Source: Campylobacterales bacterium (GTDB lineage: Bacteria; Campylobacterota; Campylobacteria; Campylobacterales; QNZT01). Taken from it: a DNA stretch of 36,396 bases. Positions 1 to 36,396 of the stretch are shown here, one piece after another; position 1 is the first letter of the stretch; the number at the start of each line of letters is the position of its first letter. The stretch is taken from assembly GCA_016744895.1 (NCBI GenBank), contig JADGDK010000016.1, positions 1-36,396 on the forward strand, read 5' to 3'. The notes beneath the pieces are model-generated. The model did no database searches, was not told where the DNA came from, and saw nothing but the letters and a program-made list of their open reading frames with translations. Position numbers and translations under genes: made by a program.

Positions 1-92
1 GTATTAATTTCATGCGTGTATTTTACAATGTGAGTGCTTTAAAGGCACTTTTACTATAATTGATCTCTAAAAATTATAAATAAGGTTAAAAC

Positions 93-581
93 ATGTCTTT
101 AAAAGAATATGATATTTCGCAAGAAGCGTTAAAAGATTCAAACTATGCAATTATGATAACAAACAAGGGTGAGATGAAACTCAAGCTTTACAAAGATGAA
201 GCACCAACAACTGTTGCAAACTTCGCTGCATTGGTAAATGATGGATACTATGATAACTTAAGTTTTCATAGAGTAATTCCAGGTTTTATGGCTCAAGGTG
301 GTTGTCCTCACGGAACTGGAACAGGCGGACCGGGTTGGTCAATCAAATGTGAAACAGCAACAAACACAAGCAAACATGAAAAAGGCACACTCTCTATGGC
401 ACACGCAGGACCAAACACAGGTGGAAGCCAATTCTTTATCTGTTTTGTACCATGCCCTCACTTAGATGGTGTTCATACTGTATTTGGTGGAATTGATGCA
501 AGCGATAGTGATAGCATGGCAGTTCTTGATAGTTTAGAAGGTCAAGATAAAATCGAATCAATTAAAATCGTAGCTGAATAA
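93..581 (+). CDS. ppiB: peptidyl-prolyl cis-trans isomerase, cyclophilin type
   Basis: Cyclophilin core motifs FHRVIPGFMAQGG and GGSQFFI in a 162-aa product; RBS-like AAGG upstream. Confidence 0.85.
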   Translation: MSLKEYDISQEALKDSNYAIMITNKGEMKLKLYKDEAPTTVANFAALVNDGYYDNLSFHRVIPGFMAQGGCPHGTGTGGPGWSIKCETATNTSKHEKGTLSMAHAGPNTGGSQFFICFVPCPHLDGVHTVFGGIDASDSDSMAVLDSLEGQDKIESIKIVAE

Positions 582-585
582 TTTT

Positions 586-608
586 AAAAAGGGTAAAAAC
601 CCCTTTTT
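586..608. terminator. bidirectional rho-independent terminator hairpin between convergent genes
   Basis: AAAAAGGG-taaaaac-CCCTTTTT stem-loop immediately after the ppiB stop and after the stop of the convergent minus-strand gene. Confidence 0.6.
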
Positions 609-1269
609 AAAAGCTACTCATACTTCCGACTACTTTACCGATAACTTCAACACTCCCTGCATCTACTGATTCTACACTATAGTGAACATTATCAGAAATC
701 AAGTCTAAAGTTCCATCACTTTTCAAAGAGAGTCGTTTCACAAAAAGCCCTGTTGGCGTAGAGACTACAAACACCCCACCCTTTCTGATATCACCTTGTG
801 TTCTATTCATAAAAATGATATCACCATCCTTAAAAGTAGGCTCCATCGAATCACCAAGCACGTTAATAGAATCAATATTTTTCATCTCTCTTTCACCACC
901 GAGTTTCATTACCATGTGCGGATCTAATGAAATTATCTCATGCTCAGCCTCATAGTTAAACGCACCACCACCAGCACTTGCGTAGATATCACCAAAATAT
1001 CGCACATTGGCATATCGCTCAGTTTGCGCTTCTAAACTTCGTGTTGCTTGATCATAAAAAAGCCAATTTATGGAAATTCTTCTCTGAGCACAAAAATTTA
1101 AAATCTCTTCATAGGGAATTTTTCCTCTATTTTTCATTGTTGCAAAAGTGAGTTGATTGATCCCAAGTGCATCAGCTACATCTTTATCAAAAACCTTCTT
1201 ATCTCCCAAGTCTGCCGAAATAACATCCTTTATCTTAGGAAGCATATCTTTAAAATTAAACATTTCCAC
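607..1269 (-). CDS. S24-family (LexA/CI-like) peptidase-repressor with N-terminal HTH
   Basis: C-terminal S24 peptidase motif LGDSMEPTFKDGDIIFM with downstream GGVFVV; N-terminal HTH-like segment LGINQLTFATMKNRGKIP. Confidence 0.7.
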   Translation of the reverse strand: MEMFNFKDMLPKIKDVISADLGDKKVFDKDVADALGINQLTFATMKNRGKIPYEEILNFCAQRRISINWLFYDQATRSLEAQTERYANVRYFGDIYASAGGGAFNYEAEHEIISLDPHMVMKLGGEREMKNIDSINVLGDSMEPTFKDGDIIFMNRTQGDIRKGGVFVVSTPTGLFVKRLSLKSDGTLDLISDNVHYSVESVDAGSVEVIGKVVGSMSSF

Positions 1270-1398
1270 CCCTTTTTAACAAATTATATTTCATTTTGAA
1301 ATATAATTGTATCATAATTATTATTTCCATTACAATAGTGCAGAACAAAAGCAGAATATGAAATACGATGCTGGGCATTGTGCTTTAGTTGAGAAGAA

Positions 1399-1426
1399 TT
1401 TTAGAGTGGACTGGTTCACTCTAAAA
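1399..1426. promoter_or_regulatory. perfect 10-bp inverted repeat (TTTTAGAGTG-N8-CACTCTAAAA), candidate operator or terminator
   Basis: Seen directly in the 290-nt noncoding gap between hypA and the S24 repressor gene. Confidence 0.35.
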
Positions 1427-1562
1427 GAAGACAATTTAATAAAAAAGGAAATATTATGATTTTTAAAAATTTAACAAGAGACATGGTTGCAGTTGTAGAT
1501 AGTTTTTTGACTTTGATTGAAATTTCAATGCTAAAGTTAAATGAAAAAGTTCTGTAGCAGTT

Positions 1563-1907
1563 TTAAGAATCTAACTCTAACTGCATCAGATACATATCTT
1601 CACCATCAATTACCTCAATATCCACACTCTCACAGTCTGGACAGATATATTCGTGCTCTTGGAGTTCATTCTCATTGCTACATGATCTACAACGTATCTT
1701 TACTGGTTGTAGATGCATGACAAATTCTGCATTGTGGCATATCGTATGCTCTTTAAACGTTTCAAATGCGGTCTCTAAAAGTTGTGGCTCTACGCCACTT
1801 AATGCGCCTATTTTGACCATTACTTTTAACACACTACTTGCATTGTTTTTTTTAGCATTTTCATCACAAAGATCTAATAACGATTGAACAATTGAATACT
1901 CATGCAT
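1563..1907 (-). CDS. hypA: hydrogenase nickel incorporation protein HypA
   Basis: MHEYS N-terminus and CxxC...CxxC zinc motif (CRSCS...CPDCES) in a 114-aa product; position in the hyp operon. Confidence 0.9.
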   Translation of the reverse strand: MHEYSIVQSLLDLCDENAKKNNASSVLKVMVKIGALSGVEPQLLETAFETFKEHTICHNAEFVMHLQPVKIRCRSCSNENELQEHEYICPDCESVDIEVIDGEDMYLMQLELDS

Positions 1908-2902
1908 TAACAGATCCTTGGCAATAACTCACCCGTAGGCATATCTAAAAACCGACTTGTACCATACTCGCTATTAATGATCACCTTTTCAAGATATCGA
2001 TCTGAGACTTTAGCTATGATCGCCGCCTCTTTAGAGAGATCAAGTTGATGTAAGATCTCTATTGCTTTTGCAGCATCTTCTTTAGCAATTGCCGCAACAA
2101 ATGTACCTTCATTGGCAAGATTAAACGCTTCAAATCCTAGAAGTTCACAGATACCATTGACCTCTTCACATACAGGCGTATCTGCTTCAGTAACTTCGAT
2201 ACAGATGTTGGACTGTTTTGCCCACTCGTTTAGTACTGCCGCTACTCCACCACGCGTCGCATCTCTCAGGGCTGTAATTTTGATATCATTTTTGATAAGT
2301 TCCTCAACCACTGGCCAAAGTGAAGCACAGTCACTCTCTAAATCACTTGAAAGCTCTATCCCTTCACGATTGGCAAAAATTGCTGCTCCGTGTTTTCCTA
2401 TAGAGTTTGAAACAAGAATCACATCATCACTACTAATGTTGTTTGAAGAGATATTCTCTTTTTGTATATATCCAATTCCCGTCGTATTGATAAAGATTTG
2501 ATCTACACTTCCTTTAGGTACGACTTTGGTATCACCACTAACAATGATTGCACCATTTTTTTCTAACTCTTTTTTCATGGAAGCAACAATCTTTTCAAGT
2601 TCTTCTACCCTAAAACCCTCTTCGATAATAACACCACATGAGAGATACTTGGGCTGGGCACCCATCATAGCAAGATCATTACACGTACCACAGATACTAA
2701 GTTTTCCAATATCTCCACCACTAAAAAAGATAGGACTTACGGTAAAACTATCCGTACTAAAAGCAAGTCTTCCATTGTCCAGTACTGCTGCATCTTCAGC
2801 CTTGGTGAGTATTTCATTTTCAAATGCTTTGTAAAAGACTTTATTAATGAGTTCATTGTTCTCTTCACCACCGTTACCGTGGGCTAGTTTGATATTTTTC
2901 AT
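1907..2902 (-). CDS. hypE: hydrogenase maturation protein HypE (carbamoyl dehydratase)
   Basis: 331-aa AIR-synthase-like fold and typical HypE C-terminal tail ending in ...PRIC; overlaps the hypA start by 1 nt. Confidence 0.9.
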   Translation of the reverse strand: MKNIKLAHGNGGEENNELINKVFYKAFENEILTKAEDAAVLDNGRLAFSTDSFTVSPIFFSGGDIGKLSICGTCNDLAMMGAQPKYLSCGVIIEEGFRVEELEKIVASMKKELEKNGAIIVSGDTKVVPKGSVDQIFINTTGIGYIQKENISSNNISSDDVILVSNSIGKHGAAIFANREGIELSSDLESDCASLWPVVEELIKNDIKITALRDATRGGVAAVLNEWAKQSNICIEVTEADTPVCEEVNGICELLGFEAFNLANEGTFVAAIAKEDAAKAIEILHQLDLSKEAAIIAKVSDRYLEKVIINSEYGTSRFLDMPTGELLPRIC

Positions 2903-4044
2903 AGTAAATTTCCATATTTATAATAAGCCGCACATGCACCTTCACTTGATACCATACAACTTCCTAATGGAGAAGATGGTTTACATGCTGTACCAAAAAC
3001 TTTACACTCTGGTGGATTTGCCACACCTCTTAAGATATCACCACAAATACAAAGTTTATGATCATCAATTTCGTCTGTTGGCAAAATATCTTTATAAATT
3101 TTTTCTGCATCTAAATAAGCATACTCTTCTTTTAACTGTAATGCACTGTTTGGAATATCTCCTAAACCTCTCCAACGAAAAGTAGATCTTACTTCAAAAA
3201 ATTGGGCATTGCGTTTTTGTGCAACAAGGTTTCCATCATAATTAACACTTCTAGTATATTGTATTTCAAGGTCTGCTCGATCTTCTACAAACTGTTTAAC
3301 AATCATAAAAACGGACTGTATCACATCGACAGGTTCAAATCCTGAAACAACCACAGGTTTTTTATAATCTTGTGGAAATTCTTCATAGATTTTTGATCCA
3401 CTAATCACACTTACATGTGCTGGTCCTATAAAAGCATCTATCTTACAGTCATCATTTGCAAGTAGCACTTGCATAGGTTCAGGAACAGTGATATGATTTA
3501 TATGAAAAAAGATATTCTCTATTTTTTTAGTAACAACTTGGTTTAAAAGTGCTGCTGTCATTGGTGTCGTTGTCTCGAAACCGATCGCAAAAAAGATCAC
3601 TTTTTTATCAAGATTGTCTAGTGCTATTTTGATTGTATCTAGTGGAGAATAGACAAACCGTACATCTGCACCCTCTGCCCTTGCATCTTGTAAAGAGCCT
3701 TTGGAACCAGGCACTTTAATCATATCTCCCAAAGTCACTAAGATGACATTTTCCTGTTGAGATAATACATAGGCATGATCAATTCGTTCTTTTGGCATCA
3801 CACATACAGGACACCCTGGACCGTGTATAAATTTGATATTTTCTGGTAAAAGTTGATTAAGTCCGTATTTCATGATGGTATGGGTATGACCACCACACAC
3901 TTCCATGATATGAATATCACGATCCACCTTAGCAGCTTCCTCTTTTATCAGCTTTGCAAATGATTTGATCGCATCAGCATCTCTAAACCCATCATAGAGG
4001 TCTTTAAGCTTTAAATCACTCATGACGGCTTTCCACCCGGACAA
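2899..4044 (-). CDS. hypD: hydrogenase maturation protein HypD
   Basis: Conserved CGGHTH, GPGCPVCV and GFETT motifs; 381 aa. Confidence 0.9.
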   Translation of the reverse strand: MSGWKAVMSDLKLKDLYDGFRDADAIKSFAKLIKEEAAKVDRDIHIMEVCGGHTHTIMKYGLNQLLPENIKFIHGPGCPVCVMPKERIDHAYVLSQQENVILVTLGDMIKVPGSKGSLQDARAEGADVRFVYSPLDTIKIALDNLDKKVIFFAIGFETTTPMTAALLNQVVTKKIENIFFHINHITVPEPMQVLLANDDCKIDAFIGPAHVSVISGSKIYEEFPQDYKKPVVVSGFEPVDVIQSVFMIVKQFVEDRADLEIQYTRSVNYDGNLVAQKRNAQFFEVRSTFRWRGLGDIPNSALQLKEEYAYLDAEKIYKDILPTDEIDDHKLCICGDILRGVANPPECKVFGTACKPSSPLGSCMVSSEGACAAYYKYGNLL

Positions 4045-4310
4045 TTGTCACTCTCATCTATGAGGCGTTGTTGATCCTCCTCGTTCATCTTTTGGACAAT
4101 CTCTTCGTAGAGTTCTAAACTATCAAGGGCTGCTGCTTCATCAATTTTATTCATCGCAAAGCCAATATGAATCAATACATAATCCCCAACATTTACCTCT
4201 TCATCAATCAACGCTAAAGAAGTTTCTCTCTTTACACCCATAGTATCTACCGTAGCAATTTCGGTCTCTTTATCTATTTTTACCACTTTTGAAGGTATTG
4301 AAAGGCACAT
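4020..4310 (-). CDS. hypC: hydrogenase assembly chaperone HypC
   Basis: N-terminal MCLSIP (MC[LI][AG][IV]P signature), 96 aa, lies between hypB and hypD. Confidence 0.85.
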   Translation of the reverse strand: MCLSIPSKVVKIDKETEIATVDTMGVKRETSLALIDEEVNVGDYVLIHIGFAMNKIDEAAALDSLELYEEIVQKMNEEDQQRLIDESDNCPGGKPS

Positions 4311-5080
4311 TATCTCATCTCCATTTTAAATTTTATCCAATTTACCACACGCTGTAAGCTCTCTTTGTCTTTGGTACTTACTTCTAATATATCAACGTTT
4401 GGTTTGAGCTTTCGAGCCTCTGCTTTTTCTGCTTCGATATCATAATCAAAATGAGGCAAAAGATCTGTTTTGGTAATCAGCACTAAATCTGCTTGTCTAA
4501 ACATTACAGGATACTTTGCGATCTTATCACTGCCCTCAGGAACACTCACTAGTACAATATTAAGATGTGTACCTACATCATAACTTGCTGGACATACAAG
4601 ATTTCCGACATTTTCTACAAAACAGACATCAATATCTTCAAGTTCTACGTGATGAAGGGCTTTATGCACCATAAAGGCATCTAAATGACAAGCACTTCCA
4701 GTTTGAATCTGATACGCTTTAATCCCTTTAGAGGTTAAACGATCAGCATCACGGTTGGTCTCAAGATCTCCCTCGACAACAGCGTATTTGAAATCAACTA
4801 ACTCTGCTATCTCTTCAAGAAGTGCTGTTTTGCCACTTCCTGGGCTACTCATAAGATTTATTCCAAGAACTTTATGTCCATCTAAATGCGCACGGTTATG
4901 TTTAGCTTCATGATCATTTTTATCTAAAATCTTAGTAATAACATCAATTGTTTTTTTATCATTGAGCTGTGGATTATGATGTAAATGTTCATGTGCCTCT
5001 TGATGCTCATGGCTGTGTTCATGTCCGTGTGTATCTGTATGTACGTGATCTGTTATGCTACATCCGCAATCTTTGCACAT
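4310..5080 (-). CDS. hypB: hydrogenase nickel-insertion GTPase HypB with His-rich N-terminus
   Basis: N-terminal CxxCGC plus a His-rich stretch (HGHEHSHEHQEAHEHLHH), a P-loop GSPGSGKT and a G-domain. Confidence 0.9.
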   Translation of the reverse strand: MCKDCGCSITDHVHTDTHGHEHSHEHQEAHEHLHHNPQLNDKKTIDVITKILDKNDHEAKHNRAHLDGHKVLGINLMSSPGSGKTALLEEIAELVDFKYAVVEGDLETNRDADRLTSKGIKAYQIQTGSACHLDAFMVHKALHHVELEDIDVCFVENVGNLVCPASYDVGTHLNIVLVSVPEGSDKIAKYPVMFRQADLVLITKTDLLPHFDYDIEAEKAEARKLKPNVDILEVSTKDKESLQRVVNWIKFKMEMR

Positions 5081-5131
5081 GGCTATTCCCCTTTTTCCTA
5101 ATATCTATAATTATTTTATATTGTAACGCTA

Positions 5132-5782
5132 CTAACCCGCTAACATATTTAATCCAACAACAACTGATATAAATCCTGCAGCAGAAAAAATAGTTCTGAT
5201 ATTTCTCTTATTTTTAAGCATGTTTTCATTGATTTTGGCGATAATAAAACCAAATCCTATAAAGATTACCATGACACCAAGTGTGAAACTAAGTACCATC
5301 CAGAGATTTACCGCTTGATGTGAAATCGCACTCAAAGTGATAAGCATACCTCTAACCCCACCTATCCCCATCAAAGTACCGATAGTAAATGCTGAAGCTA
5401 CACGCGCACGATCTTCATCTCGATGTGAATGTTCTTTACCAAACCAGATATGAACATGCTCTTTGCCGTCATGTAAATGGGTACCCATCTGAATACGATC
5501 CGTACCTGCCATAAAAAGCAGAAAAATACCAATCCCAATAATCACAGCAGAAGAGATCATATCACCATATCCCAAAAGTGTCTCAGAAATCTCAAAAGAC
5601 TCTAACAACTTTGCAAATATAAAAAGGCTCACACCATGCCCAATCGCAAATGCAAAAGTGATTAAAAGTGCTCTCTTTTGTGCTTTACCAATTGAAAAAT
5701 CAGCAATCGCTGTCAAATGATCAGGTCCAAAGGCATGTAAAATACCATACCAAAAAATAATAAGCAAGCTAAGAGATTCCAT
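5132..5782 (-). CDS. nickel/cobalt transporter-like membrane protein (NicO/HoxN or HupE-UreJ-like) with His-rich loop
   Basis: HAFGPDHLTAIADF motif resembling the HAxDADHI nickel-transporter signature; central loop HLHDGKEHVHIWFGKEHSHRDED; 6 predicted TM helices. Start moved to the internal ATG (MESLSLL) that follows an AAGGAG RBS. Confidence 0.5.
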   Translation of the reverse strand: MESLSLLIIFWYGILHAFGPDHLTAIADFSIGKAQKRALLITFAFAIGHGVSLFIFAKLLESFEISETLLGYGDMISSAVIIGIGIFLLFMAGTDRIQMGTHLHDGKEHVHIWFGKEHSHRDEDRARVASAFTIGTLMGIGGVRGMLITLSAISHQAVNLWMVLSFTLGVMVIFIGFGFIIAKINENMLKNKRNIRTIFSAAGFISVVVGLNMLAG

Positions 5783-5913
5783 CTGTAGACTCCTTTTAGT
5801 GAATGATTGTTCAATTTTACTCCTTTTTTGTAAAGGTAAAATAAAATCTTCCAATTCTTATACATTTTTGGAACTTAAATTAATCTAATGTACTAAAACT
5901 TATACTTATTATC

Positions 5914-6150
5914 TTAGACATTTATAAGTGTCAGCACCTCATCTACACTAAGAAGTTTTCCTGTACTAACAACTTTACCATCTATTACAAGACCTGGGGT
6001 ACTGACTACTTGATACTCCATAATTTTCATAATATCATCAACTTTTTCAATTTGTGCAAATTTTCCACTTTTGGCTACTGCTTGTTTTACTACCGCTTCT
6101 AATTGTGTACACTTTGCACAACCTGTACCTAAAACTTCAATTTTCATCAT
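5914..6150 (-). CDS. thioredoxin-fold redox-active disulfide protein (CxxC)
   Basis: 78 aa, GCAKC active site, TM0996-like small thioredoxin-family layout directly downstream of arsP. Confidence 0.7.
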   Translation of the reverse strand: MMKIEVLGTGCAKCTQLEAVVKQAVAKSGKFAQIEKVDDIMKIMEYQVVSTPGLVIDGKVVSTGKLLSVDEVLTLINV

Positions 6151-6158
6151 TTTTTCCT

Positions 6159-7103
6159 TTATAATATAATGTTAAATAGATACCCAATGACAATTATTCC
6201 ACTTCCAACTATGGCAAAAAATATACCGATAAGTTTGAGTGAAATAATTTTTTTAAGTATCAATGCTTCTGGCAAACTCAACGCTGTAACTGCCATCATA
6301 AAACTAAGCGCCGTTCCAAGTAACATACCTTTACTTGTAAGAACTTCTACTAAAGGCATAATACCTGCTGCATTTGAATACATTGGTATTCCCATCAAAA
6401 CAGCTATAATCACTGCAAAGGGATTCCCTTCACCCGTATAAGAAGCTATAAAATCTGTCGGAATATACCCGTGAATCCATGCACCAACTCCTACACCAAT
6501 CATGACATAGATATATATTTTTTTGAAAATATCTAAAGTATAGTTCCACGCCTCTTTAGCTCTGTCTTGAAATGATAATTTCACCAATGTAGCTTCAAGT
6601 GCTCCCTCCATTGGTTTTACATCCATTAAAATCTCTTTTTCTAAATTGAGCTTTCCTATCAACCAACCACCAAAGATAGCAACTGTAAGACCAAAAGCTA
6701 TATAGATCGATGTCACTTTCCAACCAAATATTCCAAACAACATGGCTATCGCTATTTCATTATTCATCGGTGCGGAAATTAGATAGCTAAAGGTAACTCC
6801 AATGGGGATTCGTGCTTGAATAAACCCTAAAAACAGAGGTATAGCCGAACATGAACAAAAAGGAGTGATAATACCAAATAAAGAAGCGCCTACATGTCCA
6901 TAAAACGATGATTTACCTTGTAAATGCGCACGTACATATTCTGTATTTACCCATGTTCTTAAAAATGAAACTGCAAATATAATTGTGACTAATAAAAACC
7001 AAATCTTTATAGTGTCATAGATAAAAAAGTGCAAAGCATCAGCCAACTTTCCTTCTAACCCTATCACATTATAAACAAACTCTTTGGAACGTTCATACCA
7101 CAT
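6159..7103 (-). CDS. arsP: ArsP-type organoarsenical efflux permease
   Basis: Conserved TPFCSCSAIP motif (TPFcSCS signature), polytopic membrane protein, lies in the ars cluster. Confidence 0.8.
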   Translation of the reverse strand: MWYERSKEFVYNVIGLEGKLADALHFFIYDTIKIWFLLVTIIFAVSFLRTWVNTEYVRAHLQGKSSFYGHVGASLFGIITPFCSCSAIPLFLGFIQARIPIGVTFSYLISAPMNNEIAIAMLFGIFGWKVTSIYIAFGLTVAIFGGWLIGKLNLEKEILMDVKPMEGALEATLVKLSFQDRAKEAWNYTLDIFKKIYIYVMIGVGVGAWIHGYIPTDFIASYTGEGNPFAVIIAVLMGIPMYSNAAGIMPLVEVLTSKGMLLGTALSFMMAVTALSLPEALILKKIISLKLIGIFFAIVGSGIIVIGYLFNIIL

Positions 7104-7508
7104 CTAACAAAGCTCTTTTTTAACAATTGGCAATAACTCTTTTTCAATCAAATTAAGGGTTTTTTCATACTCAACTTCAGCTTTTCCACTTGGATCATCA
7201 AAACCTACGTGAATTGTTTTTACAGCTTTTGGAAATATGGGACAAGTCTCTTTTGCATGGTCACACACGGTTATAATTAAATCAAAAGCAGTATCTAAAA
7301 CTGTTTCAATAACCTTAGAATGATATGATTGATTCCAGTAACCTTTTTCTTTTAGTAAAGCCTCAGCGTATGAATTTACAGTACCACTTGCTTTGACGCC
7401 TGAACTTTGAGCAAATAGACACGTGCTAAGTTTTGCATTTATAAGTGCTTCTCCCATAATTGAGCGACAACTATTTCCTGTACATAAGATTAATACATTT
7501 TTTCTCAT
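7104..7508 (-). CDS. arsC: arsenate reductase, LMW-PTP family (thioredoxin-coupled)
   Basis: CTGNSCRS P-loop (CX5R) at the N-terminus, 134 aa, adjacent to arsR and arsP. Confidence 0.85.
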   Translation of the reverse strand: MRKNVLILCTGNSCRSIMGEALINAKLSTCLFAQSSGVKASGTVNSYAEALLKEKGYWNQSYHSKVIETVLDTAFDLIITVCDHAKETCPIFPKAVKTIHVGFDDPSGKAEVEYEKTLNLIEKELLPIVKKELC

Positions 7509-7828
7509 ACTTTACATGCTCCAATATCAGATACTTTTTTTAACTTTGGAAGCTCTATCTCAAGATATTTAATCTCTTGTATCGCTTCACTTCTAAACTT
7601 ATCTAATGGACTTCTTACAGAGTAATAAGCCCATGTCCCTTTCCTATCTACTCTAATAAACCCTGCTTCTTTTAAAATCTTAAGGTGACGTGAAAGTCGA
7701 GATTGAATCATATCAAGCGAATTTTGTAAATCACACACACAACAAGCGCCATGTTCATCCAAAAATCGTAATATCAATACTCTTGTTTCATCATTGAGAG
7801 CAGCAATACTTTTTAAAAAAACTTCCAT
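7505..7828 (-). CDS. arsR: ArsR/SmtB-family metalloregulator
   Basis: wHTH with CCVCDL metal-binding motif followed by the recognition-helix region LSRHLKILKEAG. Confidence 0.85.
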   Translation of the reverse strand: MEVFLKSIAALNDETRVLILRFLDEHGACCVCDLQNSLDMIQSRLSRHLKILKEAGFIRVDRKGTWAYYSVRSPLDKFRSEAIQEIKYLEIELPKLKKVSDIGACKV

Positions 7829-7974
7829 ATCATCTTCCTTTTAATGATACAAGTGTAGCATAAATAAATTACAATATCAATATATGTTGATTTATAGGAG
7901 ATAGTACTTTAAGTCTTCTTGTGTTTTCTAATCTTATGAGTCTAATTGCAGTCGGATGTTTTGATATAGATTTT

Positions 7975-8017
7975 AAATAATAAAATTTATGACGTAGACA
8001 AGATATAGTCTACGTCA
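7975..8017 (-). terminator. rho-independent terminator of the secreted repeat-protein gene
   Basis: Perfect 10-bp stem TGACGTAGAC/GTCTACGTCA with an 8-nt loop, followed on the minus strand by a T-rich run. Confidence 0.6.
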
Positions 8018-8038
8018 CCTCTATTGTTTTAAGATTGA

Positions 8039-9118
8039 TTACTGAAATGATCCCTGTTCAAGATCTTCATTTATCAAAAGAGTTAACCAAAGTGCCACTT
8101 TTTTAAAGCTTTTGTTTTTATTTCCATCTTCATTTAAAAGTCGTCTTTTATGGTCTGTTTCAAAACCTAAATGATAAATACTGTCTGCAATGTTATTGAT
8201 AAGATTTTTATTGTACAACTTTGTTTTTGCACCATCATTTTGAACAAGGTGAAATCCTGTCTCTTCACCTTGTTCATCATCACCATGAAGTTCTGCCCAT
8301 TTTTCTAGATAATTGGCTACTATATATTGATTAAGCTCTTTTACATCTTCTTTGTTTATTTCACCATCAACTGCGATACCTGTATTTTTAATCGCTTCTA
8401 TGATGATATGATTCATTGCGTCAGCAGCTATAGATGCTTCGCGCATGTCTCCTATAGAAATACGTTTTTGTAACCCTATATCTGCATAAATATATTCAAT
8501 AATCTGATCAAGCCCTGTACCTGTTGTACCTGCTACCTCTTCTATATCAGGATTTTGGAATTTTCCTGCTTCCAAATCTTGAGATAAAAGATTATTCAAC
8601 CAAATACCAACTTTTTTAAAACTTCTGTTTTTGTTTCCATCTTCATTTAAGAGGCGGTTTTTCTTATGTGTTTCAAAACCTAGATGATAGATACTATCTG
8701 CCACATTATTGATCGCATTTTTCCCATAAAGCTTTGTTCTTGCACCATCATTTTGTACAAGATGAAATCCTGTCTCTACCCCATCTTCATCATCACCGTG
8801 AAGTCTCTGCCAAGATTGAGCATAATTGGCAAAAATATAGTCATTAAGTTCTCGAGTATCTGCTGTAGATATAAGGCCGTCATTTGCAGTTCCTGTACTT
8901 ACAATAGCTTCGAGAATAATTTCATTCATCCTATCTGCTGCTTGAGCTGCTTCAGATATCTCTACCGCAGGTACACGCTTTTGGAGTCGTTTATCTGTTT
9001 TGATGATCTCTACAATCTTATCTAAACCAGTCGATGTAGTTCCCTCAGCTTGTAAATTAACACTTGAGAAGATCGCTATTGCTGTAACAGCACTTATAAA
9101 TTTATTTTGAAGTTTCAT
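8039..9118 (-). CDS. secreted protein composed of two tandem ~165-aa repeats, function unknown
   Basis: N-terminal signal peptide (MKLQNKFISAVTAIAIFSSVNLQAEG); the two halves are clearly homologous (e.g. ETGFHLVQNDGA.TKLY.KN.INN.ADSIYHLGFET...RLLNEDGNKN.SFKKV). Confidence 0.7.
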   Translation of the reverse strand: MKLQNKFISAVTAIAIFSSVNLQAEGTTSTGLDKIVEIIKTDKRLQKRVPAVEISEAAQAADRMNEIILEAIVSTGTANDGLISTADTRELNDYIFANYAQSWQRLHGDDEDGVETGFHLVQNDGARTKLYGKNAINNVADSIYHLGFETHKKNRLLNEDGNKNRSFKKVGIWLNNLLSQDLEAGKFQNPDIEEVAGTTGTGLDQIIEYIYADIGLQKRISIGDMREASIAADAMNHIIIEAIKNTGIAVDGEINKEDVKELNQYIVANYLEKWAELHGDDEQGEETGFHLVQNDGAKTKLYNKNLINNIADSIYHLGFETDHKRRLLNEDGNKNKSFKKVALWLTLLINEDLEQGSFQ

Positions 9119-9196
9119 ACTTTTTCCTTATTTTATGATGATCTGATGCAACAAAATGAAGGAAGTTTGAACATACAAAGTAGTATCACAACGTAC

Positions 9197-9280
9197 TTTG
9201 GTAACCTGGCAATCTTTATTTCAAGACCCATAGCTTTCCGTCCTTGCTTCACAACAAGTTTGGCACAACAAAATAATTGA
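9197..9280 (+). repeat. copy A of a ~85-nt intergenic direct repeat (candidate sRNA or regulatory element)
   Basis: About 85% identical to the element at 9373-9460; an indel breaks any shared reading frame, so it is not protein-coding. Confidence 0.55.
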
Positions 9281-9372
9281 ATTAAATAACCAATAGAGAG
9301 ATAAACATACTTGTGAAAAAAGAAGAAAAGCAAAATATACAAGAAAATATAGGGTATATCATCTATGAACAT

Positions 9373-9460
9373 TTTGGCAACCTGGCGATCTTACGCTTAA
9401 AGACCCATGGCTTTCCGTCCTTGTTTCACAACAAGTTTGGCTCAATAAAGTTATTAAAAA
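9373..9460 (+). repeat. copy B of a ~85-nt intergenic direct repeat (candidate sRNA or regulatory element)
   Basis: Same orientation as copy A; shares the core GGCAACCTGG..GACCCATGGCTTTCCGTCCTTGTTTCACAACAAGTTTGGC. Confidence 0.55.
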
Positions 9461-9563
9461 ACCTTAAATTACAACTTACTTTCATAAAAAGTAAACAAAA
9501 TTTTACACTATTTATACTTTAAATAAAATTAAAAATTATACTTAGTTAGTTAAAAGAGTACTT

Positions 9564-9809
9564 TTAAATATCCACTCCATCCCAAAACTCATCAAAGTCT
9601 AAATTTGTCATACCATTATCTGTCTCTAGCTTTTGTGCCATAACTTTTTTGTGTGCATTTTCAAAATATGCAGTTAATGCTTCATTCAAGATTGTATTGA
9701 TATCTTTATTCAACAGTTGACTGTATGCTTGTAATTCTTCAACGACTTGAGGTGTAAGTTCAAAATTGAGTGTTCGCTCCATAGGGTTCTCTTTCATATA
9801 GTTTTTCAT
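9564..9809 (-). CDS. small ribbon-helix-helix (CopG/antitoxin-like) protein
   Basis: N-terminal beta-strand followed by helices (RTLNFELTPQVVEELQAYSQLL..ILNEALTAYF) typical of RHH DNA-binding proteins; 81 aa; no adjacent toxin partner. Confidence 0.45.
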   Translation of the reverse strand: MKNYMKENPMERTLNFELTPQVVEELQAYSQLLNKDINTILNEALTAYFENAHKKVMAQKLETDNGMTNLDFDEFWDGVDI

Positions 9810-9897
9810 TCTAAATTTTATCTGATCTAACGTAACCTATTGTAGTATATTTTTGATATGATAGTTTATATAAAATTTTGACTACTAAGAAGCTACC

Positions 9898-10638
9898 ATG
9901 ACAGAAACATTTAACTTTACCTCTATCACCCTTATAAAAGATAAATATGATGGAGTGACCATAGATACTACTACCCTACCACAAGATTTGGAAGTATTTG
10001 AAATAGAATTGTATCAAATTATAAAGCATCTTCAAGATAAAAGATTATTATGGATTCGACTCTCTATTGAAAATTCCGACTTTATTCCACTACTCACTAA
10101 ACATGATTTTATCTTTCACCACTGTAATGCAGAGGACATCACCATGGTAAAAAAACTGATTGATAATCCTATCATACCTACAGCAATTAATCACACCTTA
10201 GGAATTGGTGCAGTTATCATAGACTCAGGTAAGCTTTTGGTAGTAAAAGACAAGATATGGCAAAAGTATAAACTACCGGGTGGATATATCGATGATAACG
10301 AAAATCTTTCAAAAGCACTAAAGCGAGAAGTTTTTGAAGAAACAGGTATTAAGATAAAGCTTGGCTCAATAACACATTTAGGGCACTTCACTTCAGCACA
10401 ATTTGAGAAATCTAATCTTTATATCATATGCAGCGCACAAGCCTTGTCAACACAAATAAACATCCTTGATACTGAAGAAATCATTGATGCAAAGTGGATG
10501 GAAGTTGATGCATTTTTAAATTGTCAAGATGTACACCCTTACAATAAAAATATCGTAAAAAATACAATTGAAAACAGAGGTTTAAAGTTAGAGGATGATA
10601 ATATTTTCGATGAAAAACAGCGTGAACTCTTTTTTTAA
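9898..10638 (+). CDS. NUDIX hydrolase
   Basis: Nudix box GGYIDDNENLSKALKREVFEETGI (Gx5Ex7REUxEExGU). Confidence 0.8.
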   Translation: MTETFNFTSITLIKDKYDGVTIDTTTLPQDLEVFEIELYQIIKHLQDKRLLWIRLSIENSDFIPLLTKHDFIFHHCNAEDITMVKKLIDNPIIPTAINHTLGIGAVIIDSGKLLVVKDKIWQKYKLPGGYIDDNENLSKALKREVFEETGIKIKLGSITHLGHFTSAQFEKSNLYIICSAQALSTQINILDTEEIIDAKWMEVDAFLNCQDVHPYNKNIVKNTIENRGLKLEDDNIFDEKQRELFF

Positions 10639-10666
10639 GATACATAAAATAGGTTAAAAGGTTGAT

Positions 10667-11437
10667 ATGATCAAAACAGTTTATATATTATCTCTCATCA
10701 TAAGTATGATATTTCCTTCTTTAGCTATTGCCAGTGACAAAGATATCACAAGTATATATGAAAAACATAATATTGAAGGGACACTCGTCATCACTTCTTT
10801 AGATACAAACATAAGTTATATACACAATACAGATCGAGCAAAAAAACAGTTTATACCTGCATCTACTTTTAAAATACCCAATACGTTGATCGCACTTGAA
10901 GAGAGTGTGATCAAAGATGCAAAAGAGATTTTAAAGTGGGATGGAAAAGAGAGAGAATATTCAGTATGGAATCAAGATCAGACTTTAGCAACTGCATTTT
11001 CACGTTCATGTATATGGTGTTATCAATACTTTGCTAAAGCGATAGGAAAAGAGCGCTATCGCTACTATCTAAACCAATTAAACTACGGTAACCAAAAGAT
11101 AGATGATTCATTAATAAGCTTTTGGTTAGAGGGAACATTTGCTATCTCCGCCGTAGAGCAGATCGATTTTTTACGTAAAGTTTATTTGGAAACGTTACCG
11201 TTTAAGCCTGAACACTTTAAAGTTTTAAAAAAGATTATGTTGGTTGACACAACACCTACTTATAAACTGTACGCAAAAACAGGATGGTCGGGGAAAGTGG
11301 GCTGGTATGTTGGATATTTGGAGTGCAAAGGTAGAGTTTGGTTGTTTGCCAGCAATATAAATGTCACTAGTAAAGCAGATCTAAAATTAAGAAAACAGAT
11401 TGTGATAGAGGCACTCAAGGTAAAAAAAATCATATAA
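10667..11437 (+). CDS. class D (OXA-type) beta-lactamase
   Basis: Signal peptide; STFK active-site motif (PASTFKIP), SAV, YGN, KTG and W-x-EG class D motifs all present in order. Confidence 0.9.
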   Translation: MIKTVYILSLIISMIFPSLAIASDKDITSIYEKHNIEGTLVITSLDTNISYIHNTDRAKKQFIPASTFKIPNTLIALEESVIKDAKEILKWDGKEREYSVWNQDQTLATAFSRSCIWCYQYFAKAIGKERYRYYLNQLNYGNQKIDDSLISFWLEGTFAISAVEQIDFLRKVYLETLPFKPEHFKVLKKIMLVDTTPTYKLYAKTGWSGKVGWYVGYLECKGRVWLFASNINVTSKADLKLRKQIVIEALKVKKII

Positions 11438-11484
11438 TAAATAAAAACACGATAAAATTCCATACTAATAAAAAAGGAAAAAAG

Positions 11485-11570
11485 ATGAATATAAAACGCT
11501 AAAGATAGCGGGAAAATCTAAAAACCTACCTCCTTGCTATCCACATCTTCCCCGTAGTCAAGGAATATTC
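11485..11570 (+). promoter_or_regulatory. candidate translational-attenuator leader: 5-codon uORF (MNIKR) plus anti-SD/SD hairpin upstream of the ABC-F gene
   Basis: uORF ATG at 11485 preceded by AAGGA; small hairpin CGCTA-aaga-TAGCG at the uORF stop; TCCTTG (11531-11536) is perfectly complementary to the CAAGGA Shine-Dalgarno (11559-11564) of the ABC-F gene. Confidence 0.35.
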
Positions 11571-13088
11571 ATGCAACATTTAACTATCAAAAACCTATAT
11601 TATCAATACCCAAACGCAGCAATACCAATCTTTGAAGATCTTAACTTGGAGTTTGAAACAGGATGGAGTTGTATCGTCGGAGCCAACGGTTCTGGGAAAA
11701 GTACACTCTTAAAACTCATCGCAAAAGAGATCAAAAATGAAAATATGATGATCAAAGACAATGACTGTACCTACTACTGTACACAAAGTACGGAACAATC
11801 ACCAAAAGATTTCGAAGATTTTATCTATACCTTTAATAGCAAAGCGTTTAAAATAAGAGATCTTTTGGGTATCAAAGATGATTGGTTAGGTCAATGGCAT
11901 AATCTTTCTCATGGTGAGCGAAAAAGAGTCCAACTTGCAATTGCGCTCTTTAAAAATCCTGATATTTTACTAGTAGATGAACCTACAAATCATTTAGATA
12001 ATAAAAGTCAAAAAATTGTAACGCATGCCCTTAAAAGTTTTAAAGGTATTGGTATATTAGTCAGTCATGATAGAGTACTTTTAGATACATTGTCTCAAGC
12101 CACAATGATGATTACAAATCAAACTGTTGTCAGTTTTAAAACTTCATATACAAATGCGATGATTGCCTATGAAAAAGATATAGCCTTTTTAAAAAAAATA
12201 AAGCAAAAGCAAAATAACCAACTACAAAAACTAGAAAAATCCATACAATCTCAAAGAGAAAAAGTGAGTCAATCTAAGAAAAGACTCTCAAAAAAAAGTA
12301 TTGGTAAAAATGATAGTGACCGTAAAAATAAGATCAACTTAGCCAAGTTAACTGGTAAGGATAAAAATGACGGAAGAATCATCACAAAACTGCAATCACA
12401 ACAGAAGCAACTATTGTCACAGAGTATCAAAGTGGATAAGACCTATACATTGGGAATCACTTTTAACGCAGAAAATGCTAGTAATATTTTTCCAATCACG
12501 GTAGAAAAAGGAGCCTTGGTTCTCTCAGAAACAAAAAAGCTATCCTACCCAAAACTAACCATAGATCAATACGACAAAATCGGAATTACTGGAGATAATG
12601 GCTCAGGGAAAAGTAGTTTTTTAGCAAATGTAATTGCTATGGTAGAGTGCAAAAATGACTATTTATATATCCCTCAAGAGATTAGTAATCAACAAAATAA
12701 GAGACTATTTGATGAGATCAATTGTTTACCAAATGCCCTCAAAGGTGAGATCTATACAATTATCAGAAAACTAGCCTCAGATCCTAAAAAACTGCAAGCT
12801 AGTATGCTACCAAGTCCAGGTGAAATAAGAAAACTAATGATAGCTTATGGACTTTTGCAAAACCCCTCGTTGATTATCCTTGATGAACCAACTAATCATA
12901 TGGATTTAGACTCTATCATGGCATTGGAGTTTGCTTTAAAAGCGTATGATGGCACAATAATCTTGATTAGTCATGATCAAATGTTTTTAGAGAAACTGGT
13001 AACTGAGATCTGGGAGTTTACAAAGATAAGTGAAGGTGCTTATCAACTTATCGAAAACCCTCATAAAAATGGTACAATTAAAAAGTAA
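11571..13088 (+). CDS. ABC-F family ATPase (two tandem ABC domains, no TMD); candidate ribosome-protection ARE protein
   Basis: Walker A GANGSGKST and GDNGSGKSS, Walker B ILLVDEPTNHLD and LIILDEPTNHMD, signatures LSHGE and SPGE, Lys/Gln-rich interdomain linker; adjacent to the OXA gene. Confidence 0.75.
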   Translation: MQHLTIKNLYYQYPNAAIPIFEDLNLEFETGWSCIVGANGSGKSTLLKLIAKEIKNENMMIKDNDCTYYCTQSTEQSPKDFEDFIYTFNSKAFKIRDLLGIKDDWLGQWHNLSHGERKRVQLAIALFKNPDILLVDEPTNHLDNKSQKIVTHALKSFKGIGILVSHDRVLLDTLSQATMMITNQTVVSFKTSYTNAMIAYEKDIAFLKKIKQKQNNQLQKLEKSIQSQREKVSQSKKRLSKKSIGKNDSDRKNKINLAKLTGKDKNDGRIITKLQSQQKQLLSQSIKVDKTYTLGITFNAENASNIFPITVEKGALVLSETKKLSYPKLTIDQYDKIGITGDNGSGKSSFLANVIAMVECKNDYLYIPQEISNQQNKRLFDEINCLPNALKGEIYTIIRKLASDPKKLQASMLPSPGEIRKLMIAYGLLQNPSLIILDEPTNHMDLDSIMALEFALKAYDGTIILISHDQMFLEKLVTEIWEFTKISEGAYQLIENPHKNGTIKK

Positions 13089-13105
13089 AAAAGAAGAGGA
13101 AAACA

Positions 13106-13492
13106 ATGAAATTAAATACACATTTAAAAATAGATCATATATTAAACGGTGAAGTAATTCAACTGAAAGAGGGATATGCAAAGATTGCTCTAAAAACAAC
13201 AGATGTGATGGTAGCTGATGAGCAGGGACTTGTTCACGGTGGTTTTTGTTTTGGTGCCGCAGACTTTGCAGCGATGGCAGCAGTCAATGATCCATTTGTC
13301 GTACTGGCAAAGAGTGAAGTGAAGTTTTTAGCACCTGTAAAAGTGGATGAAGAGATCATTTTTGAAGGACAAGTAACTGAGAGTGATGGACGGAAGTTTA
13401 CAGTATCAGTCAATGGAAGTGTTAAAGACAAAGCAGTCTTTACAGGTACGTTTTATACAGCAGTATTAAAACAACATGTATTGAGTTTATGA
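13106..13492 (+). CDS. hotdog-fold (PaaI-like) thioesterase
   Basis: GLVHGGFCFGAADFAAMAAVN core typical of the PaaI/4HBT hotdog fold; 128 aa. Confidence 0.6.
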   Translation: MKLNTHLKIDHILNGEVIQLKEGYAKIALKTTDVMVADEQGLVHGGFCFGAADFAAMAAVNDPFVVLAKSEVKFLAPVKVDEEIIFEGQVTESDGRKFTVSVNGSVKDKAVFTGTFYTAVLKQHVLSL

Positions 13493-14391
13493 GACAAAAT
13501 AGACTCAATATCGCTGTTATCGGTGCAGGAGGGGTTGGTGGATATGTTGCCGCTAGATTGATCAATGCAGATTTGGCAAATGTAACACTCTTTGCTAGAG
13601 GAAAACATTTAGAAGCGATTCAAAAAGAGGGATTAAAAGTTACTGATGTTGAGCATACTTTTGTTGTCAAACCACAGATTTCCCCTCAAAAAGGTCACTA
13701 TTTTGATGTAGTATTTGTTGCAACAAAAAGTTATGATTTTGCTTCTGCTTGTGAAGAGATCAAAGCATTTATCAATGATAAAAGTATCATTATCCCACTA
13801 TCAAACGGTGTAGATCATAAGCATGTGCTTAGCCAATACTTGGCTAATGGTGTTGTATGTGATGGGTGCGTCTATGTCATCTCACATATCAAAGAGTCTG
13901 GTGTAATTTTTAAAAAATCACCGCTTTTTTATCTGCTATTTGGCAATTCTAAACAGACTGAAAAGATGGTTATACTTGAAACAGTATTGAACAAAAGTGG
14001 ATTAAAGTCAAAACTTAGTGATCATATAGTGTATGATTGTTGGAAGAAGTATCTTTTTATATCCTCTTTTGCAACGATAACCTCTTATCTTGATCTATCT
14101 ATGGATATGGTAATTACAGAGCATAGGGATTTAGTGATGCAAGTGTTAGAGGAGATCAAAGATGTTGCCAATTCTTTAGCAATTCCTATCGATGAAGAGG
14201 ATATTGCTAAGGTAGTCAAACAAGCTGAGAATGTACCAAAAGGTTCAAAAACTTCAATGCAGCTTGACTTTGAATCTGGTAAAAAAACTGAACTGGAATC
14301 TTTGACGGGGTATATTGTCAAAGAGGGAAAAAGGTTAGGTACTAAAACCCCTTTGATGCAGAAGATATATACGGTATTGTTAAAACTATAG
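13489..14391 (+). CDS. ketopantoate reductase (ApbA/PanE) family oxidoreductase
   Basis: N-terminal Rossmann motif IAVIGAGGVGGY and size/architecture of 2-dehydropantoate 2-reductases. Confidence 0.6.
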   Translation: MRQNRLNIAVIGAGGVGGYVAARLINADLANVTLFARGKHLEAIQKEGLKVTDVEHTFVVKPQISPQKGHYFDVVFVATKSYDFASACEEIKAFINDKSIIIPLSNGVDHKHVLSQYLANGVVCDGCVYVISHIKESGVIFKKSPLFYLLFGNSKQTEKMVILETVLNKSGLKSKLSDHIVYDCWKKYLFISSFATITSYLDLSMDMVITEHRDLVMQVLEEIKDVANSLAIPIDEEDIAKVVKQAENVPKGSKTSMQLDFESGKKTELESLTGYIVKEGKRLGTKTPLMQKIYTVLLKL

Positions 14392-14460
14392 GCGATAAAA
14401 AAGATAGAATTGACTATATATTTTTTAAGTATTTTGATTTATTGTAAAGAGATGTAAACT

Positions 14461-14661
14461 GTGAATATTAAAAAATTAAAAGATATGGAAGCGTACTTTT
14501 TTGAGACTTATCCAGAAGGATTTGAGGATGCGTATTTTTTACCAATTTTTAAAAGACATAATATTTCAAAGCTCACTGTTATGGTACAAGAGAGTTTTTC
14601 AAAAGAGAAGTTTGCTCAACCTGAACAAATTATGGAAGATATGATCAAAATCATTAGTTAA
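14461..14661 (+). CDS. small hypothetical protein (66 aa)
   Basis: ORF only; no recognisable motif; GTG/ATG start ambiguity. Confidence 0.3.
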   Translation: MNIKKLKDMEAYFFETYPEGFEDAYFLPIFKRHNISKLTVMVQESFSKEKFAQPEQIMEDMIKIIS

Positions 14662-14678
14662 ATTTATAAAGGAAGTTT

Positions 14679-15275
14679 ATGTATTCACCAGAAATATTTA
14701 AGATTACAGATGAAGCACGTATAGAGGATTTTCTCCAAGCGTATCCTTTTGCGACACTTGTGACTGAAGAAGAAGGTAGGATTGAAGTGACACACTTACC
14801 AATCAACCGACTCAGTGATGGCAAGTTTTACGGACATCTGGCAAAAGCCAATATCCATGCAAATATCGAGCAAAATAAAGAGATCTGTCTGATTTTTCAA
14901 GGTCCTCATGCATATATCTCTCCACGTTTTTATGCGAGTGCCTTTCAAGTACCCACATGGAACTATAGTGCAGTACATCTTTATGGAAAGATAGCCTATA
15001 TCGATGATACGCAAAAAGCCTGGTCTTTAATCACTGAGATCACAGCATACTATGAGGGCGAAAAGGGTTGGAAGTTACCTAGTGAGTTTAGATATCAGGA
15101 GTTAATGGAGCACTTTAGGGTTTTTGAAGTTGACGTGACTAAGATACAGGCAAAGTTTAAAATCAATCAAAATAAGAGTCAAGATGATCAAAAAAGTGTG
15201 ATCAAAAGTCTCAACGCAATTAACGAAAAAAAGATGGCGGAGTTTATGCAGATGATGGGAAGTCAAGATGTATGA
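14679..15275 (+). CDS. PaiB-family FMN-binding putative transcriptional regulator
   Basis: Characteristic N-terminus MYSPEIFKITDEARIEDFLQAYPFATLV and ~200-aa length. Confidence 0.7.
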   Translation: MYSPEIFKITDEARIEDFLQAYPFATLVTEEEGRIEVTHLPINRLSDGKFYGHLAKANIHANIEQNKEICLIFQGPHAYISPRFYASAFQVPTWNYSAVHLYGKIAYIDDTQKAWSLITEITAYYEGEKGWKLPSEFRYQELMEHFRVFEVDVTKIQAKFKINQNKSQDDQKSVIKSLNAINEKKMAEFMQMMGSQDV

Positions 15276-15303
15276 TATGACTTATATCATACATCTTAAA
15301 TAA

Positions 15304-16638
15304 TTAATACCGACTAGTATTGTCTTTGACATTGATAAGTACCTCTATGTGTTCGACCACTTCTACTAACTCTTTTTGAAGAGACATGACTTCAAAGATA
15401 TCTTTATAGGCAAATGGTGACTCATCGATAGTATTTTTATCTATGGTGCCTACTTTGCCATGCATTGAGGTTTTAAATGCTTCGAGAGTGATCTCTTTTT
15501 TTGCTTTTGATCGACTCATCACCCGTCCAGCACCATGTGAAGAGGAGTTGAGGGATGTTTTACATCCTTTTCCTCTTACGATAAAAGAGCCATCTCTCAT
15601 GTTCGCTGGAATCACACCCATCATGTCCTCCTCAGCATGGGTGGCACCTTTTCTATGTATCCACTCTGCTCTTGTCTCATCAAACTCTGCATGATTGTGA
15701 TTTTTGTTGATAAACCTGCTCTCATCATCAAATACTTTTTTATCTCGTATGTCTATGGATTCATTTAAAATATCAACAATTACTTCGATCATCTTTTTAC
15801 GATTTTCACGTGCAAAGAAAAGTGCAAAGTTTTGATCAGTGATATAGTCGCGTCCAAGCGCACTCTCTACATCTAAACCCCAAATACCCTCTAAGCTATC
15901 AAGGTTGACCTTTTTGTTGAGTTCAAGCTGTTTTTTATGCCTGAATTTTTCAAAAGCCTTGACATATGTCTTTGGATTATCAATTTTGAGTTTTTGGTTT
16001 CTTTGTGCAAACTCCTCTAGATGTTTGTCGATGTTGTTAAGTTTTGGATTTTTCTCTAAGTAGGCTTGGTACATATAGTGCGAAGCGATCTTATGTCCAA
16101 AACCACGACTCCCTGAGTGTATCACAATCCATACCCTATCACTACTGTCATACCCAAGCTCGATAAAATGATTTCCACCACCAAGAGTTCCTAACTGCAT
16201 CAATCCTACAGCGTTTAAAACTGTTTTTGTAAACGCTGTAAGTGGAAGATCAAGCTTTAACGACTGGTGGTTTTTGTGCTTTTTAAAGCCAAGCGGTATC
16301 GTGCTACTGATCTTTTGGTGAATAGACTCAGCTTTGGCTTTGACCTCTTCTTTGGTAAATGCTGTTTGATACGCACACATCCCACACCCGATATCAAATC
16401 CCACAAACTGTGGTACGATGACTCCTTTTGTAGCACATACTCCACCGATAGGCATACTATAGCCTGCATGTGCATCGGGCATCAATGCCCCATAAGTCAC
16501 ATAAGGTTTGCTAAGTACCGCTTCAAACTGATCTTGTGTCGTATCATCTAAAAGATCAGCATAGATCTTATAGGGTGTGTTTGTCTTATCAAATCTCTCA
16601 TGTTCTATCTCTTTAAATCCTAATGTCTTTAAATCCAT
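15304..16638 (-). CDS. rtcB: RtcB-family RNA ligase (long paralogue)
   Basis: RtcB metal/GMP-binding motifs: DIGCGM, GGGNHFIE, HSGSRGFG, SSSHGAGR; 444 aa. Confidence 0.85.
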   Translation of the reverse strand: MDLKTLGFKEIEHERFDKTNTPYKIYADLLDDTTQDQFEAVLSKPYVTYGALMPDAHAGYSMPIGGVCATKGVIVPQFVGFDIGCGMCAYQTAFTKEEVKAKAESIHQKISSTIPLGFKKHKNHQSLKLDLPLTAFTKTVLNAVGLMQLGTLGGGNHFIELGYDSSDRVWIVIHSGSRGFGHKIASHYMYQAYLEKNPKLNNIDKHLEEFAQRNQKLKIDNPKTYVKAFEKFRHKKQLELNKKVNLDSLEGIWGLDVESALGRDYITDQNFALFFARENRKKMIEVIVDILNESIDIRDKKVFDDESRFINKNHNHAEFDETRAEWIHRKGATHAEEDMMGVIPANMRDGSFIVRGKGCKTSLNSSSHGAGRVMSRSKAKKEITLEAFKTSMHGKVGTIDKNTIDESPFAYKDIFEVMSLQKELVEVVEHIEVLINVKDNTSRY

Positions 16639-16703
16639 TCTCTACTCCTTTATATTTTCTTGGTGTCAGTATAAAATAGAATATGGACATATCTTGTCCA
16701 TTT

Positions 16704-17306
16704 TTATTTATTTTTTAGCACTTTAAACTTTTCACCATAAAAGGTTTTAATAGGATCTCCTCGTTTGATCATTTTTACACTGTGCCATCGCTTTTGGATC
16801 TGTGCTTCGATTATCTCTATCTGTTGTAACTTATGCTTTTCCTCTAAGCGTCTACGTGCAATCTGTCTGTTTTGGTGTTGTGACCGTTGATCAAAACTAA
16901 CAGCACTGATACCTAGTGGTGGGTAGAGTGCACGTATCCCACTGTTGGTAGTGTTGACATGTTGTCCTCCTTTTTTGGGACTTTTCATGCTATGGTATAT
17001 GATGCGTGTATCATCAAAGTCAATAGGTTCAAACCCCTCATAACATATGAGTTCAAAGTACCAGTTTTTACGTTTATGTAAGGGACGAAATGGACTTTGA
17101 CTTTGCCAAATCAGCGTACCTTGGAGGTTTTGTAAGGCTTTGTCATGACTGTCTAAAAGTATAGAGTTATAACAGTTTGGTTGTATACCCTTTTCGATCT
17201 TGATTACACAAAAACCATATCTTTTCTCTATCCATTGGTAAAAATACCATATCCCTCTACTTACTTCATCAACTACATTTGCACTACTAATATAAATAAG
17301 CATCAA
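16704..17306 (-). CDS. prfH: peptide chain release factor H (PrfH), GGQ-domain protein
   Basis: GGQHVNTTNSGIR GGQ motif in a ~200-aa protein immediately downstream of, and abutting, an rtcB gene. Confidence 0.8.
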   Translation of the reverse strand: MMLIYISSANVVDEVSRGIWYFYQWIEKRYGFCVIKIEKGIQPNCYNSILLDSHDKALQNLQGTLIWQSQSPFRPLHKRKNWYFELICYEGFEPIDFDDTRIIYHSMKSPKKGGQHVNTTNSGIRALYPPLGISAVSFDQRSQHQNRQIARRRLEEKHKLQQIEIIEAQIQKRWHSVKMIKRGDPIKTFYGEKFKVLKNK

Positions 17307-18347
17307 TTACTCCTTGTAGGTGAGGATCGGTCGAAAAGTTGCTACCACCTCTACTAACTTTGCTTCAATGAGATCACTGATGACAATATCAATATCTTTA
17401 TAGGCTTGTGGGGCTTCTTGGTAGAGAAGACTACTATCATGACAGATGACACGTGCACCGATGGCTGTGCGTAAAAGCTGTTGTTTGTTGACAAGTTTTT
17501 TAAGCTTTGCTTCTACACTGTTTCGCTCCCACTTCCGTCCAGCACCATGTGCTAGTGAGTAGTTTGCTTGTGCAGTGTCAGCCAAAGGTTTGACAAGATA
17601 GCTGAGTGTTCCACGACTACCGGCGATCACTACTAATCCTTTATCTGTGGGCGTGGCTCCTTTTCTATGTAGCCAGAGATTATCTATTTGTGTAATGCTG
17701 TTGTGTCCAGTGTTGCTGACACATGTTAACGAACCCACTAAATTCAATGCTTTGAGTACTCTTTTGACAATCTCTTCCCTACTCTTTTTAGCAAAGTTTT
17801 GTGCTTTATCATGATCGCTCATGTAGGCTTTGGCTAAAGGACTTTTTGCATCAATCCCTTCATTACTTTTATAAGAGGTTGCAACTTTATCAAACACCAT
17901 CTGCCCGAAACTTCTTGAACCACTGTGTACTAAGATATAGAGCATATCTTTATCCATATCACCACTGTTTAACTGATGCAATTCAACAAAGTGGTTGCCC
18001 CTGCCTATCGTGCCTAAGTTATGTTCACGTAGAGGTGTATCTATTTCTACGTCACTGAGACTGTTTAGTTTTAAAAGCTTCTTTTCAAATCGATCTATTT
18101 TGATCTTTTTGGATTTTACAGGGAGTGCAAAAAGACTCATCCCACATCCTATATCACCTCCAATGAGATGAGGATAGATCACGTCTTTGCTCATCACTGC
18201 CATCCCGTTTGGTACAAAACCGACACTCAAGTCTGGTAGTCCTACAACGTTTTGTACACCTCTATAGGTGGTGATCTTTTTTAATGTCTCAACACTTCGC
18301 TGGTCAATCCAGTTTCTCTTTGAAGCGATGATCTTTAGATTGTTCAT
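17307..18347 (-). CDS. rtcB2: RtcB2-type RNA ligase (short paralogue, prfH-linked)
   Basis: DIGCGM, GNHFVE, HSGSRSFG, AHGAGR motifs; 346 aa; stop abuts the prfH start. Confidence 0.85.
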   Translation of the reverse strand: MNNLKIIASKRNWIDQRSVETLKKITTYRGVQNVVGLPDLSVGFVPNGMAVMSKDVIYPHLIGGDIGCGMSLFALPVKSKKIKIDRFEKKLLKLNSLSDVEIDTPLREHNLGTIGRGNHFVELHQLNSGDMDKDMLYILVHSGSRSFGQMVFDKVATSYKSNEGIDAKSPLAKAYMSDHDKAQNFAKKSREEIVKRVLKALNLVGSLTCVSNTGHNSITQIDNLWLHRKGATPTDKGLVVIAGSRGTLSYLVKPLADTAQANYSLAHGAGRKWERNSVEAKLKKLVNKQQLLRTAIGARVICHDSSLLYQEAPQAYKDIDIVISDLIEAKLVEVVATFRPILTYKE

Positions 18348-18500
18348 AAATTCTCCATAATCTATTTTTGTTTTGTTTGTAACCGCTGTTTAATGTTCTA
18401 TTTTGTATCTCTAAAGTCATAAATTCTCCTTTATTATATTTGAAAATATGGTACAATAATTTAGTGACGTATTTTGTCCAGTAAAAAATAGAAGGTGATT

Positions 18501-19415
18501 ATGAGCCAAAAATCAAGCCTATATCGAACCATCGAAATCCTTAAAATGCTCAATAGCGGTAAAAAGTTATGTGTCTCAAATCTTGCGATGGTTTATGAAG
18601 TGAGTAATAGAACGATTAGACGCGATTTTGAGCTTATTCGCGAGAGTTTTGGTGACTTTATGCGTAAAGATGGTGAGTGTTATAAAGCTTATAAAAAGGT
18701 GCTTTTGGAAGATCTTTTGATGGGGTCGGACTTGATGACACTAGCCAATATCATCAATCTTTTTGGACAGGCTTCGATGGAAGAGAGTATCGATGAGCAA
18801 ACCAAAGATCTTGTGAAAAAATCTCTACGTGTCTATGACTTTAAGACCCGACCTTTTGAACATGTAGAAAATAGAGAGATTGTCAAAAAGCTTGAATATG
18901 CGATCAAGTTTAACAAAGAGATTCGCATTGAATATCAGATATCACGTGGAAGTACAAAGAGGTGGTTTCAGCCTTATAAGATACTCTTTATCAATGAAAA
19001 CTTTTATCTTGCGGGTGAAAATATCTCAAAAAAGAATTTTGAGTTTTTGCGAACTGCACTCATCTTAGATATCGAAGAGAGTAAGAAAACATTTTATCAA
19101 AAGACTGATATGATCGACTTTATCCAAACAATCCAAACCCCTTGGGCCTCTTTTGGTAAAGAGGAGATCACTGTAAGACTTAGGATGGATAGTAAGATAC
19201 GAAAGTACTTTTTTATGAAAAAATACCTGCCAAGTCAAAAGGTGATTCAAACTTTTGAAGATGGAGATATCGAGGTAGAGTATGTGGTGAGTAACCTCAG
19301 AGAGGTCGAAGAATTGGTGATCAAATGGCTTCCACATATCAAGATCATTGCACCTAAAAATCTAAAGCGAATGATTAAGAAGGTGATAGGAAAGAAGTTG
19401 GCGGGGTTGAGGTAA
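18501..19415 (+). CDS. HTH + WYL-domain transcriptional regulator
   Basis: N-terminal HTH (LYRTIEILKMLN..VSNLAMVYEVSNRTIRRDFELI); WYL-like domain IRIEYQISRGSTKRWFQPYKILFINENFYLAG; start set at the ATG after a GAAGGTG RBS. Confidence 0.65.
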   Translation: MSQKSSLYRTIEILKMLNSGKKLCVSNLAMVYEVSNRTIRRDFELIRESFGDFMRKDGECYKAYKKVLLEDLLMGSDLMTLANIINLFGQASMEESIDEQTKDLVKKSLRVYDFKTRPFEHVENREIVKKLEYAIKFNKEIRIEYQISRGSTKRWFQPYKILFINENFYLAGENISKKNFEFLRTALILDIEESKKTFYQKTDMIDFIQTIQTPWASFGKEEITVRLRMDSKIRKYFFMKKYLPSQKVIQTFEDGDIEVEYVVSNLREVEELVIKWLPHIKIIAPKNLKRMIKKVIGKKLAGLR

Positions 19416-19420
19416 ATACT

Positions 19421-19756
19421 ATGCATACAAAACAAAATCTACTCTTTATCTGTAGTCGAAACAAATGGCGCAGTCCCACAGCAGAGACCATCTATAAAAA
19501 AGAGCAGAGCTTTAACGTCCGATCTGCTGGTACAAGTCCCAAAGCAAGAAGAACTGTCAATCATAAAGATATCCACTGGGCAGATATCATCTTTGTGATG
19601 GAAAAAAAACATAAAAGCAGACTCAAAACACAATTTTTAGAGATGTTAAACGGTAAAAAGATATATGTTTTAGATATTCCTGATGATTATCTCTATATGG
19701 ATGAATCGTTAATCTATGAGTTAGAGAGCAAGGTGGATATGCATCTTGATGTCTAA
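19421..19756 (+). CDS. small LMW-PTP-like phosphatase (CX5R P-loop)
   Basis: LFICSRNKWRSPTAE matches the LMW protein-tyrosine-phosphatase/ArsC P-loop C-X5-R-S; 111 aa; DIPDDY near the C-terminus as a possible general-acid region. Confidence 0.55.
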   Translation: MHTKQNLLFICSRNKWRSPTAETIYKKEQSFNVRSAGTSPKARRTVNHKDIHWADIIFVMEKKHKSRLKTQFLEMLNGKKIYVLDIPDDYLYMDESLIYELESKVDMHLDV

Positions 19757-20393
19757 AGAAGCATTACAACAACGTTGGTATCAACTTTTTGCCACACATG
19801 ATCATGTGAAGCTAGAGAATACATTTGATCAGTTATGTACACAATACTCCCAAACGCATCGATACTACCATACACTACAACATGTCACGTCTCTGCTCTC
19901 ACATCTCCAAACAGTCGAACACCTGATCAACGATCACTTTTGTGTTGAGACGGCAATCTGGTTTCATGACATGGTCTATGATCCAAAACGAGATGACAAT
20001 GAAGCACGGAGTGCACAAAGTGCTGTTAGATTTCTAAAGGCTATCGATATTCCCAAAGAGATGATAGAAAAAGTAAAACACCTTATCCTTTTAACCAAGC
20101 ATCCATCCACTCCACAAACAAAAGATGAAAAGTATCTCATCGATATGGATCTCTCTATCTTAGGTGTAGATACCTCTTATTATGCTCAGTATGAAAAGTG
20201 GATCAGAAAAGAGTATCAACATGTGAGTGATATAGACTATAAAAAAGGACGAAAAAAAGTGTTAGACTCTTTTCTAAGTATGGCTCAAATCTACCAAACA
20301 GAGTACTTTTATGAAAGGTTAGAGGGGAAAGCTAGGGAGAATGTTTCTAACGCGATGATTTCTTTATGCTTAGATATTTCAAGTGTTAGTTAG
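19749..20393 (+). CDS. HD-superfamily metal-dependent phosphohydrolase-like protein
   Basis: YYHTLQHV ... WFHDMVYDP pattern (H..H ... HD) typical of HD-domain proteins; start overlaps the stop of the preceding phosphatase gene. Confidence 0.5.
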   Translation: MSKEALQQRWYQLFATHDHVKLENTFDQLCTQYSQTHRYYHTLQHVTSLLSHLQTVEHLINDHFCVETAIWFHDMVYDPKRDDNEARSAQSAVRFLKAIDIPKEMIEKVKHLILLTKHPSTPQTKDEKYLIDMDLSILGVDTSYYAQYEKWIRKEYQHVSDIDYKKGRKKVLDSFLSMAQIYQTEYFYERLEGKARENVSNAMISLCLDISSVS

Positions 20394-20495
20394 TAGCTTG
20401 TTTTTGTTGTAGGTATTGATATAATGTTTGTTGAATAAGTAGTTATATTGTAGAAATTAAACCTTTAGATTTCCATAGAATACCTTAAGTTGACT

Positions 20496-20536
20496 AACTA
20501 TTATTTTTTTAGTTATAATAGTTAAAAATAATAGTT
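20496..20536. promoter_or_regulatory. 13-bp inverted repeat flanking a TATAAT box (candidate operator/promoter of the Fic islet)
   Basis: AACTATTATTTTT-N15-AAAAATAATAGTT with TATAAT in the spacer, 12 nt upstream of the small ORF start. Confidence 0.4.
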
Positions 20537-20547
20537 AGGACTTAAAT

Positions 20548-20802
20548 ATGGCAAAAACCTTTTTTCCAAATGGCAAACAAACAGTATATGTAGATGCTAG
20601 TGATCCACATCCTAAAAACACCCAATATAAAATTTCAATTGGATTAGAATATTGGGGTGAATCAAATCATGAAGTTGTCAAGATACAAATGGTTTACAAT
20701 GGAAAAATTTCTGGGAGGAAAAGCCCTTCTTATCCGATAGATACAGATGATTTTCAGAGAGTGATGACTAAGGTCAATGAACTCATTTCAAATAGAAACT
20801 AG
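20548..20802 (+). CDS. small hypothetical protein (84 aa) upstream of fic
   Basis: ORF whose stop lies 11 nt before the Fic gene start; very AT-rich; no recognisable motif. Confidence 0.4.
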   Translation: MAKTFFPNGKQTVYVDASDPHPKNTQYKISIGLEYWGESNHEVVKIQMVYNGKISGRKSPSYPIDTDDFQRVMTKVNELISNRN

Positions 20803-20813
20803 TAGGAGTTAAC

Positions 20814-22085
20814 ATGACTAAAAAAATCTATCCAACTTCATCTAAAGAATGGATGAAGTATTTAACTGTTGATAAATACTATACTCCAAGAGAAATTGAA
20901 TATAGAAAAAAACTCATTATAGAAAGTGGTTGTGATTATGATGAAGTTTATAAAAAAATACTCAAATATAGAAATAATAAAAAAGAATTAATCAACTTAG
21001 AAGGCGAAAGCTTTACATTTGTTGAAACTCATCTTATGAAAGAAAATGTTGATAGAATCAAGAATTTTTGGAGAAGTAGTTCTTACTCTTTTAAAGAAAG
21101 TTATAAAAAAGAATTGATTTTTGACACCTTGCTTTCTGAAGCATTTCATTCATCATCAATTGAGGGTGCTCATAGTACAAAAAAAAGAACAGAAGAGATC
21201 ATTAAAAAACAATTAACACCTGAAGACAAATCAGAAAGAATGATTATTAATAATTATAGAGCTTTACAATATATTTTTGACCATCAAGAACAAAAACTAG
21301 ATGATGAATTTGTTTTATCTCTACATAAAATGATATCAGAAGATACTCTTGATGAAAAAGAAGATGAAGGAGTTTATAGGAATGATGGTGTTGAAATAAC
21401 TACAGCTACACAAAAAGTTGTTTTTCGACCAACTTCTGATATTAATAAGATGAAAAATATGCTTGATAAGCTTTATTCATTTACTAATTCAGATAATGAT
21501 GATTGTGAAATAGAATATATTGAATCCATATATAAAGTTATCGCATTTCATTTTTTATATGGATATATACATCCTCATTTTGATGGGAATGGAAGAACAT
21601 TAAGAGTTTTATTTACTCACTTACTTGGTCAAAATGGTTTCGATATGTTTTATTATATATCTTTATCTGAAATCATTCACTTAAGTGAGAAGAGAAAAAA
21701 AGAATATGAAAAAGCATTCATCGATGTAGAAGAGAATGAACTAGATTTGACTTATTTTATCTACTATATTCAAGATATTATGATTGATGCATTACAGGTA
21801 CTAGATGATAGAGTATTTCTCTATTTTAGAGAAAGTATTGTATTTGATAAAGTTGAGGAACAGGCTGTTAAATTAACTAAGCGTCAAGAAAATATTCTGA
21901 AATTAATTGCAAGAAATAAAAGAGCATTTGCTATGACTTCTAAAGAAATTTCTGGAAGATTTAAACTATCATCTCAAACAATTTTAAAAGATATAAGATT
22001 TTTAATTGACTTTAAATTATTAAGAAAAAAACAAACAGGTTTAAAAATTTATTACGAATTAGATATTAATGTTACAAAAAGCTAA
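20814..22085 (+). CDS. fic: Fic/Doc family protein, class II (internal inhibitory motif), C-terminal wHTH
   Basis: Fic motif HPHFDGNGRTLR; upstream inhibitory-helix motif SSSIEG ([ST]xxxE[GN]) in the same polypeptide; C-terminal HTH-like region. Confidence 0.85.
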   Translation: MTKKIYPTSSKEWMKYLTVDKYYTPREIEYRKKLIIESGCDYDEVYKKILKYRNNKKELINLEGESFTFVETHLMKENVDRIKNFWRSSSYSFKESYKKELIFDTLLSEAFHSSSIEGAHSTKKRTEEIIKKQLTPEDKSERMIINNYRALQYIFDHQEQKLDDEFVLSLHKMISEDTLDEKEDEGVYRNDGVEITTATQKVVFRPTSDINKMKNMLDKLYSFTNSDNDDCEIEYIESIYKVIAFHFLYGYIHPHFDGNGRTLRVLFTHLLGQNGFDMFYYISLSEIIHLSEKRKKEYEKAFIDVEENELDLTYFIYYIQDIMIDALQVLDDRVFLYFRESIVFDKVEEQAVKLTKRQENILKLIARNKRAFAMTSKEISGRFKLSSQTILKDIRFLIDFKLLRKKQTGLKIYYELDINVTKS

Positions 22086-22301
22086 AAATATAACAAAACT
22101 ACAATAAATTGAAAATAGAAATTCAACCTTATTCCAAAGATGACGAGGTTGATATTCGAAAAATCAAAATTTAACAAAAAACATATTCCACAACGGACAA
22201 AATACGTCCACTAACTACCCTATACTACCACTGTGCAAAGGCAGTTTTGATACTGCCTGCTTGCATACTTACGCTGTGAGTGATGTATGAGACTTGCACA
22301 A

Positions 22302-22357
22302 GTCAACTGTGAATTGACCCAAATTTTAAATTCGTGGGTTCGAATCCCACCATACTG
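22302..22357 (+). pseudogene. tRNA-His-like remnant (anticodon arm with GTG plus canonical T-arm), not an intact tRNA
   Basis: GTCAA-CTGTGAA-TTGAC anticodon stem-loop (anticodon GTG) and TCGTGGGTTCGAATCCCAC T-arm. A 15-nt AT-rich insertion replaces the variable loop and no complementary 5' acceptor or D-arm is present. Confidence 0.4.
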
Positions 22358-22578
22358 AAAGGTATGTAGCTAAGCGGTAAAGCATAACAAAAGCCCAAGA
22401 GAGCTTATCTCTTTCAAAACAAACGCACCAAAAAACCAGAGCGATGATCTTGTATATCGTGTTAGAAAAAGTATAAAAAGTTGCAACTTCGAGTGTTTAG
22501 AAGTGTGTAAACTGGAGATACTTTGGAAACACATTATCCATCATGCTCCGTTTACGGTGCATCTATAAAGGAGTAGAA

Positions 22579-23685
22579 ATGTTGATAGGAACAGTCAAAG
22601 AAAGTGAAAAAGCGTTACTTTATAAAAATGAAAAGTTAGTTAAAGTATTAGAGAGTGGTAGGTATGTGTTTCCAAACTTTACAGGTGCCTATAGATATGA
22701 AGTGTTTAGTGTAGAGCATTTTGGGATTGATACAAAAAAGAGTGAGTTACTTTATAAAAAGTACCCTGAGTTGATCAAAAAACATTTTGAGGTAGTCGCA
22801 CTTGGTGAAGAGGAGCGTGCTTTTATCTGGATCGATGGAAAGTTTGCTGAGCTTTTAAAAGCTGGAGCGACAAAGCTCTATTTTAAAGAGTATGATGTGA
22901 AAATGGAAAAAGTCAATGTCAAAGAAGAGATGCGTGTTTCCACTAAGTATGTCAAACTTTTGGAGGGGAGTTGGGAGCATATTTTGAGAGTCAATATCAG
23001 TGCACATGAGTGGGCATATCTCTATATTGACAATGTCTTGGATAAAAGGCTTGAGGTAGGTATGCATCTTTTTTATACAGACTTTTTTGATATCAAGTCC
23101 TCTAAGCTTGACAAGCGTGTCAAAGAGATGGAGATCACAGGTCAAGAGTTACTCAGTGCCGATAAAGTCACCCTGAGATGTAATGTGACAATGCACTATA
23201 AGATCAGTGATGCGGTACGTTATATGGAGACTGCTTTTGCCCCACATGAATATCTTTACAAACACATGCAATTTGCAATCAGAGAGCATATCGGTACAAA
23301 AACGGTGGATGAAATATTAGAGCATAAAAACAGCTTGAGTGAGGAGATTTTGGAGCGATTTTTAGTACATTGTGAAAAGATCGGTGTAACAATAGAGTCG
23401 ATGCATATCAAAGATATTATCCTGCCTGGTGAGATGAGAGAGATCTTTAACCATGTCATCGAAGCGAGTAAACGTGCAGAGGCAAATCTCATCAAAAGAC
23501 GAGAGGAGACAGCCGCAACAAGATCATTGTTAAACACAGCCAAGTTGATGAAAGACAACCCTACTTTGGCAAGGCTCAAAGAGCTTGAAGCGTTGGAAAA
23601 GATCACCCAAAGCGTAGAGACGCTCAATGTCTATGGTGGACTTGATGGGGTGATGCATAATCTTGTAGATCTTCGTGAAAAATAA
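22579..23685 (+). CDS. SPFH/band-7 (stomatin/prohibitin-like) domain protein
   Basis: SPFH-type core and coiled-coil C-terminus (GEMREIFNHVIEASKRAEANLIKRREETAATRSLLNTAKL); start set at the ATG after an AAGGAG RBS. Confidence 0.7.
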   Translation: MLIGTVKESEKALLYKNEKLVKVLESGRYVFPNFTGAYRYEVFSVEHFGIDTKKSELLYKKYPELIKKHFEVVALGEEERAFIWIDGKFAELLKAGATKLYFKEYDVKMEKVNVKEEMRVSTKYVKLLEGSWEHILRVNISAHEWAYLYIDNVLDKRLEVGMHLFYTDFFDIKSSKLDKRVKEMEITGQELLSADKVTLRCNVTMHYKISDAVRYMETAFAPHEYLYKHMQFAIREHIGTKTVDEILEHKNSLSEEILERFLVHCEKIGVTIESMHIKDIILPGEMREIFNHVIEASKRAEANLIKRREETAATRSLLNTAKLMKDNPTLARLKELEALEKITQSVETLNVYGGLDGVMHNLVDLREK

Positions 23686-23707
23686 GAAAAAAGGTTTGGG
23701 TATAAAT

Positions 23708-24394
23708 CTACTGTGTGATGATTTTATACCCTATACCGCTAACATTGGTGATGATGTCACTCCCCAATGTTTTTTTGAGTCTAAAGATAAGTGTACGAAT
23801 ACTACTTGTCTCTCTGTTTTTTCCATACACATGAGTCGTTAAATCATCAAGTGAAACGGTGCTATTTTTATGCTCTACTAAATATGCGAGTAGTTTGAGT
23901 GTTTGACGTCCGAGATTTACCTCTTTATCTTGATAGTAAAGTCTATTTTGGGTGGTATCAAATGTATAGCTATCTTGTAATGAAATCATCTCTTTTTTAC
24001 TTGTTTGGGTTTGCATAGGCTTAGTATATCCGAGGGCGAGTTGTAACGCTGCTTGAATCTGCTTCTCTTTATAGGGTTTGATAAGATAGTTTACTGCACC
24101 TGCATCAAGTGCATACGCAATCATCTCATCATCAGAATACGCTGTTAAAAAGATGATCTTAGTTTCGATGCTATTTGAGATTTGTAGGGCAGCCTCTGCT
24201 CCGCTGATATGGTCTTTGAGCATGATATCCATAAAGATAACATCAGGCTTGAGTTTGATCGATTCCGAAATTGCTTTTTCACCCGTGTCACAGATACCTA
24301 CTACTTCAAAGCCAGCTTGTAAAAGTACTTTTTTAAGAAACTCAGCAGGGATACGTTCATCTTCGACGATCAAGATCTTTGCATTGCTATTCAT
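23708..24394 (-). CDS. two-component response regulator (receiver + OmpR-type winged helix)
   Basis: Receiver motifs ILIVEDE, DVIFMDIMLKD, ...LTA; C-terminal OmpR-like wHTH. Confidence 0.85.
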   Translation of the reverse strand: MNSNAKILIVEDERIPAEFLKKVLLQAGFEVVGICDTGEKAISESIKLKPDVIFMDIMLKDHISGAEAALQISNSIETKIIFLTAYSDDEMIAYALDAGAVNYLIKPYKEKQIQAALQLALGYTKPMQTQTSKKEMISLQDSYTFDTTQNRLYYQDKEVNLGRQTLKLLAYLVEHKNSTVSLDDLTTHVYGKNRETSSIRTLIFRLKKTLGSDIITNVSGIGYKIITQ

Positions 24395-25263
24395 CGTGGA
24401 ACCTCTATCTTATAGACAAGACCGTTATCCGTAGATAAGGTTATGATACCATCCATCTGTTCTACCATCATGTTAATCAAGTCTGTACCTAGACTTTGCT
24501 CTTGTTCTAGGTTTTTAGGATTGACTTTTTCAGTAGAACTATCTTCATAGTGATAGAGATAAGCTGTATCTGTTTGGGTAAAGGTGATTTTTATCTCATT
24601 ATCAGTGTTGGTTAATGCATATTTGATTGAGTTGATGATCAGTTCATTGGTGATGATACCAAACTTTAACATCTGCTCAAATGGCAGGACTATGTGATCA
24701 CTTTGGATAGTAATCCTCGCATCGCTATCGTACATCTCAAAGATAGTAGAAGAGAGCTTATCCATGTAGTCGTAAAAATCGATCTTTTCAAAGTCATTGT
24801 GTTTGTAAAGGATCTCATGAACGATTGCTATCGTATCGATTCGGAGTCTATTGGCGATGATCAAACGTTTGGTTTCAGGGTTTTTCTCATCCAACTGTTG
24901 AAGTCCAAGCAGTGAGGAAATAATGTTTAAATTGTTTTTAACACGGTGGTGAATCTCTTTGAGTAAGAGCTCTTTTTGTCTGTTGGAGTCGGTTAGTTGG
25001 CGATAGGAATTTTCTACCGCTAGATGATAGACCACACCAAAAAGTATCACGATAAGCGATGCCATAATGATCGCAGCAAGAATAGCTTTGTCATGTAAAA
25101 GCGTATTGTCTGGGTAGTGATGATAACCGTAAGTGTATATACCAAGCACCACTGATTGATGTATCATCGTGATAATCAGCGAGTGTTTGAGTGAAAAGAG
25201 TAGAAAATACCCCAACGGCACGATGATATGAAAAACTGAGATATTAAAACCATTTGAAATCAA
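24391..25263 (-). CDS. sensor histidine kinase, HisKA_2-type phosphoacceptor
   Basis: EIHHRVKNNLNIISSLLGLQ H-box typical of HisKA_2 kinases; N-terminal TM helices; TTG start overlaps the upstream ORF stop and the response-regulator start. Confidence 0.7.
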   Translation of the reverse strand: MISNGFNISVFHIIVPLGYFLLFSLKHSLIITMIHQSVVLGIYTYGYHHYPDNTLLHDKAILAAIIMASLIVILFGVVYHLAVENSYRQLTDSNRQKELLLKEIHHRVKNNLNIISSLLGLQQLDEKNPETKRLIIANRLRIDTIAIVHEILYKHNDFEKIDFYDYMDKLSSTIFEMYDSDARITIQSDHIVLPFEQMLKFGIITNELIINSIKYALTNTDNEIKITFTQTDTAYLYHYEDSSTEKVNPKNLEQEQSLGTDLINMMVEQMDGIITLSTDNGLVYKIEVPR

Positions 25264-25556
25264 TAGCGCATAAGTACGATAGTGTAAATAGCTACAGTGG
25301 TATTTTTCGTAGTAAGGTAATATGAAAGACTCAAAAGTGTCACGATAATAAAAAAGAGCTCGATATAAGCATCCGTATAGTTTTGAATCTGGTAGTCGAT
25401 AACAGCCGCAAGTGTCATGACAAAGAGGTAACTTCCAAAAAACCCATGTAAAAAGATCTCTCTTTTATCACTACCATACATAAACTGTTTGAAGAAATCA
25501 ATCATTATCATAAAAATATTATACATAAAACTTAATTTTAATACGCAATGAAACAT
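25260..25556 (-). CDS. small polytopic membrane ORF immediately upstream of the kinase (possible detached/frameshifted sensor N-terminus)
   Basis: 98-aa hydrophobic product; its stop overlaps the kinase TTG start (ATTGA). Confidence 0.4.
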   Translation of the reverse strand: MFHCVLKLSFMYNIFMIMIDFFKQFMYGSDKREIFLHGFFGSYLFVMTLAAVIDYQIQNYTDAYIELFFIIVTLLSLSYYLTTKNTTVAIYTIVLMRY

Positions 25557-25609
25557 TCAGGGAACAATCACATGTGATAATGCAAAGCAAAATATTTAAA
25601 GGAGTGATC

Positions 25610-27202
25610 ATGAATAAAAAGGGCTTGATATATATAACTACTACTGCAATATTGCTTGGATTTTTGGGAGGATGTGGAGGAAGCTCCTCTCCTAAAGTCG
25701 TAACCCCTGAGACACCAGAGGTAAACTACAAAAGGTATATGCTCTATACACAAACAGATCCAGCAGACACAGAGTCAAATCTCTATGTATATGATCCTGA
25801 AACCAATGCAACTGCTTTAACAGACAGACTCAAAGATACCAATATGCGAAAAACCAGTGCTATGGTACCGATCTTGGATGCAAGCGGTGAAAATGTAACA
25901 GATATGGTGAGAAAGTACCATATCTATACCAACCATTCACACAAGCTCTATAAGATCCATCTACAGGCATCTGAGCTAGCCTTGGTGACACCTATGCGTA
26001 TCTCGTCCCAACAAGATGAAGAGATCAATGCGCTTGAACTTTTCTTGGATGGTGCTGATATCAACAAGAGTTGGATCAGTTATATAGAGACAGATACGCG
26101 AAAACTCAAAGCAGTACAGTTAGGCTATGGTGATGCTGACGTACCAAAAACACTACCTGATGACTTTGATCCACTTATAGCGATACATGATGCACAAAGT
26201 GGTGCGATCAAAGGGATGTTTTTTGAAGATGACTATAGTTTTGATACCTCAAGACTACAACAGTGTGATACAAATCTGGAAAATTGTAGTGTAAAACTCG
26301 ATGGTTTTCGCAAAATCGAAACGCTATATCTACCCTCTAAAGGTATCCTCTTTTATAGTGAAAATCAAGGCACTGGTGATGTCAGTATCCATCTTTATCA
26401 GTCTGAAACAGATAGCTTAGAACTGTTACAGACGATACTGGCAGAAGATCTAGGGAAAACAACACTAGAGAAGATGACCTATAAAAACGGCGCACTCTTT
26501 TTGGTGTTTGAAAATAACATTGTTGCTGTGGGCGTGACACCCTATATCTCAATCTACCGTTATAATTTTGCTACCAAAGCTTTGATAAGTGCCAAAGTCA
26601 ATAATCCAGAAAAAAATCTTTTTCAAATGAGAGTGAGTGATGATAAAGTACTGTTAAACGTTCAAAATGAAGGAAAAACATTTGCGGATAATGACTTTAT
26701 CATAATGAAATCACTCAACCAATCTGACCTCACCGATGAAAAGATAGTCACTATGATAAGTGCTTCAAGTATCGTGACAACTTCGGGAGACTGGATCTAT
26801 CACTTTGGTATGACAAGCACTACTACCAACCTTGGCTTTTTACATGATGATGGAAGTGGAGAAACAATCATGAGTGATCTACATCTAGTAGGAGGAAAAT
26901 ATACGACACTTTTTCATAGAGATGCTTTTGCCAGTGATCCGTCGATGGATACGCTTTACTATGTGACTCATGAGGACAAGAAATTTTATGCTATGCAAGC
27001 ATCAGACCCTACACAGGTAGTCTCTTTTGGTGAAGTACCTGATTTTTCAATATTTCAAGGGTTTGGTATGGGTAGATATAGCCTCTATGAGCTTATGAAT
27101 GCTAGCAATATAGGTCATATCTATCTGATGGATACCCAAGCTGCAAATAAACTGGTACGTATCACAAACACCGAGGGGGTAGTGCATCGTTTGTGGCAGT
27201 AA
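25610..27202 (+). CDS. lipoprotein, function unknown
   Basis: Lipobox LLGFLGGC after an N-terminal hydrophobic region; AAAGGAG RBS before the ATG at 25610; ~530 aa. Confidence 0.7.
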   Translation: MNKKGLIYITTTAILLGFLGGCGGSSSPKVVTPETPEVNYKRYMLYTQTDPADTESNLYVYDPETNATALTDRLKDTNMRKTSAMVPILDASGENVTDMVRKYHIYTNHSHKLYKIHLQASELALVTPMRISSQQDEEINALELFLDGADINKSWISYIETDTRKLKAVQLGYGDADVPKTLPDDFDPLIAIHDAQSGAIKGMFFEDDYSFDTSRLQQCDTNLENCSVKLDGFRKIETLYLPSKGILFYSENQGTGDVSIHLYQSETDSLELLQTILAEDLGKTTLEKMTYKNGALFLVFENNIVAVGVTPYISIYRYNFATKALISAKVNNPEKNLFQMRVSDDKVLLNVQNEGKTFADNDFIIMKSLNQSDLTDEKIVTMISASSIVTTSGDWIYHFGMTSTTTNLGFLHDDGSGETIMSDLHLVGGKYTTLFHRDAFASDPSMDTLYYVTHEDKKFYAMQASDPTQVVSFGEVPDFSIFQGFGMGRYSLYELMNASNIGHIYLMDTQAANKLVRITNTEGVVHRLWQ

Positions 27203-27275
27203 GATAGTGTACATTTATAAGTCTAAGTTGTAATTATCGCTATAATATGATGATTATACTAAAACGAGGGCTAAC

Positions 27276-28013
27276 ATGGAGTGGGATATAGGTATATTTT
27301 TATGGGTAAATTTTATCATCATCGCTAGTTCTGTGTTACAGATGGCGACGGGTGTGAGTGTGGGGATGATCATCGTACCATTTTTAGCGATGATCAGCTA
27401 TACGCTTGTACCTGTGCCCATCGTATTAGCTTCACTTGCCCTTACTATCATGATGGCGTACAAGGGTAAAGAGCATATCGATGTGGAAAATATTTACCAT
27501 GTTAGCTTTGGAATGTTGGCAGGGATATTTGTCGCTATATTTTTGTTTTCTCAAATTCACTTTGAGTATTTGGGCTTGGTGTTTGGGATGCTGATCTTGT
27601 TCTCCGTGTTTATTAGTATCAAAATTAAATCATTTAGGTTAAGTAAAAAGATGAACTTTGCAGGTGGTTTGATCGCTGGAACGATGGGCGCGATGGCGGC
27701 TGTAGGTGGTCAAGTACTAGCCCTACTGTTTCAAAACCATCCTCTTAAATCGATCAAGTCTACATTAGCCGCCTTGTATACGTTATTTTCACTAGTAATG
27801 CTTTTTATCTTTTATCTCTTTGGACAGTTTAGCAATGATCAAATGGTATCAGGACTCTACATGATGCCAGGGTTTATCATAGGGTATTTGATCGCACCAA
27901 AGTTTACAAAGTACTTTGATCCAAAATACTCAAAAGTAGCGGTGTTGGGTATGGCGATCGTGGGGTCTTTGTTGTTGATTTATCGGACTTTGGTGGAGAT
28001 GGGATTTGTTTAG
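27276..28013 (+). CDS. TSUP (TauE/SafE) family membrane transporter
   Basis: ~245 aa, 7-8 TM helices, duplicated Gly-rich segments (GGLIAGTMGAMAAVGG) typical of DUF81/TauE proteins. Confidence 0.55.
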   Translation: MEWDIGIFLWVNFIIIASSVLQMATGVSVGMIIVPFLAMISYTLVPVPIVLASLALTIMMAYKGKEHIDVENIYHVSFGMLAGIFVAIFLFSQIHFEYLGLVFGMLILFSVFISIKIKSFRLSKKMNFAGGLIAGTMGAMAAVGGQVLALLFQNHPLKSIKSTLAALYTLFSLVMLFIFYLFGQFSNDQMVSGLYMMPGFIIGYLIAPKFTKYFDPKYSKVAVLGMAIVGSLLLIYRTLVEMGFV

Positions 28014-28205
28014 AGTAGATATTAATATAATGTTTATTGCATAAAGATATATAATCACAAGTATTAAAAAGAATGAATTATAACAATAAATTCAAACTCT
28101 TTACTTCATCACTATACTTTTTAAAAAAAAATCACCCAAAATAATGGAAACAAAGAAAAAGTTATTATTTGATAATATACAGAGAATTACTAAAGGAACT
28201 ATACT

Positions 28206-29264
28206 ATGACTAATCACTTTATTAAAAACTTGAATCTAACTAATTTTAAATGTTTTAAAAAGCTTGAAGTAGATGGCTTTCAAAGAGTAAATTTAATAAG
28301 TGGTAAAAATAATATTGGTAAAACTTCTTTAATGGAGGCAATTGAATTATCAGTTTCTTCTGAGACTTCTCATGATTTAGCTTACAAAATATATGAAATG
28401 ATGAGAAGAAGACAATCAATTATTAGATTAAATAGAGAAAAATATTTTGAGTTAGATTTTATATATGATGATAGCTCTAATGTCACAATCATTATGAATA
28501 ATAAAGAAGTTAGGATTGAATATTTAGAATATATTAAAAAGACACCAGAAGAAGAAAATCTATTTGAGGAAGAAGACTTAACTGTCTCTTATTATCAACC
28601 ATCACTAAAATTAAGTATAAATGATGATAGTAGAATTTTTACAATCGACAGGTTTATAAATAGACCCAGTATGATAAGACGAGAGCGATATAGTGAAAAT
28701 AAAGCAAAAGTAAATTTTATAACTTCTACAACAACAGATGAACGAGATATAGCAATTTTTTATGGTAAATTAATAGATTTAAATAAAGAGGAATTTTTAA
28801 ATAATTCTTTAAAAATATTTGATGAAAATATTCTTGCTTTAAAACAAAAAGCAACTGAAAGAGATATTGTTTTAAAAATCCAATTAAAGAATAGAGAATT
28901 ACCAGTCCTTCTATCTTCTTTAGGTGAAGGAATTAATAGATATATAGCAATAATATGTGCAATATGGGCAAGTCAAGATAGTTTTCTATTCATTGATGAA
29001 ATTGAAAATGGCATACATTACACAAATTACGAGAAACTATGGAAAATAATCTTTGAAACATCTAAAATGGCAAATTGCCAAATATTTATAACAACACATT
29101 CTAAAGAATGCATTGAATCTTTTAATCATGTAAATAAAAATAATGCAGGTACTTATTTTGAATTCTATAGAAATCAAAAAACAAATTTAATTACTGCAAA
29201 ACAAAGAGATACTAATCAATTGAATTATGCACTAACGCATAATGGAGAAATTAGAGGTGAGTAG
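28206..29264 (+). CDS. AAA_21/ABC-type ATPase of a two-gene OLD/AbiL/PARIS-like module
   Basis: N-terminal Walker A GKNNIGKTS within an SMC/OLD-like head (FIKNLNLTNFKCF); C-terminal Walker B LFIDEIENGIH and H-loop FITTHS; very AT-rich gene. Confidence 0.7.
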   Translation: MTNHFIKNLNLTNFKCFKKLEVDGFQRVNLISGKNNIGKTSLMEAIELSVSSETSHDLAYKIYEMMRRRQSIIRLNREKYFELDFIYDDSSNVTIIMNNKEVRIEYLEYIKKTPEEENLFEEEDLTVSYYQPSLKLSINDDSRIFTIDRFINRPSMIRRERYSENKAKVNFITSTTTDERDIAIFYGKLIDLNKEEFLNNSLKIFDENILALKQKATERDIVLKIQLKNRELPVLLSSLGEGINRYIAIICAIWASQDSFLFIDEIENGIHYTNYEKLWKIIFETSKMANCQIFITTHSKECIESFNHVNKNNAGTYFEFYRNQKTNLITAKQRDTNQLNYALTHNGEIRGE

Positions 29265-29910
29265 TTCAATAGTTGTTGAAAGTGAAAATGATAAATATTT
29301 TATAGAAGCACTTATCTGTAAATTAAACTTGGATATTAAAGTAGATAATCCAATTTGTTCCATAAATAATTATGAATGTTTGGGTGGCTATACAAATTTA
29401 ATCAATAAGCTTAAGGGAATACGATTTGATAAATTTACTAAACTTGGCATCATATTAGATGCTGATGATGTAGGAGTAGAAGAGAGAATTAAATTTATTA
29501 ATGATTCTTTAAAAACTATTTGTTCAGATGTAGAATTAACTAACATAAATGAATTAAAGAGAAGTGAAGAGCTAGATATTGACATAGCTTGTTATATTAT
29601 GAATATTGATGGTAAAGGTGAACTTGAAACTGTTTTAAAAACTATAAAATCAGAAGAGTCAATTTATGCAGATTGTTTATCTGAATGGCGTAATTGTTTA
29701 AAAAGTACAGGTTGCGAAATAAGTGATAAAGAATTTGACAAATTTTGGATTAACAACTATTTAAAATTTGATACTTGTAAAAGCAGTAAGCATAGAGGAA
29801 ATAAAAGTAAATATTGTTCTAATGAAATGGCTATAAAAAAAGATATATGGAACTTTGAACATTCATCTCTCATTGATTTAAAAGACTTTTTAACTTTATT
29901 TAAAATTTAA
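29242..29910 (+). CDS. RloB/AbiLii-like TOPRIM-fold protein (partner of the upstream ATPase)
   Basis: N-terminus IVVESENDKYFIEAL resembles the RloB/OLD TOPRIM glutamate motif (I.VEGE.TE..YF); downstream acidic DxD-like GIILDADDVG; overlaps the ATPase gene by 23 nt. Confidence 0.55.
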   Translation: MEKLEVSSSIVVESENDKYFIEALICKLNLDIKVDNPICSINNYECLGGYTNLINKLKGIRFDKFTKLGIILDADDVGVEERIKFINDSLKTICSDVELTNINELKRSEELDIDIACYIMNIDGKGELETVLKTIKSEESIYADCLSEWRNCLKSTGCEISDKEFDKFWINNYLKFDTCKSSKHRGNKSKYCSNEMAIKKDIWNFEHSSLIDLKDFLTLFKI

Positions 29911-29999
29911 TTGTTGATATTAAAAAATACTATATAGTGAGTAATAAATCTTTATTGAAGATAACATTATTTCTAAATAATAGAGTGTAACTTACCTAT

Positions 30000-30506
30000 A
30001 TGGAGCTTAAAATGGATAATATCAACAACACCAAACTCATACTCCTCTGCGGAAAAATGGGTGCAGGTAAAACAACAACGTCAAAAGCTATCGCCGAAGA
30101 GTCTAATGCTGTATTGATCTCTGAAGATGAATGGCTCTCTTCACATTATCCAGCACAAATCAATACCTTTGATGACTATATAAAGTATGCACAACAGATT
30201 AAACCATTTGTAAAGGCTCATGTGCAAAACATACTTACTGCAGGTGTAACAGTGGTGATGGATTTTCCAGCAAATACACAGCGGCAAAGAAAATGGTTAC
30301 TAAGTATTTGCCAAGAGATTGGTAGTGATCATGAACTGATTTACTTAAACATCAGCGATGAAAGATGTTTATCACAAATCTCTAAGCGTCGAAAAGAGCA
30401 GCCTGAACGATCACAATTTGATACACAAGAGATGTTTTATGAGGTGAGTAAATATTTTGAAGCACCTTCTAAAGAGGAAGGGTTACATATCATTGAAAGA
30501 TCGTAG
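30000..30506 (+). CDS. small P-loop kinase (AAA_33-like nucleotide/antibiotic kinase fold)
   Basis: Walker A CGKMGAGKTT at the N-terminus followed by a Walker-B-like DEWL; 168 aa. Confidence 0.55.
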   Translation: MELKMDNINNTKLILLCGKMGAGKTTTSKAIAEESNAVLISEDEWLSSHYPAQINTFDDYIKYAQQIKPFVKAHVQNILTAGVTVVMDFPANTQRQRKWLLSICQEIGSDHELIYLNISDERCLSQISKRRKEQPERSQFDTQEMFYEVSKYFEAPSKEEGLHIIERS

Positions 30507-30569
30507 GTTTAAATAGTAGTAGCCCTTTTAAAGTATTTGTAAACTCCACATCCCTATAATCTCTGCAAG

Positions 30570-30606
30570 TGTGATTTCTATCTAAATTCCTTAGTTTTGG
30601 TATAAT
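30570..30606 (+). promoter_or_regulatory. extended -10 promoter (TGgTATAAT) upstream of the 30639 gene
   Basis: TGGTATAAT at 30598-30606, 32 nt before the RBS/ATG. Confidence 0.35.
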
Positions 30607-30638
30607 ATATTATAGATTAATAGAATGAGGTAGTTATC

Positions 30639-31286
30639 ATGATGCAAGAAATCGTATTAGGTGTAGTGATTTTACTTTTTGGTATCGGTTTTATTTATGC
30701 GAAAAAGCATAAACAAAGAAGATATTTTATCCAGATGTATGACTTTCCTATAACTGTGATAGAACGTTTTAAAGAGAAGTCATACCATTTTACAGATGAA
30801 CAAGTTCGAGATATTTTTGAGGGCTTAAAAGATTATTTTTACATCTGTAACAAAGCAAATAATAGAATGGTAGCTATGCCTTCAAAAGTTGTGGATGATG
30901 CTTGGCATGAGTTTTTACTCTTTACACAAGAGTATGAAGCATTTTCCAAAAAAGCATTTGGACGGTTGTTTCACCATATCCCTAGCGTTTCGATTGCTGA
31001 TAGCAGTAAGATGGATGAAGCGTTAAAAACGGCATGGATGCTCTCATGTGAAAAAGAGGATATTTTATATAATGTACCAGACAAGTTACCACGTCTGTTT
31101 TTACTGGATAAACTGTTAGAAATCAAAGGTGGCAATATTTATGTCATTAATTGTCATAGTAAAAAAGAAGATGAAATCTGTGTAAAAGACCTTTTTGACC
31201 CTAAACGAAGATCTGATAAAAATACTTCAAGCTCTTCATGTGGTGGGGGAAACGTCTCTTGTAGCAATGGTTGTAGCGGATCATAA
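30639..31286 (+). CDS. membrane-anchored hypothetical protein with C-terminal Ser/Gly/Cys-rich tail
   Basis: N-terminal TM helix (IVLGVVILLFGIGFIYA); conserved-looking DDAWHEFLLFTQEY block; C-terminus SSSSCGGGNVSCSNGCSGS. Confidence 0.5.
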   Translation: MMQEIVLGVVILLFGIGFIYAKKHKQRRYFIQMYDFPITVIERFKEKSYHFTDEQVRDIFEGLKDYFYICNKANNRMVAMPSKVVDDAWHEFLLFTQEYEAFSKKAFGRLFHHIPSVSIADSSKMDEALKTAWMLSCEKEDILYNVPDKLPRLFLLDKLLEIKGGNIYVINCHSKKEDEICVKDLFDPKRRSDKNTSSSSCGGGNVSCSNGCSGS

Positions 31287-31381
31287 ATATGTCTTCTATG
31301 AAGCGTTATGGTATACATAAAATCGTGATCGGATTTTGATCAAAGGTAAAACGGTAAAAATAATTGAAGGAGTATTTTATC

Positions 31382-31921
31382 ATGGCAGTTAAGTTTGATG
31401 CACTTAATCAAGAGCATATTGCGTTTATTGCGAATCAACATCTTTTTTTCATAGGCTCTGCAGGATGTGAAGGGTTTATCAATGTCTCTCCAAAAGGAAT
31501 GGATACACTTAAGGTGATTGATGGAAAAAAGATAGTCTGGCTCAATCACACAGGCAGTGGAAACGAAACTTCAACACATGTACAGGAGAATGGTCGTATG
31601 ACTATCATGTGGTGTTCTTTTGATAAAAAGCCGTTGATTTTAAAGGCCTATGGTAGTGCAAAAGTGGTACACCCAAGAGATGCGTCATGGGATGAGATGA
31701 GTGGACATTTTGAAGAATTTCTTGGGGTGAGACAGTTTTTTGTGCTTGATATCTCACTGGTTTTGGCTTCATGTGGATTTGGTGTACCAAAGTTTAAATA
31801 TATTGGAGAGCGAAACAGCCTACTAAAGTGGGCAAATAATGTCGGTCGAGAGGGTATATCAGAGTATTGGGAAGAAAATAATCAGATTAGTTTAGATGGT
31901 AAAGAGACACATATATTATAA
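31382..31921 (+). CDS. pyridoxamine 5'-phosphate oxidase-like FMN-binding split-barrel protein
   Basis: PNPOx-like fold pattern (LFFIGSAGCEGFINVSPKG ... GRMTIMW); start set at the ATG preceded by an AGGAG RBS. Confidence 0.55.
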   Translation: MAVKFDALNQEHIAFIANQHLFFIGSAGCEGFINVSPKGMDTLKVIDGKKIVWLNHTGSGNETSTHVQENGRMTIMWCSFDKKPLILKAYGSAKVVHPRDASWDEMSGHFEEFLGVRQFFVLDISLVLASCGFGVPKFKYIGERNSLLKWANNVGREGISEYWEENNQISLDGKETHIL

Positions 31922-31955
31922 TGGTTAATTTGATAAATCAATAAAAAGGTGTAGT

Positions 31956-32519
31956 GTGAAAGAGATCTATCTAATCCGTCATGGCAAAGTAGATATTGAC
32001 AATAGTAAACGTATCTATGCACATGAGATAAAACAGTGGGTAGATGCCTACGACACTGCACCTTTAGATCCAAATAGTATCCCAACTCATAATTTGCATA
32101 CATTGATAACACATGTAGACCTTGTGATAAGCAGTCAGAAAAGAAGGTCGATTGATTCCATAAAACTACTTGGTCGAGTGACTTATGAAAGCCATTCCTC
32201 TTTTGATGAAGCAAAAATCCCAGACTCCTCAATACCATTTGTCAAGCTAAAACCAAAATCATGGCTTAGCCTTCTTCGTATACTTCAAATGATGGGATTG
32301 GGAAGAACAAATAGTACATTGATCGCTTCAAAAAAAGAAGCAGAAAAAGCAGTTGATTTTCTGATAACATGTTTAGCAAGACACAATACTATCGCGGTAG
32401 TAGGACATGGTGGAATGAATTGGCTTATCAGTAAAAGGCTTCAAAAATTAGGATGGAACATAGAAGGAAAACCTATGCATCACAATTGGGGTGTCACTAA
32501 ACTTAGGATCAAAGAATAA
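31956..32519 (+). CDS. histidine phosphatase superfamily (SixA/PGM-like) protein
   Basis: N-terminal RHG catalytic motif (IYLIRHGKV) and a C-terminal GHGG region; GTG start. Confidence 0.55.
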   Translation: MKEIYLIRHGKVDIDNSKRIYAHEIKQWVDAYDTAPLDPNSIPTHNLHTLITHVDLVISSQKRRSIDSIKLLGRVTYESHSSFDEAKIPDSSIPFVKLKPKSWLSLLRILQMMGLGRTNSTLIASKKEAEKAVDFLITCLARHNTIAVVGHGGMNWLISKRLQKLGWNIEGKPMHHNWGVTKLRIKE

Positions 32520-33207
32520 ATATGATCATGGGAGAACAACTTTGGAAAATTTAAACTGTATCTACTGTAATCACAACAAACTTTACCATTTACAAAATGG
32601 ATATCTTAAATGCAGTATTTGTAAAAAAAAGTTTAGTCCAAAGAAAATAGAGAAAAAACAAAATATTATCAACTGTTTCATCGATGATCTCACAATGCGA
32701 CAATGTGCTCAAACGTTAGAACTCTCTTATGTGAGTGTTTCTAAATATTATAAAGAGTTTCGTATAAAAATCGCTACTTATTTGGAAGATGAATACCTTA
32801 AAAAAGAGGATTCGGTAAGTGAATATGATGAATATCTCTACCTTGAAAAAGCCAAAAAACATGATAAAAAGTATATCTTTGATTCTCAAAATTTTCTTAC
32901 TTTTGATTATGAAGATAAAATCTACAATATACTTATGCCACCACTTAATCGTTATAAAAATCAATTTATCCACGATAATTTAGAAGAAGTTTATCATCGT
33001 GAGTTTTCCAAGTTTTTATTGATACACAAAGTCGCAAAACTACAACAACATGAAAACAACATCACAAAGTTTTGGCGCTATTTTGAAGATTTTATTCTTA
33101 AATACAAAGGTATAAATAAAGAGAATTTTTTTTACTATCTCAAAGAAGCAGAGTTTAAATTTAACTATACAAAACAAATACAGCGAGAAATTTTAACACA
33201 ATTGTAA
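32491..33207 (+). pseudogene. IS1595-family transposase-like remnant (Zn-ribbon + HTH + C-terminal tail, DDE core apparently missing)
   Basis: N-terminal CxxC-x17-CxxC zinc ribbon (CIYCNHNK...CSICKKKF) followed by an HTH; C-terminal ...FFYYLKEAEFKFNYTKQ resembles the IS1595 YL.E..FRFN.R tail. Only 238 aa with no recognisable DDE triad and no terminal inverted repeats seen. Confidence 0.4.
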
Positions 33208-33230
33208 AATCTTAACCTTAATCATTTTTT

Positions 33231-34181
33231 ATGACCCCTATCTTAGATACTATGTCAACTATACAAGGAGAAGATATGCAGCAACATTACCAAAACTTGA
33301 AAACACACTATAAATTTACAAAAGAAGACTCTAAACTACTCTTAGAACTGAAACCACAAATGGAAGCACTTGCAGATGAATTCATTGATGGGTTTTATGA
33401 TTATATTTGGGGTTTTGGTAAAACTGCTACATTCTTAAAAAATAAAGAGATCATCTCTTATCATCGGGGAAAAATCAAAGCTTGGTTTATCAATCTTTTC
33501 TGTGGACAATATGACATGACTTATTTTATGTATCTTTATAAAATTGGTGAAGTACATGTCAAGATTGGATTACCAACACATTATGTCAACGCAGCTTTTA
33601 CATTTGTACGTACTTTTGTGATCACACATATTCAACAAAACCCTAACCAAGATGAAACAACATATCAACAGACTAAAGCTATTGAGAAAGTTATCGACAT
33701 GAACCTTGATGTACTCACTAGTTCTTATAGAGAAGAGGAACTTAGTAAATTTCTCTCCATGTCAAAGTTTGAAAAGAGTATTTTAGCAGGTCTTAAAAAA
33801 TTCACTTCTTTTATCAATTTCTTACTTGCCGGAGCATTAGCTTTAGTAGCATTTTTTGCAATTGGACTTTTTTCTTATGATGTCTATCTTCTCTTTTTCT
33901 CTGACATTGGCATTGAAAAAGGTATTTTAACTGTTTTAGGTAGTTTATTGGTCTTATGGGCAGCCATAGAACTTATTCACGAAGAGATCAAACATCTTCA
34001 AGGTAAAGGCTTTGCCATAGGTGCTTTTATCATGCTAGCGATGGCAGCACTAATTCGAAAGGTACTTATCTATTCACTCTCTTCAGGAAAAGGAGAAGAT
34101 CTTTTGGTTATTGGTACTGTAATTGTTGGATTGGCTATTGCCTACTGGCTGGTAGGTGCAAACAAAGAGAGATCTCTCTAG
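33231..34181 (+). CDS. protoglobin (globin-coupled-sensor) domain fused to a C-terminal membrane domain
   Basis: Sensor-globin-like N-terminal domain (..FIDGFYDYIWGF..HRGKIKAWF..IGEVHVKIGLPTHYV..) followed by 3-4 predicted TM helices. Confidence 0.55.
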   Translation: MTPILDTMSTIQGEDMQQHYQNLKTHYKFTKEDSKLLLELKPQMEALADEFIDGFYDYIWGFGKTATFLKNKEIISYHRGKIKAWFINLFCGQYDMTYFMYLYKIGEVHVKIGLPTHYVNAAFTFVRTFVITHIQQNPNQDETTYQQTKAIEKVIDMNLDVLTSSYREEELSKFLSMSKFEKSILAGLKKFTSFINFLLAGALALVAFFAIGLFSYDVYLLFFSDIGIEKGILTVLGSLLVLWAAIELIHEEIKHLQGKGFAIGAFIMLAMAALIRKVLIYSLSSGKGEDLLVIGTVIVGLAIAYWLVGANKERSL

Positions 34182-34189
34182 GGAGATCA

Positions 34190-36396
34190 TCACTTTTGAA
34201 GATGCTTAATCCCCGCTAGTAATTGTCCAAATGCAATACCGCCATCGTTGATAGGTGTTTTTTGTTGAAAATAGTACTCTATCCCCATCTCTTCAAAACA
34301 TTTAAAGAGTTGTGTTAGGAGTGTTTTATTTTGAAAAATACCACCAGTTAATACAACAGGCAATGACCTATTTTGCTCTGCAATTTCTACGATAATCTCT
34401 ACTAAGGTATTAATAAACATTGTAGCAATTAACTTATACTTTTTCTGTTTTAAAATCCTCATCTTCGTTATTTCAACTAATTGTTCTATCATTGGCAAAA
34501 GATTAATCTCATTTTCTACAATCTCATAATTAAAATATCCTGTCTCTCTTTCATCATAATTTGATTCAATCAATAAACCACTTTCACCATCATAAGATAC
34601 AGTCTGGAGAAATCCTCCTATACTTGCAACCGCATCAAAAAGTCTCCCCATAGAAGTTGTTTGAGGAGCATTTAAACTCTTCTCCCACATAATATAAAGT
34701 GACTTGATCTCTTTTTCGGTAAAGGCATTTGTACTTGGTATATTTAAAGCCAAAATAGTCTCAAGATCATAACATTCAAAAAGCAAAGAAAGAGCTACGC
34801 GTTTAGGCTCTTTTACCGCCATATCTCCCCCTAAAAGTTTAAAAGAATTTAATGAAAAACATCGCTCATATTGTTCTTCATTTGCGATAAAAACTTCACC
34901 TCCCCAAATTGTCTTATCATCACCATAACCCGTACCATCCCAAGAAAAAGCCAATACTTTTTCCTCTATATTATGTTCTAACATACACGCTAAGACATGT
35001 GCATAATGGTGTTGTACTTGAATTACTTCACACTCTTGACCCATTGCCCATTTTGTAGTCTCATAATTTGGATGTTTATCACAAACGATAAGTTCTGGTT
35101 TAAAATCATAAAACATTTTAAAAGTCTCGATAGTCCTAGTAAAATACTCAAAAGCAATCAGTGAATTTAAATCTCCAATATGAGGACTCAAGATCAATTG
35201 GTCATTGATTGCCAAAGCAATACAATTTTTTTGATTTGCACCAACAGCTAAAATTGGTTTTTCTACGACATAAGGAGATTTAAAACTAAATGGTGCAAAT
35301 CCACGAGCAAGACGCATCATAATAGGTCTATTGTCTATCATTTGAAGTACACTATCATCACAAGCATTTACGATATCTCGATTGTAATCAAGATAATACT
35401 CAACAACATGATCTAACTTATCAATAAGCTGACGATGATCTTTGATCACTGGTTCACTGCCTAAATTTGCACTCGTTGCAACAATAGGATATTTAAGATG
35501 TTTAAACAGTTGATACTGTAGTGCAGTGTAAGGTAAAAAAATACCAATTTTATTCGTATGTGGGGCAACACACTCTGCCACTTTAAATTTTGTTTTTTCT
35601 AACCTGTTATATTTAATCTTTTTTACTAAAACGATAGGTTTATACATCGAATCTATCATTTTCTCTTCATCCATACTGACTTTTGCAACCATCTGAACCT
35701 GTTTCATATCTTTACACATAACTGCAAATGGTTTTGTTGGTCTATTTTTTTGCATACGTAACTTTTTTATTATGTTTGCATTTGTAGAGCAACATACAAG
35801 ATGAAATCCACCCATCCCTTTAATTGCAACAATATGATTTCTTTGAATCAATTTTGCAGTTAAAGCAATTGCATTTTGTCCCGTTTCTAATAACTTTCCA
35901 TTTTTGGCATAGAGTGAAAGTATAGGTCCACATGAATGACATGATATGGGTTGAGCGTGGTATCTTCTATCTAATGGATTAGTATACTCTCGTTCACATT
36001 GATCACACATTTTAAAATACTTCATAGATGTGTATTTACGGTCATAAGGTACAGTTTCAATAATGCTATATCTTGGACCACAATTAGTACAAGTTGTAAA
36101 ACAGTAGTTATGATATCGACTATTTGGATTGTCCATATCATCTTTACACTCATTACAATACGCAATATCAGATGGAATCATAGCCTGTTTTGAACTACTC
36201 TCTTCACTTTTAAGTATCTCAAATCCATCTATATTTCGCAATGGCAATGTATCTTTTACAAGAGTATCTATTTTAGCAAGTACAGGAAGTGAAGTAATAA
36301 GATTTAACTCAAAATCATTAATACTTTTCTCACGCCCCTCTATATCAATAATGACACCTTGTGCATTATTGAGTACATACCCTGCTAAATCATATT
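34190..36396 (-). CDS. hypF: carbamoyltransferase HypF (5' end truncated by the window edge)
   Basis: Two CxxC-x18-CxxC zinc fingers (CNEC..CTNC and CDQC..CHSC), YrdC-like and Kae1-like domains. The frame stays open upstream of the listed TTG start and encodes an acylphosphatase-like N-terminus (YDLAGYVLNNAQGVIIDIEG) that runs off the window end. Confidence 0.85.
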   Translation of the reverse strand, partial: YDLAGYVLNNAQGVIIDIEGREKSINDFELNLITSLPVLAKIDTLVKDTLPLRNIDGFEILKSEESSSKQAMIPSDIAYCNECKDDMDNPNSRYHNYCFTTCTNCGPRYSIIETVPYDRKYTSMKYFKMCDQCEREYTNPLDRRYHAQPISCHSCGPILSLYAKNGKLLETGQNAIALTAKLIQRNHIVAIKGMGGFHLVCCSTNANIIKKLRMQKNRPTKPFAVMCKDMKQVQMVAKVSMDEEKMIDSMYKPIVLVKKIKYNRLEKTKFKVAECVAPHTNKIGIFLPYTALQYQLFKHLKYPIVATSANLGSEPVIKDHRQLIDKLDHVVEYYLDYNRDIVNACDDSVLQMIDNRPIMMRLARGFAPFSFKSPYVVEKPILAVGANQKNCIALAINDQLILSPHIGDLNSLIAFEYFTRTIETFKMFYDFKPELIVCDKHPNYETTKWAMGQECEVIQVQHHYAHVLACMLEHNIEEKVLAFSWDGTGYGDDKTIWGGEVFIANEEQYERCFSLNSFKLLGGDMAVKEPKRVALSLLFECYDLETILALNIPSTNAFTEKEIKSLYIMWEKSLNAPQTTSMGRLFDAVASIGGFLQTVSYDGESGLLIESNYDERETGYFNYEIVENEINLLPMIEQLVEITKMRILKQKKYKLIATMFINTLVEIIVEIAEQNRSLPVVLTGGIFQNKTLLTQLFKCFEEMGIEYYFQQKTPINDGGIAFGQLLAGIKHLQK

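Follow-up and report, generated by a model that had tools for sequence, protein, structure and literature searches.

We consider it fairly probable that the analysed stretch of DNA (the window, a Campylobacterales contig of 36,396 nucleotides) encodes a Campylobacterota form of a regulon for repair of the translation apparatus, consisting of three transcription units that share one palindromic operator. A single regulon of this kind would serve rRNA repair and probably also tRNA repair. The first unit would comprise a leader uORF, rtcB2 and prfH, the second a 444-aa RtcB1-type ligase under a separate promoter, and the third a tRNA-like, Y-RNA-like ncRNA together with an SPFH protein. The rtcB2-prfH pair is an already known ribosome-rescue pair. 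Newly found is that the palindrome located before the second RtcB gene also precedes rtcB2 and, as a third copy, the Y-RNA-like ncRNA. The presence of a common palindrome before both ligase units and the tRNA-like RNA gene points to one shared RNA-damage response.

The rtcB2-prfH pair and the second ligase

The ORF listing gives three consecutive ORFs on the minus strand: 18347..17307 (346 aa), 17306..16704 (200 aa from a TTG) and 16638..15304 (444 aa). Since the ORF listing, the Pfam matches and the GGQ and catalytic residues agree, the coordinates, lengths, strand and motifs that a sequence-only reading of this DNA had given for them (RtcB of 346 aa, PrfH of 200 aa, RtcB of 444 aa) are correct. 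The 346-aa product of rtcB2 (17307..18347, minus strand) belongs to the PrfH-associated RtcB2 clade. It matches TIGR03073 ('release_rtcB') with 343 bits (cut-off 271.8) and shares 40% identity with E. coli RtcB2 (EcRtcB2), which bears out the identification of the short RtcB as RtcB2. Pfam RtcB is matched with 182 bits, phmmer gives 240 bits against EcRtcB2 and 77 against RtcB1, and in an NJ tree the protein groups with EcRtcB2. At the N-terminal PD.H.G motif, 24/24 Campylobacterota RtcB2 sequences have Ser where the motif has His. The start of rtcB2 is overlapped out of frame by the leader uORF (18304..18420, minus strand, 38 codons), which has its own Shine-Dalgarno sequence and encodes a K/N/Q/R-rich peptide of low sequence conservation between loci. 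A Shine-Dalgarno sequence and ATG are located 58–76 nt upstream of rtcB2 in 21/21 loci, and in every one of these the uORF extends beyond the rtcB2 ATG. It is annotated as a 46-aa gene in locus L002 and as a 36-aa gene in L068.

The next gene, prfH (16704..17306, minus strand), encodes a short-form peptide chain release factor H of 199 aa (ATG at 17303) or 200 aa (TTG at 17306). The ATG, 3 nt from the rtcB2 stop, is the likely start; an AAGGAG lies 6 nt before it, inside the 3' end of rtcB2, while the alternative TTG directly abuts the rtcB2 stop. The exact 199-aa protein is P0121. The 200-aa protein contains a Pfam RF-1 domain (55.6 bits) and a conserved GGQ motif (KKGGQHVN), and in the PDB it is closest to the two PrfHs of solved structure, CgPrfH 9mor (9e-26) and EcPrfH 7sa4 (2e-20), whereas RF1/RF2 entries reach only about 1e-7. 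Equivalents of EcPrfH R83, H86, R88, K89, N90, S53 and R189 are conserved. They include the A1493-3'-phosphate pocket (R83, H86, R88, R189) and the contact residues K89 and N90, and the h18-contact residues are kept as well. The assignment as a GGQ-motif PrfH is thus supported, and a truncated prfB is rejected on the PDB matches, the pocket residues and the GGQ motif. The protein scores 127 bits with TIGR03072, below the cut-off of 166.65, and departs from EcPrfH at H85, R181 and H184. By homology to the E. coli pair, PrfH would enter the A site of ribosomes cut between A1493 and G1494 of the 16S rRNA by colicin-E3 or CdiA-type ribotoxins, and release the peptide; RtcB2 would then re-ligate the 16S rRNA within the freed 30S subunit.

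The 444-aa RtcB (15304..16638, minus strand) starts 65 nt past the PrfH stop and belongs to a Campylobacterota family of roughly 445 aa. It matches Pfam RtcB with 280 bits and contains a helical insertion of about 45 aa (about residues 195–258). Its AF2 model (pLDDT 92) retrieves RtcB 4dwq in Foldseek (E 4.5e-27). It had been described as a longer paralogue of the short RtcB, a description that we revise to RtcB1-type: its phmmer score is 193 bits with EcRtcB1 compared with 81 for EcRtcB2, it shares 36% identity with EcRtcB1 and 28% with the adjoining RtcB2, and it falls with RtcB1 in the NJ tree. The same data reject a duplicate of RtcB2. As catalytic reference we used the ten essential residues of E. 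coli RtcB1 (D75, C78, N167, H168, H185, R189, H281, H337, R341, R345). Both window proteins keep 10/10, namely D65, C68, N118, H119, H141, R145, H215, H267, R271 and R275 in RtcB2 and D82, C85, N156, H157, H174, R178, H314, H368, R372 and R376 in the 444-aa RtcB. The motif sets are therefore intact as first read, with no inactivating substitution among these residues. From its sequence the 444-aa protein groups with the RtcB1 lineage as a predicted intact ligase of the general, tRNA-repair type. In published biochemistry, cut 30S subunits are repaired by EcRtcB2 and not by EcRtcB1, tRNA by EcRtcB1 and not by EcRtcB2 (PMC9304027). These mutually exclusive substrates favor one option offered earlier, that the two RtcBs act on two RNA substrates. 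The 444-aa enzyme would most likely reseal other RNAs ending in 2',3'-cyclic phosphate or 3'-phosphate and 5'-OH, above all tRNAs with a broken anticodon loop, in the manner of E. coli RtcB1. With no more than 36% identity to EcRtcB1 and with the insertion, it could differ in substrate.

A palindromic motif before three units

All three units are preceded, at the usual −35 position, by a motif of the consensus TTYGGACA-N5-TGTCCRAA. Between rtcB2 and the divergent regulator gene described below it reads TGGACAAAATACGTCAC on the minus strand (18464..18480), with a −10-like TACCAT on the rtcB2 side (about 18453–18448). A perfect palindrome TGGACA-N5-TGTCCA is located 3 nt past the prfH stop (16684..16700) and followed by a −10-like TATACT (about 16673–16668) in the presumed promoter of the 444-aa rtcB. 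The third copy, CGGACAAAATACGTCCA (22194..22210), lies before the ncRNA-SPFH unit and is likewise followed by TATACT (about 22220–22225). As RNA, the copy at 16684..16700 may alternatively form a weak terminator-like hairpin.

The same arrangement recurs in related genomes. Upstream of rtcB2 the operator was found in 20/22 Campylobacterota loci examined; of the two exceptions L020 is broken by a run of N and L005 has no motif. The 445-aa rtcB is preceded by the operator in 12/13 loci, including an unlinked copy in L001, with motif and TATAAT before the orthologous RtcB in L001, L002, L008, L011, L012, L015, L023–25, L068 and L069; no operator was found upstream of the stand-alone orthologue in L070. 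Operator and −10 element also precede the ncRNA-SPFH unit in L004, L011, L016, L050–52, L055, L057, L059 and L060, and in L016 the operator additionally precedes the regulator gene itself. A strict version of the motif gave 31 matches in 336 kb of Campylobacterota loci, every one promoter-like in position; 343 kb of gammaproteobacterial loci contained none. A looser pattern gave 90 matches compared with 6–24 in shuffled sequence. The 444-aa rtcB thus has a predicted promoter-like region of its own in the 65-nt spacer. That it shares an operon with rtcB2-prfH, as had been assumed, is doubtful, since the spacer holds a −10-like element and an operator, a pair also present before rtcB2 and before stand-alone orthologues. 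A shared regulon fits better than a single operon for rtcB2-prfH and the 444-aa rtcB.

Divergent from rtcB2 lies a gene for an HTH-WYL-WCX transcription regulator (18495..19415, plus strand; probable true start at the ATG at 18501), matched by Pfam HTH_DeoR, WYL and WCX and by PADLOC WYL models. In most Campylobacterota loci an orthologue (50–92% identity) stands beside rtcB2-prfH, the ncRNA-SPFH unit or both, and the gene is linked to these units in more than 25 loci. From this co-localisation the WYL protein is the probable candidate for binding the operator. Its binding would repress or activate the units in response to an inducing signal, and a sign of damage may be what the WYL domain senses. 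The WYL gene is probably co-transcribed with a gene for a minimal LMW-PTP-like cysteine phosphatase of 111 aa (19421..19756, plus strand; Pfam LMWPc) with the C-X5-R-S P-loop CSRNKWRS and an AF2 model of LMW-PTP fold (pLDDT 92). This family spans phyla at 61–93% identity to the window protein, and homologues are located directly 3' of prfH in 7 gammaproteobacterial loci and also within other RNA-repair neighbourhoods. With an 11-nt overlap follows a putative HD-like phosphohydrolase of 215 aa (19746..20393, plus strand), for which the family searches gave a single, weak match to an NCBIfam phosphohydrolase. Oleispira (L045) has a homologue of 35% identity 1.7 kb upstream of its rtcB2, and the gene has an internal deletion in the closest relative of the contig (L004); we tentatively assign it to the system. 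Phosphatase and HD-like protein, whose genes are probably co-transcribed with the WYL gene, may trim RNA ends.

The third unit contains a structured Y-RNA-like (YrlA-like) ncRNA (22228..22465, ends approximate, plus strand), composed of a 5' hairpin and a permuted tRNA-like module of T-arm, closing stem and D-arm. In a local search it matched Rfam YrlA with 31.8 bits (E 4e-5), below the gathering score of 69. Homologous modules number 22 in 12 loci, with one to three tRNA-like modules in the relatives. For 21 of the modules RNAalifold predicts 10 base pairs, of which 8 show compensatory changes and hardly any is disrupted, a strong covariation. An 85-nt tRNA-His called by ARAGORN is a miscall of part of this ncRNA. 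The 380-aa SPFH/Band-7 protein is encoded 3' of it (22543..23685, plus strand; Pfam Band_7 3e-22). Orthologues (49–88% identity) follow the ncRNA and adjoin the WYL regulator, RtcB2 or PrfH in at least 15 loci, and homologues (33–34% identity) lead SPFH-RtcB1-RtcA operons in gammaproteobacteria. The P. aeruginosa rtc locus also includes an SPFH gene (PMC13086221).

Recurrence of the second RtcB and alternative explanations

The tandem RtcB had been called unusual. This holds in comparison with the E. coli locus examined, which has none, and with gammaproteobacterial PrfH loci, where an adjacent same-strand second RtcB was found in 0/20. It does not hold within Campylobacterota, where the architecture recurs in 7/16 informative PrfH-anchored loci and in a further 3 reached from the RtcB side; the loci with an RtcB of about 445 aa downstream of PrfH are L002, L008, L011, L012, L015, L023–25, L068 and L069. 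About half of the related loci lack it, and since L004, the closest relative, has no second RtcB at this site, the gene appears dispensable.

A single polycistronic operon, with the second RtcB as a redundant or back-up ligase for the same 16S or another rRNA lesion and the palindrome as an attenuator or terminator hairpin, is in our estimate unlikely. The genes do lie on the same strand 65 nt apart, a T-rich tract follows the window palindrome, a terminator scan flagged it, and read-through from the rtcB2 promoter is possible. However, the 444-aa enzyme is of the RtcB1 and not the RtcB2 lineage, and EcRtcB1 was without activity on the h44 cut (PMC9304027). A hairpin is further opposed by half-sites kept as DNA where an RNA hairpin is impossible (CGGTCA...TGTCCA in L008, CGGACA...CGACCA in L015), by the TATAAT-like box always at a fixed distance after the motif and by the motif's presence before the unlinked orthologue in L001, before non-coding genes and before other genes. 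We give somewhat less credence still to an incidental adjacency, in which an ordinary housekeeping RtcB happens to stand beside a mobile rtcB2-prfH cassette in some genomes. The 445-aa family is indeed large (at least 7991 matches), occurs alone in unrelated contexts (L001, L070) and is absent from this site in L004; yet at least 10 distinct loci show the adjacency, with three spacer types (direct, via an X249 gene, via unrelated ORFs), and the operator is common to rtcB2 and the 445-aa rtcB, even in the unlinked L001 copy.

Very improbable is a split between healing and sealing, as proposed earlier, in which one paralogue processes ends by cyclic phosphodiesterase or capping activity and the other seals. 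The 2',3'-cyclic phosphodiesterase step is separable in RtcB enzymes, and one locus here holds two ligase-like genes. Capping has a precedent in M. xanthus RtcB3, which reportedly caps 5'-phosphate ends (work of Maughan & Shuman, 2015). The metal, His nucleophile and 5'-OH-strand Arg residues for complete ligation are nevertheless kept in both proteins, the second RtcB is missing from many relatives as described above, and the LMW-PTP-like and HD-like genes are better end-healing candidates. In E. coli, RtcB2 seals cut 16S rRNA on its own (PMC9304027; PMC13166195). The proposed division of labour is unsupported: each RtcB is a complete ligase, and the chemistry of RtcB enzymes does not require healing as a separate step.

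Relation to known systems

The shared regulon resembles several described systems in part. The E. coli rtcB2-prfH ribosome rescue/repair operon (Tian et al. 2022, PMC9304027; Maviza et al. 2022, PMC9223846) has the same tightly coupled order of rtcB2 and prfH, an RtcB2 of the same clade (40% identity) and a short-form PrfH with GGQ motif and conserved A1493-3'-phosphate pocket; peptide release on decoding-centre-damaged ribosomes followed by 16S rRNA re-ligation would be expected in both. Unlike the window, the E. coli locus (dinB-yafP-rtcB2-prfH-pepD) is without a second RtcB, WYL regulator, leader uORF and phosphatase. The window PrfH differs by its TIGR03072 score and the changes at H85, R181 and H184, and the window RtcB2 by the missing PD.H.G His and by being 33 aa shorter. 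In the PrfH-CT subfamily, C. gingivalis PrfH has a basic C-terminal tail that enables non-stop ribosome rescue (PMC12829566). CgPrfH (9mor) is the best-scoring solved homologue of the window PrfH (9e-26), but the latter, with 199–200 aa, is without such a tail and is expected to act on damaged ribosomes only.

The regulator shares with WYL regulators of the PafBC, DriD and BrxR/CapW type the HTH-WYL-WCX order, the position divergent from its presumed target genes and the palindromic site. An operator in place of a −35 element presumably recalls PafBC. The window protein showed no sequence match to solved WYL regulators, and its presumptive regulon is one of RNA repair rather than of DNA-damage or phage-defence genes.

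Compared with the RNA repair operons under RtcR/sigma-54 control, rtcBA and Salmonella rsr-yrlBA-rtcBA (Hughes et al. 2020, PMC7790460; Chen et al. 2014, PMC4201824), the window is without RtcR, RtcA, Ro60/Rsr and a sigma-54-type promoter, control apparently being exerted by the HTH-WYL-WCX protein through the palindromic operator at the −35 position. The window ncRNA stays under the Rfam YrlA threshold. Common to both is an RtcB1-type ligase in a damage-responsive regulon with a ligand-sensing regulator, presumed in the case of the window, and a tRNA-mimicking Y-RNA-like ncRNA within the regulon. An SPFH gene is likewise present in rtc loci of P. aeruginosa (PaFlo8, PMC13086221) and of gammaproteobacteria (L026, L034–38).

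The rtcB2-prfH pair

The ORF list and Pfam agree with the sequence-only reading on the three genes under study with respect to coordinates, strand and length: rtcB2 (18347..17307, 346 aa, Pfam RtcB), prfH (17306..16704, 200 aa when read from a TTG start, Pfam RF-1 domain with the GGQ motif) and a longer rtcB (16638..15304, 444 aa, Pfam RtcB), all on the minus strand. As references we used RtcB1 of E. coli K-12 (EcRtcB1) and the intact E. coli rtcB2-prfH locus of strain RM10466 (EcRtcB2, EcPrfH); in E. coli MG1655, rtcB2-prfH is defective by nature. Judged by its sequence, the 346-aa protein is a PrfH-associated RtcB2. It passes the TIGR03073 model 'release_rtcB', which stands for the PrfH-associated RtcB, with 343.4 bits at a cut-off of 271.8, and falls marginally below the stricter cut-off of NF007153 (386 vs 407 bits). 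phmmer scored it at 240 bits against EcRtcB2 vs 77 bits against EcRtcB1, with identities of 40% and 26%, respectively, and an NJ tree places it within the RtcB2 clade. The catalytic set is complete: D65, C68, N118, H119, H141, R145, H215, H267, R271 and R275 align with D75, C78, N167, H168, H185, R189, H281, H337, R341 and R345 of EcRtcB1, and the nucleophile finds its alignment partner in H294 of EcRtcB2. A lineage-specific change is seen at about residues 37–46, where 24 of 24 Campylobacterota RtcB2 proteins read PDLSVG-VPNG, a replacement of histidine by serine together with a one-residue deletion. The counterpart in RtcB1, gammaproteobacterial RtcB2 and archaeal RtcB is PD-x-H-x-G-x-G-x-P-I-G; a literature search for a published role of the PD-x-H-x-G histidine found none.

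rtcB2 is located directly upstream of prfH. Its stop codon occupies 17309-17307, and an ATG for prfH is found at 17303 with AAGGAG 6 nt upstream, within the last rtcB2 codons, giving the 199-aa protein of the databases. The RF-1 domain spans residues 95–183 with the GGQ at 113–115. We considered whether the protein might instead be a truncated prfB (RF2) product, and this was rejected: the top PDB matches are the PrfH structures of C. gingivalis (9e-26) and E. coli (2e-20), RF1 and RF2 follow at about 1e-7 via the GGQ domain, RF domain 1 is absent, and the pocket residues are kept. By the contact-residue list of Tian et al. 2022 (PMC9304027), the pocket consists of the equivalents of EcPrfH R83, H86, R88 and R189, which bind the 3'-phosphorylated A1493; also kept are the helix-18 contacts K89 and N90, S53 and the GGQ; the positions of EcPrfH H85, R181 and H184 are changed. 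The earlier identification as PrfH therefore held when checked against a prfB truncation. With 126.9 bits on TIGR03072 (PrfH/RFH, IPR017509) the protein stays below the cut-off of 166.65 and is thus a divergent member, like the whole Campylobacterota clade; RF1 and RF2 models reach at most 51 bits, leaving the PrfH family the best match by far. Whereas the PrfH-CT subfamily carries a basic C-terminal tail, the PrfH of the window is a short form without it.

Upstream of the pair we found a leader uORF of 38 codons (18420-18304, minus strand), rich in K, N, Q and R; it is equipped with a separate Shine-Dalgarno sequence and extends out of frame across the rtcB2 start. A uORF occupies this position in 21 of 21 Campylobacterota loci, with a peptide sequence that is not conserved, and it may serve translational coupling or as a sensor of the ribosome state.

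The 444-aa RtcB and its recurrence behind prfH

The 444-aa gene had been described as a second, longer rtcB paralogue; it does not encode a lengthened RtcB2. A duplicate of RtcB2 is excluded by the phmmer scores (193 bits vs EcRtcB1, 81 vs EcRtcB2) and by the NJ tree, in which the Campylobacterota clade of about 445-aa RtcBs is sister to the RtcB1 proteins of gammaproteobacteria and E. coli and stands opposite the two RtcB2 clades. Identity amounts to 36% with EcRtcB1, 26% with EcRtcB2 and 28% with the neighboring RtcB2 of the window. The family is large, with more than 7,900 matches and 62–72% identity among the best 120, and its few named members are labelled Arcobacter or Sulfurovum. Relative to EcRtcB1 the 444-aa protein contains an insertion of about 45 residues (~195–258), which forms extra helices in an AlphaFold model (pLDDT 92) of an otherwise standard RtcB fold; Foldseek matched the model to PDB 4dwq (E 4.5e-27).

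The motif sets of both RtcBs had been said to look intact, and no inactivating substitution was indeed found at the ten essential positions. All ten EcRtcB1-essential residues, which according to the P. horikoshii structures bind the two metals, accept the guanylate (histidine) and hold the 5'-OH strand (arginine), are kept in both proteins of the window and in every full-length RtcB of the related loci. Among some 20 ORFs of the window between 13489 and 31286, Pfam and NCBIfam detected neither RtcA nor RtcR. The E. coli Rtc operon has RtcA as a partner and an RtcR/sigma-54 promoter, whereas the promoter region of the 444-aa rtcB contains a WYL-type palindrome instead. We therefore term the enzyme RtcB1-like rather than a member of an Rtc operon system.

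A tandem second RtcB had been called unusual. We analyzed its occurrence in 42 loci obtained by a PrfH-alignment scan with one genome per species (22 Campylobacterota, 20 gammaproteobacteria) and typed by tblastn; the most closely related MAGs carry the labels Epsilonproteobacteria, Sulfurovaceae, Sulfurimonadaceae and Halarcobacter. An RtcB of about 445 aa follows prfH on the same strand in 7 of the 16 Campylobacterota loci having enough downstream sequence: directly, as in the window, in L008, via a gene of about 249 aa (X249) in L011, L012 and L015, and with 1.4–1.9 kb of unrelated ORFs in between in L023, L024 and L025. It is missing in the other nine, among them the closest relative, L004, whose PrfH is 79% identical; there prfH directly adjoins the FMN-binding gene that the window has on the far side of the 444-aa rtcB. 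When contexts were anchored on the 445-aa RtcB, three of five lay in the cassette (L002, L068, L069) and two were stand-alone (L001, L070). In contrast, an adjacent same-strand second RtcB was found in none of the 20 gammaproteobacterial loci and not at the E. coli locus; five gammaproteobacterial loci have an RtcB1-RtcA operon 3.5–6 kb away on the opposite strand. RtcB2s have been stated to reside overwhelmingly in a two-component operon. Taken with these counts, the tandem arrangement is unusual overall, yet it is a recurrent, lineage-specific architecture rather than a one-off.

X249, which has a basic C-terminus (L002, 7184-7933), also occurs in L011, L012, L014, L015, L054 and L068. In many relatives it separates prfH from the 445-aa rtcB. 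The window has no copy, and no Pfam or PADLOC match assigns X249 to a family.

A shared putative operator and the units linked to it

Within the 65-nt spacer behind prfH, TGGACA-AGATA-TGTCCA (16684-16700) forms a perfect palindrome, and TATACT comes 11 nt further on. Alignment of upstream regions across the loci gave the consensus TTYGGACA-N5-TGTCCRAA. This operator is found upstream of rtcB2 in 20 of 22 Campylobacterota loci examined, the copy in the window being located at 18464-18480; of the two exceptions, L005 is without the motif and the L020 sequence is broken by a stretch of N. The 445-aa rtcB is likewise preceded by it in 12 of 13 loci, among them L001 with its unlinked copy; the exception is L070. 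A TATAAT-like box always follows at a constant short spacing, which puts the operator in the place of the -35 element. The strict motif has 31 matches in 336 kb of Campylobacterota loci, all of them in a promoter-like setting, and none in 343 kb of gammaproteobacterial loci; a looser pattern gave 90 matches, compared to 6–24 in shuffled sequence. Since the half-sites are kept where an RNA hairpin is impossible, a protein-binding DNA site is argued for rather than a terminator. The three genes had been assigned to one operon. They are indeed consecutive on the minus strand, but the 444-aa rtcB is preceded by a palindrome and -10 region of its own, and the sequence thus favors a regulon comprising rtcB2-prfH and the 444-aa rtcB over a simple operon.

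Divergent from rtcB2 lies an HTH-WYL-WCX regulator gene (18495/18501-19415, plus strand), for which Pfam reports HTH_DeoR at residues 11–50, WYL at 129–194 and WCX at 224–296; a comparison with the PDB returned no sequence match. The gene is physically linked to the operator-bearing units in most loci, and in L016 the palindrome directly precedes the regulator's own start. From this co-localization of gene and motif across loci we infer that the WYL protein is the putative operator binder. The operator was also observed before a 1,034-aa SF1 helicase gene (AAA_11/AAA_12; L020, 3007-6182) and before an AbiEii-type nucleotidyltransferase gene (L025, 3076-3882), suggesting that the WYL regulon carries variable, conflict-related cargo.

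A third copy of the operator in the window (22194-22210, with TATACT 11 nt downstream) precedes a structured ncRNA about 240 nt long (~22228-22465, plus strand), which is followed by an SPFH/Band-7 gene (22543-23685, plus strand). The Rfam family YrlA (RF02553) matches the ncRNA at 31.8 bits without reaching the gathering score of 69, and the E-value of 4e-5 was obtained only in a 481-nt search. The match covers a permuted tRNA-like module (22326-22389) composed of T-arm, closing (acceptor-like) stem and D-arm. Using 21 homologous modules, RNAalifold predicted 10 pairs, eight of which show compensatory changes and almost none of which are broken. A real tRNA-His at 22274-22358, as called by ARAGORN, was rejected: the 85-nt stretch has no Rfam tRNA match and is part of the tRNA-like ncRNA. 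An Rfam E-value scan recovered no YrlA in L004, L020 and L025 because of the larger search space. We scanned metagenomes for the SPFH protein and re-inspected the earlier loci for the order of ncRNA and SPFH gene. More than 12 loci show the succession of operator, -10 box, conserved 5' hairpin, one to three tRNA-like modules and SPFH gene, and these units are nearly always located beside the WYL gene, rtcB2 or prfH. The arrangement parallels Salmonella rsr-yrlBA-rtcBA; however, no Ro60/TROVE/Rsr gene was present among the window ORFs scanned, the constant neighbor being the SPFH protein, for which PADLOC holds no family. In gammaproteobacterial PrfH loci, two tandem, abutting tRNA-like genes head an SPFH-RtcB1-RtcA(-RlaP) operon a few kb from rtcB2-prfH, as seen in L026 (18366-18512), L034 (16555-16691), L035 and L038; those of L026 follow a sigma-54-like TGGCAC-N5-TTGA element. 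For P. aeruginosa, an SPFH gene within the rtc locus has been reported (PMC13086221).

The WYL gene is followed after a 5-nt gap by a gene for a 111-aa LMW-PTP-like protein with a CSRNxWRS P-loop (19421-19756, plus strand), which overlaps by 11 nt with the gene of a 215-aa HD-like protein (19746-20393, plus strand); given these distances, both are probably co-transcribed with the regulator. The phosphatase family is widespread, comprising at least 2,518 members across phyla that are 61–93% identical to the window protein. The P-loop C11-X5-R17-S18 and D88 are invariant in 35 family sequences. An AF2 model (pLDDT 92) has only LMW-PTPs as top Foldseek matches, with TM up to 0.79, and at about 40 residues less than characterized LMW-PTPs the protein represents a trimmed fold. 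PADLOC returned no family match. A homologue directly follows prfH in seven gammaproteobacterial loci, and this minimal LMW-PTP-fold protein is a candidate RNA-end phosphatase. Members of the family were seen beside RtcB2-PrfH or other repair genes in L026, L027, L033-35, L037, L038, L064 and L067; in L064 the neighbors are Rnl-type RNA ligases and an HD/AAA_33 kinase, in L067 RtcB, RF-1, DEAD, Thg1 (Thg1-like) and kinase genes, and the contexts in L065 and L066 contain no obvious repair genes. The HD-like protein has no Pfam or PADLOC family and only a weak NCBIfam match. Its gene is internally deleted in L004 (7270-7530, residues ~49–165 lost), and it is thus decaying or dispensable there.

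Probable RNA substrates of the two ligases and wider context

Toxins of the ColE3 and CdiA type cut 16S rRNA between A1493 and G1494. PrfH recognizes A1493 by its 3'-phosphate when the A site is empty, and hydrolyzes the peptidyl-tRNA; E. coli RtcB2 then re-ligates 16S rRNA in the freed 30S subunit, but not tRNAs cut by ColE5 or ColD, which are repaired by RtcB1, an enzyme that in turn does not repair the 16S cut (PMC9304027). Of the RtcB2 proteins, this selectivity is known for that of E. coli only. Transferred to the window, RtcB2 and PrfH would act on ribosome damage and the RtcB1-type 444-aa enzyme on tRNA and other RNAs. Two explanations had been offered for the second RtcB, namely two RNA substrates or a division of labor in healing and sealing. 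Considering the clade assignments and the intact sites, it is most likely that the window encodes both repair activities under one control circuit, which favors two RNA substrates. A healing/sealing division between the two RtcBs is not supported: each is a complete ligase, RtcB requires no healing partner, and the second gene is missing from about half of the related loci.

To our knowledge, RtcB2-PrfH stands alone in undoing the damage that ribotoxins cause at the decoding center of the ribosome. Studies of it are confined to E. coli and Capnocytophaga, where the two genes were treated as an isolated operon. Since the core biochemistry of rtcB2-prfH is already known, our finding is an extension and not a new principle. 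In the window and about 25 related loci the pair is embedded in a larger, probably co-regulated set, which comprises a further ligase of the RtcB1 type, the SPFH protein and its tRNA-like ncRNA, a very small cysteine phosphatase and a WYL regulator whose operator is clearly definable. In the accessible literature we found no description of a recurrent coupling of rtcB2-prfH to an RtcB1-type ligase, of a WYL regulator with a definable operator common to three units, of a tRNA-like ncRNA-SPFH unit or of the link to an LMW-PTP-like phosphatase. Full-text searches for RtcB and WYL, and for WYL domain and RNA repair, returned only papers citing a CARF/WYL review, and the accessories named in a 2019 review from the Burroughs and Aravind group are of the TPR, Pol-beta NTase, ZnF and charged-helix kinds, with no second RtcB, WYL, SPFH or phosphatase among them.

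Three testable ideas arise. Repair of rRNA and of tRNA may be coupled in one cellular response; WYL proteins may govern RNA-damage regulons where elsewhere the CARF domain of RtcR acts; and the SPFH protein with its tRNA-like RNA may, like the minimal LMW-PTP, be a general accessory of RtcB systems, since both also occur beside gammaproteobacterial RtcB genes. Roles for the WYL ligand, the phosphatase, the HD protein, the ncRNA, the SPFH protein and the uORF we infer only. A more comprehensive reading is put forward tentatively, and as a whole we consider it rather doubtful: in Campylobacterota the RtcR/sigma-54 circuit would be replaced by the WYL regulator, and one operator would coordinate rRNA rescue and repair by uORF-RtcB2-PrfH, the RtcB1-type ligase for tRNA or other RNAs, a multi-module tRNA-mimic ncRNA with its SPFH protein as decoy, sensor or scaffold, and a minimal, very strongly conserved LMW-PTP-fold enzyme healing nucleic-acid ends instead of acting as a protein phosphatase. 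If true, this would imply a new class of damage-sensing regulator for RNA repair and two further accessory components, linked to RtcB in other phyla too.

The wider window looks like conflict- or defence-island surroundings for the repair genes. A SoFic-like Fic/HTH protein is encoded at 20814-22085 (plus strand), and an AbiL-like pair, consisting of an AbiLi AAA ATPase and a DUF3226 protein, lies at 28206-29910 (plus strand) in a stretch with a GC content near 24%. A tandem pair of c-di-GMP-I riboswitch aptamers was detected at 9197-9274 and 9372-9450 (minus strand), upstream of the ORF at 8039-9118 on the same strand; with Rfam scores of 58 and 62.7 bits, both lie above the gathering score.

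Follow-up and report, generated by a model that had tools for sequence, protein, structure and literature searches.

A predicted WYL-controlled RNA-repair regulon around rtcB2-prfH in Campylobacterota, with a small cysteine phosphatase as a recurrent companion

The window analysed here, a stretch of 36,396 nt from a Campylobacterales bacterium (contig JADGDK010000016.1), probably holds an inducible RNA-repair regulon of Campylobacterota that would be controlled by a WYL-domain regulator, with a cysteine phosphatase as its companion and an HD-superfamily hydrolase as an addition. This reading draws on observed gene content, synteny counts, the enrichment and positions of a palindromic motif, RNA covariation, protein folds and catalytic residues. 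The features concerned, other than the copies of the motif, are the following:

15304-16638, minus strand: second rtcB, long type, 444 aa (Pfam RtcB, 280 bits)
16704-17306, minus strand: prfH, a release-factor homologue (RF-1, 55.6 bits; GGQ intact, KKGGQHVN)
17307-18347, minus strand: rtcB2, the PrfH-associated RtcB, 346 aa (Pfam RtcB, 182 bits)
18304-18420, minus strand: leader ORF of 38 codons with its own AAGGAG ribosome-binding site, stopping 44 nt inside rtcB2
18501-19415, plus strand: HTH-WYL-WCX transcription regulator (ORF from GTG 18495; ATG 18501 is the likelier start)
19421-19756, plus strand: compact LMW-PTP-fold cysteine phosphatase of the COG4551 type, 111 aa, starting 5 nt past the WYL gene
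19749-20393, plus strand: HD-superfamily phosphohydrolase, 214 aa (ORF from TTG 19746; database start ATG 19749)
~22233-22565, plus strand: Y-RNA-like (YrlA-like) RNA with a tRNA-like module, roughly 330 nt, ends approximate
22579-23685, plus strand: Band7/SPFH protein, 368 aa (ATG 22579, ORF from 22543; Band_7, 79.8 bits)

The sequence-only reading of this DNA had placed genes for a WYL regulator, a phosphatase and an HD hydrolase beside rtcB2-prfH, and all three are present there. The region of about 150 nt that it described between the rtcB2 operon and the divergent WYL gene measures 147-153 nt, and the 111-aa CX5R phosphatase gene does overlap the HD gene, by 8 nt. The site belonging to the 444-aa rtcB, the unit formed by the Y-like RNA and Band7, and the leader ORF had all been overlooked.

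rtcB2 scored 343 bits with the NCBIfam model TIGR03073 'release_rtcB' (cutoff 272), and prfH 127 bits with TIGR03072, which is below the cutoff of 167. With an RtcB of the PrfH-associated subfamily and a neighbouring PrfH in the same orientation that bears the GGQ motif, the pair belongs to the RtcB2-PrfH type, a module already described for the rescue and repair of ribosomes (PMC9304027, PMC9223846). The earlier claim that the arrangement is not a described Rtc system therefore fails for this pair; it stands for the predicted WYL control, the phosphatase companion and the Y-like RNA, for which the searchable literature gave no precedent, although an earlier survey of RtcB contexts may mention a WYL or LMW-PTP association. 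Pfam annotation took in the ORFs from 12373 to 30393 and, outside that interval, most of the larger ones in the window. As had been claimed, no RtcR (CARF, sigma-54 AAA+, HTH) was found among the annotated ORFs, every ORF of at least 400 aa being explained, and no RtcA (RTC domain) appeared in this annotation, so that the locus departs from the canonical RtcR-RtcA-RtcB system on both counts. The sole further RNA-repair candidate downstream is an AAA_33 kinase at 30000-30506, with no clear link to the system.

The regulator has an N-terminal HTH, a central WYL and a C-terminal WCX domain (Pfam HTH_DeoR, 28.7 bits against a cutoff of 21; WYL, 27.6 against 21.8; WCX, 29.9 against 23.9), the arrangement of the HTH-WYL-WCX class. 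ATG 18501 is taken as its likely start since homologues begin with MSQKSS. Solved WYL regulators (including 8tp8, 7tzv and 9cu3) are remotely similar to it (E ~2e-3), and orthologues with 54-71% identity are plentiful in Campylobacterota. When metagenomes were scanned, WYL relatives were found with an alignment as the query and none with the single WYL protein. The related loci numbered 56 in all, 26 of which had at least 3 kb of upstream sequence and could be assessed. An opposite-strand rtcB faces the WYL orthologue in 15 of these 26 Campylobacterota loci; in about 40% of them rtcB is not within reach, many contigs being short. The sister genome has prfH-rtcB2 opposite WYL-PTP (PTP denoting the phosphatase gene) and lacks the 444-aa rtcB, Halarcobacter has prfH-rtcB2 opposite 176aa-PTP-173aa-WYL, and Sulfurovum has a 445-aa rtcB opposite WYL; orthologues of the 444-aa rtcB (60-70% identity) also face WYL genes in other loci. 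A minimal order of prfH-rtcB2, palindromic motif and PTP-WYL recurs in loci L100, L110, L130 and L134.

That motif, the palindrome TGGACA-N5-TGTCCA, has three matches in the window against 0.10 expected, a number reached in none of 100 shuffles. The three sites, each a predicted operator and promoter, are:

18464-18481, minus strand: site 1, CTGGACAAAATACGTCAC at the -35 position, with a -10-like TATTGT at 18453-18458
22194-22210, plus strand: site 2, CGGACAAAATACGTCCA (GGAC-N7-GTCC), with TATACT at 22221-22226
16684-16700, minus strand: site 3, TGGACAAGATATGTCCA, a perfect palindrome with TATACT after it

Site 1 faces rtcB2-prfH and, seen from the WYL gene, is also ~20 nt ahead of the start codon; site 2 precedes the Y-RNA-like RNA and the Band7 gene, and site 3 is 47 nt ahead of the 444-aa rtcB start. 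In related loci with the upstream region on the contig, GGACA(A/T)AATACGAC is found ~47-50 nt upstream of the same gene. The exact motif was present in 43 of 84 WYL loci, about half of the orthologue loci being without it, and in none of ~80 control loci from other phyla. With up to two mismatches allowed, 91 sites were counted in 539 kb of WYL loci, compared with 12 in 1,365 kb of controls. The consensus GGACAAAATAYGTCA-N7-TATTGTACCAT is kept in ~40 loci, and the sites keep a fixed spacing to -10-like boxes and start codons. The WYL protein thus most likely binds TGGACA-N5-TGTCCA, the predicted operator, as a dimer. Alternatively, another factor could read the palindrome, or the palindrome could be an unusually conserved promoter. 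The synteny with rtcB and the presence of the palindrome at three transcription units support the role of regulator that the sequence-only reading had given to the WYL protein.

A Fic gene lies 1.4 kb from the WYL gene, and its product matches the PADLOC SoFic model with 109 bits. Since the WYL protein itself reached 66 and 54 bits with the PADLOC WYL models, the regulator could be imagined as a defence-island protein of the BrxR or CapW kind acting on this SoFic-like neighbour and having nothing to do with RNA repair. We regard this as highly improbable: neither the sister genome nor any related locus has orf84 or the Fic gene, the two have a strong sigma-70-like promoter of their own (20490-20519, 11 of 12 positions) with no palindrome, and the palindromes precede the rtcB, rtcB2 and Band7 units. 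The WYL protein as regulator of Fic was accordingly rejected.

The RNA downstream of site 2 was recognised from several partial matches. ARAGORN called a 'tRNA-His' at 22274-22358 within it. Rfam YrlA (RF02553) matched 22326-22389 with 31.8 bits (E = 9e-4) and related loci with 28-46 bits, in every case short of the gathering score of 69. The Rfam tRNA model gave 23.4 bits in the window, below its gathering score of 29, and reached 29-36 bits in seven related loci; YrlA or tRNA matches occur at the equivalent position in 7 related loci. In an alignment of 12 sequences, 46 of the 72 predicted pairs had compensatory changes. This RNA would be either the Band7 leader or co-transcribed with Band7; 10 of the 56 related loci have Band7 downstream of WYL, always behind the same motif and RNA. 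No Ro/Rsr (TROVE) partner for it was found in the annotation of the window. A DUF805b RNA match inside rtcB2 was weak and was taken as chance. A comparable short N/K/Q-rich ORF precedes and overlaps rtcB2 in all ten rtcB2 loci inspected, and the leader ORF overlapping the rtcB2 start is a putative functional element.

These results are consistent with a regulon in which a WYL dimer would occupy the palindrome found at -35 in each of three promoters, one leading into rtcB2-prfH by way of the short leader ORF, another into the 444-aa rtcB, and the remaining one into the Y-RNA-like RNA and then Band7/SPFH. With its position close in front of the WYL start codon, site 1 probably controls the WYL-phosphatase-HD operon as well. 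Sensing of nucleic acids is known from other WYL regulators. By analogy, the WYL domain would plausibly sense a product of RNA damage and turn the regulon on, whether the protein acts as a repressor or as an activator. In a general statement, Aravind et al. have noted that RNA repair may be regulated by transcription factors of the CARF and WYL kinds, which may sense RNAs with a cyclic phosphate (PMC9503650). The searchable literature held nothing on how RtcB ligases are controlled in bacteria without RtcR, or on the regulation of rtcB2-prfH; this family of loci suggests a defined and testable answer, namely a specific WYL regulator and a predicted 17-bp operator at three promoters.

The gene that follows WYL encodes a protein with the P-loop C11-S-R-N-K-W-R17-S18, a CX5R-S motif, in which C11, R17 and S18, together with D88, are invariant across 38 sequences. 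Its model (pLDDT 90) matched TT1001, YwlE and Wzb in Foldseek searches (E 8e-7 to 1e-4, TM ~0.7-0.78), and Pfam LMWPc reached 35.5 bits (cutoff 23.2) with a match that covers residues 8-41 only. By its P-loop, catalytic Asp and fold it is a member of the LMW-PTP superfamily. It does not have the full-length domain of ~150 aa, being ~40 residues short of the targets of 147-157 residues, and the named Wzb family of NCBIfam was not matched (21 bits against a cutoff of 243). The conserved residues and the fold indicate a catalytically intact cysteine phosphatase, from a family that is 60-70% identical across phyla. A search of the literature for COG4551 and COG4339 returned nothing useful.

The phosphatase gene is on the WYL strand and in the WYL operon in 12 of the 26 assessable Campylobacterota loci, where it is often the first gene past the predicted operator. 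It also recurs where the regulator is missing: in Endozoicomonas and two Pseudoalteromonas genomes, all three without WYL, it comes directly after rtcB2-prfH. The islands of these Endozoicomonas and Pseudoalteromonas genomes carry KptA, NADAR, DUF4291, an Rnl-type ligase, HD-Pnk, RtcA (present in the Pseudoalteromonas island L056), RlaP and a CCA-adding-type enzyme. In Grimontia and a Pseudomonadales MAG its immediate neighbour is KptA, and a Kangiellaceae MAG has it close to KptA, NADAR and Macro genes. Among 53 immediate same-strand neighbours, KptA was the only recurring Pfam family. The distribution marks the phosphatase as a true companion that turns up repeatedly with RtcB2-PrfH and with KptA systems.

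The family is broad, and the link to RNA repair, though recurrent, is a minority pattern within it, because most genomes show the phosphatase in unrelated or nucleotide-metabolism contexts. In Pedobacter it sits between upp and a gene for a HAD hydrolase (upp-PTP-HAD) that we take, by eye, to be YjjG-like; a phage homologue lies within a module of ThyA, NTP-PPase and Nrd; a homologue in P. aeruginosa is beside moaA and a nucleobase transporter; and in 15 loci the partner is a small basic protein of 70 aa. Such settings, the location of most homologues away from RNA-repair genes, the high variability of the immediate neighbours and the likeness of the HD protein to YpgQ-type nucleotide hydrolases would suit a reading in which WYL is the only one of the three to take part in repair, and in which phosphatase and HD protein are passengers from nucleotide metabolism or housekeeping that arrived by chance or operon drift. 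We hold this to be unlikely in view of the 12 WYL operons, the three WYL-less gammaproteobacterial genomes and the three further lineages with KptA next to or near the gene: chance adjacency cannot account for such repeats because RtcB2-PrfH and KptA modules are too rare.

The HD protein behaves differently. It had no match to Pfam HD (PF01966), and its membership of the HD superfamily follows from the H...HD...D residues and from an all-helical AlphaFold model with the HD-superfamily fold (pLDDT 97). H41, H45, H73, D74, H118, D132 and D134 are invariant in the alignment of its family, which goes by the name 'predicted metal-dependent HD superfamily phosphohydrolase' and is sometimes misnamed 'NMDAR2C subunit'. 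The top PDB matches of the model were HD proteins and phosphodiesterases (probability 1.0, Foldseek E at least 7e-3, TM ~0.45-0.5), the nearest, weakly, being YpgQ-type nucleotide pyrophosphohydrolases and cyclic-nucleotide phosphodiesterases (sequence E = 1.5e-3). The gene was found in none of the 56 related WYL loci, the sister genome has a deletion pseudogene of which residues 1-47 and 165-210 are left, and homologues in five other genomes lie in unrelated contexts. The joint linkage of WYL, phosphatase and HD genes to rtcB2-prfH that the earlier reading had proposed to look for was thus found for WYL and the phosphatase and was absent for HD, an outcome that this reading had itself named as counting against it.

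That reading had seen in WYL, phosphatase and HD protein an end-healing arm that would remodel RNA termini for ligation by RtcB and RtcB2. The three genes do appear to be co-transcribed, with gaps of 5 nt and -8 nt, the catalytic residues of both enzymes are intact, the phosphatase recurs in RNA-repair islands, and in one of these loci, L030, an HD-Pnk-type gene (HD and AAA_33 kinase domains) adjoins that of an Rnl-type ligase. HD-Pnk-type enzymes heal RNA ends. The HD protein of the window showed no similarity to the L030 protein in BLASTP (best E = 1.7), and no kinase or ATP-dependent ligase gene adjoins its gene; given also the lack of conserved linkage and the unrelated contexts elsewhere, an HD-Pnk-like end-healing role for it was rejected. 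RtcB, moreover, needs no healing step before it joins a 2',3'-cyclic-phosphate or 3'-phosphate end to a 5'-OH end. Neither does RtcB2 (PMC9304027). A healing arm made of all three genes is therefore very unlikely. The HD protein appears to be an intact yet dispensable, lineage-specific addition from an uncharacterised HD family, not a conserved end-healing partner, and its gene is dropped from the repair model. For the phosphatase, the part of the earlier claim that survives is the association, seen in its recurrence beside rtcB2-prfH and KptA in unrelated lineages, and not the healing of RNA ends. A role as a 3'-phosphatase would be awkward, since the 3'-phosphate or 2',3'-cyclic phosphate that RtcB needs would be destroyed.

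The phosphatase most likely acts not on phosphotyrosine but on a phosphate linked to ribose, which could belong to an RNA terminus, to a by-product such as ADP-ribose or a nucleotide, or to the ligand of the regulator. A bolder version of the regulon can be put forward tentatively, as a possibility we do not favour. It would be an RtcR-independent damage response in which WYL senses cleaved RNA and induces two RtcBs, PrfH, a Ro-less Y-like RNA and Band7, the leader ORF acting as a translational sensor of ribosome health and the phosphatase as an unrecognised repair enzyme on ribose-linked phosphate (at an RNA end, in ADP-ribose-1''-phosphate or on the ligand of WYL). Such an enzyme would explain the place of the gene after RtcB2-PrfH and KptA in unrelated phyla. 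In either version, a highly conserved and uncharacterised phosphatase family is named here as a probable recurrent partner of these systems, and is a candidate for biochemists.

Set against known systems, the HD protein resembles YpgQ, YedJ and BH2835, its best PDB matches, in being a stand-alone all-helical HD protein of ~200 aa; the matches are weak, and it falls in a separate family without a Pfam HD match. The phosphatase shares with Wzb, YwlE and TT1001, and with arginine phosphatases and ArsC, the fold, the N-terminal CX5R(S) P-loop and the Asp of a D-P-Y-type loop (IPDDY). It differs from Wzb, YwlE and TT1001 in its family P-loop, CSRN(Q/K)WRS, in its smaller size and in lacking that segment of the variable loop which runs from the SAGT motif to the strand after it; in LMW-PTPs the variable loop shapes the phosphotyrosine pocket. 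Its partners are RtcB2-PrfH, KptA or the 70-aa basic protein, and not kinase or polysaccharide genes.

The regulator has the three-domain architecture of what we take to be the class of PafBC, DriD, BrxR and CapW, and its predicted binding site, a palindrome in its own or the divergent promoter, would be in keeping with that class. The PafBC site replaces the -35 element, and the site in the window is likewise at the -35 position. The genes that the WYL protein would control are those of RNA repair, not of DNA damage or phage defence. Compared with the RtcB2-PrfH module (PMC9304027, PMC9223846, PMC13166195), the window adds a second rtcB, the WYL regulator and a shared predicted operator; neither a keyword check of one of these papers nor the searchable literature yielded a dedicated regulator, a phosphatase or a leader ORF for that module.

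The closest likeness is to the RtcR-controlled rsr-yrlBA-rtcBA and rtcBA operons of Salmonella and E. coli (PMC7790460, PMC4012209). In both cases a regulator of the ligand-sensing type is divergent from an RtcB operon, and the regulated set, a predicted one in the window, includes a Y-RNA-like RNA with a tRNA-like domain. The CARF domain of RtcR binds tRNA fragments ending in cyclic phosphate (PMC7790460), and the likely logic, induction of repair by a product of RNA damage, would by analogy be shared. RtcR is a CARF-AAA+-HTH protein that works through sigma-54, whereas here an HTH-WYL-WCX protein would act on sigma-70-like promoters with the palindrome at -35; RtcA and Ro/Rsr are missing, and PrfH, Band7 and the cysteine phosphatase are found instead. 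The predicted regulon thus resembles rsr-yrlBA-rtcBA with WYL replacing RtcR and, despite the unrelated regulator and the absence of Ro, appears, like the Salmonella operon, to have a Y-RNA-like RNA among its members.

The open reading frames identified in the window matched the layout put forward in the sequence-only reading, in which a WYL regulator gene, followed by genes for a small phosphatase and an HD protein, diverges from an RtcB cassette. The genes concerned are as follows:

15304-16638, (-): second rtcB, long type, 444 aa
16704-17306, (-): prfH, with an RF-1 domain and a GGQ motif (TIGR03072, 127 bits, below the cutoff of 167)
17307-18347, (-): rtcB2, 346 aa (TIGR03073, 343 bits against a cutoff of 272)
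18304-18420, (-): leader ORF of 38 codons with its own AAGGAG ribosome-binding site, stopping 44 nt within rtcB2
18501-19415, (+): HTH-WYL-WCX gene, its ATG at 18501 placed by homologues; three Pfam domains, each above cutoff
19421-19756, (+): phosphatase, 111 aa, starting 5 nt after the WYL gene; C11-SRNKW-R17-S18, Pfam LMWPc match
19749-20393, (+): HD protein, 214 aa, overlapping the phosphatase gene by 8 nt; invariant H...HD...D
20548-22085, (+): 84-aa ORF and Fic-HTH gene (PADLOC SoFic, 109 bits), with their own promoter

The WYL gene lies 147-153 nt from rtcB2, on the opposite strand. The 84-aa ORF and the Fic-HTH gene, together with a gene for a Band7/SPFH protein, are found 3′ of the HD gene, whose product gave no match in a Pfam scan. 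No gene for RtcR, RtcA or Ro/Rsr was detected among the ORFs of the window, in agreement with the earlier remark that RtcR is absent. The identical sequence is also deposited in ENA as a metagenome scaffold, and the nearest relative is an 'Epsilonproteobacteria' MAG.

Orthologues of the WYL protein (54-71% identity) are abundant in Campylobacterota. In Halarcobacter, prfH-rtcB2 faces an operon in which genes for a 176-aa protein, the phosphatase, a 173-aa protein and WYL follow one another, and in Sulfurovum the WYL gene is divergent from a 445-aa rtcB. An alignment query retrieved 80 metagenome loci with the WYL gene. Among the 26 WYL loci whose upstream sequence spans 3 kb or more, 15 carried an rtcB on the opposite strand and 12 the phosphatase gene, always on the WYL strand; the usual order is phosphatase followed by WYL, the reverse being seen only in the window and in its sister genome, a close relative. 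A Band7 gene was found 3′ of WYL in 10 of 56 loci. Proteins of 176 aa (6609-7139 in locus L168), 173 aa (L168, 7483-8004) and 250 aa (L119, 3317-4069) recur in operons of Campylobacterota associated with WYL and rtcB; none of the three has a Pfam match.

Alignment of the rtcB2 upstream regions of ten loci yielded the consensus GGACAAAATAYGTCA-N7-TATTGTACCAT, a predicted operator. Its 14-nt core was present in 43 of 84 WYL loci and in none of ~80 control loci from other phyla; when up to two mismatches were allowed, 91 sites were found in 539 kb of WYL loci versus 12 in 1,365 kb of controls. The window contains three sites where 0.10 would be expected, a number reached in none of 100 shuffles, and in all three the palindrome occupies the -35 position:

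16684-16700, (-): perfect palindrome TGGACAAGATATGTCCA, then TATACT; 47 nt before the 444-aa rtcB
18464-18481, (-): faces rtcB2; precedes the WYL start codon by ~20 nt
22194-22210, (+): CGGACAAAATACGTCCA, then TATACT; upstream of Band7

The position of the site at 16684-16700 recurs in those related loci whose contig includes the region upstream of an rtcB of the 444-aa type. Of the regulator genes, only that of the WYL protein accompanies the palindrome, which is of a kind suited to a dimeric HTH protein; the WYL protein is predicted to bind it. Autoregulation is likely, since the site at 18464-18481 lies so close to the WYL start codon. BrxR and CapW are repressors, and PafBC activates from the -35 position; by analogy, the WYL protein might act either by repression, as do the former, or by activation, as does the latter. 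The regulatory role proposed earlier is both supported and extended by these results.

The divergent rtcB2 and WYL promoters may compete for one and the same stretch of DNA, since at 18452-18458 the -10-like box of rtcB2 (TATTGT, minus strand) shares nucleotides with a plus-strand TACAAT box that the WYL gene might use. Several transcripts under operator control have a conserved hairpin, CCGTAGGTGTGACCATGTCACAC, in their leader; it was found 3′ of the rtcB-facing operator in loci L115, L120, L122, L125, L126, L140 and L147. A short ORF comparable to the leader ORF, rich in N, K and Q, precedes rtcB2 in all ten loci inspected, and in some loci a similar one precedes an uncharacterised 250-aa gene rather than rtcB2. 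It may be speculated that the leader ORF works as a translational sensor coupling rtcB2 translation to ribosome performance.

Downstream of the third operator lies a further element:

22233-22565, (+): structured RNA of ~330 nt, between the site at 22194-22210 and Band7; conserved in 14 loci

Within it, ARAGORN recognised a tRNA-like element ('tRNA-His', 22274-22358). The Rfam YrlA model matched the window RNA with 31.8 bits (E = 9e-4), below its gathering score of 69. At the same position, seven related loci gave tRNA matches that reached the gathering score of 29 (29-36 bits), and five of these seven matched YrlA as well (28-46 bits). Compensatory changes occur in 46 of the 72 pairs in the fold derived from an alignment of 12 sequences, and this fold includes repeated T-arm-like hairpins. 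This Y-RNA-like RNA is probably a member of the regulon.

The stretch containing the 84-aa ORF and the Fic-HTH gene has no palindrome and is preceded by a strong, sigma-70-like promoter (20490-20519). Both genes are missing from the sister genome, which has an unrelated 205-aa ORF in their place. This part of the window (20548-22085), with the WYL operon on one side and the Y-like RNA on the other, looks like a slot for variable cargo. Further along, a segment of low GC content (24%; 28001-30506) encodes an AAA_15/AAA_21 ATPase together with a DUF3226 protein, which as a pair look defence-like, and then a stand-alone AAA_33 protein (polynucleotide-kinase-like, 30000-30506); no link between this segment and the rtcB regulon was established.

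The phosphatase belongs to a family with 2,518 matches, its identity being 60-72% across Gammaproteobacteria, Desulfobacterota, Bacteroidota and others; C11, R17, S18, D88 and a KHK motif are invariant. Its model (pLDDT 90) has the LMW-PTP fold (Foldseek E = 8e-7, TM ~0.75). Compared with Wzb, YwlE or TT1001, ~40 residues are missing, and the absent segment corresponds to the variable loop. In LMW-PTPs this loop shapes the phosphotyrosine pocket.

The genomic contexts of the phosphatase were surveyed in 80 genome loci. The synteny upp-phosphatase-HAD hydrolase is specific to Pedobacter (17 loci). In 15 loci from three phyla (L007, L008, L010, L016, L020, L025, L026, L028, L032, L033, L038, L042, L047, L066 and L079), a gene for a very basic protein of ~70 aa (consensus RNRAWRRFKN...EKNWK.LYLRSEKLARAKQLG..YPR) lies directly upstream and is translationally coupled; the single copy checked, that of L008, had no Pfam match. 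A nucleotide stretch just 5′ of the basic-protein gene, where an extended ORF reads LSRLLNP, is conserved and may be a leader or RNA motif. The other neighbours were highly variable, and the sole family recurring among 53 immediate same-strand neighbours was KptA, which adjoins the phosphatase in Grimontia and a Pseudomonadales MAG; a Kangiellaceae MAG has KptA, NADAR and two Macro genes near the phosphatase. In Endozoicomonas and two Pseudoalteromonas genomes the phosphatase gene is immediately 3′ of rtcB2-prfH. The Endozoicomonas island is a very large one of RNA repair and NAD/ADP-ribose chemistry:

L030 (Endozoicomonas sp. G2_1), 2777-12438: PRPP-synthetase-like, NAMPT, NADAR, KptA, DUF4291, rtcB2, prfH, proteasome-like subunit, phosphatase, Rnl ligase, HD-Pnk

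A further rtcB lies ~7 kb beyond it. One Pseudoalteromonas island additionally has RlaP, a CCA-adding-type enzyme, RtcA and a further RtcB on its other side, and a phage copy of the phosphatase is found among ThyA, NTP-PPase and Nrd genes. These contexts therefore favour a ribose-linked phosphate (RNA ends, ADP-ribose derivatives, nucleotides) over protein phosphotyrosine as the probable substrate. The idea that the phosphatase is an RNA-repair partner is supported at the level of association, which recurs in the rtcB2-prfH and KptA contexts.

The HD protein fared differently. It is one of a large family of stand-alone proteins, ~210 aa in length, named 'predicted metal-dependent HD superfamily phosphohydrolase' and sometimes misnamed 'NMDAR2C subunit', and is only 55% identical to its closest relative. 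Its AlphaFold model (pLDDT 97) had as best PDB matches YpgQ-type nucleotide pyrophosphohydrolases and class-I cyclic-nucleotide phosphodiesterases, all weak (E at least 7e-3), and it shares no similarity with the HD domain that the HD-Pnk-type gene of L030 encodes. The sequence-only reading, which included the HD protein in the system, had named a lack of conserved linkage as the finding that would tell against it, and such linkage was lacking. The HD gene was present in none of 56 related WYL loci in which downstream sequence extended for 1 kb or more. The sister genome, with proteins ~90% identical to those of the window, has a deletion remnant (L006/L086, 10329-10586) that keeps residues 1-47 and 165-210, with a stop codon between the pieces, and lacks the catalytic core. 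Neither rtcB, the phosphatase nor WYL was found near HD homologues in five loci, where the neighbours included an RNase T-like gene, endonuclease V, a two-component system and HxlR. The HD protein was therefore rejected as part of the repair system.

The arrangement had been held not to be a described Rtc system, which is true in part. RtcB2-PrfH has been described as a module for the rescue and repair of ribosomes (PMC9304027, PMC9223846, PMC13166195), whereas the literature searched, its coverage stopping short of the survey by Burroughs and Aravind (2016), yielded no description of a regulon under WYL control that comprises rtcB, rtcB2-prfH and a Y-like RNA, of its operator, of the function of the COG4551-type phosphatase family or of the rtcB2 leader ORF. 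It has been proposed in general terms that transcription factors of the WYL or CARF type could detect cyclic-phosphate RNAs and control RNA repair (PMC9503650). RtcR controls rtcBA and Y RNAs (PMC7790460), and the present locus resembles the Salmonella rsr-yrlBA-rtcBA operon (PMC7790460) in having a Y-like RNA alongside rtcB, but differs from it in being without Ro.

Follow-up and report, generated by a model that had tools for sequence, protein, structure and literature searches.

Organization of the two-gene cassette

The window analysed here is a stretch of 36,396 nucleotides from a Campylobacterales bacterium (contig JADGDK010000016.1), and within it this Campylobacterota chromosome carries an AT-rich cassette of about 1.85 kb made up of two genes, an ATPase gene (A) followed by a TOPRIM gene (B) (Table 1). 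The GC content of the window falls to 0.226-0.256 over positions 28001-30000 against 0.37-0.39 on both sides, and that of the cassette itself is 0.25 as compared with 0.35-0.38 (about 0.36) in its flanks. An AT-rich block had been reported here in the first-pass annotation of this DNA and was recovered, although it ends near 30000 and not at 30520. As blastn and border alignments revealed copies of the cassette at about 92% identity in the metagenome contigs L004 and L005, within flanks unlike those of the window, its borders could be placed at approximately 28075 and 29925. This block forms a two-gene operon that is self-contained and was acquired horizontally. Besides, an independent sample (L003) showed the identical arrangement at 99.9% over the left part of the region (25762..28677), which spans a TauE gene and the first half of gene A. 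The downstream gene for an AAA_33 kinase (30000..30506) was considered as a third component and ruled out by its host-like GC (0.37), its position outside the block shared with L004 and L005 and its non-conservation beside the homologues.

Table 1. Coordinates of the features of the cassette in the window.
Feature	Position	Strand	Remark
Mobile two-gene cassette	28075..29925	.	Delimited by blastn, border alignments and GC; block common to L004 and L005
AT-rich intergenic region 5' of gene A	28014..28205	+	Presumed promoter and RBS of gene A
Gene A	28206..29264	+	352-aa ABC (SMC/Rad50-head-type) ATPase, AbiLi / PDC-M38A type
Walker A / P-loop GKNNIGKT (residues 33-40)	28302..28325	+	G33, N35, N36, G38, K39 and T40 invariant in 45 homologues
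Q-loop candidate RRQ (R68, R69, Q70)	28407..28415	+	R69 and Q70 invariant; Q-loop assignment inferred from position
Variable ATPase insert (residues 71-170)	28416..28715	+	Least conserved, indel-rich; candidate sensor surface
ABC signature-like LLSSLGEG (residues 235-242)	28908..28931	+	L235, L236, S237, G240 and G242 invariant
Walker B FLFIDE (residues 260-265; D264, E265) and D-loop IENG	28983..29012	+	D264, E265, E267, N268 and G269 invariant
H-loop TTHS (residues 296-299, H298)	29091..29102	+	H298 and S299 invariant
Coupling junction AGA GGT GAG TAG	29253..29264	+	C-terminal R-G-E-stop of A containing the GTG start of B
Gene B, from the conserved GTG	29257..29910	+	217 aa; DUF3226-family TOPRIM and helical-domain protein, predicted nuclease effector
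TOPRIM glutamate E13 and D17 (VESEND)	29278..29292	+	Invariant in 51 close and 48 distant homologues
TOPRIM DxD (D73-A-D75 in GIILDADD)	29458..29466	+	D73 in 51/51 close and 48/48 distant; D75 in 48/51 and 48/48
E127-L-E129 (GELE), start of helical domain	29620..29628	+	Candidate metal-B ligands, equivalent to BpOLD T506/E508
Cysteines C145, C152, C179, C192, helical domain	29674..29817	+	All four in 51/51 close homologues
K167 (KxW motif), helical domain	29740..29742	+	Candidate equivalent of BpOLD catalytic K562 (inferred, PMC6755086)

The two reading frames lie on the same strand and, as had been described, overlap by 23 nucleotides when the second is opened at the ATG at 29242, which gives its longest form (29242..29910, 222 aa); the motifs quoted earlier for both proteins were likewise all found, at the residues listed in Table 1 and below. 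The ATG at 29242 was not conserved among the loci. What the loci conserve as the start of gene B is a GTG at 29257, within the terminal codons of gene A, so that the coupling noted before stands while the conserved overlap shortens to 8 nucleotides. The two genes are translationally coupled whichever start of B is used. The junction GGTGA(G/A)TA(A/G) was present in about 80 of 87 loci, and at the C-terminus of A the residues R350 and G351 were invariant and E352 at least 90% conserved. Since the translation of B is coupled to that of A through this GTG, the two proteins are probably made together. A homologue of A abutted B in 82 of the 84 related loci, the remaining two having no upstream sequence; the genes are neighbours in one orientation and are inherited as a pair. 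No third gene was conserved beside the pair, the largest cluster of neighbours being generic GGDEF-type signalling proteins. Fused forms of A and B were not seen among the best 150 of 474 family clusters, as the representatives of these 150 measure 92-312 aa and none is therefore fused to an ATPase.

The sequence AAAGGA, 8 nucleotides 5' of the ATG of gene A, is its presumed RBS. As a scan of the locus returned promoter-like sites no more often than shuffled sequence, the promoter of gene A is likewise a presumed one. The sole terminator-like hairpin of the terminator scan fell within gene A, a search of the cassette borders for terminal repeats or transposon ends yielded short AT-rich chance matches only, and positions 27000-31000 matched no RNA family of Rfam.

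The ATPase encoded by gene A

Gene A matched two PADLOC models, AbiLi (PDLC02336; 6.3e-56, residues 5-350 on positions 1-340 of 340) and PDC-M38A (PDLC04611; 4.4e-55, residues 6-350 on positions 2-383 of 383). Its predicted fold is an ABC head like those of SMC, Rad50, PtuA and AriA, and the protein carries the Walker A, Q-loop, signature, Walker B and H-loop that mark the ATPases of this class. It has no coiled-coil arms, and its insert (residues 71-170) is short and mostly beta. Identity within the blocks of this insert was 0.19-0.51, but 0.61 at residues 81-90, as against 0.7-0.96 in the core motifs, and pLDDT was low at residues 108-132 and 150-168. The insert may have a sensing role.

The first-pass annotation had named a housekeeping identity of this ATPase, such as RecF or RecN, as one that would speak against its reading. 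The RecF model TIGR00611, which has a cutoff of 172 bits, gave a score of 35 bits, and the other NCBIfam matches were all far under their cutoffs; gene A belongs to neither of these families.

The TOPRIM protein encoded by gene B

Gene B belongs to the Pfam family DUF3226 (PF11536), which it matched with 81.8 bits (gathering threshold 27; residues 9-218 on positions 3-204 of 208) and which was matched by 51 of 51 relatives. The families proposed earlier for it gave way to this one: there was no match to Pfam RloB (PF13707) at E<=1, and no membership in DUF4435 or DUF4276. The Pfam model Toprim was touched by 31 of the 51 family members and OLD-like_TOPRIM by 9. Structure prediction, which had been suggested as a check on the TOPRIM assignment, returned an OLD-type TOPRIM-plus-helical fold, and the protein thereby supplies the second feature of the class, a TOPRIM-fold partner in which a Glu ... 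DxD arrangement is conserved.

The acidic residues of this arrangement lie in the segments IVVESENDKY (residues 10-19) and GIILDADD (residues 69-76), and E13, D17, D73 and D75 persist in distant homologues of 26-50% identity. The four follow the order of the two-metal ligands of BpOLD, which were taken from PMC6755086, and by this order E13 and D17 correspond to its E400 and E404. In a profile-to-PDB alignment E13 was also aligned with E26 of AriB, mutation of which abolishes toxicity. In the helical domain, residue 129 was E or D in 44 of the 48 distant homologues, its equivalence with BpOLD being read from order and spacing alone, and K167 was K in 47 of 48. We propose that E129 and K167 could join E13, D17, D73 and D75 in a two-metal nuclease site, where the correspondence with the catalytic residues of OLD is one of order and spacing and not of superposition. 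The helical domain also holds four cysteines. Among the distant homologues C145 and C152 were at least 90% conserved, and C179 and C192 were either both present or both absent (22 with all four cysteines, 17 with the first pair only); the set is possibly a metal-binding or structural site.

A sequence search of the PDB with B alone gave no match. The profile of its close family reached only CAP proteins, which were judged chance matches, and a more diverse profile of the family reached AriB and PH0156, marginally.

Distribution and horizontal transfer

A survey of 185,579 species genomes located the cassette in 223 of them, belonging to at least six phyla, at 42-57% identity. Its occurrence is patchy, covering Campylobacterota, Brachyspira, sulfur-oxidising and methanotrophic Gammaproteobacteria, Cyanobacteria and others, and its similarity among species genomes is phylogenetically incongruent. 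In 55 of 55 loci it was AT-rich relative to the flanks of the host, with a mean difference of 8.4 points, and one copy adjoins relaxase, T4SS and Rep genes. The horizontal acquisition suggested in the first-pass annotation is borne out by the low GC, the patchy spread across phyla and the 92%-identical copy in other flanks; the cassette is mobile.

As regards the vehicles of this transfer, the pair was not found in IMG/VR and was all but missing from genuine phage and plasmid records, the matches labelled as phage or plasmid being only Acinetobacter chromosomal sequences filed as such. A search through the neighbouring TauE gene for an empty site or a syntenic relative found no relative in a set of one genome per species, and in metagenomes it found two relatives only, at 60% identity and without synteny. 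The neighbours at about 50 loci were mostly housekeeping genes, with few restriction-modification methyltransferases or AriA-like genes, and the association with defence islands therefore lends weak support to a role in defence. The cassette shows that modules of this kind spread as solitary islets among housekeeping genes, where searches of defence islands would miss them.

Proposed function and alternative explanations

We consider it reasonably likely that the cassette is an ABC ATPase and TOPRIM module of the class that includes AbiL, PARIS, RloAB, HEC-01 and PDC-M38, with a sensor ATPase that gates a two-metal nuclease in anti-phage defence of the abortive-infection type; on the present analysis it is probably an anti-phage module of the AbiL/PARIS class. 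The split ABC ATPase with a TOPRIM-like partner, of OLD, AbiL or PARIS type, had been recognised from the outset, and this recognition holds, with A matching AbiLi and PDC-M38A and B showing the OLD-type TOPRIM fold and the E...DxD residues. A is a minimal SMC/Rad50-head ABC ATPase without the long coiled coil, and in the mechanism that we put forward its variable insert (residues 71-170) would sense an infection cue. A would bind B and hold it inactive, by analogy with PARIS and with OLD and Gabija, and a phage-derived trigger together with binding or hydrolysis of ATP would release or activate B. The activated B might then cleave nucleic acid, with DNA (the target of OLD) or tRNA (that of AriB) as its substrate, and this cleavage would halt phage replication at a cost to host growth.

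A bolder form of this proposal appears doubtful to us. It would make DUF3226 a distinct, unrecognised family of defence nucleases and the cassette a minimal PARIS-like system, where a 352-aa ATPase devoid of the coiled coil uses its variable insert to sense a trigger of a new kind and controls a 217-aa TOPRIM effector, whose cysteine-ligated metal site and helical domain would confer a substrate other than the DNA of OLD or the tRNA-Lys of AriB. If true, it would provide a function for DUF3226, including the archaeal structure of PH0156, and would validate the candidate PDC-M38.

Two tightly coupled genes, solitary among housekeeping genes rather than in defence islands, of low GC and patchy spread, may also suggest a selfish addiction module similar to toxin-antitoxin systems, with B as the nuclease toxin and A as the ATPase antitoxin, kept by post-segregational or linkage effects and having no dedicated anti-phage role. 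PARIS itself acts as a toxin-antitoxin pair, but such behaviour is compatible with defence, and the validated relatives of the same architecture, AbiL and PARIS, defend against phages. As the pair is moreover nearly absent from plasmids, where addiction modules are common, we regard this explanation as unlikely.

Defence directed at plasmids or other mobile DNA instead of phages, either in the manner of Wadjet and Lamassu or by surveillance of DNA ends and nicks as in OLD and Gabija, would have A recognise a DNA structure and B cut the DNA. The fold of A is nearest to the heads of SMC and Rad50, among structural matches of characterised function B comes closest to the catalytic regions of OLD proteins, which cut DNA, and one copy lies beside a conjugative element. 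Against these, A is without coiled-coil arms and without a kleisin- or Mre11-like partner, and its 352 aa and short insert set it apart from the SMC machines that entrap DNA, which makes this alternative quite unlikely.

A role of the pair in housekeeping DNA repair or recombination, as a RecF/RecN/SbcCD-like ATPase with a nuclease, is highly improbable in view of the scores of A far under the RecF and other NCBIfam cutoffs, the restriction of the pair to 223 species genomes with incongruent similarity, the AT-richness against the host in every one of the 55 loci and the near-identical copy in different flanks. That the cassette is what remains of a transferred element in decay and no longer functions, as its atypical GC and the want of a promoter and terminator recognised above chance might hint, is scarcely credible when both reading frames are uninterrupted and reach the full length of their homologues, all catalytic and nucleotide-binding residues and the coupling junction are kept, and the 99.9%-identical copy of the left part and the 92%-identical copies of the cassette come from independent samples.

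Comparison with known systems

The anti-phage reading places the cassette closest to PDC-M38, a phage defence candidate of PADLOC (Payne et al., bioRxiv 10.1101/2024.01.29.577857), which likewise pairs an ABC ATPase gene with a downstream gene for a TOPRIM-like protein in a two-gene cassette. The first-pass annotation had considered the pair divergent and its family open; the reading at the level of the class was sound, but the pair proved close to this catalogued candidate and B to be a DUF3226 protein. The match of B to PDC-M38B (PDLC04623) was weak and partial (5.2e-10, residues 3-133 on positions 4-147 of 219, about 60% coverage; a model match made without the thresholds of PADLOC itself), and the PDC-M38B models matched 47 of 48 relatives of B, at best with 1.5e-17. 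The weak and partial match places this DUF3226 subfamily outside those used to build the models. PDC-M38 is also defined by its embedding within RM, BREX or DISARM loci, whereas the copy in the window and most of its relatives stand alone among housekeeping genes. The PDC systems were presented as candidates only (Payne et al., bioRxiv 10.1101/2024.01.29.577857), and our literature search found no paper mentioning DUF3226 or PDC-M38. The cassette is thus already catalogued as a candidate and adds one predicted member to a known class.

AbiL (AbiLi and AbiLii) of Lactococcus and RloAB of Campylobacter share the order of the genes, an ATPase and then a TOPRIM/OLD-like protein, and A fits AbiLi over its full length. 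Their second protein is AbiLii or RloB, whereas B is neither; the PADLOC model of AbiLii did not match B of the window at E<=0.1 and matched only two of its 48 relatives (8.5e-4). RloAB lies inside type I RM loci, and the window pair does not. Among systems of the ATPase and TOPRIM design, abortive infection has been validated for AbiL and for PARIS, the latter acting as a toxin-antitoxin pair, and the related candidate HEC-01 gave no defence in the single assay reported.

In PARIS, AriA (464 residues in the PDB chain) has a coiled-coil insert for assembly of the hexamer and binding of the trigger, whereas the insert of the 352-aa A is short and mostly beta. AriB is a protein of 35 kDa with DUF4435 (PF14491), and B has 217 aa with DUF3226 and no match to DUF4435. 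PARIS is often found on phage satellites and plasmids, and the window pair is not. In the OLD family (Class 1 and 2, GajA of Gabija and the effector of retron Eco8) ATPase and TOPRIM form one polypeptide, whereas they are split in the window and in all the loci.

Within DUF3226, the structure of PH0156 from Pyrococcus horikoshii (PDB 2P62) has been solved with no function assigned. The similarity of the family of B to PH0156 is marginal (E 0.27), and the bacterial subfamily differs from it by the extra set of conserved cysteines. Of the ATPase and TOPRIM pairs only PARIS is mechanistically understood, and its authors ask whether AbiL, RloAB and related pairs work alike. Such pairs make up a large and varied part of bacterial immunity, most of it unexplored, in which the present cassette is among the smallest versions and has an effector family with a crystal structure. 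As it is about 1.85 kb long, well delimited and offers clear targets (K39 and E265 of A; E13, D73 and D75 of B), it may serve as a compact test case of how an ABC ATPase without coiled coil gates a TOPRIM nuclease.

Gene B encodes a DUF3226 protein with an OLD-type TOPRIM fold

The second gene of the cassette, B (residues numbered from its ATG), encodes a protein with a single, full-length Pfam match to DUF3226 (PF11536; 7.6e-23, 81.8 bits against a cutoff of 27). The affiliation to RloB, DUF4435 or DUF4276 raised in the first-pass annotation was abandoned, as neither B nor any of 51 homologues matched these families in Pfam. Scanned singly, all 51 homologues matched DUF3226, 31 matched Toprim (PF01751; best 1.7e-5) and nine matched OLD-like_TOPRIM. 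Among PADLOC models, B was recovered only by those of PDC-M38B (5e-10), the TOPRIM-like half of a candidate ATPase pair, which also matched 47 of 48 diverse relatives (best 1.5e-17); the mad4, AriB, AbiLii and HEC-01B models gave marginal matches with few relatives. The structure model of B, built on a 51-sequence alignment (pLDDT 89.9, pTM 0.86), had retron Eco2/Ec67 as its sole near-significant Foldseek match, and further structural matches were T7 primase (7.9), retron Ec67 (7.3), GajA (7.3), a small Toprim protein (6.9) and AriB (6.3). B is an OLD-type TOPRIM-plus-helical-domain protein.

In the diverse alignment (48 sequences, 26-50% identity) the only strictly invariant residues were E13, D17, D73 and D75, while position 129 (E129 in B) was E or D in 44 sequences and K167 and D177 were conserved in 47. 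The two-metal site of the Burkholderia OLD nuclease comprises E400, E404, D455, D457, T506 and E508, plus K562 (PMC6755086), and the conserved residues of B appear to mirror it, judged by order and spacing rather than by coordinate superposition. That B acts as a metal-dependent nuclease is very probable. The profile of this alignment, compared with every PDB sequence, found just three at E<10, namely AriB (0.16 and 0.18) and the Pyrococcus horikoshii DUF3226 structure PH0156 (0.27), with E13 aligned to AriB E26, mutation of which gives a non-toxic AriB (PMC11464382). As PH0156 is also the top HHpred match of a lactococcal AriB (PMC11381338), DUF3226 and DUF4435 are, by profile similarity, related TOPRIM families. 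The family of B differs from that of the AbiL and PARIS second proteins.

Besides, four cysteines of the helical domain, C145, C152, C179 and C192 (window 29674-29817), were all invariant in close homologues. Among 48 distant homologues C145 and C152 were at least 90% conserved, and C179 and C192 were retained or lost jointly (22 CCCC, 17 CC..), which suggests a candidate paired structural or metal site of a kind not known in OLD or AriB.

Gene A encodes an SMC/Rad50-type ABC ATPase

The first gene, A, matched AAA_15, AAA_21 and SMC_N in Pfam. Its strongest PADLOC matches were AbiLi (PDLC02336; 6.3e-56, residues 5-350 on positions 1-340 of 340) and, nearly equal, PDC-M38A (PDLC04611; 4.4e-55); the AriA, NsnB, mad3, GajA and PtuA models were far weaker, and no NCBIfam model came near its own cutoff (RecF, 35 bits against 172). 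The AlphaFold model (pLDDT 85.5) shows an ABC head that lacks a long coiled coil, structurally matching the SMC3 head (18.7), PtuA (18.0), Rad50 (17.8), the retron Eco7 and Ec83 ATPases (17.4-17.7), AriA (16.4), Eco8 OLD (16.2), GajA (14.8), Thermus OLD (13.4) and RecF (13.3). From these family and fold matches, A is an SMC/Rad50-type ABC ATPase, a kind common to many defence systems, and AbiLi and PDC-M38A are its nearest relatives as far as sequence comparison reaches. Across 45 homologues (51-71% identity) Walker A (G33-T40), R69/Q70, the signature-like LLSSLGEG, Walker B D264/E265, the D-loop and H298 were invariant or nearly so. Residues 71-170 were the least conserved, with many indels and block identities of 0.19-0.51 (0.61 for 81-90) against 0.7-0.96 in the core.

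Gene junction and base composition

Both open reading frames lie where the first-pass annotation had placed them, and all the peptide motifs it quoted were found in the translations. The 23-nt overlap that it reported applies to the longest frames; the ATG of B, in frame in this sequence, is not conserved among loci. Comparison of 87 loci gave the junction consensus (A/C)GN GGT GA(G/A) TA(A/G), whose codons spell the near-invariant C-terminal Arg-Gly-Glu-stop of A and, read in the frame of B, include a GTG. From this GTG the overlap is 8 nt, as gene callers also annotate it in homologues; translational coupling holds whichever start is used. In A, R350 and G351 are invariant and E352 is at least 90% conserved. 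As this tail is dual-coded with the start of B and a purine-rich, Shine-Dalgarno-like stretch lies immediately upstream (window 29247-29264 in all), the conservation of the tail in the protein may reflect a constraint on the nucleotides.

Features of the cassette and of the rest of the window
Feature	Position	Strand	Length	Remark
Gene A, ABC ATPase	28206..29264	+	352 aa	
Gene B, from ATG	29242..29910	+	222 aa	longest frame
Gene B, from GTG	29257		217 aa	conserved start
Mobile block	28075..29925			
AAA_33/zeta-toxin-like P-loop kinase	30000..30506		168 aa	Pfam; directly downstream of cassette
CI-repressor-HTH and S24-peptidase (LexA/CI-like) protein	607-1269		220 aa	close to left end
RtcB RNA-ligase paralogues, two	15304..16638 and 17307..18347	minus		
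RF-1-domain (PrfH-like) gene	16704..17306		200 aa	between the RtcB genes
HTH-WYL-WCX regulator	18495..19415			divergently transcribed
Second AT-rich islet	20501-22100			GC 0.26-0.27
Fic/DOC-domain protein, C-terminal HTH	20814..22085		423 aa	within the second islet
ORF without Pfam match	32491-33207		238 aa	third low-GC stretch (0.27-0.29)

The low GC of the region was borne out (0.226-0.256 over 28001-30000, against 0.37-0.39 in adjacent 500-nt windows and typically about 0.35 in the window), but the AT-rich block, proposed to run from 28014 to about 30520, stops near 30000. The downstream kinase was rejected as a third component, its GC being host-like (0.37) and its position outside the block shared with other contigs and unconserved beside homologues.

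A two-gene unit that moves between genomes

In 82 of the 84 loci encoding a relative of B, a relative of A ends exactly where B starts, and the remaining two lack upstream sequence; clustering of 605 neighbouring ORFs yielded no conserved third gene. When 1.84 billion representatives were searched with a profile, just 474 clusters came up (259 at E<=1e-10), and none of the best 150 was fused to an ATPase, as all were of at most 312 aa, the full-length ones about 200-260 aa. On one metagenome contig (L087, 15559-17081) a second, divergent pair of AAA_21 ATPase (325 aa) and weak-DUF3226 protein (183 aa) lies about 5 kb from the first, so the pairing reaches past the subfamily of B.

The pair was present in 223 of 185,579 genomes scanned at one per species, at 42-57% identity to B, in taxa including Campylobacterota, Brachyspira, Thiotrichales, Beggiatoa, Methylococcales, many Cyanobacteria, Cloacimonadota, cable bacteria, one Saprospiraceae MAG and one assembly labelled Caldilinea. 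It was AT-richer than its flanks in all 55 loci with enough flank (mean difference 8.4 points). The borders of the mobile block were set by copies about 92% identical on two metagenome contigs (L004 and L005) with unrelated flanks. No close relative with an empty site was found in TauE-neighbour searches of one genome per species and metagenomes, and at the cassette borders neither terminal repeats nor RNA families were found, nor could a promoter be recognised.

Host and genomic neighbourhood

A housekeeping ABC-F protein of the window shares 81% identity with one from an 'Epsilonproteobacteria bacterium' MAG; its identity to Arcobacteraceae proteins is 60-63% and to those of Sulfurimonas 52-53%. 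These values place the host in a sparsely sampled lineage of Campylobacterota, and the genes surrounding the cassette, for hydrogenase maturation, RtcB and two-component systems, indicate a chromosomal contig. Elsewhere in the window, 15304-19415 resembles a WYL-controlled RtcB-PrfH module for RNA/ribosome repair. The second islet is as low in GC as the cassette, and its Fic/DOC gene is possibly another horizontally gained toxin-like or defence-like gene. The N-terminus of the ORF in the third low-GC stretch, CxxC...CxxC, looks like a zinc ribbon.

The Aliarcobacter copy of the pair adjoins relaxase, TrbL, T4SS and Rep3 genes. The sole recurrent defence-type neighbour was an Eco57I/MmeI-type N6-adenine DNA methyltransferase, 100-3200 nt upstream in four loci, from Brachyspira and one Arcobacteraceae genome (L016, L018, L021, L023); in three of these it lies directly upstream, at no more than 650 nt. 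Nearest neighbours were otherwise mostly housekeeping genes (about 50 loci), and the pair was absent from the genuine phage and plasmid records and IMG/VR searched. Genomic association is thus weak evidence for defence, and the case is made by homology, architecture and the pattern of horizontal transfer. The records NZ_CP104448.1 and CAKLQH020000003.1, one labelled 'Acinetobacter phage MD-2021a' (240 kb) and the other an A. baumannii 'plasmid' (4.09 Mb), have a pair of 34% identity that follows glyQS in the vicinity of the ast genes, and look like mislabelled bacterial chromosome.

Proposed mechanism and comparison with known systems

In PARIS, the AriA hexamer keeps AriB inactive; once a phage protein has been recognised in an ATP-dependent manner, AriB is set free, forms dimers and cuts tRNA-Lys (PMC11464382). 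OLD enzymes use their TOPRIM-plus-helical region to cleave DNA through two-metal catalysis (PMC6755086). By analogy, the best-supported model for the pair would be a sensor ATPase (A) gating a TOPRIM nuclease (B). The tight coupling of the genes suggests joint production of the two proteins, which would form a complex; the variable insert of A is a natural candidate for the surface sensing a trigger, and the invariant acidic residues of B for the catalytic site acting on a substrate. We consider it fairly probable that the pair is an abortive-infection-type module against phage or mobile elements.

The class-level reading of the first-pass annotation, a split ABC ATPase with a TOPRIM-like partner resembling OLD, AbiL and PARIS, was upheld, A being an ABC head and B having an OLD-type TOPRIM fold. 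The pair is a compact, divergent DUF3226-type ATPase and TOPRIM module; the literature searched made no mention of DUF3226 or PDC-M38, and the cassette offers a tidy candidate for assigning DUF3226 a function. It has its ATPase type in common with AbiL but lacks the AbiL/RloB partner. PARIS works alike on paper, yet B does not match AriB/DUF4435, and the catalytic fold of OLD is present in B whereas the OLD-style fusion with the ATPase was never found among the loci and the best 150 clusters compared. The closest catalogued entity is PADLOC PDC-M38, one of 145 candidates put forward through guilt-by-embedding (bioRxiv 10.1101/2024.01.29.577857).
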